Part shown: in pieces, positions 1 to 64,000 of the stretch | How positions within the stretch are numbered: the first letter of the stretch is position 1 | Layout of the letters: every line of letters begins with the position of its first letter | Assembly: GCF_032191835.1 (NCBI RefSeq) | Contig: NC_083237.1 | Span: forward strand, 21,886,001 to 21,950,000 | Direction of reading: 5' to 3' | Length of the DNA: 64,000 nucleotides | From: Heteronotia binoei | Taxonomy: Eukaryota | Made by a program: the position numbers and the translations under genes | The notes under the pieces: generated by a model | The model's input: the letters and a program-made list of their open reading frames with translations, nothing else | What the model was told of the DNA's origin: nothing | Database searches by the model: none

Positions 1-1555
1 CTTTGGGGCTCATATGGGGAAAGACGGTCTCTCAGGTAGGCCGGTCCTCGGCCATATAGGGCTTTAAAGGTAATAACCAGCACTTTGTAGCAGACCCGGT
101 ACGTAATCGGCAGCCAGTGCAGTCCGCGTAGCCCCGGCTGTATATGCTCCCACTTTGGGAGTCCCAGCAACAGCCTAGCCGCCGTGTTCTGCACTAGCTG
201 CAGCCTCCGGGTTCGGCACAAAGGCAGCCCCATGTAGAGGGCATTACAGTAGTCCAGTCTTGAGGTGACCGTCGCATGAATCACTGTTGCTAGGTCCCGA
301 CGCTCTAGGAAAGGGGCCAACTGCCTTGCCCGCCTCAGATGGAAGAACGCTGACTTGGCAGTGGCTGCTATCTGGGCCTCCATTGATAATGAAGGCTCCA
401 GTAAAACACCCAAGCTCTTTACCTGGTGCGCTGCTTTCAATGGTGCACCGTCGAAGACCGGGAGAGGCATTTCCTTCCCCAGAGTGCCGCGACCCACGCA
501 GAGGACCTCTGTCTTCGTCGGGTTCAACTTCAGCCCACTCAGCCTAAGCCACGTTGCAACAGCCTGCAATGCCTGATCCAGATTCCCTGGGGCGGAGTCA
601 GGCCGGCCGTCCATTAGCAGATAGAGCTGGGTGTCATCTGCATATTGATGGCATATTGATGGCAACCCAGCCCAAACCTCCGGGCAATCTGGGCAAGGGG
701 GCGCATATAGATGTTAAATAACATCGGGGAGAGAACTGCTCCCCGAGGCACCCCACAGTCTAGTGTGCGCCTCTGGGACTGCTCACTCCCGATCGCCACC
801 CTTTGTTCCCGACCCTTGAGGAAGGAGGAAAGCCATTGTAAGGCCAACCCCCTAACCCCTATGTCGGCGAGGCGGCGAATCAGCAGCTGATGGTCGACTG
901 TATCAAATGCCGCTGACAGGTCTAACAGCATCTGTACCGCGACGCCGCCTCGATCCAGCTGCCGCTGGAGGTCATCTACCAAGGCGACCAGCACTGTCTC
1001 CGCCCCATGGCCCGGCCGGAAACCAGACTGGCACGGGTCTAGGACGGAAGCGTCATCCAGAAACCTCTGCAGCGGCAATGCCACTGCCCTCTCAATAATT
1101 TTACCTAAAAACGGTAAATTGGACACCGGCCGGGTCTGCTGTACATTTTTTAAGGAGGGGGCGGACCAAGGCCTCTTTCAGAGGTGTTGGAAAACGCCCC
1201 TCTAAGAGGGATCTATTTATGATGTCCCGTAAAGGACATCTAAGCTCCCTCTGGCAAGATTTAATCAGCCAAGAGGGGCAGGGGTCCAAATCACATGTTG
1301 TTGGGCGAGCGGCAGAGAGGATTCTGTCGACTTCCTCCAAGCTGAGTGGGTCAAAGCGGCCCAGCTCTAAGCCCGAAGACAGGCACGGAGCCTCAATTTC
1401 ACATACTGTATCCAATGTGATAGGCAGGTCTTGGCGGAGCGACGAGATTTTATCTGCAAAGTATTTCGCAAATGCCTCACAGCCACTCTCTAATTCTCTA
1501 ACATTTGGTTTGCCTTGTGGCAATGTAGTAAGGTCTCCAATTATTCTAAACAATT
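1..1555 (-). mobile_element. L2-clade LINE, frameshifted RT region (continues off window start)
   Basis: ORFs 614-1126 and 1101-1553 carry QSGFRPGHGAETVL, LLDLSAAFDTVDH and CGVPRGAVLSP and closely match the ORF at 29339-31078; an 11-nt tandem duplication at 640-661 breaks the YADD motif. Confidence 0.9.
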
Positions 1556-1599
1556 ATGCCGGGTGCGAATTTGCAGATGCAATCTTGGTTGCAAAGTAA

Positions 1600-2340
1600 T
1601 CTTTCTTTGCAGCCTTGACTGCCATCTTCTATATGACAGCCCTTTAAGTACTTGAAGATAGTTATATCACCTCTCAGTGGTCTCCTCTCCAGGCTAAATA
1701 TACCCAGCTCCTTCAACCTTTCCTCATAGCACTGAGTCCAGAGCCCTCACCATCTTCATTGCTGTCCCCTGGACATGTTCAGGCTTTCCTGTTTTCTTCT
1801 TAAATTGTGTCCAAAACTAAACACAATACTCTAGGTGAGGACTAACGAGAGCAAAGTAAAGTGATACCATCACTTTGTGTGATCTGGACACTATACTTCT
1901 GTTGATACATCCCAAAAATTGCATTTGCCTTTTTAGCTGCTGCTTCACACTGCTGACTCATGTTCAGTGTATGGTCCGCTAGGACCCCTAGATCCTTACT
2001 AGATCCATACTATTACCAAGACAAGCCTCCCCCATGCTATAATTATGCATTTCATTTTTCTTACCTACATGCAGAACTTAACATTTATCCCCATTAAAAT
2101 TCATTTTATTTTTATTTTCCAGCCTATCAAGATCCTCCTGGATCCTGACTTTGTCTTCTACTGTATTTGCAACCTCTCCCAATTTAGTATCATCTACAAA
2201 TTTAATAAGCATTCCCTGCATTCCTTCATCCAGATCATTTATAAAGAAGTTGAACAAAACAGGTCCCAGGACAGACCCTTGAGGCACTCCACTTGTCACT
2301 CCTCTCCAAGAGGATGAGGAATCATTAACGAGCACTCTTT
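1600..2340 (-). mobile_element. CR1 LINE fragment (RT C-terminal part)
   Basis: ORF 2078-2335 VTSGVPQGSVLGPVLFNFFINDLDEG..KFVDDTKLG is typical CR1 RT; degraded. Confidence 0.85.
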
Positions 2341-3563
2341 GTGTAAAGTTATATCATATAAAAAGTTATATAATCAATCATTACGGTGTCTTGTATCTCC
2401 ATAAAATTAAATTAAAATGCTAGTAGCTTCCAGAATGTATGCAAAAAGACTCTATTTGTTGCAGTGTATGTGAATTGAGGACAGGGTTACCAACCTCAAA
2501 GTAGGGTCTGGAGTTGGTCTCCGGACTACAGAGCTTGGTGCCCAGGAGGAAAAGGCAGCTTCAGAGTGTGGACTGTGAGGTATACTGGTGAGTTAAGAAA
2601 AATGTAAGTCCTACAGTCCGGACTGACTCCCTGCTTTCCCCAGGTGCCACCCCCAAATTTCCCAGAATGTCCCTAAACAGTGTTGGCAACCTTAGCTGAG
2701 GAGTTTCCCTGTATTCATGTATTCTTTTGGACTGCACAGCTCTTTTTCTCAAGTGTTAGGAGTTTGGCTGGCCTACAGTTTCCTGGGGCCCTAGAAACTA
2801 CCTTTTCCAGCTTGTTTATGGAAAATGTGGACTGTAAGTCCTGTAAATAAATGAATAATTTTTTGCATAACATTGTTTGAGCTTTAATTAGGGTCTAGGA
2901 CAAGGGTCTCCAACAGATGAACTCCTGGTAGCTTACCAACTGCTGCAGAGTAGCTTGGGATCATCTAGTCCAACGCCCTGCATAATGCAGGACATTCGCA
3001 AATACCTCTCCCAATTCACAAATACTTCCCTAGAAGACTTAGGTAAAGATCTGTTTAGGCTTTTTATTTTGCGGGGGTGGCAGGGGGAGATTTTATACTA
3101 TTTTTTCTGTCTGCTGCTTCATTTCTGGTGTCCATAGTCCATGTTCTGTTTTCTAGGACAGAACAACATTTGATACCAAATCCCTCCCCCAATAATCAGG
3201 AGTAGCTCTCATTAAAGTAAAGGTTTGCAAGGTTTGTCTGGGGGTTAGATAAGAAATACACAAACTAAAAGCAAAGAAGAAAATAGACTTTCAGTTTTTG
3301 TACATTATGCTTAAGTGTTCTGTAAATTCTTCTCCTTTATTGATCGTTCTTTGATGAGGGTGTCCGCAAAGCATCCTGAATCCCTTGGACACTTTAAACA
3401 TCTTTGGTCTGTTTTGAAAGACATTTTCTGAAACAATTCTCAGCAAACTCTTGTGATTTGTGGGGAACCCTCTTCTTGAAAGTGTGTAAGCAAAGATCAG
3501 GATTGAACCCCTTGAGAAGCTGACTGGGGCATTTCTGCCTCTTCTGTTCCTTGTGACATGCAG

Positions 3564-3787
3564 AGTTCACCTCCCCAAGGCAGGCACCTTCCTGTGCCCC
3601 ATCACCGAACTCAAATTTGAGGTGAAGGCAGCTGTGACTATCAAATATGCACATCACTCCTGGGATCAGCATCGGAGCATGGCTGAAATGCAGACCTGGT
3701 TGGTGGCTGGTCCATTGTTTGACATCTGGACAGATGCTGAAGAGAAAGTGGCAGCTGTTCACCTTCCCCATTTTTTGTGTCTTGGAG
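3564..3787 (+). CDS. Gene A exon: FIIND ZU5 part 1
   Basis: catgcag|A GTT CAC ... GGA G|gtaggg; RVHLPKAGTF...WLVAGPLFDI...AVHLPHFLCLG resembles NLRP1 RVHFPVAGSY...WMVAGPLLDI...AVHLPHFVALQG. Confidence 0.92.
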
Positions 3788-6700
3788 GTAGGGCAGCATT
3801 GAGAACAAGAATAGGTAGTAAGGATGGGATTGTCTCAAGCATCCATGTTTTTAGACAGATTGACTCTGCAGCTCATGGCAAGCTATACTTCCATTTTCTC
3901 TCCCTTCCTTTCTATCTATGCACTTCTTTCTAGGTTTCTCCTTTTCTCCTTACCTGTTTGGCCCATCTCATCTTCTAACAATCATTTCTTAGCCCTCTGC
4001 TCACCTTTTCAAGCTGTGTTCTCAGGCCTTCTCCCTCTCCTCGGAATCTTCTCTTCATCATAACTTTAACATTTATTTACTCAGCTATTAAAGTATTTAT
4101 ATCCTACCTTTCCTCATGGCTCACGATGGCTTATATATAGATCATAATTCAGCCAACACAATCTCAAATACCCCCTTAAAGATGCCTGCAGTCTGAATGT
4201 CCTGGCACCTTAAATGCCTTGGGAGTACCTTCTGAAGACTTCTAAAGGTGTGCCTCCTGAGAGTGCCTGTCTTGGAAAGTGAAAGGTACAATAGAAAAGA
4301 CTTGGGTTTGTTTGATGCCAGGTGGGCTACCTTAAGAGGGAGAATAGCTAGGTGGCAGCAGCATGAGGACTGCAGTTGGCACAACAGGAGCTTTGGGAAG
4401 AGACCATCCTTTAGGTACATGAGACCTAGGCCATTAAGGGCCATAAAGATCAGAAACAGCACCTTGGATTGGACTGGAAAACAAACTGGCAGTCAATGTA
4501 GCTGTTTTAAGAAAAATGAGGGATGTTCCCATCAGTTAGTGCCTCACAGTAATCAAGCTGCTACATACTGAGCCAGTTGTAGTTTCTGGGGTGCTTTCAG
4601 GGGCAGCTCAACATAGAGCATAGTACAGTAATCCAGCCAGTATGGACTAGAGTGGCTAGGCAGACAAACCAGCTGTAGCTAATGCACTCTCTTGTCTGGC
4701 CCACCATGGGCCTCTTATCTTGAAGGATGGAGGAAAAGCAGGAGCCACCAGCTCCGCACACCCCCCACTCCATTTGCAGTGCCTCTGCACCAGCCCAGCT
4801 CATGCCATTTGTTGTGTGTGCGTGCCTAGTTTGGCTGTGGTGTGCTAAAAACCTTTGTGCTGATCCTGCAGGTGTGCTGTGACCTAGAATGACAGGTTGA
4901 GTTAGGAGCCCAGGAACTGAAGTTCCCCTTTTCCCTCATTGTACTGGATTAGACCACTGCCTGACTCCATGGGAAAGAAGTCCAAATGTCTGATATATCC
5001 TAAACTCACTTTCATAGGGCACCAGAACAAATGCCCCTCTGTTCACAGTTTCCAATAACAAGGTCATTTTTTAAAAAACTGGATGAGAACTTTTGTTTCT
5101 TAACAATTTGTTCCTAGGGGAAGAAACAGACATCTCTCTGATGAAAATCGCCCATTTTGTTGAAGCGAGGTTGACCCTGGAAAAACCAGCACGGGTGACC
5201 CGATTTCATGCTGTGCTGGAGAAACCCAAATTCTCTCTGTTGGGTGTGCTAATTAAACCACTCTATGACAAGTTCTTCAGTGTGCATGCCGTGGTGATAC
5301 TTTATCAGATTTTGAAGAATATCACAACACTTAACCTCTACTTGGTTCCCAATGACTCTTCCCTGATACAGGTGAGAACCAACAAGATGGGATGCATGCC
5401 TCCCCCTGTTCAGTGCTGGTAGGTAGAATGCAGGGCTCAGGCAGGTGTCTATTAATGGATGACAATCTTGCTGAGTATTATAAATAAAACAGAATCCATT
5501 CGAAAAGTACATGGAAGTAAAACTGCTTCTTGGTGCTGGAACTACAATGATGGTCTCAGAAGAAAGGCTGCCAAAAGAGCTCCTGCATGCTCTTTCCACA
5601 CCTGGGACTCACTTTGCAATTCATCCTGAACTAATCATTAGAACTGAGACTGCAGCACACCTGTCTGGGATCACAGAAATGATTCATTCCACAGTCGTAA
5701 GAGCCTTCTACACATTTAAAGGGAGGGAGGGTGCTCCAACTCTTTTGGGAAGAGCTAGAAAGCTCTGGTAGCTGATCTCTCTAGCTGGCCTACACAAGAA
5801 CATTTCCCACGTGTGTCTGCACAGAAGACCATTCAATGACCAACAGTTAAGTGCGACCATGTTTTCCCTCTAAATAGGCAATCCAGGATGCCGAAGAGAA
5901 GTTCCACTCAGTGCTGGTGCGAAAGCCCCCTCAAACAATAATGCCCTTGCACTACGGTTCTCGCTATACCGTATCCAGTTCAGTAGACCTCAAGATAATC
6001 CCAAAGGTAGGTGCATCGTCTTCAAAAATACTTGGGCACCATTGCAATGAAATATGTGTGCAACTCTTATTTTGATTGTTCTAATGGTATTCCATGACTT
6101 ACACAGAATTGAGAGAGAAGCTGGGGGCTTGGGGGAAGTGAGACTGCTGGTTGACTCTTAATTAATAACATGACATTTTGGGGCATTTATTTTGTGCTCA
6201 CACAGTTTAAATGAAGGTGTAGTGTCCAGCATTATGAAAATCTCAGTTTAGGGGGTTTTTTGTTTTTGTTTTTTTAAATCAAAGGCAGATTTTCAGGCTC
6301 AAAGCTCCGATGTTAGCCTTGAAAGTTGTTGACAGTCTCCAGTGAAATTTCTGGGAGATTCTCAAGAGCAGTTCAAGTGACCTGCTCAGTGGCATGACAA
6401 GGGGACCAGTCTTTGTTTTGGAAAGCTGCTACGCTTTTAAAGATTATCATTAAGATGTAACTTATCTAAATAAAATACACAAGTTGTGGAGGGACATCAG
6501 CCAAAATAAAAAGTAGTCCCTACTCGGAGGAGGATAATCCAGATTCCAGTGGTAGGGGAGGGAGGGAGGGGAGAAGCAGGGATAACAAGGGATGGGTGTG
6601 AATTTATGCAGTTCTGTCCTGTTAGCCCCCAAACTCCTCAAGTACTAAGAGTAACTTCTTGATGAACAGTTGGCTGAATTGTTCTTTTATGCTCTTTGTT

Positions 6701-9700
6701 TCTCCCTAACTTGATGTCCTCCAATTCTGTATCAGGAACTGCACTTTACTTACAAGAACCCTCGACACCAGCAATCCTATGTGCAATTCAGTATCAGAAG
6801 CACTGAGATAGTGGATATAAGTCTGAAAAATAAGGAAGATCTTTGCTCTGTCTGGGACACTTCACTCGAACCAGGTGCATCTTGTTGGATGGTGGATTTT
6901 TATGGGTAGGTTAAGACACCCTTGCAGAAAAGTTCACAGATATTACTGTTTCACAAGCATATTGATATAGAGATGTGAGAGATTTGTTGAACTGAATCTC
7001 TTGAGTACAAGAGTGTGTTGGAAGAGCTCCACTGAACTGCGAGTACTGAACTGTCTTGCTCTCCCAGCTTTCCCAACCTTTGGAGGGTTTATCTTTTCCT
7101 TTTTTGGTAATCCACTGACAGCCCCTGACCTTTTCAGGAATTCCCACTGAGAAGACTGGGACTCCCAATTTCCCTGTGTTGCTGTTTGAAGGCCTTGCCT
7201 AGCGAGTGCATCTCCTGCAATCCAGCATCTGGTTACCGCAGGGACACCTTACTGCACTTGTGCTCCACTGGGGGATTAGCACCTCGCCATTTGACTGCCT
7301 CCTCCTCTCCTGGTGCCCATTCAAATAATAATGTGTTCAAGTGGTGGAGGTCTGTGTAGCACAGAGGCAGTTACTCACATTAAAAGCTTTAAAATAGTTA
7401 TTAGAAAGAAAATGTCCATGTACAGATTCTTAGCACAACAACAGGCTGAGCAATGATACAGAAAAAATATGTAAAACCTGCCATTTCTCTGTCACTCTCT
7501 ACATGCTGACCTTATTCTATGGCAGGCTGCTTAATTTAGAAAGTTAACCATTAAAGCTTCCCATTCCCGTGCGGGTTTTGTTCAGGTCTGCAACCCTCCT
7601 GCACTTTTTTTTTCATTCCACGGCACAATAAAAAAAAATCCAACTTGAGGCGCACTGGCCAAAAAAATTGGGAATAACCAGCCTTGCAGATGCCCAGTTC
7701 GATGTGTTTGCCGTATGAAAAATACCTGCAAGCAACATACACCTTCCTTTTTCTTTTTCTTTTTTTTTACTTTCAAACAAATCCTTTATTAACAATTCCA
7801 TATACAATAAAGCAATAACAAACAAACAAACTATACATAGATCATACATACCATACTCAAACCACCACCCACCCTTCCACCCAAGGAGCTTAAGGGGCTT
7901 TACCATAGCACAAATCTGGTTTTCTCATAATAAATCCCATGCTTTTTATCCATATATATAAATAGTCCTAGGTCTTCCTACAATCTTGTAGATTACCTCC
8001 TCTTCGTCTTACAGTTAATGTGTCCATCTCAGCTGCCTCCAATAATTTCTGTATAAATTCGTCTCTATCCGGTAATTTAGAGACCTTCCAATATTTCGCA
8101 TAGAGAATTCTCGCAACAGTTATTATATGCAATAATATTTTTTTTTTCTTGTCTGGATACACTTCCTTTACATACATTTAGCAAGTATAGTTCGGGAGTA
8201 TGTTGAAGCCTTATTTTTAATATTTTTTGTGTCCAAAGGTTAATTTGGGCCCAATATTTTTTGGCATATTCACGTTGCCACCAAATATGGTAGAGGGACC
8301 CCTTTACTTTCCTACATTTTCAACATTTGTTGGAGTACTTAGGGTAGATTTTACTCAGCCTTTCCAGGGTTAAATACCATCGATACATCATCTTGTAAAT
8401 ATTTTCTTTGAACACTGCTGATTTAGTGAATTTTAAATTTTGATTCCAAATTTTTTCCCATTCCTCCATCTCAACACTATACCCAAAATCCTTCAACCAT
8501 TTTACCCAGCTTTCTTTAACTTCCCTCTGCATTTTAATTTGTAGGAGCCAATTATAGATTTTCGAAATTAGTTTCTGATTATCGCAAATTATCATATCGA
8601 ATTCATTTGATTTTTTAACAAATCTTACTTCCTTGTCTAGTTGGAACTTAGATTTAACTTGGTTCTTCAGCCACCAATCCAATTTCACATTATCCTCCAG
8701 TTTTAAGTTGTTTTCTTTGTCTAATAAAACTCTATAATTGTAATTGTTTTCCCAACAGTATAAATTGGGTTGGCAAGAGGCTTCTACTGGGGATAGCCAG
8801 AGAGGTATATTAGGATAGATCATATTTTTAACTTCATTCCAAACTTTGTACAGCGATTTTCTTACTTCATGTCTAAAAAAAATATTATTCCTTGTAGGGG
8901 GCAAATACCACAAATAGGAATGCCAGCCTCTAACTAGACCTATACCTTCCAATACCAATAACCTTTTATTTTCCAGTGCAAACCAATCTGTTAGCCATAC
9001 TAAACAACATGCCTTATAGTCAGGCAAGGCGAGCCCTCCTCTAGATTTACTGTCTTGTAGTACCTTCAATTTGATTCTGGGTTTTTTGTTTTGCCATATA
9101 AATATGGTTGTCAAGTTATTCAACTGATGAAAGAATGTTTGGGATAGTATGATTGGTATCGTCTGAAATAAGTACAAGATTCTTGGTAGAATATTCATCT
9201 TGATGGATGCGATTCTTCCCAATAAGGAAATTTGTAAGTCTCTCCATTTATTTAAGTCTAATTGAATTTCTGTTAAGATCTTGTCATAACTATCTTTTTG
9301 TAATGTTTTTAAATCATTTGAGAAGTAAATGCCTAAATATTTGATCTTCTTTTCGTGGCTGAACCCAGATTTCGTTTCTAATTGAGCAATTTCCTCCTTA
9401 GTCATATTTTGGGTCAGGAATTTAGTTTTCTGGAGATTAACTTTAAAGCCAGATATTCCTCCGTATTCTTCCAGTCTTTCCATCAGATATTCTATCGAAG
9501 AAATGGGGTCTTCTAATATTAATAGCAGGTCGTCAGCATAGGCTCGGACTTTATATTTCCCCCCCTTAATCTTGGTACATTTAATTCCGTCATCGTCCCT
9601 TATTTTTGTTATTAAGAGTTCTAATGTTAAGATGAAGAGCAAGGGAGATAATGGACAGCCTTGTCTGGTCCCCCGTTCAATTCTTATCGCTTCAGTAAAG

Positions 9701-12700
9701 TGCCCATTAATATTTATCTTTGCACTTTGTTTGGTATAAATGGCTCTCACTAATTTAATAAAAGTCAGCCCACATCCAATAGCCTCCAGTGTTTTAAAAA
9801 TAAGATTCCAATTGACGTTATCGAACGCCTTTTAAGCATCGAGGGCAATACCTGCAAACTGCTTCTCAGGGTGTATCCGATAATACTCTAGAATATTCAT
9901 AAAGAATCTTATATTCTGCCTTATAGCTCTCCCGGGAACAAACACCATTTGGTCTTCATCAATGACTGTGGATATAGCCTTTTTAAGTCTGTTAGACAAG
10001 ATTGCCGCAAATATCTTATAATCTGCATTTAAAAGCGAGATTGGCCTGTAGTTGCAAATTTCTGTAGGGTCTGTCTCTTTCTTGTGAATCAGCGATATCG
10101 AAGCCTCACTCCAAGATGGGGGGAACTTAGCTGTTTCTTGTATTTCCTCTATTACGCATTTATAGGGGATCAACAATATCTCTTCAAACGTTTTAAAGAA
10201 CTCGATAGGTAGTCCATCAGGACCTGGAGATTTGTTGCTTTTCTGTTTTTTCAGTGCCTCTGTTATTTCATGCATGGTGATGGCACTCTCTAATCCGTCC
10301 CACTGCTCTTTTGTTATTTGCTTGATCCCAACATTCTTGATATACTCCTCCTAGGTTGTTGTGCAATCTCTTGTTTCTTATAGAGATTCTGATAGTAATT
10401 TTGTACAATTATATTCATTTGAGATTTTTCTGAGATTTCTTCTTTTTTTTCATTCTTAAGTGATCTTATAGCTTTTCTCCCTTTCTTTTCTTAGTTTATA
10501 AGCTAGCCACCTACTGGTCTTGTTAGCGCTTTCAAAATAATTTTGTTTGGTCCACTTCAGCTTCTTCTCTAATTCTTCAACCAATAATAGATTTATTTCA
10601 TGCTGTAGTGCGTAAAACTTGGCTGTTACTTCTTTGGAGTTTTTATCTTTTTGTTGTTTTTTCAATTTCTTTAATTCCGTTATTAAGTCATTATATGCTT
10701 TCATTCATTCTTTTTTCCTTTTTGTAGTGTAGCTAATTGCAATCCCTCTAAAAAAAGCCTTGAAGGCGTCCCAAATTACTTGCATCGGGGTGTCCTTTTT
10801 CAGATTGCATTCAAAAAACATCTCTATATCTTTCTTTGCCTTCTCGATAAACGCTTCTTTTAAAATTTGCAAATTTAGCGTCCAACGTGTTTTGCGTAGG
10901 ATATCTTTCAAAATAATCTGGATTGGGTTATGATCAGCGTATGTTTTAGGATTGATATCTGTTTGGATAACCGACCACCCTAGGGAGGCCGACATCCAGC
11001 ACATGTCTAACCGGGACCAACATTTGTGTACATGTGAAAAGTATGTAAAATCCCTTGTTTGTGGGTTTTTCATCCTCCAGGCGTCAACTAAATTAAACTC
11101 ATCTGCCATTTTAAAAAATGTCTTTGGCAGTTGGCTCCGGATCTTTTTTGCCTTGGCTTTCTCGTATTTTTTTTCTTTCCCTATATCAAATACAGCGTTG
11201 TAGTCACCCACAATACAGAAATTCTCCAAACTATAATTCAGCAACTTTTCATGTAGTCTGGCATAAAATTGCTCTTGGTTGTTATTTGGTGCATATATGT
11301 TGCCCAAAATTATTTTATTTCCGTTTATCTCAATTTCTATTACTAAGGTTCTACCTATCTCATCCTTATATAGCAATTTAGATTTTATGTGTTCCTTAAC
11401 GTAAAAAGCAACGCCTCTTTTTTTCTTCAAATCACATGAGTAGTAGAGCTATCCTAACTTTTTGTTTTGTAGATATTTTGTATCTCCTTCTTTTATGTGG
11501 GTCTCTTGTAAACAAATTATTTGGGCCCCAGTCTTCTGAAGTTGCAAAAATGTCTTTTTCTTCTTTTTTTGGTTCATTTAGTCCGTTTGTATTAACAGAA
11601 AAAATCTGTAATCCCGCTTTGGTCATCATCTTGTTGTTAAGTTACTATCCAGTATCTTTCTTTGTCCTTTTTGTACTTGTGATCTTGTCTTAATTCTTTC
11701 TTTTTTCTTTTCCTGTAAATCTTTTTTTCCCGGGCTGTTATAATAGGGTTCTTCTCCTTGATCTTCTCCAGAATCGGGTTCTTGACTGTGCATTTCTACA
11801 TACTTTTGCCAGAATTCTTCCAACTTTTCTATTGATGTTATATTATGCCTCCTAGTCTGGTAAATGAAGAAGATTCCTTGGACTGTGCAACTGAATAACA
11901 ACAAAGCTTAAAGAAACCCCTCCCTCTCAGTGTGAACACAAATATCACTCTCTCTGAGGGAGCAGTGTCCCCTTCTCTCAGCTCCTTCTTTGCAGCCTCT
12001 TGGATAGGAAGCTCCTAGGTGATGGTGGTTGTTCAGTTTTTTTAATATCTCCACGGGTTCCACTTCTTAGGGAATTTTTCCTCCGGCTCTGCTATGGCCC
12101 ATGTTTTCTGTAGTAAGAAATGAAAAGAAGGTACATGGGCTTTTAAAGCAACAAATTATGCGAATATCAATAAACCTGCAAAAGCCTTGCTTTTGGGAAA
12201 CTCTGGTTTACACAATTTGTTTTGCTTAGATACAACTTTAACTGTCATGACTTCCTTTAATAAATCCTCGGAATTGGTAGGGTGTTCAGTTGGTAAAAAA
12301 AAAAAATCTGTTGGAAATCTCTAGACTCCTCTCAGTTTCTGTGCTCGATCAAGACATGACTGGAAAAGCCATTTAAGCCAACTGTGATGTGGCGTGTCCC
12401 TTAGACCCCAGTTGTTTCTCTGACAGGGACTCAGGCGTCCCTCTCACTGGAGCCTCATTTCATTTAGCAGCACCTGGTGCAGCTGATCCTGAGGACAGCC
12501 ACAGTGGATGGAATTTTGGCTCTGCTGTATGGAGTTGTTCCAGATGAAAAGCAATATCTCTTTGTTGCACTTCTGAATCACTGTGGTGTGCTGTTTAAAA
12601 TGTCCGTATCGCTTTCTACAATGCCACTCACCCACCCTTCATTGTGCAATCTTCCTTGGACTTTAAAAAAATGTTCTTCTAAGGTGAGCGCTATAGCACA

Positions 12701-15700
12701 AAACTGTCATAGCACTTCAGTGCTCACCTCAAGAGTCTTTTTTAAAATCCAAGGAATATTATGTGGTGGAAAAGGACAGGGGGGAAATGGCACTGTTTGA
12801 AATGACCATTGCTCTTCAGAGATGGCTCACTGATGGAAAGGAATTTGCTGGATGAAACCCTCATCCCAGTATCGCTTTACTCAAAACCAGGTCAATTACA
12901 TCTGGTTTAGAATGCTAATGCATAAAGGGCCAAAGTGGAATACAGCGCAATAAAATATCTAATTTGATCCATATTACCAGCCACAATGTTAGAGAGCTAG
13001 TGGGTGGTGGTGCTCTGCTGCTTGTATTTTCCAAAGCTGTTTCTGGAGCACCTAAAATAAACTGCAAGATGACCCCCTCACTGCTCCTCAGAATCCCAAA
13101 CAGCAAGCAGAAGACCTCAACCACAGGGTGGGAGTAAATGAACTGGGACTTCATCCAGAATGACCCCTCATCTATGGCTCTGCCCATCACATTTTCAACC
13201 ACCTGCTTCTCTCCTAGGGGACCTGGACCAGAACTTTGAAGCGCTTTCTGTAGGAAATCTGAGTGACAGTAATTCTCAAGCTGAAGGGACTCCTGTATCT
13301 TCTGATGCAGAAGGTAATCAAATAGTGAACATAACTCCAGAAAGAAAAAGGCAGTATGCTCATCAACCACCAGGGCCTTTTTTGTAGCAGGAACTCCTTT
13401 GCATATTAGGCCACACACCCTTGATGTAGCCAATCATAGAATCATAGAGTTGGACGGGACCTCCAGGGTCATCTAGTCCAACCTCCTGCAATAAATCCTC
13501 CAAGAGCTTACAGGGCTCTTCTTACAGGGCCTACTGTAAGCTCTCAAAGCAGGGGTGGGGAATGTCCAGCCCACGGGCCATTTATAGCCCACAAGATCAC
13601 TTGGTCTGGCCCGCAGGGGATAGTGGGGCCGAACTGCATAGTGGCCTCCTCAGGGCCAGCTGGCCGGCAGGGATCACTGGGTGAAACTGTGCAGCAACCT
13701 CCCTGGGGCCCAGCTTGCCAGTTGGGATCACTGCAGGGCCTAGAAGAGTCACAGACGCAGTTCAGATAAGTCCCCCCCCCCATTTCTTTCTTCCCCATTC
13801 TCTCTCTCTGTGGTGCCTGAGTGGTGGGCATTGTGAAGTTGGTGCCTTTAAAGGTCTGGTGGGAGCAGCTGCAGTTTCTTGCATGGAGGAGGGAGGGGTG
13901 GAAGCACGCTACTACCAGTTCAACTTGCACCTGATTATCCTAGATGGTGTGGCCTAATACACTAACGAGTATGTGACCTAATGTGCTAATGAGTTAATAT
14001 GCTAATATTAGGGGGTATGTTCTAATATGCTAATGAGTTCCTGCTGGGCTTTTTCTACAAAAAAAGCCCTGACCTTAGACACTTGCCAAGGGCAGTGGGC
14101 TGGGGGCGGGGTGCCAAATTAGGCTCCCCCCATGTGACTTTAAATAATTTTGCCGGCCTGAATTGTTCTATCTTGGTGGAGCACTGTTTTTTAAGTTGAT
14201 CATTTTGTATGGCCCGTGAATGATGTTATAAATATTCAAATGGCCCTTGGCAGAAGTAAGGTTCCCCACCCCTGTTTTAGAGGATTGGCTACATCAGGAG
14301 AGTGTGGCCTAATAAGCAAAGGAGTCCCTGCTACAAAAAAAAAGCCCTGTCAACCTCAACACTCCATCATGTTCCAGACCATTCGGGAAGCCTGCCCTTT
14401 TGTGTTCCAGAACATTAGATGCTTATGATTCTTAGGCGAAGGTCAGGTGGCATGCTTATCACGTTGTGGGTGCACCTCTAATTTTATCCACGTTTATTTG
14501 TTCTGTAGAGATTCTGTCTGACGTCCCACTCTTCACCTGCTTCACCATTCACTCACCCTGTGGGTGACCATCCAGACCATTGCTGCGTGGTAACCACAGT
14601 GCTGTGTTTCTTTTAAAATTATCACACACGCATGCGCATAAACATTTAAGGTGCTGTTCCACCCCAACAAACGAGAGAGGGGTTTTTTTGGAGGGAGGTT
14701 TCCACTTACGGACAACTGCCCTGGGGGCTCCCAATCCTGAAAGATGGCTGGAGTACTGAAGCGCATCAGCAGTGATGCCGTAGCTTGGGGACAAGCGGCC
14801 ACTTACGTGCACATCACTAACTTGCCTTTTAAAAATGGAGCCAAAGCAGAAAGCTTGACTTTGCATGAAAGCGATCTGGAAATGTGTGGTGAGCTGGCAA
14901 GATCTGTAAAGATCAGACTTTATTCGGTGTCAGGAAAGTCAGGGTTGAGAAGGCAGGGCTGATAACTGGTACAGGATACCAATGATGCTGTCTGAACAAG
15001 CAATTTAAATATGGGAGAAGCAATGACACCAGATCAAAAAGCTTGTCTGACCCCAACCTTAATCTGATTGCATCTAATGCCGTCATGTTATTTACATATA
15101 TGACCTCCTAAGGAAATAACAGAACAGATTATGTAACTGATCATAGGAGAAAACTAGATGAGCTGGGAGAAGTTTTTTTTTTTTTTAAGAGGACAGACTC
15201 TCTTCCCCTCTCCCCTCTCAGGTTATTGCAGCAAGAAGACAAAGGCAGGTTGTACATCAAGACTGCATGCAACACTTAAAGCAGTGGGAAAAATTAAGTT
15301 TATAAAGCAGTTTGAGGAAATACTTGAAGGGTGAAGGACGGTGGCAATAAGGAATTTTACAAACAGTGAAGGAGTTATGAGTGGATTAAGAGCTATGATT
15401 GGGCGGCTCACAGTTTACAATGAAACAGCAATAAAAAATGGAGTTAAACATTACGTTAAAAGCCATTAAGCTAAAAACAATTCAGGTGCTAATTTCAATA
15501 CAATTTAAAGATAGCAAGATGAAATGAGCATTTTAAAGAAAGGAGGAGGGACATCATATGAAAAGGTCAGGGTTTAGGCTTGGAACTAAAACTAAAAGGT
15601 GAGGGTTGGAACTAAAACTCCTGGATGAACCCAGAGCCTCTATGTTGTGCCTCTAGGGGGTCCGTTACAACCCATTTTTACAAGCCACGTCAGGCAGCAA

Positions 15701-18700
15701 CAGCAGGAGATTGTTGAGCCCCTGTTGTTCTGCCATACATGGTTGTTGGGTTGGTTGCATTCATCTGGAAAGGCTGTGCAGGTAAGATCCCATAAACTGG
15801 AGACAGGGGCAAGTGAAAAGACACCTGGTTTTCAGCTGTTCCTAATTCATTTGAACTACCAAGCCAGTAAACTAGGGTTGCTGTCAGCGCAGGGTTCATC
15901 GAGGCTTCAACAATGATAGGACTCTTTTCTTTTGAAAATAAGTTTCATTTATTGAATACACAATGTTACTCATGCAGAAGGTCTTTGAAAGTGATAACAT
16001 ACATAGGGCAAGCACTAGCCTTTATGGGGGTACATCAAAGCCAGGGGGCTTTAAATCATTCTCATAACAAAGTTGCTTTCTACTTTCTGAGGTGTTTGAT
16101 TCACACGCCTGCTATCTTTCTAGCTGGGCCATTTCCACTCCCCCTCTCAGCCGATGTCCTTGTGGCGCCTGGAAAGCGGCGGCGGTGCCTCTCCCTTGCC
16201 CTCTGGCCGTTTATTGCCTTTGGCGCCCAATTCCCTCCCGCCTTTCACTTCCCTCTCAGGCATACCTAAGATTCTACTATAGATCACTGGGGTTAGTCCT
16301 AAGCAAATAAATACTATAGGCAATATAGTTAGTATCAACAGAACACAAGCTGACAGTTGCCAAGTCCAATTTAAGAAATATCTGGGGACTTTGGGGGTGG
16401 AGCCAAGATCAAGGCTGTAACAAGCATAATTGAACTCCAAACGGAGTTCTGGCCATCACATTTAAAGGGACGGCACACCTTTTCAATGCCTTCCTTCAAT
16501 AGGAAATAATGAAGGATAGGGGCGCCTTCTTTTGGGGCTCATAGAATTGGACCCCCTGGTCCAATCTTTTTGAAACTTGGGGGGGGTATTTTGGGGAGAG
16601 GCACTAGATGCTATACTGAAAATGTGGTGCCTCTACCTAAAAAAACAGCTTCCCCAGAGCCCCAGATACCCGCGGATCAATTCTCCATTATTTTCTATGG
16701 GAATAAATCTCCCTAGGGAATAAAAGAGTCCCCAGCAGACATTTCCCTCCCCTCCCCCCGCTTTCTGATAACCCTGAAGCGGGGGGAGGGCCTCCAAACC
16801 GGGGGATCCCCTGCTCCCACCTGGGGATTGGCAACCCTACAGTAAACAGAAGGGAAATGTAACAGAGCATATACCTTTGCCAAGCAAATCCTCGTAATTA
16901 TTCAAGTGTGTACCTAGTAAGAAGACTTGCAGCTTTCATTTGTCTTTCTTTGTGGTAAAAGTACCTCTGTCTCCAGCTGCTAAATTTGGATTATGACTGA
17001 TCTTTCCTTTGTCATTTATATACAGGTCCAAGCAGTCAGGAGGTGAACAGCAATAACAACAGAACGTCATGGTTATTTTCCTGGTTATTTAAATTCTGTG
17101 AGTTTGGAATGACTGTAAAAGATTTGCCCCTCCCTGTAATATCAGGCGAAGGGCTTTTCCCACATTCTCAATTTACTCTTAAGTTTCTGTTTCTTTGGGA
17201 GAGGGCGGTCCTTGTTCCACACGTTTTGTTCCCTGTAGTGGTCAATTCAATATTAAGCAGGTTTATTTCCAGTTTATCTTCCTGCAGTTTAAATCAACAG
17301 AGAGATAAATTGGAAATAAAGGTGTTTGATATCAAACTGACCACTAGAGGGAGCAAAAACACAGGCAGAACAAGATTGCCCCTCCAAAAAAAACAGAACT
17401 TAACTGTGAGTAAAATGATAATTTAGAAAAGCTGTAATTTAATAGTGGTGGGGATGGGATTTCTTTTGGGGATGTGGGGGCTGCCCACTGTACTTGTCCA
17501 ACTGTGGCTGCCTCCATCTTCTAGTCAGACGGTTTCAACAACAGCACCACAACACTGAAAGAAGTTCTGGGAGTGCCAGGTCCAGATGCACCCCCCATTT
17601 GAAAGGAGCTGCACCAGCAGAGAACCAACCCAGCCCCTGGAGGAGAGGGAAGAGAACAACTCCAGTACCAAGCAGGGCACACCAGCAGGGTAAGGGAGAG
17701 TGGAGTCTTCCCAGGGGGACTGTGGAGCGGCAACCAGTATAGACCTGCTGTTTTGCCAGCGATCATTTTTGCCTGGGCAAAGAAGCTCAATGAGACAAAG
17801 CATCTTGGCAACACAACTGAATTTCAATTACAGAAAAGAAAACAAGCCACAATATGCAGTTTCTTCCATCCCTTTGGTCAGTGGAGCTTCTTACAGCTCC
17901 AGCTCTCCACGGAAGCCCCCTTGTTGCTGCTTCCTCTTCTACACTTTACAGCCTGCTTAGGCACAGTCGACCAGTACGTGTGTATCACTGGAAATCAGGC
18001 TGAGCCATGCGAGCTTGCTTCTAGGGCTTGTGCCATGCTGTGCCTGGCCTGGCACTCCTTTGAGGAAAGCTGAAGTGTAGAAGAAGGTAATCCTGCAGCT
18101 ACTTTGGTGATACTTGATGCACCAGAATTCCCTGCTTTTGGTCACATCCTTCAATCTCACTTCAGGAAGACACACTGGGCAGCCACTGTCTTCATAGAGA
18201 CTTCTTTTTGGTATGGTGACTCAGAAATCCAACTTTACCTGGTATGATGGCCCACTTTTTAAAAATAGAGCAGGCACACATCTTTTTCTTTTTTCTTTTT
18301 GGCCACTGTGTGGCACAGCGTGTTGGACTGGACGGGCCACTGGCCTGATCCAACGTGGCTTCTCTTATGTTCTTAAACCTGCAAAAGCTGGGCTCCTGCT
18401 TTCAGGTCAGGACCCACAGGTTGGGAAACCCTGAGTTACACAACTTGCTTTGCTTAGATACCCCTTTAGCTGTCATGGTTTCCTCCAGTGAACTCTGGGA
18501 ACTGGTAAGGTTCTCAGTTGCCTACTGTGACATGGATGTGTCCCTTAGAGACTCTTTTTCTTTCTCTGACAGGGACACAGGCGACCCCCTCATGGGAGCC
18601 TCATTTCATTGAGCAGCACCGAGAGCAGCTTATCCAGAGGACTGCCACAGTGGAGGGAGTTTTGGATCTGCTCTATGGAAATGTTCTGGATGATGAGCAA

Positions 18701-18853
18701 TATCAAAGGATCTCTTTGCGGGAGACTAACCCAGAAAAAATGCGGGAGCTCTACCGGCTGGTGCCGAGCTGGGACCGCTCTTGTAAGGATCGGCTCTACG
18801 AGGCACTGAGGAAGAAAAACCCATTCCTCATAGCAGCCCTAGAAGGGAGGTGA
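3564..18853 (+). CDS. Gene A: NLRP1/CARD8-like FIIND-CARD inflammasome sensor (3' part; spliced exons 3564-3787, 5118-5371, 5878-6006, 6736-6874, probable 13218-13313, 18573-18853)
   Basis: All exons have AG/GT boundaries and compatible phases (2-1, 1-0, 0-0, 0-1, 1-1, 1-stop) and translate without stops to a protein colinear with the human NLRP1 FIIND-CARD region recalled from memory. Orthology to NLRP1 versus CARD8 cannot be assigned from this window. Confidence 0.88.
5118..5371 (+). CDS. Gene A exon: ZU5/UPA junction with autoproteolysis site
   Basis: ttcctag|GG GAA ... ATA CAG|gtgaga; AHF...LEKPARV...VLEKPKF|SLLGVL...LYLVPNDSSLIQ; His-to-Ser spacing of 27 residues equals NLRP1 H1186-S1213. 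Confidence 0.92.
5878..6006 (+). CDS. Gene A exon: UPA part 2
   Basis: aaatag|GCA ATC CAG ... CCA AAG|gtaggt, 43 codons AIQDAEEKFHSVLVRKPPQTIMPLHYGSRYTVSSSVDLKIIPK (NLRP1 AIDDLEMKF..KPPP..YMGCRYTVS..LEILPK). Not in the ORF track. Confidence 0.9.
6736..6874 (+). CDS. Gene A exon: UPA part 3
   Basis: tatcag|GAA CTG ... CCA G|gtgcat; ELHFTYKNPRHQQSYVQFSIRSTEIVDISLKNKEDLCSVWDTSLEPG (NLRP1 ELELCYRSPGEDQ..LVWEALVKPG). Not in the ORF track. Confidence 0.88.
7748..11904 (-). mobile_element. L1-clade LINE, 5'-truncated, antisense in gene A intron
   Basis: Endonuclease (10705-11430: NIYAPN, GDYNA, WSRLD, YADH), RT (9832-10275 KSPGPDG, YRPISLLN; 8320-9750 RGTRQGCPLSP, YADD), Cys-rich C-terminus, ORF1 tail, T-rich 3' tail near 7750; several stops and frameshifts. 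Confidence 0.9.
12427..12558 (+). pseudogene. Truncated duplicate of the gene A CARD exon with in-frame stop
   Basis: tgacag|GG ACT CAG GCG ... CAT TTC ATT TAG (12465-12467); paralogous to 18573-18704; upstream intron (about 12165-12426) also aligns with about 18375-18572. Confidence 0.85.
13218..13313 (+). CDS. Gene A probable UPA-CARD linker exon
   Basis: ctcctag|GG GAC CTG ... GAA G|gtaatc; 96 nt, phase 1-1; GDLDQNFEALSVGNLSDSNSQAEGTPVSSDAE, starting with the same G|DL as the NLRP1 linker. Confidence 0.6.
13550..14274. mobile_element. Non-autonomous hAT-like DNA transposon
   Basis: Terminal inverted repeats CAGGGGTGGGGAA / TTCCCCACCCCTG; no clear target-site duplication. Confidence 0.55.
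18573..18853 (+). CDS. Gene A terminal exon: ASC/NLRP1-type CARD
   Basis: tgacag|GG ACA ... GGG AGG TGA; HFIEQHREQLIQRTATVEGVLDLLYGNVLDDEQY...KMRELYRLVPSWDRSCKDRLYEAL closely matches the ASC and NLRP1 CARDs. Confidence 0.93.
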
Positions 18854-19098
18854 AGCTAGGAAGAAGATGATACGGTGCCATTCAGGAGGCAAGGAGGAAC
18901 AGAAGAAATTGATGGGAAACGCAGTCCTTCTGTCTCTGATATAAACACGCCCTAACTGATGGAAAAAATAGAGCAGGCACAGATACTCTTAGAAAATTGC
19001 AAGTTGGACCTCTTATTGTTGCATTACCTGGGAGATCCAAGCAGCCTCAAGAGAGACCTGCATGGCCACTGTGGAGAATAACCAAAACCTCTCTAAAT

Positions 19099-19355
19099 GA
19101 GAGCCAGGTTGGTGTAGTGGTTAAGAGAGACGGACTCTAATCTGGAGAACAGGGTTTGATTCCCCCCTCTCCATATGCAGCCAGTTGGGTGGCCTTGGGT
19201 CAGTCACAGTTATCCCAGAGCTGCTTTTTCAGAGCTTTCTCAGGCTCACCCACCTCACAGGGTGTCTGTTGCGAGGAAAGGAAGGGAAGGCGATTGTAAG
19301 CCATTCTGAGACTCCGAGTGAAGAGCACGGTATAAATCCAGTCTCTTCTTCTTCT
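19099..19355 (+). mobile_element. tRNA-derived squamate SINE (Squam3-like)
   Basis: GAGAGCCAG.TTGGTGTAGTGGTTAAG head, GGTTTGATTCCC B-box, L2-like 3' end with TTC repeats. Confidence 0.7.
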
Positions 19356-19700
19356 CTCCACCTTGGCTCTTGGACCCAGAGCACTGCTGTGAAGCTTCTC
19401 GTCTTGTTTTAGCATATCTGGTGCCAGAGGGCAAAAGGCTACAGTAAGGGTATAGGCCAGAGAGAAGCATGCTGTCTTTATGCTCATGCCATGCTAGTCC
19501 GCTTTGATATGTTATGCTTCATCATGGTGCTCTGCAGTATAGAATGTTTTTATGCCACTGTCTGGATTTCTGTGCTGCAAGAGAAAATGGCATCTAATAC
19601 CAAGTATTCATTGTATTAGATAGAACAGCAGCTACTTTTATTTTCTCTGTTGCTAAGCTATAGAGACTGTACTGAATAGGAACATCTTTTTAAAGCCATA

Positions 19701-19706
19701 AATAAA
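19701..19706 (+). terminator. Candidate polyadenylation signal of gene A
   Basis: AATAAA about 850 nt after the stop, followed by T/G-rich sequence. Confidence 0.35.
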
Positions 19707-22700
19707 CCTATATCTATTTGTAAAGGTCTGCTTTATTTGTGTGCAGTTAATCTAGAGGCTCCTCAGGGCTGGGTATTGCTCACGGGACAAGGAGCAGTAA
19801 CCCAGGCTTGGGTCTCTCTGACATACAGCCAAGCTAAGGCTGTGCAGCCGTGATATACCTGCCTAGGAGAAGCACGGTGCTTTACAAGTTGGTCACCTGA
19901 TACTTTGTTTCTTCTTCTGCTCCATTTAGTTTGGGCAGTCTAACCTGGCAGAGAGGCTTTCCCATGCAACCATGAATGTGAAAGAGCAACTTAAAATAAG
20001 CGAGACTTTAAACTCCACACAGGGGATTATTACGAGATTGGATGGGTCATGGGCACTGGAACTGATTTTCAGTCATACATTTACACAGGAGCTAACCTAG
20101 ACAAATTTTGTGAGGGGGGAGGATGGGTTTCAGGGGTCCCTCCCAGGCTGTTCTTGTCAGCAGATACATGACACCTTTGATAGGGAGTTGGGTTGGACAC
20201 CATTGATCTCTCATGTCACATGCAAGATGTATTTTGGCTCTAAAAGAACAGCTGATCTCTCCAGTGCAGCAACTCCCTGCTTGTGAGAAAGAGTTTCTCA
20301 CAATGTCAAGAGAGGAAAGTTTATGAGGCAGATCTCCTCCTTGGTAATTCCAGCAATCACTTGCAGCCTTGTTTACTAACAGCTATGGAATGAGGAAGGA
20401 AATGATGAGAGATGAAAAACATTATTTACATTTAAAAATTTATATCCTGCAACTGGGTTCCGATTGGCCAGGCAGCTCCATTCTAACATTTATGGTAGCT
20501 ACTAGCTAGTGCTGACATCCTTATAGAAACAGCCTCTAGAAGTCTCCTTTCCCTACAGTGCTATAATGTGTTAGAGGTTTGTTTAGGCTATATTGCAGTT
20601 CTGGCAATAAAGCTGTGGCTGAGTTATTTCTCAGGTTCAATGGCAAACGCTCTTGAGATCAACTCCTCTTCAGATCCCCACGCTCATAGCTCAGAGTAGT
20701 TAAGTGAAATTATGGGATTCATGGCTAGCAGACATTGTGACAGCCATTAGAACAGATAATTTTAAAGGAAGGTTAGATTTATGGAGGTGATGTCCCTCAG
20801 TTTCAACTAAACACTCCAAAGGTGTAGCTGAACCCCCAGGCTAACTCCCCACCACAATCTCTATCGTCTCATGGTATGGAAGCCCTCTCTGCTGGAACAG
20901 CCAGAGTTGCCACTCCCAAAGAAAGAACTGAAGCAGGCTGAGGGTGCAAACACACCCACAGGCCAAGGGCAGATGAAGGAGAGCATGGTGGGCTGGCCGT
21001 GAGATATCATCCGTGCTCCCTGGGCACCCAGAGAGGTCAGTACACTGAAGAGGAGAGAGAAGAGCCCCAAGACAGAAGGCAGGCAGCAGCTGAAACGGCA
21101 TTTCTTTCCTCCTTACCCTCTGTCAGGGCCACATTCAAGCCACTGAGGTGAAGTCACTTGACTCCCTCTGCTACTTGCACACCCCAGTCAGAGGGGAAAT
21201 ATGAAGAGCCTGCTGGATCAGACCAATGGTCCATCAAGTCCAATATCCTGTTACCTGCAGTGCTCAATCAGTTGCCCTGGAGGACCAACAAAGGACACAC
21301 AGAGGCCAGTTTCTTCCCATGATGCTTTCTAGTGCTGGTATTCAGAACACTCTCAATATTCAGATTTCCTTAGTCACCGTAGCGAATAGCCACAGAAGGA
21401 CTTTCCTCCATAAATCTAATCCCCCTTTAAAGCTAGCTGTATTAGTGGCCATCGCAATGCATACGAACCACAAATCCCACAATTAAATTTAAGATCTCTG
21501 GGCTTTGGTATCTGCAGCTGATCTCAGGAGAGAGTACTTGCCATTGAACCATGCACAGCGTGGCTCAGGTTGACCAAGGCCACAACTTTATGGGCAGAAC
21601 TGCAGCACAGTGTAATAGAAATACTCTAGTTTGGCCCAACTGAAACCATATTAAAGCGATGTGGGTGCTCTGAGTACTTTTTTTTGCAAAGGCTTCTGCA
21701 GAGCTGAGCAGGCTGGAATAAACGGAAGGGCTTCTCTAAGGCAGCTTTGCCTTGAGTTTCAGCAACAGAAGCTGCACGATTGTTCGGCTGAACTGTTTCT
21801 AGCAAGAATGTGGTTTTCGCAAACAGGATGTACAGATGCAAGCAATGGAAGGTTATTAACTTTAACAAAAAACTTTTAAAATTTTTATTAAACTTCAAAT
21901 CAAAACCAACCATATACATAGACAATTGTCTGCAGTTATTCTAACATAAAATACAATGTAGTTATAGGTATATATATAAATTAAAATAAAATAAACTTTA
22001 TTTACATCAATTGCTACATCTTTGTATGTAGTTAATTCACTTACAAGTTTCCGATTAAGCAGTCATAACATTAGAAATAAATCATTTTTTCATACACTGC
22101 ATTTCTTGGCAATATTTTTTCCTCAGATAAGTATGAGACCACTGGATACCATTGTTCAACCACCTTGTTCTCCTGTGTTTTTGGTGACAAATTCAGGTTT
22201 CCGTAGACTAGTTAACTCAAACTCTTAAAGTGCATGTCTAAAGCTGTGTAAAACTATGCAGCACACCCTGAAAATGAGTGTGAGTACTTGCGGACTTGTT
22301 TCTGTGCTCACCTGTCTGCCTGGCAAATAAACCTTTAAACTTGTTACCCTGTTGTGTTCCTGTTTAACAACGAATTCCACAATAGCGCAAACAAGCTTCT
22401 GACACAGTACAGCATTGTGGGGAAGGGAGACTTCCAGAGGTTGCCCCTTTAACAATGTCATGTGCTGTCAAAAACTTGATAGCAGGGCTTTTCTTGAGCA
22501 GGAACATCCAGATAAGCAGTCCCAGCTGGCTTGGCAACAGGGGGTGTGGCCTAATATGCAAATGAGTTTATGCAGGGCTTTTTCTACAAAACAAGCCCTG
22601 AACAATTCCTGTTCAAGGAAACCTTCTTGATGTGCTTGCAGCAAAGTCAAAGGGGGGGGGGGGGCAGCGACAGCTCTCTTTGCCAGATGCAGGACTCCTG

Positions 22701-23359
22701 GAAGCTTGTACTGGAATAAATGTTTTGTCACTGTATTCCTGATGGATTTTAAACCATATTCCTGTCTTCTGCCACTGTGGCTACCCAATATTGATTTATC
22801 AGACAGGAGAGAGGATAGGTCTGCAGGGGCTGGGAAATACTGGAGATTTGGTGGGGTGGCACCTGAGAGGGGCAGGATTTGGGGAGGGGAGGGACTTCGA
22901 TGGGGTATAATGCCATAGAGTCCACCTTCCAAAACAGCTGTTTCCTTTAAGGGAACTGATCTCTGTATCACCTGGAAGTCCCCAGCCACCACCTGGAGGT
23001 TGGCAACTATAGAAGAGGGACAGATTCGAATCCTTTCCTGCTGGCATTTTCTGGACACAAAAAGCACTCCAGACAGTTGCTTCTCCTCTTAAGGAAAACT
23101 TCCAAACACAGAAGTGAGGAGTATGGACGAGCGCGTTACTCCCTGCTTCCCATGCGAGTTGTCCATGCTGGGTCTATCTGCTCCACTCATTTTCCCAACA
23201 ACGGAGAAGGGATAACGATTTCCTTTCTAGAGCATGGAAGAGAACTTGGGGAGGGGCTTTAAGGGCTCCTGCAAGCGTTGTGCATGCACACGTGGTGGAT
23301 TTGTAATTTCCCTTCCTTTTGCGTAAAGAGAATACAAACAGTTCTGAAGTGGCTTTTTC

Positions 23360-24000
23360 TAAGATCGGAAGTGTCTTGAAGGAGCTGCCAAGAGCGGCTG
23401 CCGGTCCTCCCTCGCCGCAGGGCGTGCCGGGCACCTCGGGGAAGATTCAGCAAAGACTTTGCTCCCGGGGAGCTCCAGCTTCCGCCTTCTTTTGCTGCAC
23501 CTGGCGGGGTAGCGCTGCGAGAAGACCCGCTGCTGCCGGAGCCTCTTCAGCCTCGGGAAAGGTAATGGGGGGGGGGGGGGAGGTCCAGGGGCTGGGAGCT
23601 TCTCTCTCTCCTCCTCCTCCTTTTGGCGGGAAGGGAGCAGGCAGGCAGGCGGCGGCCCCTGTTGTCGAGGCGGCCTCGCCTCAACGCTAAGCGGAGGTTC
23701 ATCCGCGGTGAAAGAAGACCCGGCTGAAAGAGGCTCCGCCGGCCAGGGCTGAGAGGGCGCCTTGAGGGGCGGGGGAGGCGTTGAGGGGGGGGGGGTTGCT
23801 TGCAGAGCTTTGGGGGCGGCTGCTGCTGAGGCCCCCTCCTGACTCTCTGCAGATTGTACAAGAGCGAAGAGTGAGTGTGGCGTCCTCCTTCCTTCTGACC
23901 TCCCTGTAACATTCCCTGAGCCTGAGATCCAGGTGGGCGGCCGTGAAGAAGCAGAACACAAGTTGGAGTCCAGTTTAAGACCCGCAAAGTTTTATTCGCG
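23360..24000 (+). promoter_or_regulatory. CpG island, probable promoter and non-coding first exon of gene B (donor after 23561)
   Basis: Sharp local rise in GC and CpG content; GAAAG|GTAATG donor followed by a G-run; no ATG in the exon-like portion. Confidence 0.6.
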
Positions 24001-26334
24001 GTATGAGCTTTGGTGGGCAGGCTCACTTCCTCAGATACAGGGCTATGGAAGGTAGCACTTTATTGATATATAGAGGGTGGACACTAAAGTAGCTTACAGC
24101 ATAATTACTAAGCAGGAGTCAAGTGGCACCTTTAAGACCGACCAAGTTTTATTGAGAACGTTACCCGGGAGCAAAGTCTTTGTTGGTTTTAAAGGTGCCA
24201 CTTGACTCCTGCTTTGTTCAACTGCTTCAGACCAACACAAAAATAACTAATTTTTTTTTTACCTGATGGAAAAACTAAACCGTTATAATAAGTTAAGTTT
24301 TTTGGAGTTTAGTTATGGGAAAACGAAATAAATACGTCAAAATAGAGACTGGTTGTGTAAAGTATCCTTTTAACCTTGTCATGCTCCATTTGTCTCCTCT
24401 CCTGATGAGAGTACATATGCAAGAACTGAATGAGCTTAGTATATGTATGAGATAAGAATCCAGTATCCCTGTGGAGTCTTAGTGGATTCCTGTTCTGAGC
24501 GTTGTAATAACTTGCAATTCAGCAATTTCCCTTTTCCAGTTTCCGAGAGATTGTAGAGGGCGGTAGGTGGTCTGTGTGGAGGAGGAAGGGATGGCACAGC
24601 AGTGTTTGTAGTTCTACATATAGGTTTTCTGCTGACACGGAAGTGAGCAGGACAATAGAAGAGTGTGAGTGGGACCAGCATTCCTCTGCCTTCTCTCTCT
24701 CTGTGTATTGATTTTAACATGAGTAATACTGTGTGTAGTGCACTACCGTGTTTGTACAGCCAAATCAGGAGAGAGAAGAGTTGGCTACTACTATTAATAC
24801 CTCAACCAGATGTCAGAGAATGAAAGAATGCATTTTTCCTTTGGAGACTGACATGAACAAAATCTTAACTTTTTGTTTTTAAAAGTCCCCCCCCCCTCTC
24901 TAAGCAGAAAAGGCAGGGAGGAGGAAGTCAGTCAGTGGCGTTCCAGATTAATCTCATCTCACTCTTAAATGCTAACAGGTCTAGCTAGAGAGACTAGGAG
25001 GGTCCAGTCCTCTCCTCCAAGCAAGGAATAGAGATTTGGAGGAACTAAATAGTAAAGAGACTTCAGGAAGGAACTCCAGGAGAAGCTTCTCTGACCCAGC
25101 CTGACCTGGTTGGTGGGTGGGGAAGAGAGAAGTGATAAAACTCAGCAGAAATTTGTAACTTCCTAAGCTAAGGAACTTGTCCACATCTGACAGGACATGT
25201 ATAGATAGAGGGACAGAAGAATTGTGTTTTATCCATTTCTTTTGAATCCCTTGCACCGTCTGGTGCTGTGGTAAAAGTATGCTTGTGGACATTTTCTCTT
25301 TAATAAATACTTTATACCTTTGGATACTGCTAATGGTTCTCTGTACCACACAAACCTTCACTGCCTTGGATGCAGTATTTTAAAAGGGGTGCCAGGGGGA
25401 ATTCCGGCAGTTGGAAGCAGCTATTTCTCCGGGGGTGCACAAGGCAGTAAATGGTTCCCATGGTGACCAGATGCTGTGAAGCAGGAGACACATAGGCAAG
25501 GCCTCAGAACTTGGAAGGGAAGCTTGGGAGATCTGACTCTCGCAGAGGGCAACTTTTTACTAAGACCAGGTGGTGGCCATGGTTACCCAAGGAAGAAGAG
25601 CCTCTCCAGGTGTTGGGAAAACCTCGGAGAGCAGTGTGAAACAGAACCTGTAGGCCTGGGCCTTGTGGGGTTTTTTTGGGTGGGGAGGTTGCATGAAGGC
25701 TAGTGCTGCCAACTTCCTGGTAGGGCCTGGAGTTCTCCCAGAATTTCAGCTGATCTCTACACAGATCAGTTCCCTGGAGGGATGGGAAGATGGCAGCTTT
25801 GGCTCATAGACTTTTGGACATCACATCCCTGATCTCTCCCCTTCCCAAACTCCACCATCTACAGGCTCTACCCCCATCTCCCCAGGAATTTCCCAAGCCA
25901 TAGTTGGCAACTCAAAGCTGCAATCAAATGTTTTAGTAATAGGGTTGCCAACCTCCAGGTGGTGATTGGAAGTATCCCAGTATTACAATTGATCTCCAGA
26001 CTACAGAAAAATGACTACTTTGGAAGGTGAGCTCTGTGGCATTAATTACACACTGAGATGCCATCCCTCCCCAAACCCTGTCCTCCTCAGACTCCACCCC
26101 CAAGTTGTTGAAGTAGTTCCCAACTGGAGCTGGCCAGCCCCATTTAAGAACAATGATGACACGATCCTTATCCTATTTCTGATGTAATGTTTTCTGAAAG
26201 TAATGAGTATTTGAAATCATTTGGTATGTGAAACATTGATTTAATAAATACATTAATCAATTTATCATTTTAAGCAAAAAAGAAGCACTTAGCAATGTTC
26301 AAGGCAGTGAAGCCTGTGTTTTCTAGGTAGGAGA

Positions 26335-27900
26335 TCATAATAAAGCTGCATGTGTTGTATGCATAGGGACATAAGAGAGGTCATATTGGATCAGGCTAAT
26401 GGTCCATCCAGTCCAGCATTCCGTGTCACACAGTGACCAAAACTCAGGTCCCATCAGGAAGTCTACGAGCAGGGCCAGAACTTTGCACTGTTGCCCCCCA
26501 AGCACCAAGAATAGAGTATCAACGCCCCAGACATAGTGTTCCCTCTGTACCTTGTGGCTAATAGCCACTGATGGACGAACCTCTACTCCATATGTTTATC
26601 CAGTCCCCTCTTGAAGCTGTCTATGCTTGTAGTTGCCAACACTTCCTGCTACAGTGAATTCCATGTGTTAATTACTCTTTGAGTGAAGAAGTACTTCCTT
26701 TTGTCTGTTCTAAGCCTAATGCTCATTTCATTGAGTGTCCATTAGTTCCTGTATTGTGGGAAAGGGAGAAAAGTACTTCTTTTTCTAACTTCTCTATCCC
26801 TGCATAATTTTGTAAACCTCTATCATGTCACCCCTTAGTCATCATTTCACCAAGCTAAAAGGCCCCTAACCTCTTTAACCTTTCTTTGTAGGGAAGGTGT
26901 TCTATCCCCTTGATCATTTTAGTTGCTCTTTTCCTCACCTTTCCTAATACTGTAATATCCTTTTTGAGGTGCTGTGACCAGAACTGTACACAATGTTCCA
27001 AATGAGGCTGTATCATAGATCTGTACAGGGGCATTATGATACTGGCTGATTTGTTTTCAGTTCCCTTCCTAATAAAACCCAGTATAGCATTTGCCTTTTT
27101 TACATTGTAGTTGCGCATTGAGTTGACATCTTCAGTGAGTTATCGACCACAAATCCAAGGTTTCTCTCCTAGACAGTCCCCTCCAGTTTGGACCCCATCA
27201 ACATATATTTATAGTTAGGATTTTTGGCTCAGACATGCATTGCTTTGCACTTTCCCATGTTGAACCTCATTTGCCACATTGATACCTACTTGCCCAGCTT
27301 GGACAGATCTGCCTGGAGGTCCTCACACTCCCCCTTGCTTTTCACCAGCTGAACAACTTAACACAATATGCAAACTTAGCCACTTCACTGCTTACTCCCT
27401 ACTCCAGATTATTAATGAATGTTAAAAAGCTCCAGACATAATAGTCTTCAAGCAGTGGCTGAACAAGGAGGCCTTGTGGTACCGCACTGAGTACCAGCTT
27501 CCACTGTGAAAACTGCCCATTTATACTTACTCTCTGTTTCCTCTTAATTGACTAGTTTTTAATCCAGGAGTAGAGGACTTATTCTCTTACATCATGACTG
27601 CTGAGTTTACTTTGGAGCCTTTGATGAGGAACTTTATCACAAGTTTTCTGGAAGTCTTGGTAAACAACAGCTACTAGGTCACCTTTGTTCATGTTTGTTC
27701 ACCCCTCCAAAGAACTATAAGGTTAGTGAGACAAGATCTTACAGAATCCATGCTGATTCTTCCTCAGTAGCTATTCATCAATGTGCCTACTCATTTTATC
27801 TTTACTTACCTGGTATTGATGTTAGACTGACCAGCCTGTAATTTTCCAAATCTCCTCTGGAACCTTTTTTAAAAGGTGGGAGTTACATTGGCTAGCCTTG
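26335..27900 (-). mobile_element. CR1 LINE 3' fragment
   Basis: ORF 26855-27118 KKANAILGFIRKG..LYRSMIQPHLEHCVQFWS is CR1 ORF2 C-terminus; CR1 3' UTR near 26360-26560. Confidence 0.85.
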
Positions 27901-28231
27901 GGAATGGAAGCAGATTTTAGAGATAGATTGCATATTTTTTCAGCAGATCCACAAGTTCACATTTGAGTTCTTTCAGAACTCTTGGATGTATGCCATCTGG
28001 GCCTTGTGATTCAGTTTCTACTTGGAGATTGTGTACCCACAGAAAACCCCAATAAGGGATCCTAAGAATGAGGCCCTAATTTAGTGTGTGAGGGAAGGAG
28101 AAGGAAGGAGACTGAACAATTTACCTCTGTTTATGGAGAGATTTGAATAGGAAAACTGTTTTCAAATATTTGTTTCCTTTTCTCTAGACTTTGGCTCTGG
28201 TGTTTGAGTCTGATTTAATATTCCAGTTTCC

Positions 28232-28372
28232 ATGGACAAGTGGCGAAAGCTCCTAGGCAGGGTACGAACTTCAGATTCAGAACGTTACACCCAACCGAGA
28301 TCCTTCACTGAGGTTTCTACTGAAGACTTTGCTGGCGAATATGGTTTTGAGTTGGTACTCCTGAAGTTGCAG
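28232..28372 (+). CDS. Candidate first coding exon of gene B (exon 28188-28372)
   Basis: Strong acceptor ttccttttctctag|, ATG in ccATGG context with an upstream in-frame TGA, donor CAG|gtaatc; MDKWRKLLGRV...LVLLKLQ. No homology recognised. Confidence 0.4.
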
Positions 28373-28834
28373 GTAATCAGGCCCAAGACCTGCAGGGTAT
28401 GGAATCAAGGAAGGGTGGGAGCAGTGCAGAGAGTGGATTGAGTGGAGGGGACCATCTAGCTTTTGAGCCAAGAATTGCATAAAAACATTGTGGGGCACCC
28501 AAAAGCCCTGTTTCACCTCTTATGTTTTTTTCTTCAAGGGAATTCTTAACAGAGTTTGTTTGGGTGGAGCTGCACATTCATGATGCACAGTTTTAATCTA
28601 GAACAAGTCCTGAATACTGCCCAGGGGCGGGGGGGTGGGATGGAGGGGGTTGCGCTCCACCTGAAGCTAAGATTGCCACCTTCTAGGTGGTAGCAGAACA
28701 AAATAAACCATGTAAAAATAAATAAACCAATAAAGACACAGTTTAAATTACAAATTTGTGTTAAGTATTTAATCTGTTCTTAATGAAATGTATGTATAAA
28801 TTTCATGAAGATTAGGTTCTGTATCAGATGAGAC

Positions 28835-29010
28835 GGAGGGAATTTGGCATGGTTTAGCCTGATCTTGTCAGATCTCAGAAGCTGAGCGGAGTTGATACTT
28901 GGAAGGGAAGATTCTGCAGTGGAAGGCCCTGGCAAACTACCTCTGCTTTTCATTTGCCTTGAAAACCCTTGCTGGGGTCACCATAAGTTGGTTGCAACTT
29001 AATGGCACTT
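28835..29010 (+). mobile_element. 5S rRNA-derived SINE fragment
   Basis: gcctgatcttgtcagatctcagaagctgagc resembles the 5S rRNA internal promoter region; degraded. Confidence 0.5.
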
Positions 29011-29329
29011 ACATATTTATGTAAGTGGAGGCAGTGTGTCATTAAAGAGTGAAAGTCTTGGGCGGAGGATTGGATAGTGTGAGTGGTCCATATTATGGCT
29101 TGTAATCTGATGGGGCAGGACACTTTGAATAAGCAACAGCATACACAAAATGTAGACAGTTCTTAGGAGGTGTTGTAGGTGTGGCAGGGTGAGGGTGCTG
29201 TTAATGGTAGAGATTTGTGAGAAGGCTCGGGTGAAGGCAGGCAATCTAGATGTCTGGCTAATGGGCTCCTGAGCTCACACAGACTGGAGTGAGCATGAAA
29301 TCTGCAACTTCGCGCCCGGCACAACTGTT

Positions 29330-31280
29330 CAATACAATTTGGACCCTTATAACTCTGCCACAAATTTTAATGAATTGGAGATTGGCTGTGAGGCTTTTGC
29401 GAACTTTTTTGCAGATAAGGTCGCGTCGCTCCGCCATGACTTCCCCGCCATATTGGAGACAGGATGTGAACCTGAGGCTCCGTGCCTGTCTTCGGAGTGT
29501 GTCCTGGATGGTTTCAATGCTCTCAGTCTGGAGGAAGTTGACAGGATTCTTGTGTCTGCTCGCCCTACAACCTGTAATCTGGACCCCTGCCCCTCCTGGC
29601 TTATTAAAGCTTGCCAGAGGGAGCTTAGATATGCTGTACGGGATATCATAAACAGATCCCTGATGGAAGGGCATTTTCCAGCTCCTCTGAAAGAGGCTGT
29701 GGTCCGCCCTCTATTGAAAAAACCAATGTTAGATCCGGCCGAATTGACACACTATCGGCCGGTCTCGAATTTACCCTTTTTGGGTAAACTCATTGAGAGG
29801 GCAGTGGCGTTGCAGTTGCAGAGTTTTCTGGAAGATGCTTCCGTTCTCGACCCCCATCAGTCCGGTTTCCGTCCGGGTCACGGGACGGAGACAGTGCTGG
29901 TCGCTTTGATGGATGATCTCCAGCGGCATCTGGATCGAGGCGGCTCGGCAGTGCTGGTGTTGTTAGACCTATCAGCAGCGTTGGATACGGTTGACCACCA
30001 GCTGCTGACTTGTCGTCTCGCCGGCGCGGGGATTCAGGGGTTGGCCCTACAATGGCTCTCCTTGTTCCTTGATGGTCGGGGACAAAGGGTGGCGATTGGG
30101 GGTGAGTTGTCCCAGAGGCACACGCTTGATTGTGGGGTGCCCCAGGGGGCAGTTCTTTCCCCAGTGTTGTTTAACATCTACATGCGCCCCCTTGCCCAGA
30201 TTGCCCGGAGATATGGGCTGGGTTGCCACCAGTACGCTGATGACACCCAGCTCTATCTATTCATGGACGGTCGGCCTGACTGTGTCCCAGAAAACCTGGA
30301 CCGGGCATTACAAGCCGTGGCTAGATGGCTCAGGCTGAGTAGGTTGAAACTAAATCCAGCGAAGACAGAGGTCCTTTGCTTGGGTCGCCGTGGTCTGGGG
30401 GGGAAAATTCCCCTTCCAGCTCTTGACGGTGTGCCACTGACAGTGGCGCACAGGGTCAAGAGCTTGGGGGTACTACTTGAGCCTGCCTTAACTATGGAGG
30501 CTCAGGTAGCAGCTACTGCTAAGTCCGCATTCTTTCATCTTAGGCGGGCGAGGCAGCTGGCTCCCTTCCTGGAGCAGGACGATCTGGCAACAGTGATCCA
30601 CGCAACGGTCACCTCAAGGTTGGATTACTGTAATGCCCTCTACATGGGGCTGCCCCTGTGCCGAACCCGGAAGTTGCAGCTAGTGCAGAACGCCACCGCT
30701 TGGCTGTTATTAGGGCTCCCTAGACGGGAGCACATTCAGCCGGGCCTTTGGGGACTGCACTGGCTGCCAATAATATACCGAGTCCGGTACAAGGTGCTGG
30801 TTATTACCTTTAAAGCCCTATATGGCCTAGGACCTGCCTACCTTAGGGACCGTCTCTTCCCATATATCCCCCAGAGAGTACTGCGATCTAGCTCTCGAAA
30901 CCTGCTTGTAATCCCCGAGCCAAAGGAGGCCCGGTTGAAGTCAACCAGGGATAGGGCCTTCTCAATTACAGCCCCTTGCTGGTGGAACCAGTTACCGGAA
31001 GAGGTCAGGGCCCTGCGGGATATTGGACAGTTCTGCAGGGCCTGCAAGACAGTCCTCTTCCGGTTGGCCTATAACTGACCGGTACCGAAACACCGAAATA
31101 TTGAAGGAAGTTTATAGATAGCACACTGATAGCGATATTAATGTTTTAACTATGTAATTTATTATTGTATTTTAATTCTGAATTTTATTGTTAGAACTTT
31201 TATGCTGTGAGCCGCCCTGAGCCCGCTTCGGTGGGGTAGGGCGGGATATAAATAAAATCAAATAAATAAATAATAAATAA
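29330..31280 (+). mobile_element. L2-clade LINE, 5'-truncated, with an uninterrupted 579-aa RT ORF (29339-31078)
   Basis: QSGFRPGHGTET, LLDLSAA.DTVDH, GVPQGAVLSP, YADDTQLY; AAAT-type 3' tail at about 31250-31280. Confidence 0.92.
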
Positions 31281-32427
31281 GAACTGGTTTTTCTGGTAGG
31301 CAGCTGGGATTGATCAGTGATACATGCAACAGCAGCAATGGGCTTTCCCTTCCTTCTTTCTCATTCCCACTCCTGAACCCAGTATTCACAGATTCTGAAC
31401 AGGCTATATTGTCTAAAAGGCATACCTTACCCTGTCCTTGTGAGGGTGTGCAGCCCGCCACCTCCTCGGTCCATCATCCGTGCCATGACTGTGTACAATA
31501 ATGGTGTAGCTGATGTGGTGGAATACGCAAAAAAGGCATCGGGACACAGAACTGGTGAGTGGCAACAGCTCATCTGCCTCTTCTTTGACCACAATGGAGG
31601 AAGGCAGGATGGTGCTCTGGGAACTGCATTCTGAGATGGCTATCTCGGCCTGATTTCTGAAAGAGAGAAGAGCCAGGAGTCACAGCCCACTCCCTTCCAC
31701 CCAGTGGCAAGAGCAAGGCAGTCTCCACAGGTTCAAAGGCACCTAAATAGTTTTATGGGTTAGGCCCTGATGTACTGGAAGCTCATGAACTCATTTTTCC
31801 CCACCCCAGAAACAAGAGCCTTCTTCCTCACACACAGAGTGACCTGTAGTGTGTGCCGTGAAAAGGGAGGAACAAATTTAGGTGCCTTCTGCCCCCACAT
31901 TGTCATGGCTACGGTAGATGATTCAGGTTAAAAAAATGTATTTTCTAGGGCAGGTGGGGGGGAGAGGAGAGACTTCCATATTTTAGCACCATGTGTATGT
32001 TGGGCTAGTTGTTTTTACTGTTAGTGAGGGAAAGGCTCTCTGTATAATGTTAGGGTCTGCTCTCTCTCAGTATGGTGTGTTGGTTAGAGGACTAGTGTCT
32101 GGGAGACCCAAGTTCATATCCTCACTCTGGCATAGAAGGTTGCAGGGTGGCCTTGGGCCAGTCATACACTCTCAGTCTAAGCTACCCCACAGGATTGTTG
32201 TGAGGATAAAATGGAGGAGACTGATTTAAACCTCTTTGGGTTCCTACTGGGGGGAAAGATGCAGTATAAATGCAGGCAATGAAATAAAATATTCCAAGAC
32301 TCCTCCATAGCTCTGAAATTTGATCCTCAAGCTGTTCTGTGACTGGACTTGAAGCTCTCCAATATCAGCTCGCTTCTTCAAAGTGGTCTCCCTTAAAAAC
32401 TCTCCCCCCCATTATGTCTTTTGGCAG

Positions 32428-32543
32428 ATGTGCCCCACCTTGAGCACCCAATCCAGGTGGAAGGGAATCAACATGCCCGGTACTTCACTGACAAGAAGAC
32501 AGCATTCAAGAGTGTCACTGTCCCTTATGAAAGTCCTGAGGTT
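32428..32543 (+). CDS. Candidate upstream exon of gene B
   Basis: ttttggcag| acceptor; donor after 32540 or 32543 followed by a G-run; open in phase 0-2 (MCPTLSTQ...) and phase 1-0 (DVPHLEHP...). Frame unresolved. Confidence 0.3.
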
Positions 32544-33145
32544 GTGAGGATCAAGATTGCTTGCATAGATGGGATTGTGGGGGGGGGGGGGGGGTATAAA
32601 GAGAGAGACTGTGGGAAAGCTCCTGGACAACTTCTGTATTTATTTAGGAAAATTTTATGTCGCCTCTCCAGAATCCTGCTTGAGGCAGTTTATTAGTTAA
32701 GGCTGTTAAGTGTTATCTGCAATTAAATGCAGGGGTGCCAATTTTGAATTTATATGCAATATTCAAATCCCATGTCTATCCCCACCAAAGGATTGCCATA
32801 TTTTGGCTGGGAAATTTTTAAAGATATGAGAGCAGAGGATGGAGAGGGTGGAATTAGTAGAATGGAATCAGCAGGGGTGTGATGCCATAGATTCCACCCT
32901 TCAAAGCAGTCATTTTCTCCATGGGAACTGGTCTCTGTAGTCTGGAGATCAGTTGCTCGTCCAGGAGAATTCCAGCCCCCAAGCAGAAGTTGGGAACCCC
33001 ACCCCACAGTCACCACGTTCTCTGATTCTTTACTGCGCTATTTCTGCATGATTATTTTTTCACCCCTCATTTTTTGTTATTCCTTACCTCTACCCCAAAG
33101 CTTTTGTTAAGGAGGGGATATCTGTGTGTCATTCTGTCTCTGCAG

Positions 33146-33255
33146 GAAGGATCATTGTACACCATCATCCTGTACAGATTTATGTGCCTACGTGGCTGTG
33201 TTTCGTGCACATGTTGGCAGAATTTCTTGATAGTGATCACTCTTGAATCCCAGAA
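33146..33255 (+). CDS. Candidate upstream exon of gene B
   Basis: tctgtctctgcag|GAA ... CAG AA|gtgagt; only the phase 0-2 frame is open, compatible with the 37002 exon. Could be non-coding. Confidence 0.3.
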
Positions 33256-33999
33256 GTGAGTAACACGTCTGTTGCACATCTGCTGTTGGTGTGTTTTGGC
33301 CCCGGAGGGTGGCATGTGAAGAGCACTGGGGGCCAGGGCTCTTGAGTTCTATACAATGAGAAATAAGGTGTCTGTTTGAGATCAGACTAGCCTAGAAGTC
33401 CTGGGGTCTCTGGGAAGGAAGTGGAGTGTTTCAGGGAATTAGCAAAGAGGTGTGGTGAGAGTCAGAACTTTGAATTCCATTGGTCCAATGATATCCGTTC
33501 ATGCCAAGTGTTATGTTGGTTTAACAAAACAGTAATTCCTGCTTCATTTTCCTGAGGGGTATATTAGAAGTGAAGCAGAAGTATGGATGAACGCATACAA
33601 CCTACTTCTCATGCAAGTTATCTGTGCTGGATCTATCTGCTTCCCCCATTTTTCCAGTGTAGAAGGGATGGCGACTTCCTTTCTAGACAATGGAAGAGAA
33701 CTTGGAGGGGGGAGCTCTGGGTGCTCCTTCAAGCACTGTGAATCCACACATAGTAGATTTACAATTTCCTTTTGTGTAAAAGAGTATTCTGCATCCCAGG
33801 AGGTAACAAAGAAGCAGTCTTCTGCCACCATTGCATGTGCACAGTGTAGGCCCTCAGAGCTGTTCCAGGTGGCCAAAGTCTTGTTAGGATTGGTGCTGCA
33901 GGACAAGATGAACTGCCCCATGGCCCACTGTGACCATTGTGCTCAGCACTTTACAGATAAATCTCTTGCATCTATTCCAACTTGGACTCTGTATTAGCA

Positions 34000-36500
34000 A
34001 TGACGGGATCAGGCGGTGCCAGGATGCCAACTTGTCCAGTTGTTTGAGATGCTTTTCTGTTTATTTGGTCTGAGGATATGGACAGGATCCTCAAGTTTGA
34101 GGCCTACCACCTGCTTGTATGACCCTTGCCCTTCTTGATGAATTAAATCTGTGGGGTGAGGGGGCTGAATGACTGGGTTGGAGAAGTAGTTAATGCTTCT
34201 GTAAGAGAGGAGGTGGTCGCCCCAGCCTCGAAACAGACTGTGGTCATTGTTCCCTTTAAGCTGAGTTAGTGTGAGCTAGCTCACAATTGTTTAGCCTCCA
34301 GCTTACACATTTTTGTCTCAGCTCAGGAAGAATGGCCCCAAAGCAAACTCATTTATGCAGTAGCTCACAACTTGAATGCTGGTAGCTCACAAAATAATTC
34401 TTTTGCTCACAAGACTCCACAGCTTAGAGGGGGCATTGACTGTGGTGTGTCCATTTCTAAAGAAGCATGCACCCTGGATCCAGGAGATGTCCATAATTAT
34501 TGACTGGTCTCAGCTGTGCCATTCTTGGGCAAGATGATTTAACTCCAAGCCTTCCTGTTTAGATCCCTTCCAATCTAGCTTTAGGCCTGGTTAGGCAAAA
34601 GATGAGATGGCTGGACAGCGTTACTGATGTAATTAACATGAATTTAAGTGGACTTCAGAGGGTGGTGGAAGACAGGAGGGCCTGGCGTGACTTGGTCCAT
34701 GGGGTCGCAGAGTGGGACTCGACTGTGTGACTGAACAACAACAATGGACTGAAACAGTCTTGGTCGGCCTGGTGGTTGACGTGCTGGGAAATAGACGGGG
34801 AGTGTGACTCCTCAGCTTCTCATGGCATCTTTCTTGACTGCCTATCTGGGTTGGGATTGAGAGGCATCATTATACAGAGGTGCCACTGCTGTCTGGAGGG
34901 AAGGTTTCAGGAGGTAATGCTGGGGGACTGCTGCTCAGCCCCTTGGCCAGTGGGGCCCCACAAGGTTCCATCTTATCCCCTGTGCTCTTTAATATTGATA
35001 TGAAACTGCTGGGTGAGGCCACCCAGAGATATGGGTTCAATGGTGTGCTGGAGCAGGTTCTTACTGGGTTGCAAGAGCCAATTGTTAGATTTTCACAAAT
35101 TTTGCAAGCTGGTTGAAAATTCTTCGGCATGCATGTATGCTTGAGCTTTGCCTCCAGATGGCACCAAGCAATGGCCAAAACCTACAAGCAGTATCAAGAG
35201 ACATGCTGCGAAATGTGGCTATGCTGCAGAAATAAAGAGATTCCTTGCTAGAGTGAGTGCAGGTCCGTGAGGCACGTAGGGCTGTAAAGCTGTCCCATGG
35301 GTGGGAAGAGCACTGTATCTGTGCCTCAGGGGTGGACTGGATGGCCAAAATGAAGAAACAGGTCTGTAGTCTGGGGGTGCTCTTGGACCCAGGTCAACTG
35401 CTGGATAAGCAGATGGCAGTTGTGGCCAGGAGTGCCTTTTACCAGCTTTGACTGGTTAGCTGGATGCTGCCTTTCTTTTGCAGACAAGATTAGGCCACAG
35501 TGGTGCATGTCCTGTTTAAATCTAGACTGATACTGCAGTAGCAGTTGCTCTGCCAGCGGGTTTTCTGCTTTCCCCGGATCAAGCGATTGATTCCCTACCA
35601 GTTGCTGCACAGTCAGTGGCTCCCTCCAATTTCCCTCACGTCTTCTTGATTGCTAAAAAAACAATTGGCGGGAACTGAGGGTGGCCATGCAGCAACTGGT
35701 AGGGAATTGATCCCTTAATCTGAGGAAAGCAGTAGTCTGGGGGCAGACCGACTGCACTGTGGAATGAGTCCTAGTTTAGATTACTGCAGTATGCTGTACA
35801 TGGGGCTGCTTTAGAAAAATCTTTGGAAACTTTTAGTTGGTACGGAATGCTGCAGTCAGGATGCTTACTGGAGTGGGTTGTGGGGGCCATATCATCCCAG
35901 TCTTGGCTCATTTATACTAGCTCCCAGTTTGTTTTTGGGCACAATTCAAGGTGCTAGTCTTTACCTTCAAAACCCTATATGGTTTGAGGTCAACATAGCT
36001 TGAGTGTTACCTACTACTCACCAACCACTGTGGTCATTTTTGGAGGCGCTGGTTCAGGTGCCCTTGTCGTCTGAGAACAGGTGGGTGGCAACCTTGGAAG
36101 GGCCTTCTCAGTCATGGCACCAAAGCTCTGGAACTCTCTCCTTAAGGAGATTTATTTGTCGCCTTCCATTGCCATCTTGGGCCAGCAGGTGAAGACTTTT
36201 GTGTTTGGTTTGGCATTCCATCAGTGCTCTCTCCTTCCTTGAGCAGTATTTAACAGCTGGTTTTATGTCTTTGTACACATTTTAATTCTGTTTCTAATTG
36301 TTTTAATGATGTGTGTTTTGGAGGAACTGATTTTAATGGTTTTAAAATGGGGTTCTATCATGTATGTCTTGTTTGTTTTAGTATTTTTTGTTAGTTTTAG
36401 TATTGTTAGCTGCCTTGGTAGCCTTTGTGAGGGCAGAGTGATGGAATATAAATTTTGTAAAATAAAATACAGAAAAACAGAAAATGTGTAAAATAAAGAG
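34000..36500 (+). mobile_element. Old degraded L2 LINE (interrupted)
   Basis: Remnants such as SGAPQGSILSPVLFNIDM (34880-35116) and SLGVLLDP; many stops. Confidence 0.7.
34595..34745 (+). mobile_element. RTE/BovB LINE 3' end fragment
   Basis: gatgagatggctggac...ggagggcctggcgtg...tccatggggtcgc...gactgaacaacaac matches the BovB 3' terminus as recalled. Confidence 0.75.
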
Positions 36501-36598
36501 GATGTATGAACTGTGCAAAAGTAAGCTGTACCCTCTTAAACATCCTTCTACAGGGACACCTTTGCTGTTTTGCTTATTATTGTTAGTATATAATGGAT

Positions 36599-36920
36599 CA
36601 GGGGTGGCCAAACTTGGTTAACATAAGAGCCACATAGAATACATTTCAGATGTTTGAGAGCCACAAAAAATGAATGTCAGATGTTTGAGAGCAGGAAGGA
36701 AGGAAGGCAAATAGATTGGGGGAAGGAGAAAGGAAGAGATGGAAAGAAAGCAAATTTAAATCCATTCTCCAAGCCACTAGCTGGATTGGTTTGGAGAAGT
36801 GATTTAAAAAGACAAATGCCTTCTGCAAACTGGTTGATAGGATAGTGGGGGCTTCAAGAGCCACGCAATATGTATGAAAGAGCCACATGGGGCTCCTGAG
36901 CCGCAGTTTGGTCACCCCTG
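36599..36920. mobile_element. hAT-like MITE
   Basis: TIRs CAGGGGTGGCCAAAC / GTTTGGTCACCCCTG; flanks TAATGGAT / TAATAGAC (6 of 8 match, degraded 8-bp TSD). Confidence 0.65.
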
Positions 36921-37001
36921 TAATAGACCATCTAATGATGACATGGAATTCATGCTTACACTTTTTTATACTCTCCTCCTGGCTTTTTGTTCTTTTAACA
37001 G

Positions 37002-37093
37002 AGGGCAGATTCTTGGGCGTAGCTGTTTTGAAGTCAGGGTGTCTTCCATGCCCGGATTAGACCTCATGAGAGATGAAGGAAAGGCTTTGGAAG
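37002..37093 (+). CDS. Gene B probable exon preceding the CARD array (alternative ATG at 37048)
   Basis: tttttgttcttttaacag|A GGG ... GAA G|gtacaa; phase 2-1; ...MPGLDLMRDEGKALE; its phase-1 end joins CARD1. Confidence 0.5.
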
Positions 37094-38747
37094 GTACAAG
37101 TCATGTGATTGATTCAGAGGGGCATATAAGTGGGCAGGGAGGGGCTGTGGATGGATATAAGTAATAGAGTCTCACCTTGTATGTTCCTGAACGGGTCGAA
37201 TGAAACAAGTGACATTAGGGGTCTGTGCAAGAAAAGGCAACAAATTCTCCTACTTTCTTATTTAGGAAAAAGATTTGAAACACCTTAATTATATTTTTGT
37301 GCTTGTCTATGATGCTTACTCTGATTTCTCAAGGGTCTGCCCACCTTACCATTATTATACTATCTGGCAGGTGATAAGCTGGGATTTACATTTTTTTTTT
37401 TGCATGCCAGTGATAAACTGAAACAGCAGTCTGCTGAGCATGTGCTGATTATTCCTTGGAAACTTCCATGATGTGGGTAACAGTTTGGGGTGGGGGTGGT
37501 TGGCCTGCCTGGCTTTACTAGGAAAGAAGACATGCGGGTGCTTTTTCTCATGGAAGATTCCAAGATTGGTTGGGGGGGTTGGGTTTACTTTTCACCAAGG
37601 AAACTTCCACATGTGGTTTCTAGCTGGGGTGGTGCTTTTCTATTGCTGAGGGCTGTTGTCCATAATTCAAAAAAGGGGCAAAGGACTGCTCGGCCAATAA
37701 AAGCTATAGCTCTGCTGCAGGAAATCAAGAGAGCAATCAATGGCAAGACATACATGCAAGGTACATTTCACAGTGCATGAACAGATGGTTCATGGGGTGT
37801 TCTTCAGTATAGAGCAACATTGCTACAGTGCAAGGTACGGTTGTCAACTCCTGGTTGGATAGTTCCTGAAGATTTTGGGGGTGGAGCCTGGGAATACCAG
37901 GGTTTGGGAAGGAGAGAGACCTCAGCAGTGTACAGTGCTACAGCATCCACCCTTCCATATGGGTTTTCTCAGAAACTGGATTGAATCTAGGCATGGGTGT
38001 TTTGGAGAGGCTGAAGGAGCCAAGGAAGACTTGGAAGCTGGAGTTTGAGATACAGGATGAAATGCAATCAGAAAGCACTGATCTATTTGGCAGTGGCAGC
38101 AGATTCCTTCCTAGTATCTATACAGACCTAGCCAATCATGCCACCTTGACAGCAGTAGCCAGGAGGATGGGGTATAAATGTTTTAAATAATCCAGAGGCT
38201 TCATGCTGCCTGCCAAACACAGGGGTGATATTGGACAGAGTAAGTGTCCATGAGTTCTTGCATGGCACAGTTTGTTTGACAGTATCCCTCCTAAGACCCC
38301 CAGTGCTACTCCCCATTCCTGGCAGCCTCTGACCCAGGGATGCCATTTGCTAGCTTATAGCAGAAGGCCTCTCGCTGTTGGGAAGCTCCCTCTCACGCTT
38401 GTTCCTCTGAGCAGTGGGAGAAAGGTCCAGGTCAGAAATTATATCAGGTGACACGTGATGTCATGTCTACCTGAAAACCTGGATGTAAGCAAGTTAGACG
38501 ACTCTTCTATTGATGGGGGTGCCTATCTATTGTCCATAATTCAAAAAAGGGGCAAAGGACTGCTCAGCCAATTAAAAATACAACTCTGCTGTAGGAAATC
38601 AAGAGGGCAATCAATGGCAAGGCACATATGCACGGTACAATTCACAGTGCTTGAACAAATGGTTCATGGAGTGTTCATGGAGATCCAGTATCCTTGCACT
38701 GACCCCATGGAAACCATGGTGAGTAATTCTGTGTTCTTTTTTTATAG

Positions 38748-38996
38748 AGAAAACTATTGTCTATGAAAACCAGTTGGAGCTGATACGCTGCGTCTCTAAT
38801 GTACCTGAAGTCTTGCATGAATTGGTTGGTGATGTTTTGAACAGGGCTCAATACAAAGACATTATGTGTGAGCCCACAGATGTGTTAAGGATGCAGAAGT
38901 TGTTTGAGGAGGTGTTGATAAGGAATGAGAGATATCAAGTCTGTTTCTACCTGGTGCTACAGAAGACAAACCGGGGTCTTACGAACAAACTGTTTG
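38748..38996 (+). CDS. Gene B CARD exon 1 (most divergent)
   Basis: ttttatag|AG AAA ... TTT G|gtaagc; 249 nt, phase 1-1; KTIVYENQLELIRCVSNVPEVLHELVGDVLNRAQY...RMQKLF. Confidence 0.78.
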
Positions 38997-41900
38997 GTAA
39001 GCCAATGTGTGAGTTTGAAATAGATTTAAAAAATGAATGCAAGAAAATAAAGGCTTCATGTTCAGCTAAATAATCTTCCTCCCCAAAATCAGCTTTTCTG
39101 GTTTTGGGCTATGCAGTCCATGAACTGTATTATCTCTTAATTTATTTATTATTTATGTATTTTTGCCCTTCCCGGAAAAGGACTCAGGGCAGATCACAAC
39201 AGATAATAGGCAACACTATATAAACACATTAATAGGCAGTTAAAGCAAATTTTAAAACATAATTTAAATTTATATTAGATCTTGCTCAAGACTAAATGGA
39301 CTTCCCTAGGGCCAGGAATAGTCAGCAGATCATGATTAGCAGAGAACAGAGCTCATATGGAGAGAGGTGGTCCCTCAGGTATGTTGGTCCCAGGCTGCAC
39401 AAGGCTTCAAAGGTCAGTACCAGTGCCTTGAAGCAGATCCAGTAATAGGTAGTCACTGCAGTTGGCGTAGGGCTGTGCCTGCACAGGCAGCAGGTGTGCT
39501 GCCACATCTTGCATGAACTGGAGTTTCCAAATCAACCACAAGGGCAAGACTGAGTAAAGCAAGTTACAGTAATCAAACCTGGAAGTGCCCTTTGCATGGG
39601 TTACTGTAGCCAAGTCCGGAGACAGGTAGGGAGCCAACTGCCTGATATGCTGAAGGTGATAAAAGGTGGACCTGGCAACTGTGGCGACTTTGGCCGCTGT
39701 AGAAACTGAGGCATCCAAGACCACCCCCAGGCTCCTCACTCTCTGGGCTGGCAGAAGTAATGTGCCATCCAAGGTAGGGAGCCTGATTCCTGACTCAGCC
39801 CCACCCCCCTCAGATACAGGACCTCTGTCTTCAATGGATTAAGTTTCAGCCAACTCTGCTGCAGCCTCCAGTGCCGTGGTCAGATTTTCTGGATCGGAGA
39901 AAGAGCTGGGTGTAATTAGCATACTGGTGGCAACCCAGTTCAAACTCTCAGACCAGCTGGGCAAGAGGGCACATATAGATGCTGAATTACATTAGACTAG
40001 AGAATCACCCCTGCGGCACTCCACATTAAAGTGGGTATCGTGGGGAGACTCCCTCACTAAGTGCCACCCTTTGTCCCCAATAGCGGAGAAAGGAGGAAAG
40101 TCATTGTAAGGCAGACCCCTGAACTCCTATCTCAGCAAGGCGGTGGGTCAAAAAATCATAGTCAACCATGTTGAACTTTGCTGTCAAATCTAAAAGTAGC
40201 AGCAGAGCTGCCCCACCCCGCCTCAGGACCACCCATCCTTGTTGCTCAGATCTTGACAGCAACCACGGTTTTTACTCTTGATATGACTCAGATCCTACTG
40301 CCCTTCAAGCAGGCTGTTCACATGCCATCCAAGTCTCTTTCTGTCCCTTCAGACTTCTTGGAATCCAAATCCACCCATCAGGGCTTGAGCACCTCGTACT
40401 AAGCTGGTCACTATTCTGGTTGTGAGGTTTCCATCACCTCCACCTGTCAGCAGCATCCATATAGCTGCTTGAGGTTGACAGTCAATCCCTTGATTCCCAA
40501 TTGCCATCCTACCGTGAGGGTCATTGGGATCAGGCATGAGAGAGATACTCATTGGAGTCAAGGTTTCCCTCTCCTCACCACCATTATTTGCACCACCATC
40601 AATCAAAGCATTTCTGATCTCAGTCTCCATCTTGACCCACTCATAGACCCCCATGGTGATTCCCACCAATGTATAGCTCTTCTAAGAGATAAAGGTAATT
40701 AGTGCTACCCAGAGGTCTTTCTGTTATACTTCTTTAAGGATTACTCCCCAAGTTTATCCGCAGAGAGACAATGGCTTTGATGCAGCAGTGGGCAAGTGGA
40801 ACTATAAACAGACTTAGCTCAGTTCTACTTGCCTTAGAGCTTGTGCAGCATCTAGGGCTTTCCTTCCTATGTGTTATAGTGTTCCAAAAATTGTTTGCAC
40901 AAGAGCCTGTGCAAGTGGAAATGCAAATGGGGGTACAATATATCTTACTTAGCACAAGTGGCTACCACTATCCTTTTTATGAGTTTTTACTTGCACAAGA
41001 ACTCTAGCACAAGTGGAAGTTCTGCGCTAGATCCAACCCATGGGACATGCTGGGTTGAGATTAAGCTGGACTCACAGTTTGCAGTTCTAGTTGAGTGGTA
41101 CAGATCCAAATCCTATGAGAACATTTATCTGTAACTTTTCTAATATTTTGCTTCCTAGGAGGACATTTTTTGGAACGGCACCAAAAAAAACTGATTGAAA
41201 AAGTCTCTAGGATGGGCATTGTATTACCTCGACTATTAGGTTTTGTCCTGAATGATGATGACTATCACTGCATTGGGACTGAGAAGACAGATGCGGGCAA
41301 GATGGCGAAGTTATTTGAGTTGATGCCAGGATGGGACAGAGCACAGAAGGATCAACTCTACCAGGAGCTGATTGAAACAAATGGGCTTCTTATCACATCC
41401 CTTGAGGGTAAAATGAATAGCATGAGAAAAACCTTACCATCACTGGGTGGATAGATTTCCATGTGACAGTGGTAATTTACTGTGGCACACATGTTATGAC
41501 TTGGGAAGCTGGCTGCATTGGTGGCTACAGATCACTCATTTCATCACATGTTTGTACCTGGTGTGCAGTAAAATCCTCCTAAGGAAGGAGAAAAAATTAT
41601 TTGGGGGTATTGCATTGAATCCAGTAATTTGCAGCCATTGATTGTTTCAGATCATTCCCACCTTCTCCTCCTCCCCAGCAGCCCCTTCTAAGCACCCCAT
41701 GAAGGCTGCACAACAGTAATGTGCATGAGTGTGTAACCCAAAGACCTTCCTGTTTGCAATAGCACACCCGGGTGTCTATTAGCCTACCCACTCAGTCCCT
41801 TCCTGCTCTGAGCTGCAAGATAAAAGGTGAACTAGGAATGAGGAGTGGGTGGGAACTGAGTCCAATCTGCCAAACTCACAAACAGACGTAGCTGTAGAGC

Positions 41901-44900
41901 AATCCACATGCTTATTCAACAGCACCAGGAACCTGGCAAGCTGGTCAGATTAATGGGAATGCCATCTCTCTCCTTCCAGCGAGCTTCCTGTGCCTTTGCA
42001 AGGAGTACTAAAAGACTACATGGCCATGAGAGGGGCATGGGTATTGGGGGGTCAAGCTATTTTTGAGCAGGTTGTGATGGCGCAGTAGCTAGGTGAGACT
42101 GAGATAGTTCGCAGCCCCCACAATAGAGCAGTAAGATGGCCTTGGTCACAGAAGCCATACATCCTGTTGTAGACTGAGCAGATGGGTGACAATTGACTTG
42201 GGAACGGGGTTCTTCCTGGGCCTTCACTTCATGAATGGCTGCCTGTTGAGGGTCCAGAGACACACAAAGGCAGGAATTGGGCTCCAAAGTTCTCTGCGTG
42301 GTGCTCAGGCAGGGTCTGCACCTCTCTTCTATCATGGGTGATGGATGGGGTAGCTATAGCTTGTTGGAGGATTATGTAACAGCTTAAAAACAAGGGGTAT
42401 TTTTTTCCAGCCAAAGCAGAAGAGTATGAAAGACAACCAGAAGTGTATGAGGCTTACAGTTCTCCATTCATGTCTAACGGTAAGGACAGAAGTCTGTACA
42501 ATAAGATCTTTGACCATCAGCGTGTTGTGCTAACAGACCATTGGATTCTCCCATTGTTCTAGTCTTCTGTTGATGGATGGGGATAGCAATGGCCTTGTTG
42601 GAAGATCATGTATGTTATTGTTTAAAAACAAGGGGATTTGTATACCCAGCCATGGAATGGATGGCACATTTACAAAACCAACACATGATAAATTGGATGG
42701 ATTTGAATAATGCATCTATGTTTGACAATAAGGACATAAGCACAACATACAAAATTTCCCCATTCACAAGAAGTAAGCTCCTACTCTATTGCAGCATTAG
42801 CTGATATTCTAAAAGACGTTAATGAGACAGTGTACTGGATTGGATCCAGGAATCTGCAGGAGCCGACAGTCACAGATCTTCACTTCCCCCACTTCCAGCT
42901 CTCCAGGATCTAAGGCTGAAGTCTTTCACATCACCTACAACCTGATTCCTTTATGCAGGGGTTGTTTTTTAGAAAAAAAGGTGGTGGAACTCATCCAGGG
43001 ATTATTATCCAGCTGCACATACTATTAAATGGACAAGGAAGTGGAACTCTCAGAGGAGGAGGAACTCTCAGAAAGGTTCAGGAGCTGAGCTCCTGTGAGC
43101 CCTCACTGAATCTGAGGCCTGCCTTTAGGTAGAGACACTGAGGAGTGAACCTGGCATCTTCTGCATACCAAAAGATGCTCCACTACTGAGCCATAACCCT
43201 TTCCAGAAGGGTATTTATTATTAATGTTACAAAGTGTGAGGCAGAGAAATGAGATCCACCTGGAAATTGATACTCTACTAATCCAGTGAAAAATGAATGG
43301 GAACCCCTCCCCTTGGAGTATGTGCAACATTGTTTTCCCACCTAAATCAACTGAGAGAGCACACCTTCATTCCCTCAGTTTATTCTTCACCAACATTTCA
43401 TGAAGATCGTTACTGTATAGCTCCATCCGTGAGTTTTTTCATGTGGAGATTTTCTTTTTCAGAACTCTCTGAAGAATTGCCTTTGAGACCATACTGCCAC
43501 TTCTGAAAAAACCCTTTCCAAAAAATGTCCCAAGTCTGGATGGGAACCTACAGAACCACCACCAAAGGTCCTTTGGGTTGAGCATCCTGTTTCCCAGAGT
43601 ACAGCCCCAGCAAACCCACAAGCAGGGCAGGACACCCTGGTTCAAATCTGCATTGTGAACTTATGGTTTCTGTTTTGGAACTGTTTATTTATTTAAGGCA
43701 TGATGCAGCCACATTTGAACACTTATAATGCCATCAATGGATGGGACTTGAAAATACTTTTCTATATTTATTCAACACACTTTTATCTTCCTGTAAGGAG
43801 CTCAAGACAGCGGACATAATTTTTCCTGTCCTCCATTTTGTCAGTGCAACAGCCCTGAGAGGTAGGCTAGGCTGAGAGAGGAAGACAGACTCAAGGCCAG
43901 GCAGCAAGTGTCATAGCCAGTGGGGCATTGAATCTGGGTTTCCACACACTCAGTCCAATGCTTTGACCACTATACTACACCCAAATCTCTTTGGCTGGAT
44001 TTTGGCCTTGCATAGACAAAACTGTATCATGGAGTTGAATGCCCTTATGGAGGATTAAAAAGGGAAGAGCTGTGTTGGTTTTACAATCTCCAATGTGCAT
44101 GAACTACTGGATGTATTTTATCATATTTTTTTTCCCTAGGGGAACATTTTGTTGAGAGGCACCAAGAAGAACTGATTCGCTGTGCTGTAGGCGTGGATGT
44201 TATAGTAGAATCTCTGGAGATCTGTGCTGTGATAACATTTAATCAAATGCAAGACATCGGAGGTACCAGTCAACAACGAATGCAGAAACTGTATAAATTG
44301 ATGCCAAAGTGGACAACTTCCCAAAAGGATCAGATGTGTGAAATCCTGAGATGCACAAACAGACGACTTCTTATGCAACTTGAAGGTAAATTAACTGAAG
44401 AGTGTCTATACATCCCTAGGCGATTGCATCCTCTATCCAGACTGGAAAAAAGCCTGTTGCCAGTTCCTTGTCTACCAATATGCAACCTGGGCTCCTCCAG
44501 GGGCCCCCACAGCACTAGCTAACATGCAGAGAGTGTGTGGGATCTTGTGATTTCCCCAGGCTGTACTTGTCGACAGTTAAACATACCTTCACTTTGCAAA
44601 ATCATTGAGAGAAAAGTAGGCATTTTTCCTTTAACTCTGAGGTCCTACCGCTGTCTGACCCATGATAAAAAGCAAAGACAAAAAATCAGGATGGATACTA
44701 CCATGTTATTTATTTTTAAGTATATCCCAGTTTTCCTTCCAAAGGGAACCAGAGTCTCACAACAACAAAGCAAAAATACAGCATAAAACGAACAAAGCCT
44801 TTATAGTTTCTGGAGTTAAAAGCTATACTTTGCAGTAGATTTCTGTAATTGTGCTATTTTTTTCTACGAAGCATGCTTCAAAGGTATGGTACAAAAGTAC

Positions 44901-47900
44901 TGTGTAACTAGCAGTTCTGGGTGGAAGTGGCGTAATAAGAAAATGAAAATGAAAAACTACAAACTGCATTTGCAGGGAATGATGTATGGAAGAAGAGGTA
45001 TGTGTTGATAGCATAATGATGGCTAAGGTAAGAGAGAATTATATAACCCTTGTTTTCTCTCCTACTGTTTGCTATCTCTGACTGCTTTTTACTATCTGCT
45101 TGTATCACAGTATTCTAAAATTAAGGCACTACATTTAGGGATAATTATTTATAATTCACCCAGCTCACTAAGATATGCAATATAAGAACAGCCCTGGTGG
45201 GTCAGACCAATTGTCCATCTAGGCCAGCATCCTGTCTCACACAGTGGTCAGCCAGTTCTTCTGGAGGGCCAACCATAGGGCATAGAGGCTGAGGCCTTCA
45301 CTGTTGTCGCCTCCTGACTCTGGGATTCTGAGGATTACTGCATCTGAATGTGGGAGTTTCCCTCAGTCATGATAAACAGTCGGTTTTTTCTCCATTGGAC
45401 CTGTGATATGTAAAATTGTGTAGAATATGCTTGTATTGTCTATATAAACCAAAATGGTAATAACAAATAAACTATGTCTTGGGCTGATTGGGACTCAATA
45501 GCTGGTTCACTGGCAAGCCACAGGCTAAGGGCTGAAGGGACAACATATATCCTTTTTCTCAGGGGGCTTTGTTTTGCATCCAAGGCTTCATGGCTGTGGA
45601 CGTGCCCAAATTTTATAGTACCTATGTGGAAAGGAAGGCACATTTAGTCCAGATGGATCTCAGCTACTGTTGACTTTCTGTCTTACATTCATATTCATTT
45701 TTTTTATTCTAAAAACTTTTATCCTGCTTTTCTGCTCTGATCAGAGCCACCAAGGTGGCTAACAGATTAAAAACACATAATAAAAACAGATCTTAAAAAC
45801 CATTTAAAAAACTACTTCAGACCAAGCAACAATACACATACATAAAAACAACAATTAAATCGTAGGGCAGGAATGGTGGATCACTAAGGAAACCAGAAAA
45901 AATGAAAAAGTCCACTGGCAGTAAAAGGGGACCGATGAGTCTCCCTGGAGAGAGGGCTCCAGAGATTGATGCTGCAACCGTGAATACCCTCTACTGGGTT
46001 GCCACCTGCCTAATCTCAGAAGGTGGAAGCGCCCAAAGTACCCAAAGATGAATATAGTGGTTGGGTGGGTTTGTAAGGAAGTTGGCGGTCTTTCAGGTAA
46101 GCTAGTCCCAATCCATATAGGGCTTTCAAGCACAGTACCATTACCTTGAGTTGATTGGAAACTCATGTAGATGGGCCAAGAGTAGAGTGATATGGTCCTT
46201 AAAACCAACTCCAGTCAATTTCCTGTCTGCAGCAATCTGTACCAACCGAAGTTTCCAAACACTTTTCAAGGGCATCTGCATGCAGAGTGCATGTATTATA
46301 TGTACTGTTACCCAACTCAGTCACAATCAGTTGGCTTATGCTGGTATCCATCCTGTACACTGAAAGCAAAGAATAAGAATACACTGAGGAATAGGTTTGT
46401 TTCAGAACTCTCCACCAGGACCACCTCTCCTTGCTTCAGGAACAGAGAAATTTTTCCACAGTGTGTGCTCCAGGCTGTCTTCATAGTTTACACAAGGATT
46501 GACAGCTTTTTAGAGACAGTTGCTTTGTGTCAGCTGGTGTCCCTGTCATGACCCTCATTTTAAAGCCTGCAAGTTGAGATGGGTCAGCACCATATTCCCT
46601 GAGCATGCTAAAACCTATGAATGATGTTTTCATATATCCCTTTTCCCAGGGGGCCATTTTGTGGACAGACATCTGGAGGAGCTCATCGAACAAGTGACAG
46701 TGGTTCCCCTAAACCTAAACCTGCTTCTTAGGTTGGCACTGGATGAGGTGCAAGATGTGACTGACTCGCAATGCACCACAGAGAAGATGCAAATGAAAGC
46801 CCTGTTCCAGATGGTGCAGGAGTTGAAGAGGCAGCAGAAAGATGAGCTGTACCAAGACTTGGTGGAAACAAATCCAAATGTTGTCAAAGTTCTAGAGGGT
46901 AAGTTTAGAGGCAGCCTTCACTGCTGTGTCTTTCTGAAGCTTAATTTCATTGGAACAACACTTGAGGTGAACAAAAAACTCTGCCTTGTACTGATTCTAA
47001 CCATCTGCTTTTAACAGGTAGCACTTTTCCTGGATCTTAGCAGGGGTAAGGAAAACTTTCTGTTGATGGACAGAATCCAGGCTGGGTTGGTCTTCTCAGT
47101 TTCTCTGCAGCCAGAACACACACAAATCAGCAGTGTGTTTCTTCCAGCAAGTGGAGGAAGGACGCAGGTGGAGGAAAGAGGCTCTAGTGCTGTCTGCTCC
47201 ACAGCTCGATGTTCTGAGATTCTCTCCTCCACTTTTAAATTCCCCATCTCTAGTTATTTCCCTTTTGAATCTTTTCTCCTTGTCTAATGTCATCATCTTG
47301 ACCAAAGCATGATTAACAGGTACCAATAGAAGAAATCTACAAGGCGGCAATGTGGATATCCATTTCTATTTTTCTTCATCGTTTCAAAATTAATAGTAAT
47401 GTATCTGCTAAGTTAATTTGAGAATGAATGAGCTTCAGCAAGTCCGATCACCCTGACCCTTTTTCATTGGATTGAGTTGCTCAACCCATCTAGAGTGTGG
47501 ACCCTGGGTTGGATCCAAGCTGCTGTTTTTCAGCATTCTCAGATCCACCACCAGAGAGCAGAACACTGGAATTTCTTATTAGTGGATGGAGGGAATTGAG
47601 CTCCACACAGAATTCTTTTGTTAGCAGCACTGCCCTGAACTGAAAAGTTAGCCTGATAGCAATTCTTCCTGAGCTAGCTGGCTTTTTTCAGCCTGTTTTT
47701 CTCATGCTAAAATATTTGCACAGTTTGCAGTGTACAGTTTTAGTTAGCATATGGTGATACTTCCATTACATGTCCCAGAACTGGGCTAAATATGAAACTA
47801 ATTTACATAACCCTATCGACAGACCTAGTGAGAACATTCACTCACTCCAGGACATACTCCATCCATTAAGTAAACTTCTGTGGTTAGTCCTACATTCTTT

Positions 47901-50900
47901 CCTGAAAATACAACAACTGAAGTTGTGATATGTTTCTTGCCAGAGGAACACTTTATCGAAAAACATGAGGAAGAAGTGATTTGGCGAACCTGTAGGGTCA
48001 ACACTGTCTTGCGGTGGCTCCATGATCCACATTTGCAGTGGATCACAGAGGATCAACATTCCTTGATAAAGGCAGATTCAGACCATCAGAAAATGCGTGA
48101 CTTGTACAAGCTGGTGCCAAAATGGAATAGGAAGCAGAAGGACCATCTTTACGCTGTGCTGAAGAAAACAAATGGACCCCTGATTGCTGACCTTGAAGGT
48201 AACATGATCTCTTCGTAATGTTGATTGAGGAGCTGACAAACTTTGGACAGGGCCTAGGCCTGGTGGTTCTTCCTTGTGCCTTGCGTGAAACTGTTGGAGC
48301 AACAACAGTGGTTGGCATAGTGAGTTGTGGGTGAGGTGGCAACTGGTGGGAGGTTTGGGGGCAGGGAAATGGGGACCATAATGACACATATGTCACTTCA
48401 AGTGGAAACATGTACATGACATAGGATAGCTGTAGGAATCAGGAATTCTTAGAGCTACCCTCTATCACTTCTGGGTTTTTACTGGAAATGACTAGTTTTT
48501 CAAATTTTTCTTTTATTGCCACTTGGAGTAGCAGTGGGCAACTGAATCTTGGGGTGGGGGATCCCCTGCTCCAATCAGGGGACTGGCAAGCTCCAATCAG
48601 AGGACTATTCTGTTCTGTAGTCAGGGCTTGCTAGGCTGTGCTTTTAGGTTTGTAAAAGGTAGTCCCCTGTGCAAGCACCAGTCATTTCCAACTCTGGGGT
48701 GACGTTGCTTTCACAACGTTTTCATGGCAGACTTTTACAAGTCTTTTTCAAGGCAGACTGCCTTCCCCAGTCATCTACATTTCCCCCCCAGCAAGCTGGG
48801 TACTCATTTTACCGACTTCAGAAGGATGGAAGGCTGAGTCGACCTGATCTGGTTACCTGAAACCAGCTTCCGCCTGGATCGAACTCAGGTCGTGAGCAGA
48901 GGGTTCAGACTGCAGTACTGCAGCATTACCACTCTGCGCCACGGTTTGTAGGATACCCCAAAATCACTCATGATAAATATAGGATGTTAACCAAGATGGT
49001 GGCTCCATAGCAAGGCAATGATAGACTTGCAGCATCCCTCACTCTGAAGAACCAAGATCCCTGGCAGTCTTTTTGAAACATCATTTCCTGGGGCATAAAT
49101 GCTGGTCACATGTCTACACCATTTCCTGTGAACCAGTGAGATCCAAAGACCATGAGGCATGCCTAGCTTAATTGCTAGCAAATACCAGCATCTTTACATG
49201 GGATTCTTTTCCACAGGTAGGCTTATTACTACCTTCAGCATTATCTTTAGCCGTGCTCTACTGGAACTGGGGCTAATTGGCTGAGATTTAGCTGTGTGGA
49301 CCTGAGACGTGTGATAGAATGAAAAAGGGCAAATAGAAGAAATTCACAGGGTTCTGTAAAGATTTGATATCTCCTCACCATGCATATCCCAGCCACCCAA
49401 TTCACTACATAGTTGGGATTCAGATGTGGGAGTAGTTGCCTGAATGATTATATTTGCCTTGAAACCGTCCAAGGGCCAGATGTCTGGTATTTCTCTTTTC
49501 TCAGAGGGGCACTTTGTTGAGAGGCACAAGGAGTACTTGATGAAAAGCATCACTGGAGTAAGAACAGTTGCATCCTCGTTAAGGAAACAGTTTACAATCA
49601 CCCATCGTCTGTATGCTGGCATCTTGAGGAAGGACACAACCAAGGAAATAATGGAGGCGATCTATGAAATGGTGCCAAGCTGGAATGGAGAACAGAAGAA
49701 TAATCTATACCGGGCATTCAGGAGGCAAAATGCATCCCTGATCAAGGAACTTGAGAGTAAGTGTGAGGACTCCCAACTCACAGCTATGACTGAGGCACTG
49801 ATTGGCATCTTCATTTGCACAGTCGCCATTTAGAGTATGAAGCGAAGATGCCTCACAATTCCTTCGCTACACAAAGCAAAAATCATAAGTAGCAGAAGTA
49901 CTTTCTCAGTCATGCCTATGTCTGTCTGTGTGTCTGTCTGTCTCTCTCTCTCTCATCCACACCCCAACATTCACCAATTGACATGGAAGATACTGTATAT
50001 AACAATATTGCCTTACTGTTTAAATATGAAAACGAATAATTTAAATCAGCTTGTCCCCACTGCTATGCCACATTTCATTCTGGACAATTAAGGACTCCTA
50101 ACAGCCTCAGCTGCCTGTTTCACAACTTTCTATGTTATGAGTTTGTCTGTATCAGCCTTGGAAGGTGTTCTGTCTGGAAAGTCAGTAAGCTTCAGAACTT
50201 TGATGTGTATTTCATTAGTCAAAAAGTAACAATACTTCAGTTGGTGGGTATATTAATATGTTCATATTGTAATTTCATTGTTGGGAACCTAGCATGCAAA
50301 TCATTATTTGTGTGAATGATTTATTTATTTATTTTATGATTTGTATCCCGCCCTTCCCACAAGTGGCTCAGGGCGGCTCACAACAAGTGATTGAACATAA
50401 TTTAAACTAACATTTAAAATATAAAAATTAAACATTCAAGAATTTAAAACCTAAAAACATTAGACAATACAGCAATGTGCATAACAAAGCTACATGGTAA
50501 GCTACCTATCATTTCCCGTATCAGTTAGATGTAGACTAGGTGTAAGCTAGCCGGAAGAGGGTTGTCTTACAGGCCCTGCGGAACTCAATAAGGTCCCGCA
50601 GGGCCCTCACCTCCTCCGGCAGCTGATTCCACCATGTAGGGGCCATAACAGAGAAGGCCCTGTCCCTAGTTGATTTTAGGCGGGCTTCTTTTGGCCCAGG
50701 GATAGCGAGAAGATTTTGAGTTCCCGACCTCAGCACTCTCTGGGGAACATGTGGGGAGAGACGGTCTTTCAGGTAGGCAGGTCCCAGGCCATATAGGGCT
50801 TTAAAGGTAATGACCAGCACCTTGTACCGAACTCGGTATATTATTGGAAGCCAGTGCAGAGCCCGAAGACCCGCCGAATGTGCCCCCACCTTGGGAGGCC

Positions 50901-53900
50901 CAATAACAGCCGGGCCGCGGCATTCTGCACCAGTTTAGTTTAATTAATTAATTAATGATTAAGGTAGATTCTTCTCCCTTTCTATTGCCAGCAGTGCCTT
51001 ATATAATGTCTTTGGGCCACAGCTGTGCCATCGTTTATAACAGGATGCACATTTCTGTTAAGACTAAAAACAAAGCAGGAAAAAGGGAGACACTGAACTA
51101 CAAGGTGCAGAAGCTTGGTATGCAATTAGAAATTTGTTTTGTCTGACATCTCAGGAATTGCAGTGCAGACTTCACCGTACTTATGGTGAAATTTTTATTA
51201 CATTTGCAATTTAATCTCTTTATGGGACAGGTTGGAAAACTATAGAAAATGGCTTAATTCCCAACTGGCTTGCAGAGAAATGCAGCTTATGTAAGAAAGA
51301 GCAGGTAAGTGCCTGGGTTCCCTGCTGAAGGGAACATACTAGAACAAGAGGTGGCTGTAGTGGGAGTTCTTGGTTTTCTTCCTGGCAAAAATTGGTGAGT
51401 GATGAATAGAGGAGTAAAACAGACATGAGGTAGACATTGGGAATCAAGGCTTGGGACCTGTCTTCAGTAGGTAGAATGGAATATGATCATTACACAGTTA
51501 ACTTGCTACTTTGAACTAATGGAACTTGGTAACTCTTTTTTCATATCTCCCCCACTCCCTTGCTTCTGTGGTTGGGGAGGGAAAGAGAACTCAAGGTAGC
51601 TGCAGATTTCTGTTGGAGGCCTTGCTGATTCCAGCAAAAATTCAACTGTCCCATTGTATGTATGTAAGCCAGAAATATGATCAATATCAAGCCTACAGAT
51701 TCCCAAATCTGGCTTTACAAGTTATAATAACAATCTCCTGTTGCCCAGGGTTTTTCAGAGATCCAACCAGAGCTTGTTCCAGATGCTGAAGGAAAGCTGA
51801 AGACATACAGGTGAGGGTTGAGAGTAACCATCTTGGATTAGCTGAGATTCTTTTGTCAGTTTCACCTCTTTGAGATCAAAGTATAGCCTTAGTAGACCTG
51901 ACTACTTTCCCCTCCCTTTTCCAACTGCAGAAGCCAATGGAATCTTTTCAGTAGAGAAACAGACTCAGGCCAGACTGGTTAAAGGATCTTTCAAGGACCT
52001 AAATAATGAACTGTATGTGTTAACTTGCAAATTAGTTCTGTTTCTGATGCATCTGGCTTATTAGTTGTTGGCAAACTGTCCTCTCCTCTGTTCTGTTCAG
52101 TATCAGCTTACAAATTTGCCTACCATGAGGTTTGCCAAGTAACACTTAGATATACTTCCACTTAGGCCTCAGATTCAGTGGGAGCTTACAGGAGCGCAGC
52201 TCCTGAAGCTTTCTGAGAGTTCCACCTCCTCCTGAGAGTTCCACCTCCTTGTCCATTGAATAGTATGTGCAGCTGCATAACAATCACTGGATGAGCTCCA
52301 CCACCTATTTTTCTACAAAATGACCCCTGCTTCCGCTGTATGAATATAGGAGAAACTTTATTGAACTGCTACAGGTACAAGACCCCATCCTTAGACAAGG
52401 CCTGCCAGAAGGGTACATGGATAGTATAGACACCCACTAAATAGTCCAGGAAAACGTGGGCTTTCCCCTCCCCTCCCAGGCCCCATTAATTGCTTACAGT
52501 ACAGCTTAACCCCCCCAGTAGCTCAGTAGGTCACAAGGAATGACATTGGAAAAGCAAAAACCATGGCAGAAGACATTGCATGGGTCCTGACACTTATAAA
52601 CTTTCACAGATTACATGGGAAAAGGATATCTTTTTCTGAGAGCTCATTCAAGCTTTGCTTAAAACTTTTGCCTCTTCTTTGTGGTCTCTGTGCAGTCCAC
52701 ACACTTAGGTAAAGGGCCTGAGTGTGCCCAGACTGAGAATTGTAGAGCTCTGTCAAAAGCTTTTTGGCATGCTTTCTCCCTGCCCTGGGGAGCAGGTTCA
52801 CTCTGCTCATGCCTGGAGCTGAGGGAAAAGGCACCATCCACTCAGTTCCTTTTTGGTTTTTAGTATTGCCTGAGATAGAGGCATTGCTCCCAAGACCAGT
52901 GCTGTTCCTCTCATAGCTATCAATGGTACATTCATCATGGAGCATATGGCTCTTCTATGAGCCCCTGGGGCTCCCTTGTCCATTCATCAACATAATTGAG
53001 ATCGACATCCTCTTTGCTATCATCAGCGCTCGTCCTTCTGCTCCCAGTGGGCACATTGGCTGCCTTCCTACTCTCCCTCCGTCTCTCCTCGTTGGCATCC
53101 ATGTCACTCCAGATCTTGAACCCAGTTGTCAGATCTGAGGCTTTGATCATTGCCATGCACTGACTGGTACTGACACCGCCGGCCTCTGAGGAATGATCGC
53201 TGTTCTCCCTCCTTAGACTCGGCAGTTCTTCTACATACTGATGGTTCCGTGCCTATGACTGTACATGGCAACATACCAAGACTGCCTCTTCGGCCCCACC
53301 ACCGAAATAACTCCGCAAACTTGCCGGATTTTGGATGCCCGTGCCATCCCACCATTGGGCCCTGACTACATTGCACTTACCTTTCCAGAACCAACCAACA
53401 CTGGAACTGAAGATTCCAGTTCCAAAGGGGACAAACTACTTTGCTCCCACCATCTGAAGTTTTTTTGGAGTTTATCTGACATATGGCGACTCTCCTCCAG
53501 ATATGGGTGGCTATGGATGCCCTGAAGGTCACTGGTGTGGTCCAGCCTTTCTTCCAGTGAGACCTACTGCCATCTGCCATACTTCCTATGCTACCAGTCC
53601 ATCTGGAAACCTATGAAGAAGTGTGGAATAAGCCAGCATTGGTAGCGTCAGTACTGAAATGTTATGAAGTAATCTACTGGATCCAGTCTTGAAACCCAAG
53701 GCTTATTTGTTTGGATATTTATCTCACCCTTCCCTGCAGGGCTCAGGGCAGCTCACAACAGATTAAAAATACAGATAAAACAATAAAAACATTCTGCAGT
53801 TCAATAACTTAATATACTGAGATGCCCAGGATTTTAAAAGGGCTGTTGACAAACACCCCCACAATTACTGAATAAGCTAGGTCAGCGATGGGGGTATGGA

Positions 53901-56900
53901 GCAGGGGAGTCCAGAATCCTTTACCTGTCAGCTCACTAATCACCTGGTGTGTGGCCTGCACAGAGACCATGAAGAAGATAAATAGGTTGTTTACCTGTCA
54001 CCTATGATCTTCGAGTCATCATCTGTGCAATCGTGTGTGCCCACCCAGCCTTTCCTACTGCTGGCATTTCCTTTTCACTTACCTTGAGTTTTTTTATTTA
54101 CCAGTGGTACACAGAAGGAACTGAGTGGGAGGCGAGTTTTCCCTCAGCTCTAGGTATGCATGGTTAATGCCTGCTTCCCAAAGCTGAGGGAAGGCCCACC
54201 AAAAATAAGAGAGCTCTAGAATTTTCCTGACGAAGGTCCAGTGCAGGCACAGAACCCAGTGTGCGACTGCAGAGATGACCACTTGAAGGTTACAGGCATA
54301 GGTTACAGGGAAGCAACCAGTTTTTCCCTGGGACCCTAGAAACTACTCTTTTAAGTCTGTTTCTGAATAATGTGGATTATAAATGGTGTAAATAAATTAA
54401 TAATTTTAGCATAACATTGTTTGAGCTTTACTTAGGGCCTGCAAGACCTTCCTCTTCCGACTGGCCTTCGCTGAAGAAAGAAGCTGCTAAGGATAACCGC
54501 CACCACAAAAGAACGAATAGCAATAGCACTTTTATTAATTTAATTTATTTGATTGATTTTAAACTTGTCAGAATTTTGATTGCTGGATGTAACTTTGTTT
54601 TTATATAATGCTGTTAGCCGCCCTGAGCCTGCTCCGGCGGGGAGGGCGGGATACAAATAAAAATTATCTGTCTATAAAAAAAATTATCTATAACTTAGGA
54701 TTTAGGGCAGGGGTCTCCCAGCAGATACCTCGTGAACTCCTGGTAGCTCGCCAGCTGCTGCAGAGTAGCTTGGCATCCTCTAGAAGACTTAGGAAAACAT
54801 CTGTCTAAGCTTTTATTCTTTGAAATGAATATATACACACGCACACACAATGTCATAAAAGTGAGTACACCCCCTCACATTTTGTAAATATTTAAGTTTA
54901 TCTTTTCATGTGACAACACTAAAGAAATGACACTTGGCTACAATGTAAAGTAGTGAGTCTACAGCTTGTATAACTGTGTAAATGTGCTGTCCACTCAAAG
55001 TTACGCAACACACAGGCATTAATGTCTAAACCGCTGGCAACAAAAGTGAGTACATCCCTAAGTGATAATGTCCAAATGGGGCCTGAAGTGTCAATATTTT
55101 GTGTGGGCACCATTATTTTCCAGCACTGCCTTAATGCTCTTGTGCATAGAGTTCACCAGAGCTTCACAGGTTCCCACTGGAGTCCTCTTCCACTACTCCA
55201 TGACGACGTCACGTAGCTGGTGGATGCTAGAGACCTTGCGCACCTCCACCTTCCGTTTCAGGATGCCCCACAGATGCTCAATAGGGTTTCGGTCTGGAAA
55301 CATGCTTGGCCAGTCCATCACCTTTACCCTCAGCCTCTTTCGCAAGGCAGTGGTCGTTTTGGAGGTGTGTTTGGGGTCGTTATTCATGTTGGAATACTGC
55401 CCTGCGGCCCAGTCTCTGAAGGGAAGGGATCATGCTCTGCTTTAGTATGTCACAGTACATGTTGGCATTCATGGTTCCCTCAATGAACTGTAGCTCCCCA
55501 GTGCCAGCAGTACTCATGCAGGCCCAGACCATGACATTGCTACAGAGGTTGAAGGGGTGGGGGGTCAGCCTGTCAGTGCTCAGACCATATGCCGCACGCT
55601 GCATCAAATTGATCTGCAGGGCTGTCGTCCCAGAAGGAAGTCTCTTCTAAAGATGATGCACAAGAAAGCCCGCAAACAGTTTGCTGCAGACAAGCAGACT
55701 AAGGACAGGGATTTCTGGAACCATGTCCTGTGGTCCGATGAGACCAAAATACACTTATTTGATTCAGATGGTGTCAAGCGTGTGTGGTGGCAACCAGGTG
55801 AGGAGTACAAAGACAAGTGTGTCTTGCCTACAGTCAAGCGTGGTGGGAATGTCATGGTCTGGGGCTGCAGTTCATTTAGACATTAATGGCTGTGTGTTGC
55901 ATAATTTTGAGCAGACAGCACATTTACACTGTTATACAAGCTGTAGACTCACTACTTTACATTGTAGCCAAGTGTCATTTCTTCAGTGTTGTCACATGAA
56001 AAGATATACTTAAATATTTACAAAATGTGAGGGGGTGTACTCACTTCTGTGATATGTTGAGTGTGTGTGTGCGCATATAAATTTCTCTATCTGCTGCTTA
56101 ATTGGTAGCTTCATTTCTGGTGTTTGTAGTCCATGTTTTGGTCTGCTTTGAAAGAAATTTTCTGAGTTATACGGTTCTAAGCAAACTCATGTGATTTCTG
56201 GAGTACCCTCTTCTTGAATTTGTGTAAGCAAAGATACGTTTGAACCCCTTGAGAAGCTGACTGGGCCATTTCTGCCTCTTTTGTTCCTTGTGACATGCAG
56301 AATTCACCTCCCCTGGGGAGGCTCTTTCCAGTGCTCCATTACCAAACTCAAATTTGATGTAACGGCAGCTGTGACTATCGAATATGCATATTGCTCCTGG
56401 GATCAGCACCTGAGCATAGCTGAAATGCAGACGTGGATGGTAGCTGGACCGCTGTTTGAGATCTGGGCAGATGTTGAAGAGAATGTGGCAGTTGTTTACC
56501 TTCCTCATTTTTTGTGTCTACAAGGTAAGGCAGCATTGAGAACAAAAACAGGTAGTAAGGATTGCATTTTCTCAAGCAGCCACATTTTTAGACAGATTGA
56601 CTCTGTGTGCGAGAAAAGGTTTGCCCCCTAAGTACTTGTGAAAAAGGGGATGTAGTCCCTCTAAAACATCATGTCAGATACAACCAATCATAGTTCCATT
56701 TGTTTCATCACTACTACCATCCCTGTCACACATACACCAAAAAAACTTCTGCAAGTCGTTAAAGAGATTTGCATTACTGAGGCAGATGGACAGAGATGGC
56801 CCATCCATTAGGTACACCTAGGTGGATTCCTAGGGCACCAGAGCAGGTGTGTGTGTGTGTGGGGGGGGAAGAGGCTCAAGACTACAAGGTAGCTGAAAGA

Positions 56901-57695
56901 GGAGGGAGGCATGGAAGCCAGCAGATATGGGCTCGCTTCGTCTTTATTCCTCCTGCCTCTGTACATGCAGTCTCTTGCCTGGCCGGTCATAGCCCTCTTC
57001 TCCTGAGGGAGGGAGGACGAGCAGGAGCTACCAGCTCTGCACCCACCCAGCTCCATTTGCAGTGCCTCTGCACCAGCCCAGCTCATGCCATTTGTGTGTG
57101 TGTGTGCCTGGGTTGGCTATGGTGCTAGAAACCTTTGGACTGATCCTGCAGGTGTGCTGTGACCTGGAAGGACAGATTTGAGTTAGGAACCCAGGATCTA
57201 GATTCTCTTCACCCAGCCCCCTTTCCCTTATAATGCTAGATTAGACTGCTGTCTTGGTTCATGGGAAAGAAGTCCAGACTTCTAATACATTCTAAACTTA
57301 TTTTCATAAGGTGCCAGAACAAACATTGATCTGCTCTGATTCCAATAACAAGATCATATGAAAAAACAAGGTTATAACTCTTGTTTCTTAACAATTTGTT
57401 CCTAGGTGGAGGAACAGTCGTCTCTCAGATTAAAATTGCCCATTTTGTTGGAGCAGGGTTGATCCTGGAGGAACCGGCATGGGTGTCCCAATTTTATGCT
57501 TTGCGGAAGAATCCCAAATTCTCTCTGCTGGGTGTGCTAATTAAACCACTCTACGACAGGCTCTTCAGTGTGCATGCTGTGGTGATACTTTATCAGATTT
57601 TCAAGAGCATCGCAGTACTTAATGTGGTGCCTTCCATGAAGATAGACCCAACATTTAACCTCTACTTGGTTCCCAATGATTCTTCGTTGATACAG
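38748..57695 (+). CDS. Gene B: six tandem N-terminal CARDs - CxxC linker - FIIND (spliced model; 3' end unresolved)
   Basis: Exons 38748-38996, 41159-41407, 44140-44385, 46650-46898, 47944-48198, 49505-49756, 51276-51304, 51749-51810, 56301-56524, 57406-57695 all have AG/GT ends and give one stop-free frame. Confidence 0.72.
40647..40694 (+). CDS. Candidate inter-CARD linker exon
   Basis: ctcatag|AC CCC ... AAA G|gtaatt; 48 nt, phase 1-1; PHGDSHQCIALLRDK. Confidence 0.4.
41159..41407 (+). CDS. Gene B CARD exon 2
   Basis: cttcctag|GA GGA CAT ... GAG G|gtaaaa; 249 nt; GHFLERHQKKLIEKV...KMAKLFELMPGWDRAQKDQLYQEL. Confidence 0.88.
42411..42479 (+). CDS. Candidate inter-CARD linker exon
   Basis: tttttttccag|CC AAA ... 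AAC G|gtaagg; 69 nt, phase 1-1; KAEEYERQPEVYEAYSSPFMSN. Confidence 0.55.
42650..42772 (+). CDS. Candidate inter-CARD linker exon (paralog of 42411-42479)
   Basis: tacccag|CC ATG ... AGA A|gtaagc; 123 nt, phase 1-1; upstream intron duplicates about 42340-42410 and both exons end in SPF. Confidence 0.45.
44140..44385 (+). CDS. Gene B CARD exon 3
   Basis: ttccctag|GG GAA CAT ... GAA G|gtaaat; 246 nt; EHFVERHQEELIRC...RMQKLYKLMPKWTTSQKDQM. Confidence 0.88.
46650..46898 (+). CDS. Gene B CARD exon 4
   Basis: ttttcccag|GG GGC CAT ... GAG G|gtaagt; 249 nt; GHFVDRHLEELIEQV...QKDELYQDLVETNPNVVKVLE. Confidence 0.86.
47111..47167 (+). CDS. Candidate inter-CARD linker exon
   Basis: tttctctgcag|CC AGA ... 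GCA G|gtggag; 57 nt, phase 1-1; weaker donor. Confidence 0.3.
47944..48198 (+). CDS. Gene B CARD exon 5
   Basis: ttcttgccag|AG GAA CAC ... GAA G|gtaaca; 255 nt; EHFIEKHEEEVIWR...KMRDLYKLVPKWNRKQKDHLYAVLKKTNGPLIADLE. Confidence 0.88.
48655..48944 (-). mobile_element. Sauria SINE
   Basis: aaaggtagtcccctgtgcaagcaccagtc...caagctgggtactcattttaccgac...gaaggatggaaggctgagtc is the characteristic Sauria SINE sequence in reverse orientation. Confidence 0.8.
49505..49756 (+). CDS. Gene B CARD exon 6
   Basis: cttttctcag|AG GGG CAC ... GAG A|gtaagt; 252 nt; GHFVERHKEYLMKS...EMVPSWNGEQKNNLYRAF...LIKELE. Confidence 0.86.
50320..50935 (-). mobile_element. L2 LINE 3' fragment (same family as 29330-31280)
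   Basis: ORF 50536-50889 LHWLPIIYRVRYKVLVITFKALYGLGPAYL is nearly identical to the C-terminus of the 29339 ORF. Confidence 0.9.
51276..51304 (+). CDS. Gene B CxxC micro-exon
   Basis: cttgcag|AG AAA TGC AGC TTA TGT AAG AAA GAG CAG|gtaagt; 29 nt, phase 1-0; KCSLCKKEQ. Confidence 0.65.
51749..51810 (+). CDS. Gene B pre-ZU5 exon
   Basis: ttgcccag|GGT TTT ... TAC AG|gtgagg; phase 0-2; GFSEIQPELVPDAEGKLKTYR, ending in YR like NLRP1 ..NLYR|VHF. A second acceptor (start 51759, phase 1) also keeps frame directly from CARD6. Confidence 0.78.
52930..54310. mobile_element. Degraded DIRS-like retrotransposon remnant
   Basis: Gag-like remnant LPVHLETYEEVWNKPA and terminal motifs (ttacctgtcacc..tcttcgag; gaaggttacagg) that resemble reptile DIRS ends; heavily decayed. 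Confidence 0.35.
54847..56060. mobile_element. Tc1/mariner transposon with long IR/DR terminal repeats, internally deleted and inverted
   Basis: TIRs of about 190 bp (aaaagtgagtacacccctcacattttg / caaaatgtgagggggtgtactcactt); transposase pieces NDPKH..WPS..PDRNPIEHLW on - and WSDETKI..TVK.GG.VMVWGC on +. Confidence 0.88.
56301..56524 (+). CDS. Gene B exon: FIIND ZU5 part 1
   Basis: catgcag|A ATT CAC ... CAA G|gtaagg; 224 nt, same length and phase as 3564-3787; 53 of 75 aa identical by hand count. Confidence 0.9.
57406..57695 (+). CDS. Gene B exon: ZU5/UPA junction with autoproteolysis site
   Basis: ttcctag|GT GGA ... ATA CAG|gtgaga; AHF and NPKF|SLLG retained; 36 nt longer than the gene A exon. 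Confidence 0.9.
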
Positions 57696-57869
57696 GTGAG
57701 AACCAACAAGATGGGATGCATGCCTCCCCCTATTCAGTGCTAGTAGGTAGAATGCAGGGCTTAGGCAGGTATCTATTAATGGATGACAGTCTTGCTGAGA
57801 GTTATGAATAAAATAGTGCATGGAAGTAAAACTGCTTGTGATTTTATTTTCTAACAATGGGATACAGAA

Positions 57870-58915
57870 GGGCAAAATATGTGTTCTTTAAAAACTATCA
57901 AATATTAGAATCAGATATTAAAACAGTGTTCTGGAATGAGTTCTCACTTTAAAAGAATAGGCAATAACGTTCCTAATGTTAGCAATAATCTATTAACAAT
58001 AAAAGGTTACGTCTTTAACAAAAAGATTTCTGTGCTGTTTAAACCATCCTTTAAAAATGTGGATATTATCTTAATCGTTTGTCAGATTCTAAGTCTTACT
58101 CGTAGTAAATATTTAAATGCTAATGGAATACTAAATAGTTTAAAACTGTAATCAATATCATCATCACCTTTAATATAATATTTGGATAATTTCAAAAATC
58201 TAACTGATAATAAGGGTAGTAAGATTGCCATCTCTGCTGACATTTTATCAGTGCTCAACTATTTGTATTAGTTTTGCCTTTGTTGCATACTCAGCTAGTT
58301 TTTCTTTCCAGATCTTTATTATAGGACATTCTTCTGTCTTCCATTTCATTGTAAATATTACTCTGGTAGCTATCAACATATATCTAAGAAGGTCTTGTGA
58401 AGTTCTTTCTATGTTTTGGCAGGATTCCCGATAACATAATCTCTGGTTTCATCGGGAATTTGGTTTTTAAAATATTTTGAATCTCTTTATGTATGTTTTC
58501 CAAGTATCTTTTCATCTATATGCAAGTTCACTAAATAAGATAAAAAGTGCCTTGTGCTTTGCATTTCCAGCAAGACCCTTTGTAATTCTTGTCCACCTTT
58601 TCAATATCTTTTGGAGTGACATATCATTGGTAGAATAACTTGTACCAGTTTTCTCTTAATACTTGGCTAGCAGTAAATCTAATATCTTTAGTTCATATAT
58701 TTTCTCAGCATTGAAACTGTATTTCTTCACGGAAATTTTGCATACGTTTAATCATGCCAGGTTTAACCTGTTCTTCAGAATCATATTGAAGCAGCACCTG
58801 ATAAATTTGTCCCAATAGATGATCTTTAGATTGTGAAACAATCTTTTTTTTTTAGTCTGGAAGCAATGTGAAAATATATCCAACATTGTATCTTCTTTCC
58901 TTCTTTGATCTTTTG
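57870..58915 (-). mobile_element. L1-clade LINE 3' fragment
   Basis: Reverse strand encodes the decayed ORF2 C-terminus (VTPKDIEK..CWKCK..GTFY); it interrupts intron homology with gene A. Confidence 0.75.
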
Positions 58916-59619
58916 CCGTGTCTTAGTCAGGCCTTGCCAGTCTATCATATCTCCATAGAATATAAAATTGTTTCTCATTGTGTGAGTGCCATAATAGGCA
59001 TCTATTGTGACATTATTAGTGGAATTGTGGGGCTGATGCTGTAAAACTTCTACTTGGTGCTTGAACTACAGTGATGGTCTTAGGACAAAGGCTGTGAAAA
59101 GAGCTCCTTCATCCTCTTTCCAGACCTTCTGGGTCTCACTTTGCAACTTGCCCTGAACTAACCGCTAGAATTGAGACTGCAGCATACCTGCCTGAGATCA
59201 CAGAAATGACTTATTCCATAGTCTTAAGATCCTTCTGCACATTTAAAGGCAGCAAATCTGAGTTTTCAAACAGGAGTATCCCAGGCAGGGAGCTTCAGCC
59301 TTCCTTGTCCTCTGCTGAGCAAACCTCTGAACAATATGTATGTTCTCAAATACATGTTTATCTCATTCACTCTTCACAGTTTTTCACATCTGTGCTTAAA
59401 ATGCAGCCTGCCTACTCAAAGGCTTGTCTCTTTGCAGCCAATCCCCACTGAATGTCTCTTGGTTCATTTGCGACGCAGCAGGACACAGAAAAGCTGTTGG
59501 CATGAATGTCAAATGTTCTTAAATTATTCTTTCAACGCTCTTATTTTTAGTGGGTTTCATTGTTTGCTATGGGCAAGCAACTACTTTAGAAACCCATAGT
59601 GATTACTGAAACAGATTAT

Positions 59620-59885
59620 CAAAGATTTCAGGTTTTCACGGCTGGTAACATCATTAGGGTTTGTAGAATCTTTTGGGATCAAGTGCCGTGTTCTACTGGA
59701 GAAAGTTTTCCTTCCAGACGTTTCGTTCTCAGCTGCGGAGAACATCCTCAGTGGCGTTGCAGCCGGAGCTGCTCCGGCTGCAACGCCACTGAGGATGTTC
59801 TCCGCAGCTGAGAACGAAACGTCTGGAAGGAAAACTTTCTCCAGTAGAACACGGCACTTGATCCCAAAAGATTCTACAAACCCTA
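59620..59885. mobile_element. Penelope-like retroelement insertion forming a perfect palindrome
   Basis: 115-bp arms 59655-59769 / 59771-59885 with 1-nt spacer; gacgtttcg..catcctcagtgg pLTR motif; 16-bp direct repeat TACTGAAACAGATTAT at 59604-59619 and 59884-59899. Confidence 0.75.
59786..59826 (+). ncRNA. Minimal hammerhead ribozyme motif (mirror copy 59714-59754 on -)
   Basis: CCA CUGAGGA U GUUCUC-cgcagcu-GAGAAC GAAA CG UC|UGG: intact CUGANGA and GAAA core, 6-bp helix II, 3-bp helix I, palindromic ACGU minimal helix III. Confidence 0.7.
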
Positions 59886-60325
59886 CTGAAACAGATTATT
59901 TTGCACTAAAATTTCTATCATTTTGTGAAGGGCAAGTGAAGTACTTCCATCACAGTCCAGTCTTTCTCTGTTAAAATAATCCAAATTGTCTGATTCCACC
60001 ATCTGATTAATATTCTCCTGCAGGACAAGGTGGCAGTCATATGGTCAGTAGTTCAAAGAAAATTTGTAACAGATTTCAGTCAGTTAGAGCTATACTGAGG
60101 CTTTTGGGCCTCATGGGTTTAACTAATGTGGTCCCTTTTGCACATCTGTTAATGAGACTGTTAGAAAACTGGTTTCTGCAATCTCTTGATGCCCTACATG
60201 ACTCAAAATGGAAAAGGTTATCTGTCAAGTCTGCATCTAACTCTGGCTCAGTCAGAGAGCATTCTGGGTAGAACCAAAGTATAGTCAATTGCTGCTAGCT
60301 TAAACTCTCCCTCACCCCCTCCTTT

Positions 60326-60644
60326 TGTTATGTAGTGTTGCTTTGAAATGGAAGGATGTCAAAGTCTTCTCTCTGCCTTCTCAGGCTTGGCTCAATAGGG
60401 GAGTTGGGAGCCTACTATGATCAAGGCCAAGCAAGGCCTGAGAACGAAAAAGTAACATCAATGTGTGAATGTTCCTGCATAACCCCCACCCTTTTAGGAA
60501 TCCCTTTGAAGTGTCCCTTATAGTTTCGTATCTACTGTATGTTCCTCAGTCTTTCAATGCTGGCATAGCCTGCAAGTACCAGAATCCAATAAACTAGCTT
60601 CTTTGTATCAACAACGACTCGTTATTGAATCTGCCGACTTGACA
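60326..60644 (+). mobile_element. Probable 5' LTR of the Gypsy element
   Basis: TGT...ACA ends, AATAAA at 60588-60593, directly upstream of gag; 3' LTR outside the window, so boundaries are unconfirmed. Confidence 0.55.
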
Positions 60645-63600
60645 TTTTGAAGGACTCCCGATTTCGAGCTCCATCGTCCCGGCAACTTTGTAACCAGATG
60701 GCCGAAAAGATTCCGGAAGGCGAGGAGCTCCCCTTTGAAGAAGGGGAGACAGAGGCACCCTGGCACATCTTAGACTCCAGGAGAACGGCCGCCTCCCCTC
60801 CGCCATTTCAGCTGGTGATCGCCCCCCGGCAGTACCAGCCACGGACTTCGACCACCACCATGGACGAGGCCCCGATCTGCCGGGACGCCATCATGACTCG
60901 CCACATGTGGAGAGTTAGGATGGTTGAGCCAGAGCCCACCAACCCGAACACTCTCGAGACGGGTGAGGCGGACAGCATCATCGTCGTTCGGGTGCCCGAA
61001 GACGAGGGCGCCGAATGCAGCGAGAGGGCCGAGGGGGGCGAGGAGGAGCCGCGGCCGAAAGACATGCATGTGGAAGATGCCTGCATGTTCGAGCCATGGT
61101 TCGCAAGGAGGTCGACGGGGCGGTTAAGGGGCTGAAGGATGAGATACAAGCCCTGACCACCCAACTCGCTCGGGCTTTGGGAACCGCTGGACCCCGGAGA
61201 CCTCCGCCAGCTCCACAAGTACGAGCTCCCCCGGTCCAGCCTCAGGCTCCCCTCCCTCCGAGGGGGCAAAGACCGCAGCCGGCGGGCCCTGTCGCCCCTC
61301 AGGGTCGAGAGTTGGAGGCCACCTTCGACGGGGATCCGGAGGAGGTGGACTATTTCGTCATCCAAGCGAATAGCTACATGTACTACTGGGGGAACACCTT
61401 CCCCGATGAATTCAGCAGGGTGGACTACCTGGGCTGCAAGCTGAAGGGGGCCGCGAAGAGGTGGTACGTGAGCCTGTACGAGGCTATGAGCCAGGAGCTG
61501 GACTATGTCCACACCTTCCTACAGGGCCTGATGGCTCAGTACAAGGACCCCCTGCAGGAGGCTCGTGCCCTGGCGGCCCTTCAGGACATGCAACAGAGTC
61601 CCGATCCATCCGGGAGCACGTTGCTGAGTTTAGGGCGAACGCAGCCAAGGTGCGAGGGTGGAGCGAGCATTTCACCCGGGGCCTGAACGCCAGCATCCTG
61701 GATCGGGCCCTAACGCAAGCCCGGCCTAACACCTTCGTAGGTTGGATCCAGCTTGCGGGAGAGGTGGAAACCAGCCTGAAGCGAGTGGCGATGCAATGCC
61801 AACACCAATCGGGGAAGAGCCACCCCAAACCGGGTCCTCCCAAAACTGAAGCCAAAAAACCCGTAGGAGGAGGAGGAGCGACCGCAGGGCCCCGCAGGTG
61901 CTTCAGGTGCGGCGACCCGAACCACTTGGCCTCCAGCTGCCCGAATCCCCTGCCACCCAAAGGAGCTCCAGGGGTGGGGAAGGGCAATACTCCGACCCCG
62001 AAGAAACCGGCCAGCCGCCCTAAGGAAGCGGCGAAGAGCAGCGCGGCAGTGACCGAGGAGCTGGACGAGGAGGTGCTGCTGTCGGCCGAGCTGGCAGGAA
62101 ACGAGACTGACCTGATCTGAAGGGTGCCAACCAGCAGGTCGAGCCGGAAGAGGCACCGGTGACGGTGAGAGTAACGGGATGCTTATATTTTGTAACAGTG
62201 AAGCTGCTGAACCCTAGCTTAAGAAGGTTCATGCAAGTCTGGGCGCTAGTAGACTCGGGGTGTAACCGAGAGCTAATTTCCCCCAAGATAGTAGACGCCC
62301 TAGGACTCGAGAGCTCGCCCCTACCCTGCCCCATGCAGTTTGAACAGATGGATGGGCCCGTGATGCGGGGGGAACCATGTAAGCTAGAGACTCAGCCCCT
62401 CCCAATGGGGATCGATGAGCATTGGGACCAAGAGGTTTTTGTCATCGCCCAGTCCTGCTCGTATCCAGTGGTGTTGGGGGTGGGATGGCTAGAGAAGCAC
62501 GAGCCCCGCATCAGGTGGGGGGCACAAACAATCCGATTCATAGACCCTTCATGCGCGCACCACGGGTGGAACCCGGCTTGGGGCCCGAGAGCGCCGGTGG
62601 CAAAGGAACAGGCGTGCATGTCAGTAGAAGAAATTCACACCGTTCCAAGGGCCTACAGGGACCTAATGGGGGTTTTTAGCGAGCAAGGAGCTAACCAGCT
62701 GCCCCTCCACCGAGCCACGGACTGCGCCATCGAACTGATCCCAGGGGAGACCCTACCTAGGGCAAAACGGTACCCTATGGGATGGGAGGAGAAGAAGGAG
62801 CTATGCAAGTTCTTAGACCAAAATCTAGCCCGGGGCTTCATTAGACCGGCCACGGCCCCTCACGCCGCCACGGTGCTATTTAGGAAGAAGAAGGACAGCT
62901 CGCTTAGACTTTGTACGGACTTTCGCGGGATAAATGTGATTTCCACCTCCAACGCCTACCCCATCCCCCTTATCCGGGACTTACTGAGCACGGTCTCGGA
63001 GGGCAAGATTTTTACCAAGTTGGACTTGAGGGATGCGTACTTCAGAGTCCGCATCGAGGGGGATGAGTGGAAGACGGTGTTCAACACACCGATGGGACAG
63101 TTCGAGTACCTAGTCATGCCATTTGGGCTGCAAGGCGCCCCAGGAGTGTTTATGAACTTTATCAATGATGTACTTAGAAAATTTTTCTATAAGGGGGTGG
63201 TGGTGTATCTTGATGACGTCATTATTTACTCGCAAGATGAACAATCGCATGTGAAATTGGTGGGGGAGGTACTCAGCACCCTGCTAGAGCACCAACTGTA
63301 TGCGAAATTATCTAAATGCGAGTTCCACAAGACAGAACTAGACTACTTGGGGTTTCGTGTGTCCGGGAAAGGGCTGGCAATGGATCCGGCCAAAGTACAG
63401 GTGGTAGTAGAGTGGTACCCCCCGAGAACATGTAGACAACTCCAATCTTTTCTCGGGTTTGCGAATTTCTACAGAACGTTCATAGCGGGGTTCGCCCAAA
63501 TAGCCCTTCCCCTTACAGAGCTCTTAAAGATGAAGGGGAAAGGGCCAGACGCAAAACACCCAGGGGCCCGGTAGAATTGGACTGCGAAGTGCCAAGAGGC

Positions 63601-64000
63601 CTTCGACAAACTGAAACGCCTATTTACTAGCGAGCCTATCCTGAGCCACCCCGACGAACAGTGGGCCTTCGTGGTGCAATGTGACGCCTCCTATGTGGTC
63701 GTCGGAGCCATTCTCATGCAGAAGGATGGGGAGGGGAAGCTGAAGCCTTGCGCCTACATCTCTCGGAAGTTCTCAGGGGAACAGAGGAATTGGTCAGTGT
63801 GGGACAAGGAAGCTTTTGCAGTCATGTTCGCCCTAAAAACCTGGCAGTCCTGGCTAGAAGGAGCTAAGGTGCCCTTCGAGATCTGGACCCGACCACAAAA
63901 ACCTCGAGGCCCTCACAGGGAAGCGAAAGTTGAGTGAAAAACAGGTCCGGTGGGCGGGGTTCTTTCTGGCAGATGCCCTCTCCCAGTTGCCGCAACACAA
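60326..64000 (+). mobile_element. Ty3/Gypsy LTR retrotransposon (gag, protease, RT, RNase H; runs off window end)
   Basis: Gag 61015-62120 (ATFDGDP, CFRCGDPNHLASSC knuckle; frameshift near 61600), protease ALVDSG, RT LDLRDAY..MPFGL..YLDD, RNase H VQCDAS..YISRK..KEAFA; frameshift near 63575. Confidence 0.95.

What the first reader, a model, noticed from the sequence alone, without database searches (positions are those of the whole stretch)
38748..57695. Hidden inflammasome-type gene: six tandem CARDs spliced in front of a FIIND
Six separate ASC/NLRP1-type CARD exons (246-255 nt, all phase 1-1, canonical AG/GT) lie in an 11-kb array. The frame continues without a stop through KCSLCKKEQ (51276-51304), GFSEIQPE..TYR (51749-51810) and the ZU5 and ZU5/UPA exons (seen in sequence). 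Established: FIIND proteins (NLRP1, CARD8) self-cleave at F|S and are activated when the N-terminal fragment is degraded; their N-termini are PYD-NACHT-LRR or a disordered tail, and tandem-CARD proteins such as NOD2, RIG-I and MDA5 carry two CARDs. I know of no 6xCARD-FIIND protein. Inference: the CARD array could be a bait or 'tripwire' for pathogen proteases, E3 ligases or CARD-binding effectors, or a multivalent adaptor or inhibitor.
Basis: partly seen in the sequence, partly recalled or inferred. Interest (0 to 1): 0.93.

Follow-up and report, generated by a model that had tools for sequence, protein, structure and literature searches.

The report
Gecko p53–six-CARD gene beside FIIND
The six CARD exons are real, but they belong to an already annotated, expressed gecko gene that starts with a p53-like domain; in the reads available its transcripts stop just before the neighbouring intact FIIND–CARD inflammasome module, which is fused to the CARD array in related geckos' gene models.

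Summary
The sequence observation holds. There are six CARD exons, all phase 1-1 with canonical splice sites, followed in frame by FIIND exons.

The gene is not hidden. Twelve window exons translate exactly to RefSeq XP_060110956.1 (LOC132583310, Heteronotia binoei, 757 aa).

RNA reads confirm C3→C4→C5→C6 splicing. They then run through the C6 donor at full depth to a stop at 49831–49833 and end near 50.03 kb. No C6→FIIND joint was seen.

The FIIND–UPA–CARD chain is nevertheless intact:
- It runs from 51231 to about 11.5 kb beyond the window and is in phase with the C6 donor.
- It is duplicated as a whole unit upstream.
- It is under purifying selection (Ka/Ks 0.44 for FIIND, 0.15 for the terminal CARD).
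- It is fused to the CARD array in leopard-gecko, Gekko, skink, python, turtle and frog gene models.

Most likely this is one locus with a dominant CARD-only isoform and an unobserved long CARD8-like sensor isoform.

Multi-CARD–FIIND proteins are widely annotated but undescribed in the papers searched. The p53-core N-terminus is the most unexpected feature.

The parts
28232..28372 (+). First coding exon (ATG) of LOC132583310; start of the p53-like core
   Evidence: The spliced translation of the 12 exons equals P0192/XP_060110956.1 exactly.
31383..31554 (+). p53-core exon 2
   Evidence: Pfam P53 at 6e-26 over residues 30-206. PDB p63 DNA-binding domain at 1e-34.
32428..32540 (+). p53-core exon 3
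33146..33255 (+). p53-core exon 4
37002..37093 (+). p53-core exon 5 (phase 2 in, phase 1 out); joins to CARD1
38748..38996 (+). CARD exon 1 (phase 1-1)
   Evidence: Pfam CARD 1.1e-7. Splice sites. Part of the RefSeq CDS.
41159..41407 (+). CARD exon 2 (phase 1-1)
   Evidence: Pfam CARD 2.1e-7.
42411..42479 (+).
   Evidence: Needed to reproduce XP_060110956.1 exactly.
44140..44385 (+). CARD exon 3
   Evidence: Pfam CARD 4.9e-4. Its 3' end is carried as the loose end of 19 reads that enter CARD4.
46650..46898 (+). CARD exon 4
   Evidence: Pfam CARD 1.7e-4. Joint 46897>47943 seen in 5 reads.
47944..48198 (+). CARD exon 5
   Evidence: Pfam CARD 2.5e-5. Joint 48196>49503 seen in 20 reads plus one X1 contig.
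49505..49756 (+). CARD exon 6, up to the conserved GTAAGT donor (phase 1)
   Evidence: Pfam CARD 1.1e-4. Donor. Orthologs splice at this point into the linker.
49757..50032 (+). Read-through tail and 3' end of the short isoform (stop at 49831-49833; coverage ends at about 50012-50032)
   Evidence: Depth stays at 34-49 past the donor, then drops. An X1 contig spans 49690-50032. The RefSeq C-terminus lies here. Sequence shown.
51231..51304 (+).
   Evidence: The in-frame upstream extension matches the homologs' linker. Splice chain. Essentially no read depth.
51749..51810 (+). First FIIND exon ('...QPE...KTYR')
   Evidence: tblastn to P0001, P0175 and P0223. Splice chain.
56301..56524 (+). ZU5 exon of the FIIND
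   Evidence: Pfam FIIND 2.2e-24. Aligns with NLRP1 and CARD8 ZU5, including LPHF.
57406..57695 (+). End of ZU5 and start of UPA, with the KF|S autoproteolysis site
   Evidence: Pfam FIIND 1.3e-6. Aligned to the SF|S of CARD8 and NLRP1.
60600..64000 (+). Retroelement (gag/pol-type ORFs) inserted in the UPA1-UPA2 intron; it pushes the remaining exons beyond the window
   Evidence: ORFs. The A/B colinearity is interrupted between 59252 and 66965. The remaining exons lie at L003:3126-3254, L003:6482-6620 and L004:1276-1553.
3564..6874 (+). Paralogous unit A FIIND exons (3564-3787, 5118-5371, 5878-6006, 6736-6874)
   Evidence: RefSeq models this only as the 221-aa fragment P0236.
18573..18853 (+). 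Terminal ASC-like CARD exon of unit A (a stop follows directly)
   Evidence: 70% identical to the CARD of this species' ASC.

Best explanation
The CARD array is the 3' two-thirds of LOC132583310 of Heteronotia binoei. The gene starts at 28232 with a divergent p53/p63-type DNA-binding core and continues through six CARDs.

**Shown.** The main mRNA does not use the CARD6 donor. It reads through to a stop at 49831-49833 and ends near 50.03 kb, giving a 757-aa p53core-6xCARD protein without a FIIND.

**Inferred.** The same transcription unit can also use the CARD6 GTAAGT donor and splice to 51231-51304, 51749-51810, ZU5, three UPA exons and a terminal ASC-like CARD. That would give a roughly 1,100-aa p53core-6xCARD-FIIND-CARD protein like the leopard-gecko ortholog.

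The long form would work like CARD8 or NLRP1:
- It cleaves itself at KF|S.
- The N-terminal piece (p53 core, CARDs, ZU5) holds the UPA-CARD piece in check.
- Pathogen-driven cleavage or proteasomal degradation of the N-terminal piece frees UPA-CARD, which then nucleates caspase-1/ASC CARD filaments.

The short form would then be a FIIND-less decoy or regulator that shares the same bait domains.
For: **Short isoform.**
- Exact CDS match to XP_060110956.1.
- P53 core: Pfam 6e-26, PDB p63 1e-34.
- Reads show the C3>C4 loose end (19 reads), C4>C5 (5 reads) and C5>C6 (20 reads plus a contig), and equal depth past the CARD6 donor up to about 50,030.
- Only two genomic copies of that stretch exist (100% and 90% identical), so reads laid at 95% or more come from this locus.

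**Long isoform.**
- Open exon chains with canonical, phase-compatible splice sites from CARD6 to the terminal CARD in both tandem units.
- The unit is conserved one to one.
- Ka/Ks between units A and B: 0.41 for CARD2-6 (p=2e-6), 0.44 for FIIND (p=2e-4), 0.15 for the terminal CARD (p=7e-6).
- No Met precedes the ZU5 fold in the linker exons.
- KF|S and LPHF align with CARD8 and NLRP1.
- UPA-FIIND and CARD Pfam hits on the distal exons.
- P0175 (Eublepharis) carries P53, CARDs, FIIND, UPA and CARD in one colinear model. P0174, P0006, P0001, P0173, P0223, P0009 and P0221 also join the CARD6-like exon to the same linker and FIIND.
Against: - No 49756>51231 joint was reported at a CARD6 depth of about 45, and the linker exons have about 0-0.7 depth. 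In that tissue the long form would be below roughly 7% of transcripts.
- RefSeq for this species has no fused model. It models unit A's FIIND as a separate truncated 221-aa protein.
- A roughly 6-kb sense-strand retroelement sits in unit B's UPA1-UPA2 intron.
- The fused models in other species are computational predictions whose RNA support I could not inspect.
- Only about 6% of two runs (two samples) was read.
Confidence: 0.55

Rival explanations
1. There are two separate genes. One is a complete p53core-6xCARD gene that always ends after CARD6. The other is an independent CARD8-like FIIND-CARD gene with its own promoter and a short first exon in the 50.0-51.2 kb interval. The two are never joined in this species, and the fused models in other species are annotation mergers.
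For: The reads end at about 50.03 kb with no joint to the linker. RefSeq separates a CARD-only model from a 'CARD8-like' FIIND model. FIIND-CARD proteins with short N-termini are common in reptiles and birds.
Against: No ATG-bearing first exon was identified. The linker exon's acceptor is phase 1, matching the CARD cassette. The linker 'S-RKS...LAEKC.LC' follows the CARD6 'ELE' directly in models from at least five squamate genera. The six-CARD-plus-FIIND unit was duplicated and retained as a block.
Confidence: 0.28
2. Unit B's FIIND-CARD half is a decaying relic, silenced by the intronic retroelement. Only the CARD-only protein is functional here.
For: Retroelement insertion in the UPA1-UPA2 intron. 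A 12-residue insertion in UPA1 relative to unit A. No protein model for FIIND-B in RefSeq. Almost no read depth at the linker exons.
Against: All eight exons are open with canonical splice sites. Ka/Ks is 0.44 for FIIND and 0.15 for the terminal CARD, well below 1. X1 and X2 hold about 15% of the words of 56301-57695 (inconclusive).
Confidence: 0.12
3. One reading: a previously unannotated gene whose product is constitutively 6xCARD-FIIND, with CARD1 near its N-terminus.
For: In-frame exon chain.
Against: The array is annotated and preceded by five p53-core exons. The dominant transcript lacks the FIIND. The architecture is common in databases.
Confidence: 0.05

Closest known systems
Eublepharis macularius LOC129338333 isoform X2 (P0175, 1162 aa; Gnomon model)
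   Same: Colinear exon by exon: p53 core, six CARDs, linker, FIIND, UPA, terminal CARD. It is the only other long protein found with this p53 core.
   Different: 57-80% identity per exon. That model continues from CARD6 into the FIIND, whereas the Heteronotia RefSeq model and the reads stop after CARD6.
Human CARD8
   Same: ZU5-UPA FIIND with an F|S site, a C-terminal CARD, no NACHT-LRR, and an N-terminus that acts as bait (alignments; mechanism from PMC7483925 and PMC10249858).
   Different: The CARD8 N-terminus is a short disordered region. Here it would be a folded p53 core plus six CARDs (about 730 aa). The P2 residue is K rather than S. Continuity with the FIIND is unproven in this species.
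NLRP1 (human, rodent)
   Same: FIIND-CARD module, closest solved ZU5 (rat NLRP1, 1e-14). Functional degradation and integrated-decoy logic (PMC13037943; 10.64898/2026.10.24.761588).
   Different: No PYD-NACHT-LRR here.
Multi-CARD/PYD-FIIND 'uncharacterized proteins' of skinks, pythons, turtles and frogs (P0009, P0221, P0002, P0003 and others)
   Same: Arrays of 3-11 CARDs N-terminal to FIIND-UPA, followed by a CARD or PYD.
   Different: Their N-terminal heads differ (PYD, zinc fingers, ubiquitin-like, GTPase). No p53 core was found outside geckos.
CARD-only proteins (CARD16/COP, CARD17/INCA, CARD18/ICEBERG)
   Same: The product seen here consists of interaction domains only, with no effector or enzyme, so it could cap or compete in CARD assemblies (from my own knowledge).
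   Different: Those are single caspase-1-derived CARDs. This one has six ASC/FIIND-type CARDs plus a p53 core.
p53/p63/p73
   Same: DNA-binding core fold by sequence (Pfam 6e-26; PDB 1e-34).
   Different: No transactivation or tetramerisation region in the model. In the p63 alignment, positions equivalent to p53 C176, R248, R249, C277 and R280 are A, W, Q, M and L. The L2 loop is 7 residues shorter.

Membership tests
FIIND-containing inflammasome sensors (CARD8/NLRP1 type) | ZU5-like plus UPA-like FIIND domain | tested here: met
   Pfam FIIND 2.2e-24 and 1.3e-6 on the window exons. UPA-FIIND 1.1e-6 on the distal exon. Unit A's P0236 scores FIIND 4e-25 and UPA-FIIND 3e-23.
FIIND-containing inflammasome sensors (CARD8/NLRP1 type) | Autoproteolysis motif (F|S) and the conserved ZU5 'LPHF' histidine segment | tested here: met
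   KF|S aligns to the SF|S of CARD8 and NLRP1. LPHF aligns with the NLRP1 ZU5. Actual cleavage was not tested.
FIIND-containing inflammasome sensors (CARD8/NLRP1 type) | C-terminal death-fold effector domain after the UPA | tested here: met
   Terminal exon L004:1278-1550 scores CARD 7e-17. It is joined in phase to UPA3. The unit A copy is 70% identical to this species' ASC CARD, and unit B's copy 68%.
FIIND-containing inflammasome sensors (CARD8/NLRP1 type) | N-terminal sensing region and FIIND-CARD on one polypeptide | tested here: inconclusive
   The genomic frame and the orthologs say yes. The reads and this species' RefSeq show only the FIIND-less isoform.
FIIND-containing inflammasome sensors (CARD8/NLRP1 type) | Forms a caspase-1-activating inflammasome, restrained by DPP8/9 | not testable with these tools
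   Needs cell assays.
CARD-only regulators (COP/INCA/ICEBERG type) | Product consists of CARD(s) only and derives from the caspase-1 CARD | tested here: not met
   The short isoform has six CARDs plus a p53 core. The CARDs are closest to ASC/FIIND-type CARDs. It may work in a similar way but is not a member.
p53/p63/p73 transcription factors | DNA-binding core domain | tested here: met
   Pfam P53 6e-26 over profile positions 2-192 of 193. PDB p63 1e-34, p73 2e-32, p53 2e-30.
p53/p63/p73 transcription factors | Conserved DNA-contact and zinc-ligand residues, and an oligomerisation domain | tested here: not met
   The alignment shows substitutions at the equivalents of C176, R248, R249, C277 and R280 (numbering from my own knowledge). 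CARD1 follows the core directly.

The most novel reading that the evidence does not exclude
In geckos, a p53 DNA-binding core has been captured as an integrated decoy at the N-terminus of a FIIND-CARD inflammasome sensor, with a six-CARD spacer or regulator between them. Viral or bacterial factors that bind p53 or send it to the proteasome would then destroy the decoy, release UPA-CARD and trigger pyroptosis. The abundant FIIND-less isoform would tune or buffer this tripwire.
Probability: 0.25. Interest if true: 0.85.

Novelty: new variant of a known kind. Interest (0 to 1): 0.55.

Why it matters
CARD8 and NLRP1 are the model examples of animal effector-triggered immunity by 'functional degradation', and recent work extends them to sensing viral and bacterial E3 ligases. 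A FIIND sensor whose N-terminus is a folded copy of p53, a protein many DNA viruses target, followed by six CARDs, would be a clear vertebrate parallel to plant NLR integrated decoys. It would give a directly testable bait–effector pair. The wider family of multi-CARD–FIIND proteins in squamates, turtles and frogs is annotated only as 'uncharacterized' and is absent from the papers I could search. For this locus the practical message is more sober: the gene is annotated, and its main product lacks the FIIND.

Tried and rejected
- **Array as a 3' extension of the upstream FIIND-CARD gene: rejected.** I considered that the CARD array extends the upstream FIIND-CARD gene. That terminal CARD is followed at once by TGA, and its only nearby GT would be phase 2, which is incompatible with the phase-1 cassette. 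RefSeq XP_060110952.1 (P0018) does join such a CARD to the next unit, but it does so by translating CpG-island 5'UTR exons before the true Met. I regard it as a read-through chimera.
- **Reads coming from a close paralog: rejected.** Only two copies of the stretch exist, at 100% and 90% identity.
- **Terminal CARDs as ASC's own exon: rejected.** This species' ASC is only about 70% identical to them, and its PYD does not map within the 184 kb examined.
- **Leopard-gecko locus:** The look-up of encoding contigs for P0175 found nothing, so I could not inspect that species' splice sites.
- **Second sequencing-run search:** X1 and X2 each hold 15% of the words of 56301-57695. This cannot distinguish spliced exons from background, because X1 also covers introns at low depth.
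- **Failed or unhelpful calls:** one literature search was too loose to be useful; a paper reading failed on a two-letter term; the intron-baseline script timed out. BLAST identities of 72-86% around the exons serve as the neutral reference instead.
- **P53 family scan of the genome:** it reported only three canonical p53-family loci. The divergent core exons here fell below its candidate filter.
- **Not attempted:** structure and complex prediction, because no binding claim is made.

Full report
**1. Observation**

The + strand between 38.7 and 49.8 kb holds six open segments. Each is bounded by a strong polypyrimidine-AG acceptor and a GTAAG-type donor, and all are 246-255 nt and phase 1-1. 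Each translates to a Pfam CARD, with E-values from 1e-7 to 5e-4. They are only 30-47% identical to one another. They are therefore old duplicates that have all kept frame and splice sites. The sequence-level observation is correct.

**2. Which gene the array belongs to**

A profile of the seven CARDs in the window, searched against 1.8 billion representative proteins, gave 63 hits at E<1e-30. Many carry 5-12 CARD stretches. One relative, P0192 (XP_060110956.1, 'uncharacterized protein LOC132583310', Heteronotia binoei), sits on a contig of 68,086,271 bp, exactly the length of this window's contig.

Twelve window exons, spliced at canonical sites, translate to that 757-aa protein exactly:
- 28232-28372, 31383-31554, 32428-32540, 33146-33255 and 37002-37093
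- CARD1 and CARD2
- a 69-nt linker exon at 42411-42479
- CARD3, CARD4 and CARD5
- 49505-49833

The gene is therefore annotated, not hidden. Its first five coding exons encode a p53/p63/p73-type DNA-binding core (Pfam P53 6e-26 over nearly the full profile; p63, p73 and p53 core structures at 1e-34 to 1e-30). In the printed p63 alignment, the positions equivalent to p53 C176, R248, R249, C277 and R280 are replaced and loop L2 is shortened. The residue numbering comes from my own knowledge. The core is thus unlikely to be a sequence-specific DNA binder.

**3. Transcripts**

I laid two raw RNA-seq runs and two contig sets of this species on 46000-51999. In run X4 the CARD exons are covered and spliced:
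- C4>C5: 5 reads, GT..AG.
- C5>C6: 20 reads plus an X1 contig.
- 19 reads entering CARD4 carry the 3' end of CARD3 as their loose end.

Depth does not fall at the CARD6 donor. It is 47/42 in 49600-49799, 34/49 in 49800-49999 and about 3 beyond 50000. An X1 contig runs continuously from 49690 to 50032. No joint from 49756 was reported, and the linker exons have 0-0.7 depth.

The read-through frame stops at 49831-49833, exactly the RefSeq C-terminus. The genome holds only two copies of this stretch, at 100% and 90% identity, so the reads belong to this locus. In the sampled tissue the dominant mRNA encodes p53core-6xCARD and ends by intronic polyadenylation. Run X5 shows no expression. Only about 6% of each run was read.

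**4. The FIIND half**

Homologs bridge CARD6 and the FIIND with 'ELE-S-RKS..GLIP..LAEKC.LC.KEK-DF.E.QPE...KTYR'. The real linker exon is therefore 51231-51304, and the CARD6 GTAAGT is the ancestral phase-1 donor.

Guided by the leopard-gecko protein P0175, I found complete open chains with canonical splice sites in both units. Unit B runs CARD6 > 51231-51304 > 51749-51810 > 56301-56524 > 57406-57695 > 67126-67254 > 70482-70620 > 75276-75553. The last three exons lie beyond the window (L003 and L004) because a retroelement of about 6 kb sits in the UPA1-UPA2 intron.

The distal exons score as UPA-FIIND (1e-6) and CARD (7e-17). KF|S aligns with the SF|S of CARD8 and NLRP1, and the ZU5 exon aligns end to end with NLRP1 and CARD8, including LPHF. 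The linker exons contain no methionine, so a complete ZU5 needs upstream coding sequence.

**5. Tandem unit and selection**

Adding 60 kb on each side shows a second unit upstream. It has the same six CARDs in the same order (68-88% amino-acid identity, one to one), then its own FIIND (3.5-6.9 kb of the window) and a terminal CARD (18573-18853). The 20 kb from the terminal CARD's flank through the CpG island, the p53-core exons and CARD1 is 94-96% identical between units. The rest is 72-86% identical, which indicates a more recent conversion of the 5' part.

| Part | Ka/Ks (A vs B) | Fisher p |
|---|---|---|
| CARD2-6 | 0.41 | 2e-6 |
| FIIND | 0.44 | 2e-4 |
| Terminal CARD | 0.15 | 7e-6 |

The FIIND-CARD half is therefore not neutral debris in either unit. 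The genome has four FIIND loci in all.

**6. Relatives**

Seven of the eight top CARD-profile hits scanned carry FIIND plus UPA-FIIND behind the CARD array, followed by a CARD or a PYD. The eighth (P0007, a frog protein) has CARDs only. The species are leopard gecko, Gekko kuhli, blue-tongued skink, pythons, several turtles and several frogs, nearly all named 'uncharacterized protein'.

Leopard-gecko P0175 has P53 (7e-40), CARDs, FIIND, UPA and CARD in one 1162-aa model that is colinear with every exon here. A search with its p53 core among long proteins found only itself and P0192. Partial Gekko and Heteronotia models also carry the core.

This species' RefSeq models unit A's FIIND only as a truncated 221-aa 'CARD8-like' protein (P0236). 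It models unit A's 5' half as 'p53-like' P0018, fused to the preceding terminal CARD through translated 5'UTR.

**7. Interpretation**

Shown: an annotated, expressed p53core-6xCARD gene whose main transcript stops before the FIIND.

Inferred (about 0.55): the same unit also yields a minor or conditional long isoform, p53core-6xCARD-FIIND-CARD, that works like CARD8 or NLRP1 by functional degradation. The short isoform would act as a FIIND-less decoy or regulator.

Rivals:
- Two independent genes (0.28).
- A decaying FIIND in unit B (0.12).

**8. Literature**

In the held library no paper contains both 'FIIND' and 'p53 DNA-binding domain', and none describes CARD arrays in a FIIND protein. A preprint notes a PYD-FIIND gene at the anole PYCARD locus (10.1101/2025.06.19.660630). 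A survey reports CARD8/NLRP1-like genes across reptiles and birds without describing these architectures (PMC11258412). NLRP1 as an integrated decoy and as a sensor of viral E3 ligases (PMC13037943; 10.64898/2026.10.24.761588) provides the mechanistic frame for the p53-decoy reading, which remains speculation.

**9. Limits**

I had one read-laying run of 6 kb, so the 51810>56301 junction and unit A were not examined. The fused models of other species are predictions whose RNA support I could not inspect. One of them (distal exons 'missing') is answered here.

Noticed in passing
window 28232-37093 (+): Five exons encode a divergent p53/p63-type DNA-binding core that forms the N-terminus of the CARD-array gene. 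Several DNA-contact residues and one zinc-ligand equivalent are substituted. Long proteins with this core were found only in geckos.
   Followed up: yes
window 18909-39128 vs C15:21827601-21847854: A roughly 20-kb block is 94-96% identical between the two tandem units, while the rest of the units is only 72-86% identical. The block covers the flank of the terminal CARD, the CpG island, the p53-core exons and CARD1. This suggests recent gene conversion or partial re-duplication of the 5' half.
   Followed up: partly
window 60600-64000 (+), continuing to about 66900 (L003): A retroelement with long gag/pol-type ORFs lies in sense orientation inside the UPA1-UPA2 intron of unit B and is absent from unit A. 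I only observed it. It could favour premature termination of long transcripts.
   Followed up: no
window 12444-12572 (+): A half CARD (63% identical to the first 43 residues of the unit A terminal CARD) lies between unit A's UPA exons and its terminal CARD. It is probably a dead partial duplicate.
   Followed up: no
L006/L007, window-equivalent 97102-97389 and 101041-101217 (- strand): An inverted partial unit: a terminal-type CARD (88% identical to unit A's) and a UPA3-like exon on the minus strand. The genome-wide FIIND scan detected no ZU5 exon there.
   Followed up: partly
C15:21827281-21855755 (P0018 = XP_060110952.1): The RefSeq 'cellular tumor antigen p53-like' model joins the preceding unit's terminal CARD, past its stop codon, to translated CpG-island 5'UTR exons, then to unit A's p53 core, CARD1 and CARD2. 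It looks like a read-through chimera, or a sign of transcription running from one unit into the next.
   Followed up: partly
window 46700-50000: All X4 reads differ from the assembly at many fixed positions (about 1-3.5% in CARD4-CARD6 and the tail), and the X1 contigs carry yet other variants. This points to high allelic diversity at this locus between individuals.
   Followed up: no
window 8320-11430 (-), 29339-31078 (+), 55000-55900: LINE-type reverse-transcriptase ORFs and Tc1/mariner-like remnants lie in the introns. Repeats at 48600-49000 and 50200-51000 attract very deep reads from elsewhere in all the runs.
   Followed up: no

Follow-up and report, generated by a model that had tools for sequence, protein, structure and literature searches.

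Six internal CARDs of a gecko FIIND gene are predicted to keep the CARD fold without the residues of canonical filament surfaces

CARD8 and NLRP1 carry a ZU5-UPA FIIND with an F-S autoprocessing dipeptide, followed by a CARD; their N-termini differ, being disordered in CARD8 and PYD-NACHT-LRR in NLRP1, and neither has CARDs ahead of the FIIND. Filaments of the ASC CARD are abolished by mutation of R119, N128/E130, D134, R160, W169 or D143/E144 (PMC7830601, PMC7801473), and the initial annotation of the locus described here had rightly stressed R119, E130 and D134 as important in polymerisation. INCA/CARD17 does not self-oligomerise, yet it blocks assembly of the caspase-1 CARD and caps caspase-1 filaments (PMC7555848). 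Together with CARD16/COP and CARD18/ICEBERG it belongs to a set of duplication-derived inflammasome CARDs, some of which regulate rather than propagate filaments.

The window, that is the whole stretch of 64,000 nucleotides from Heteronotia binoei that was analysed, contains a gene ending in a CARD (gene A) and a second gene (gene B, LOC132583310) with six CARD exons, C1 to C6 (Table 1). These translate exactly to aa 211-732 of XP_060110956.1; all are open and in phase 1/1, with polypyrimidine-AG acceptors and G/GTAA-type donors. RNA contigs from reads over positions 44001-50000 are spliced from C3 to C4 (joint 44385/46650, seen in runs X1 and X2) and from C5 to C6 (joint 48198/49505), and in the same interval one contig runs through the C6 donor. 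The public protein model of gene B, at least 757 aa long and with the array CARDs as internal domains, ends in H. binoei by read-through beyond C6. The linkers C1-C2 and C3-C4-C5-C6 are of one residue each, and the motifs at the inter-unit junctions are >90% conserved.

Table 1. Exons of genes A and B in the window (aa, residues of the gene B protein).
Feature	Positions	Strand	aa	Details
Gene A, terminal CARD exon	18573..18853	+		stop codon 18851-18853; Pfam 61.5 bits
Gene B, five 5' exons (start codon and degenerate p53-family DNA-binding domain)	28232-28372, 31380-31553, about 32424-32543, about 33146-33256, about 37000-37093 (span 28232..37093)	+		
CARD exon C1	38748..38996	+	211-292	exact match to P0186; Pfam CARD 30.1 bits
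CARD exon C2	41159..41407	+	294-375	splice sites, Pfam, P0186 match
Linker exon between C2 and C3	42411..42479	+	about 376-399	69 nt, 23 codons, phase 1/1; P0186 match and splice sites
CARD exon C3	44140..44385	+	400-480	splice sites, P0186 match, RNA joint to C4
CARD exon C4	46650..46898	+	482-563	splice sites, RNA joint from C3
CARD exon C5	47944..48198	+	565-648	splice sites, P0186 match, RNA joint to C6
CARD exon C6	49505..49756	+	650-732	splice sites, P0186 match, RNA joint from C5
Two short conserved exons	about 51263-51304, about 51746-51811 (span 51263..51811)	+		71-73% identity to P0202 (tblastn)
Gene B FIIND exons	ZU5 part 56287-56529; ZU5/UPA boundary 57414-57698 (span 56287..57698)	+		

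The six CARDs had been called N-terminal, which is incorrect because about 210 residues of a p53-like domain precede C1; a linker exon, moreover, interrupts the array. This domain, a degenerate p53-type DNA-binding domain at aa 1-210 of XP_060110956.1, adjoins C1 directly, with no tetramerisation domain between the two in the P0186 protein, and its last exon ends in phase 1, compatible with the C1 acceptor. A Pfam P53 match on P0186 aa 30-206 (E 6e-26), matches of the paralogue P0020 to p63/p73/p53 cores in the PDB (E 3e-35) and a Foldseek match to p63/p53 (E 1e-13, from a poor model with pLDDT 55) all point to a homologue of the p53-family DNA-binding domain. In the alignment of P0020 to p63, Zn-ligand and DNA-contact residues are replaced, which we take to be the equivalents of C176, R248/R249, C275, C277 and R280 in p53.

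Downstream of the array, the two short exons connect C6 to the FIIND in the Eublepharis orthologue. Pfam FIIND matches positions 56281-56631 (E 6e-26), and the exon at the ZU5/UPA boundary encodes an F-S dipeptide that aligns with CARD8 F296-S297 and NLRP1 F1212-S1213, so that gene B appears to have a FIIND with a putative autoprocessing site. Exons for the distal UPA and the effector CARD of gene B were not found up to the window end, and homology to gene A extends only to 59252; the Eublepharis orthologue has both the distal UPA and a C-terminal effector CARD, and the orthologue XP_054848441.1 contains P53, six CARD, FIIND, UPA and CARD domains. With the part after C6 deduced from exons further downstream and from the orthologue in Eublepharis, the predicted order is a p53-like domain, six CARDs, ZU5-UPA (FIIND) and an effector CARD, which would make gene B a CARD8/NLRP1-type sensor. 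It shares with CARD8 and NLRP1 the FIIND with its aligned F-S dipeptide, and a canonical CARD follows the UPA in gene A and the orthologues, whereas the six degenerate CARDs and the p53-like domain upstream of the FIIND have no counterpart in either protein.

The array units are, as predicted by modelling, stably folded six-helix CARDs of the NLRP1/ASC subfamily. When single exons were scanned with Pfam CARD, C1 (30.1 bits), C2 (28.3) and C5 (24.8) scored above the cut-off of 23.9, and C6 (22.3) and C4 (19.2) slightly under it; C4 was scanned as a truncated ORF lacking helix 1, as was C3, for which no match was obtained. A profile of all six has the NLRP1 CARD as its closest match (84 bits, E 5e-23), followed by ASC (69 bits), and no caspase-1-type CARD is among its matches to solved structures at E ≤ 0.01. 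The AF2 model of the array (531 residues, 13 aligned sequences; pLDDT 80.3, pTM 0.58) has a pLDDT of 80-93 across all six units, each helical in the CARD pattern. By Foldseek, one unit matches the NLRP1 CARD filament subunit 6xkk_A with a TMt of 0.96 and an rmsd of 0.8 Å, and one unit matches 6n1h_A with a TMt of 0.93. Overall, an array unit resembles the ASC and NLRP1 filament subunits (6n1h, 6xkk) closely (TMt 0.93-0.96, rmsd 0.8-1.2 Å, 38-40% identity, the same hydrophobic core motifs) but has the residues of type I (R119, E130, D134, R160), type II (R125, W169) and type III (D143/E144) replaced unit by unit. The tandem CARDs of RIG-I and MDA5 likewise follow one another head to tail, nearly without a linker, but they belong to another CARD subfamily and the predicted two-domain geometry is off (rmsd 14 Å). 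The RIG-I 2CARD is an activating seed, its tetramer templating MAVS assembly.

The CARD of gene A provides the register for these replacements. It aligns (18575-18850) without gaps to residues 112-193 of full-length human ASC (E 2e-23), and its residue i therefore corresponds to ASC i+103; its match to the human NLRP1 CARD is of similar strength (E 2e-24). It carries R119, R125, E130, D134, Y137, D143, E144, Y146, M159, R160 and W169, including all seven residues named in the initial annotation, has the full type I charge set and 8/8 conserved interface residues, and groups in the post-FIIND effector clade. Its sequence is that of a canonical ASC/NLRP1-type effector CARD.

Residues of C1-C6 were placed by MAFFT and, independently, by HMMER, and the two alignments agree. 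They reproduce all 18 residues first read by hand, namely Q/Q/Q/L/E/K at 119, P/G/D/P/N/R at 130 and H/P/E/N/R/S at 134, as well as the missing Trp in C1 and C4 (R and L at W169), and in the AF2 model these positions sit, as they do in ASC, on helices 1b, 2 and 4 and in the loop joining helices 4 and 5. Proper alignment restores no full type I set: defined as basic residues at 119 and 160 with acidic ones at 130 and 134, it is complete in 0/6 array CARDs. Every interface type is gone in C1, where an acidic pair, E131/E135, lies one residue out of register. C2 has A160 and retains K125, D143/D144 and W169, and C3 combines Q160 with a retained acidic pair (D130/E134). C4 has D146 and keeps K160, C5 retains R125, E144, R160 and W169, and C6 has K119 with E160. 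A basic residue at 125 and an acidic one at 144 occur only in C2 and C5. Scored out of 8, the units reach 1, 4, 3, 1, 4 and 3. Of the 29 positions at which post-FIIND CARDs are ≥70% conserved, 8 belong to the interface and are retained in C1-C6 at 31%, against 75% for the other 21 (Mann-Whitney p = 0.0015).

To call these residues "lost" is inexact: several charges persist (D130/E134 in C3, K160 in C4, R125/R160 in C5, K119 in C6), and the changes are ancient and unit-specific rather than the product of recent decay. Orthology of the units is 1:1 across squamates, C3-C6 being found in geckos, a skink and pythons, and the orthologous units likewise deviate at type I positions. Non-canonical residues specific to a unit are conserved across squamates (Q119/C125 in C1, R187/Q191 in C3, P130 in C4, K119/E160 in C6); C6 invariably has K119 and E160, mostly together with a basic residue at 130, which gives it a partly charge-inverted type I surface. 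In three pairwise comparisons, ω is 0.23-0.28 at core codons, as under purifying selection, and 0.70-0.75 at interface positions against 0.60-0.80 at the other surface; interface-equivalent positions thus drift like the remaining surface, under no special constraint. C1 and C6 reach 0.8-0.9, and no pairwise ω exceeds 1. The effector-type CARD has an overall ω of 0.11, with dN of 0.08 at the interface against 0.27 at its other surface. The description of the units as folded, non-canonical and each with a different surface agrees well with the models, core ω and conserved unit-specific residues; "diversified" fits weakly, because in the sampled squamates the units keep their order and identity.

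The pattern extends beyond gene B. Among amphibian and reptile [CARD]n-FIIND-CARD proteins, counted as 50%-identity representatives that are phylogenetically non-independent, the full type I set occurs in 11/136 pre-FIIND and 35/53 post-FIIND CARDs (Fisher p = 1e-15), and an acidic residue at 134 in 39/136 and 51/53, respectively. A CARD fold kept without the filament-building surface residues is an ancient feature common to a family of proteins, not described before, in reptiles and amphibians. Within this family the array is the constant part and the N-terminal domain the variable one, being p53-like, a PYD, a region without a Pfam domain or, in a turtle model, zinc fingers.

We tentatively favor the view that the array consists of non-polymerising regulatory CARDs, located in the N-terminal portion that a CARD8/NLRP1-type sensor sacrifices and capping the effector CARD in cis. 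As the units lack type I, II and III filament contacts and a full type I set, lone units should neither polymerise nor nucleate ASC/caspase-1 filaments; as the array lies upstream of the F-S site, it would be part of the autoinhibitory fragment. We infer from this an incapacity to polymerise, capping in cis and activation through N-terminal degradation. Most likely, the array would serve as a CARD module that acts in cis and does not propagate. Units with one partly intact surface (the acidic Ib of C3, the type II Trp of C2, C5 and C6) would engage the canonical effector CARD and stop its extension in an INCA-like manner, and the sensor would thereby be kept from signalling until degradation of the N-terminal fragment releases the canonical UPA-CARD. 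The original suggestion of decoys or cappers rather than activators fits the sequence data. Other CARD families polymerise using different residues, and new complementary surfaces on the array could conceivably support polymerisation. A dedicated capping surface might show constraint, yet ω at the interface-equivalent surface is 0.6-0.8. The theme of regulation by duplicated CARDs would be shared with the COPs; these, however, are single-domain proteins of the caspase-1 CARD type confined to humans and higher primates, whereas the array is internal to a large sensor, of NLRP1/ASC type, in a fixed order of six and common to the sampled squamates. CARD-only proteins were ruled out as a description of the array, given its internal domains, the length of the protein and its nearest relatives.

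We consider it unlikely that the array instead serves as bait, its degenerate CARDs mimicking host CARD proteins and being targeted by pathogen effectors able to bind, cleave or ubiquitinate them. Such an attack would destroy the N-terminal fragment and release the effector CARD, with the p53-like domain as an additional bait in the same scaffold. The array does lie in the fragment where NLRP1 and CARD8 hold "tripwire" sequences, and one paper (PMC13037943) describes mouse NLRP1B as an integrated decoy. Like plant NLR-IDs and NLRP1B, gene B pairs a sensor chassis with exchangeable host-like domains, here a p53-like one and in relatives a PYD or zinc fingers, although for both the p53-like domain and the CARDs a decoy role is hypothetical. 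The high surface ω (0.6-0.8), the swapping of N-terminal domains among paralogues, the growth of frog arrays by recent duplication and two paralogous H. binoei loci with 97-100% identity in the p53-like exons and 15-23% divergence in C1-C3 would also suit bait. On the other hand, unit order and identity are 1:1 in geckos, skink and pythons, unlike arms-race turnover, pairwise ω is never >1, and it is the N-terminal domain, not the array, that varies within the family.

It is also doubtful that the array is just a spacer, folded yet functionally inert, or a remnant that is degenerating in this species, with interface residues set free from selection once an effector CARD had been duplicated internally. 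Interface-equivalent positions that evolve as any other surface, the ω of C1 and C6, and an annotated product that ends after C6, with the distal UPA/CARD exons missing from the window, are in line with relaxed constraint, as is C4 of H. binoei. The most derived among its orthologues, it has two additional residues (LN) compared with them, lacks W169, Y146 and R137, all three kept by every orthologue, and has a loop of low pLDDT (model residues 307-319). Against this, all six exons are open with intact splice sites, and C3-C6 are transcribed and spliced; core ω is low in every sampled squamate, and the invariant unit-specific residues of C3, C4 and C6 and the junction motifs are conserved.

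A pre-assembled heterotypic seed, in which co-evolved surfaces would hold the six different CARDs together as a fixed mini-helix, a template for the downstream CARD filament, seems to us improbable: fixed unit order, one-residue linkers, a pTM suggesting some defined inter-domain packing and the partly charge-inverted residues of C6 would be compatible with it, but the match to RIG-I 2CARD is poor, no unit has a complete canonical surface for ASC or caspase-1, and activation in this sensor family destroys the fragment to which the array belongs.

The exon between C2 and C3 was absent from the initial annotation. It is predicted to be disordered (AF2 pLDDT <50 at model residues 174-194) and is also found in Gekko kuhli (P0007).

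We find that the six tandem CARDs of gene B (C1-C6, the array) keep the residues that determine the CARD fold and have selectively lost the conserved contact residues through which CARD filaments form. The reference for this comparison is the terminal CARD of gene A, the upstream FIIND-CARD gene. Its exon (18573-18853) has a stop right behind LEGR and is similar to both the NLRP1 CARD (E 2e-24) and ASC (E 2e-23) of human. Its alignment to residues 112-193 of full-length ASC is gapless, which fixes the numbering such that residue i of 18575-18850 is ASC i+103. The domain carries R119, R125, E130, D134, Y137, D143, E144, Y146, M159, R160 and W169, and since published work gives exactly these residues at the same ASC numbers, the register is valid; the seven that the initial annotation listed as kept (R119, R125, E130, D134, Y137, Y146 and R160) are all present. 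Mutation of R119, N128/E130, D134, R160, W169 or D143/E144 abolishes ASC CARD filaments and the binding of the ASC to the NLRP1 CARD (PMC7830601, PMC7801473).

Residues at ASC-numbered positions in C1-C6 (MAFFT and HMMER alignments agree) and retention of the named residue in CARDs of related proteins behind and ahead of FIIND
ASC residue	C1/C2/C3/C4/C5/C6	Post-FIIND	Pre-FIIND
R119	Q/Q/Q/L/E/K	45/53	67/136
R125	C/K/C/Q/R/S		
E130	P/G/D/P/N/R		
D134	H/P/E/N/R/S	51/53	33/136
E144		49/53	85/136
Y146		47/53	76/136
R160	Q/A/Q/K/R/E	52/53	72/136
W169	R/W/W/L/W/W	46/53	92/136

MAFFT and an independent HMMER alignment both reproduce every array residue first read by hand at positions 119, 130 and 134, as well as the missing Trp of C1 and C4. 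It had been considered that a proper alignment might restore the charged residues; such a register shift is ruled out, as both alignments and the helix placement are concordant, the scored positions lying in the AF2 model where they lie in ASC, on helices 1b, 2 and 4 or in the 4-5 loop. The charges that are retained are the acidic pair D130/E134 of C3, the basic residue 119 of C6, and R125 and R160 of C5; C1 alone has acidic residues one position out of register (E131/E135). Among 29 positions conserved at ≥70% in post-FIIND CARDs, the array retains 31% at the eight literature-defined interface positions versus 75% at the other 21, mostly core, positions (Mann-Whitney p = 0.0015), in agreement with the earlier remark that the core motifs largely persist.

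All six CARD-like open frames lie on the plus strand, in eukaryotic DNA with LINE and LTR insertions, and are bounded in phase 1 throughout by a polypyrimidine-AG acceptor and a G/GTAA-type donor; the limits originally proposed for them are the exon limits that these splice sites set. Their translations are all (6/6) exact substrings of the gene B product XP_060110956.1 (LOC132583310, P0186, 757 aa), the public record that served as the joined protein for folding and alignment. Contigs from two RNA runs contain the GT..AG joints 44385/46650 (C3 to C4) and 48198/49505 (C5 to C6), which shows that the CARD exons are transcribed and spliced in tandem; the RNA evidence covers 44001-50000, and the C1-C2-linker-C3 and C6-to-FIIND junctions are taken from public gene models and conservation. 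The linker exon between C2 and C3, which the original gene model lacked, encodes an acidic and aromatic segment that is predicted to be disordered and is present in Gekko kuhli too. One RNA contig (49690-49911, plus strand) reads through the C6 donor into the intron, as does the public 757-aa model, which ends in this way; this may reflect intron retention, or else an alternative 3' end by which a p53-like protein with six CARDs but no FIIND is made.

Exons of gene B in the window
Feature	Position	Strand	Remarks
5' exons (start codon and p53-like domain)	28232-28372, 31380-31553, ~32424-32543, ~33146-33256, ~37000-37093	+	
CARD exon C1	38748-38996	+	aa 211-292 of XP_060110956.1
CARD exon C2	41159-41407	+	aa 294-375
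Linker exon	42411-42479	+	69 nt, phase 1/1
CARD exon C3	44140-44385	+	aa 400-480
CARD exon C4	46650-46898	+	aa 482-563
CARD exon C5	47944-48198	+	aa 565-648
CARD exon C6	49505-49756	+	aa 650-732
Two short conserved exons	~51263-51304, ~51746-51811	+	downstream of C6
ZU5 exon	56287-56529	+	
ZU5/UPA exon	57414-57698	+	F/S aligned with CARD8 F296/S297 and NLRP1 F1212/S1213

The CARDs had been called N-terminal, but C1 is preceded by roughly 210 residues of p53-family DNA-binding domain, encoded by five exons upstream; the fifth of these has a phase 1 end that matches the C1 acceptor, so that the p53-like domain is in frame with the array. Pfam P53 matches aa 30-206 of XP_060110956.1 (E 6e-26), and p63/p73/p53 cores are matched at E 3e-35 with the paralogue XP_060110952.1 as query. 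The best Foldseek matches are likewise all p63/p73/p53; as the AF2 model of this domain is poor (pLDDT 55), its assignment rests on sequence statistics. The domain is degenerate: in the p63 alignment the zinc-ligand and DNA-contact equivalents of what we take to be p53 residues C176, R248/R249, C275, C277 and R280 are replaced. The fusion to a CARD array is common to Gekko kuhli (partial model) and Eublepharis macularius, whose orthologue XP_054848441.1 reads P53, six CARDs, FIIND, UPA and CARD. It is possible that the domain is an integrated decoy of p53; full-text searches found no published description of a p53-FIIND fusion.

On the 3' side, gene B can be aligned to gene A as far as 59252, where homology ends about 150 bp short of the expected next UPA exon; an AT-rich stretch and then an LTR retroelement (gag/pol ORFs, 60.6-64 kb) follow. 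The distal UPA and effector-CARD exons of gene B were not found up to the window end, which lies in this element, and the end of homology together with the LTR indicates that they have been displaced beyond the window or lost.

The arrangement is not confined to this locus. A six-CARD profile run against 1.84 billion representative proteins gave 762 matches (E ≤ 0.001). Of the 150 matches listed, some 80 have stretches of 2-12 CARDs, and at least 40 proteins carry near-complete CARDs ahead of a single FIIND, most of them with one further CARD behind it. They come from geckos, a skink, an alligator lizard (Elgaria), pythons, turtles, an alligator and many frogs, and all are 'uncharacterized'. 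When 53 post-FIIND and 136 pre-FIIND CARDs were sampled from these relatives, the full type I set, conservative charges counted, was found in 35/53 versus 11/136 (Fisher p = 1e-15), counts that derive from phylogenetically non-independent representatives at 50% identity. Behind FIIND, then, the ASC/NLRP1 contact set is nearly always retained and ahead of it it is not, and the array in the window is a clear case of this rule, which holds across the family. The N-terminal domain varies: gene B has the p53-like one, a paralogue in Eublepharis has a PYD, and a turtle model has zinc fingers. That model, from Chelonia mydas (P0197), has C2H2 zinc fingers between CARD array and FIIND and a C-terminal PYD; the fingers are either another integrated domain or the product of a mis-joined gene model. 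In full-text literature searches no account of CARD arrays ahead of FIIND came up; the nearest published remark is that green anole CARD8 is altered in architecture and ends in a PYD where the CARD would be (PMC11258412). The proteins are already in public annotation, unnamed; what is new is the combination of a putative sensor of the CARD8/NLRP1 type with an array of degenerate CARDs.

In a maximum-likelihood tree of squamate units, C3, C4, C5 and C6 each cluster, with strong support, with the unit that holds the same place in Eublepharis and Tiliqua, C4-C6 with Python units too, and C4 and C5 also with Gekko; C1 and C2 cluster with gecko units, and the gene A CARD with post-FIIND effector CARDs and the first CARD of the Tiliqua model. 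Within one squamate protein, identity between units is only 40-48%. The 5-11 pre-FIIND CARDs of frog proteins (P0004, P0005, P0011, P0014, P0018) are 70-99% identical within a protein, which points to recent tandem duplication, unlike the old, differentiated squamate array, and several frog species have isoforms one CARD unit apart. The non-canonical residues are old, with K119 and E160 of C6, P130 of C4 and Q119/C125 of C1 invariant in their units and position 130 of C6 basic in most orthologues. C4 of H. binoei is unusually derived, having lost W169, Y146 and R137, which its orthologues keep, and having gained relative to all of them a two-residue LN insertion (46720-46735, plus strand) that looks like a 6-nt tandem duplication; it is also the least confidently folded unit.

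Pairwise Nei-Gojobori ω of the pooled array against Gekko kuhli, Eublepharis and the H. binoei paralogue is 0.51-0.58. By codon class, in two interspecies comparisons, it is 0.23-0.28 for the core, 0.70-0.75 for interface-equivalent codons and 0.60-0.80 for other surface; the effector-type CARD has an overall ω of 0.11, with dN of 0.08 at the interface versus 0.27 at other surface. By these estimates the array CARDs are kept folded, and the former interface is now treated like the remaining surface. The structure prediction and superposition that had been proposed return a CARD fold: AF2 on residues 205-735 of XP_060110956.1 (13-sequence alignment, unit register) gave a mean pLDDT of 80.3 and pTM of 0.58, with pLDDT under 50 confined to the chain ends, the linker exon and one loop in C4, and in Foldseek one array unit superposes on the NLRP1-CARD filament subunit 6xkk at 0.8 Å rmsd (TMt 0.96) and matches ASC 6n1h at TMt 0.93. 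A RIG-I-like 2CARD geometry was rejected (two-domain rmsd 14 Å, Foldseek), and the array CARDs were rejected as COPs (CARD-only proteins), being internal domains of a protein of at least 757 aa.

In NLRP1 and CARD8 the proteasome removes the fragment upstream of the F/S site and so frees UPA-CARD, and the array is located upstream of that site. As cis regulators or caps, its CARDs would not polymerize themselves and would engage the effector CARD without extending the filament. This reading draws on INCA/CARD17, which cannot self-oligomerize yet blocks caspase-1 CARD assembly (PMC7555848), and we favor it tentatively, putting its chance a little below even. Alternatively, the array CARDs could be baits for pathogen effectors. 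We regard this as unlikely and prefer cis regulation, since the family keeps the array and the order of its units constant and exchanges the N-terminal domain. An inert or relaxed spacer seems to us just as unlikely as baits. That the array is a heterotypic activating seed we consider very doubtful.

As a rather improbable scenario, we speculate that squamates have a so far undescribed class of FIIND inflammasome sensor, with another form in turtles, crocodilians and frogs. Its N-terminal bait would be exchangeable, in geckos a p53 copy unable to bind DNA, and would be linked to the effector UPA-CARD by ordered, polymerization-dead CARDs acting as a built-in filament cap, such that viral or bacterial factors degrading p53 would destroy bait and cap together and fire the inflammasome. 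If true, this p53-bait/CARD-cap sensor would be a vertebrate integrated-decoy guard of p53, and the array with its preceding p53-like domain is a concrete candidate, open to testing, for a vertebrate inflammasome built on an integrated decoy. Sensing by 'functional degradation' is modeled on NLRP1 and CARD8, and the role of their N-terminal regions is an active question; the gene B locus shows a naturally occurring form of that region made up of folded CARDs whose filament contacts are gone, a design conserved unit by unit in squamates and found again, with copy numbers that vary, in amphibians, turtles and an alligator. C1-C6 are furthermore natural CARD surface variants for asking which contacts permit capping versus propagation.

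A second copy of the 3' part of gene A and the 5' part of gene B lies on the same chromosome (L001, CM063339.1:21814432-21865758, versus window 5739-45008). It is 95-98% identical to the window up to CARD1; further on, around CARD2 and CARD3, identity is only 80-85% and the introns differ in size. At the protein level the p53-like exons are 97-100% and C1-C3 77-85% identical. XP_060110952.1 (P0020) was considered as the product of the locus in the window and rejected, as it belongs to L001 and XP_060110956.1 is the true product. Its N-terminus joins the gene A CARD to the p53-like exons through a GC-rich exon that is coding in that record (23362-23559, plus strand), a join made impossible in the window by an in-frame stop in this exon, which is probably 5' UTR of gene B, the N-terminus of XP_060110952.1 thus being a read-through chimera. 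Finally, a half-CARD open frame (12408-12572, plus strand), whose identity to effector CARDs over their first half is 63-65%, is placed between the UPA exons and the real CARD exon of gene A and is probably a pseudo-exon left over from duplication.
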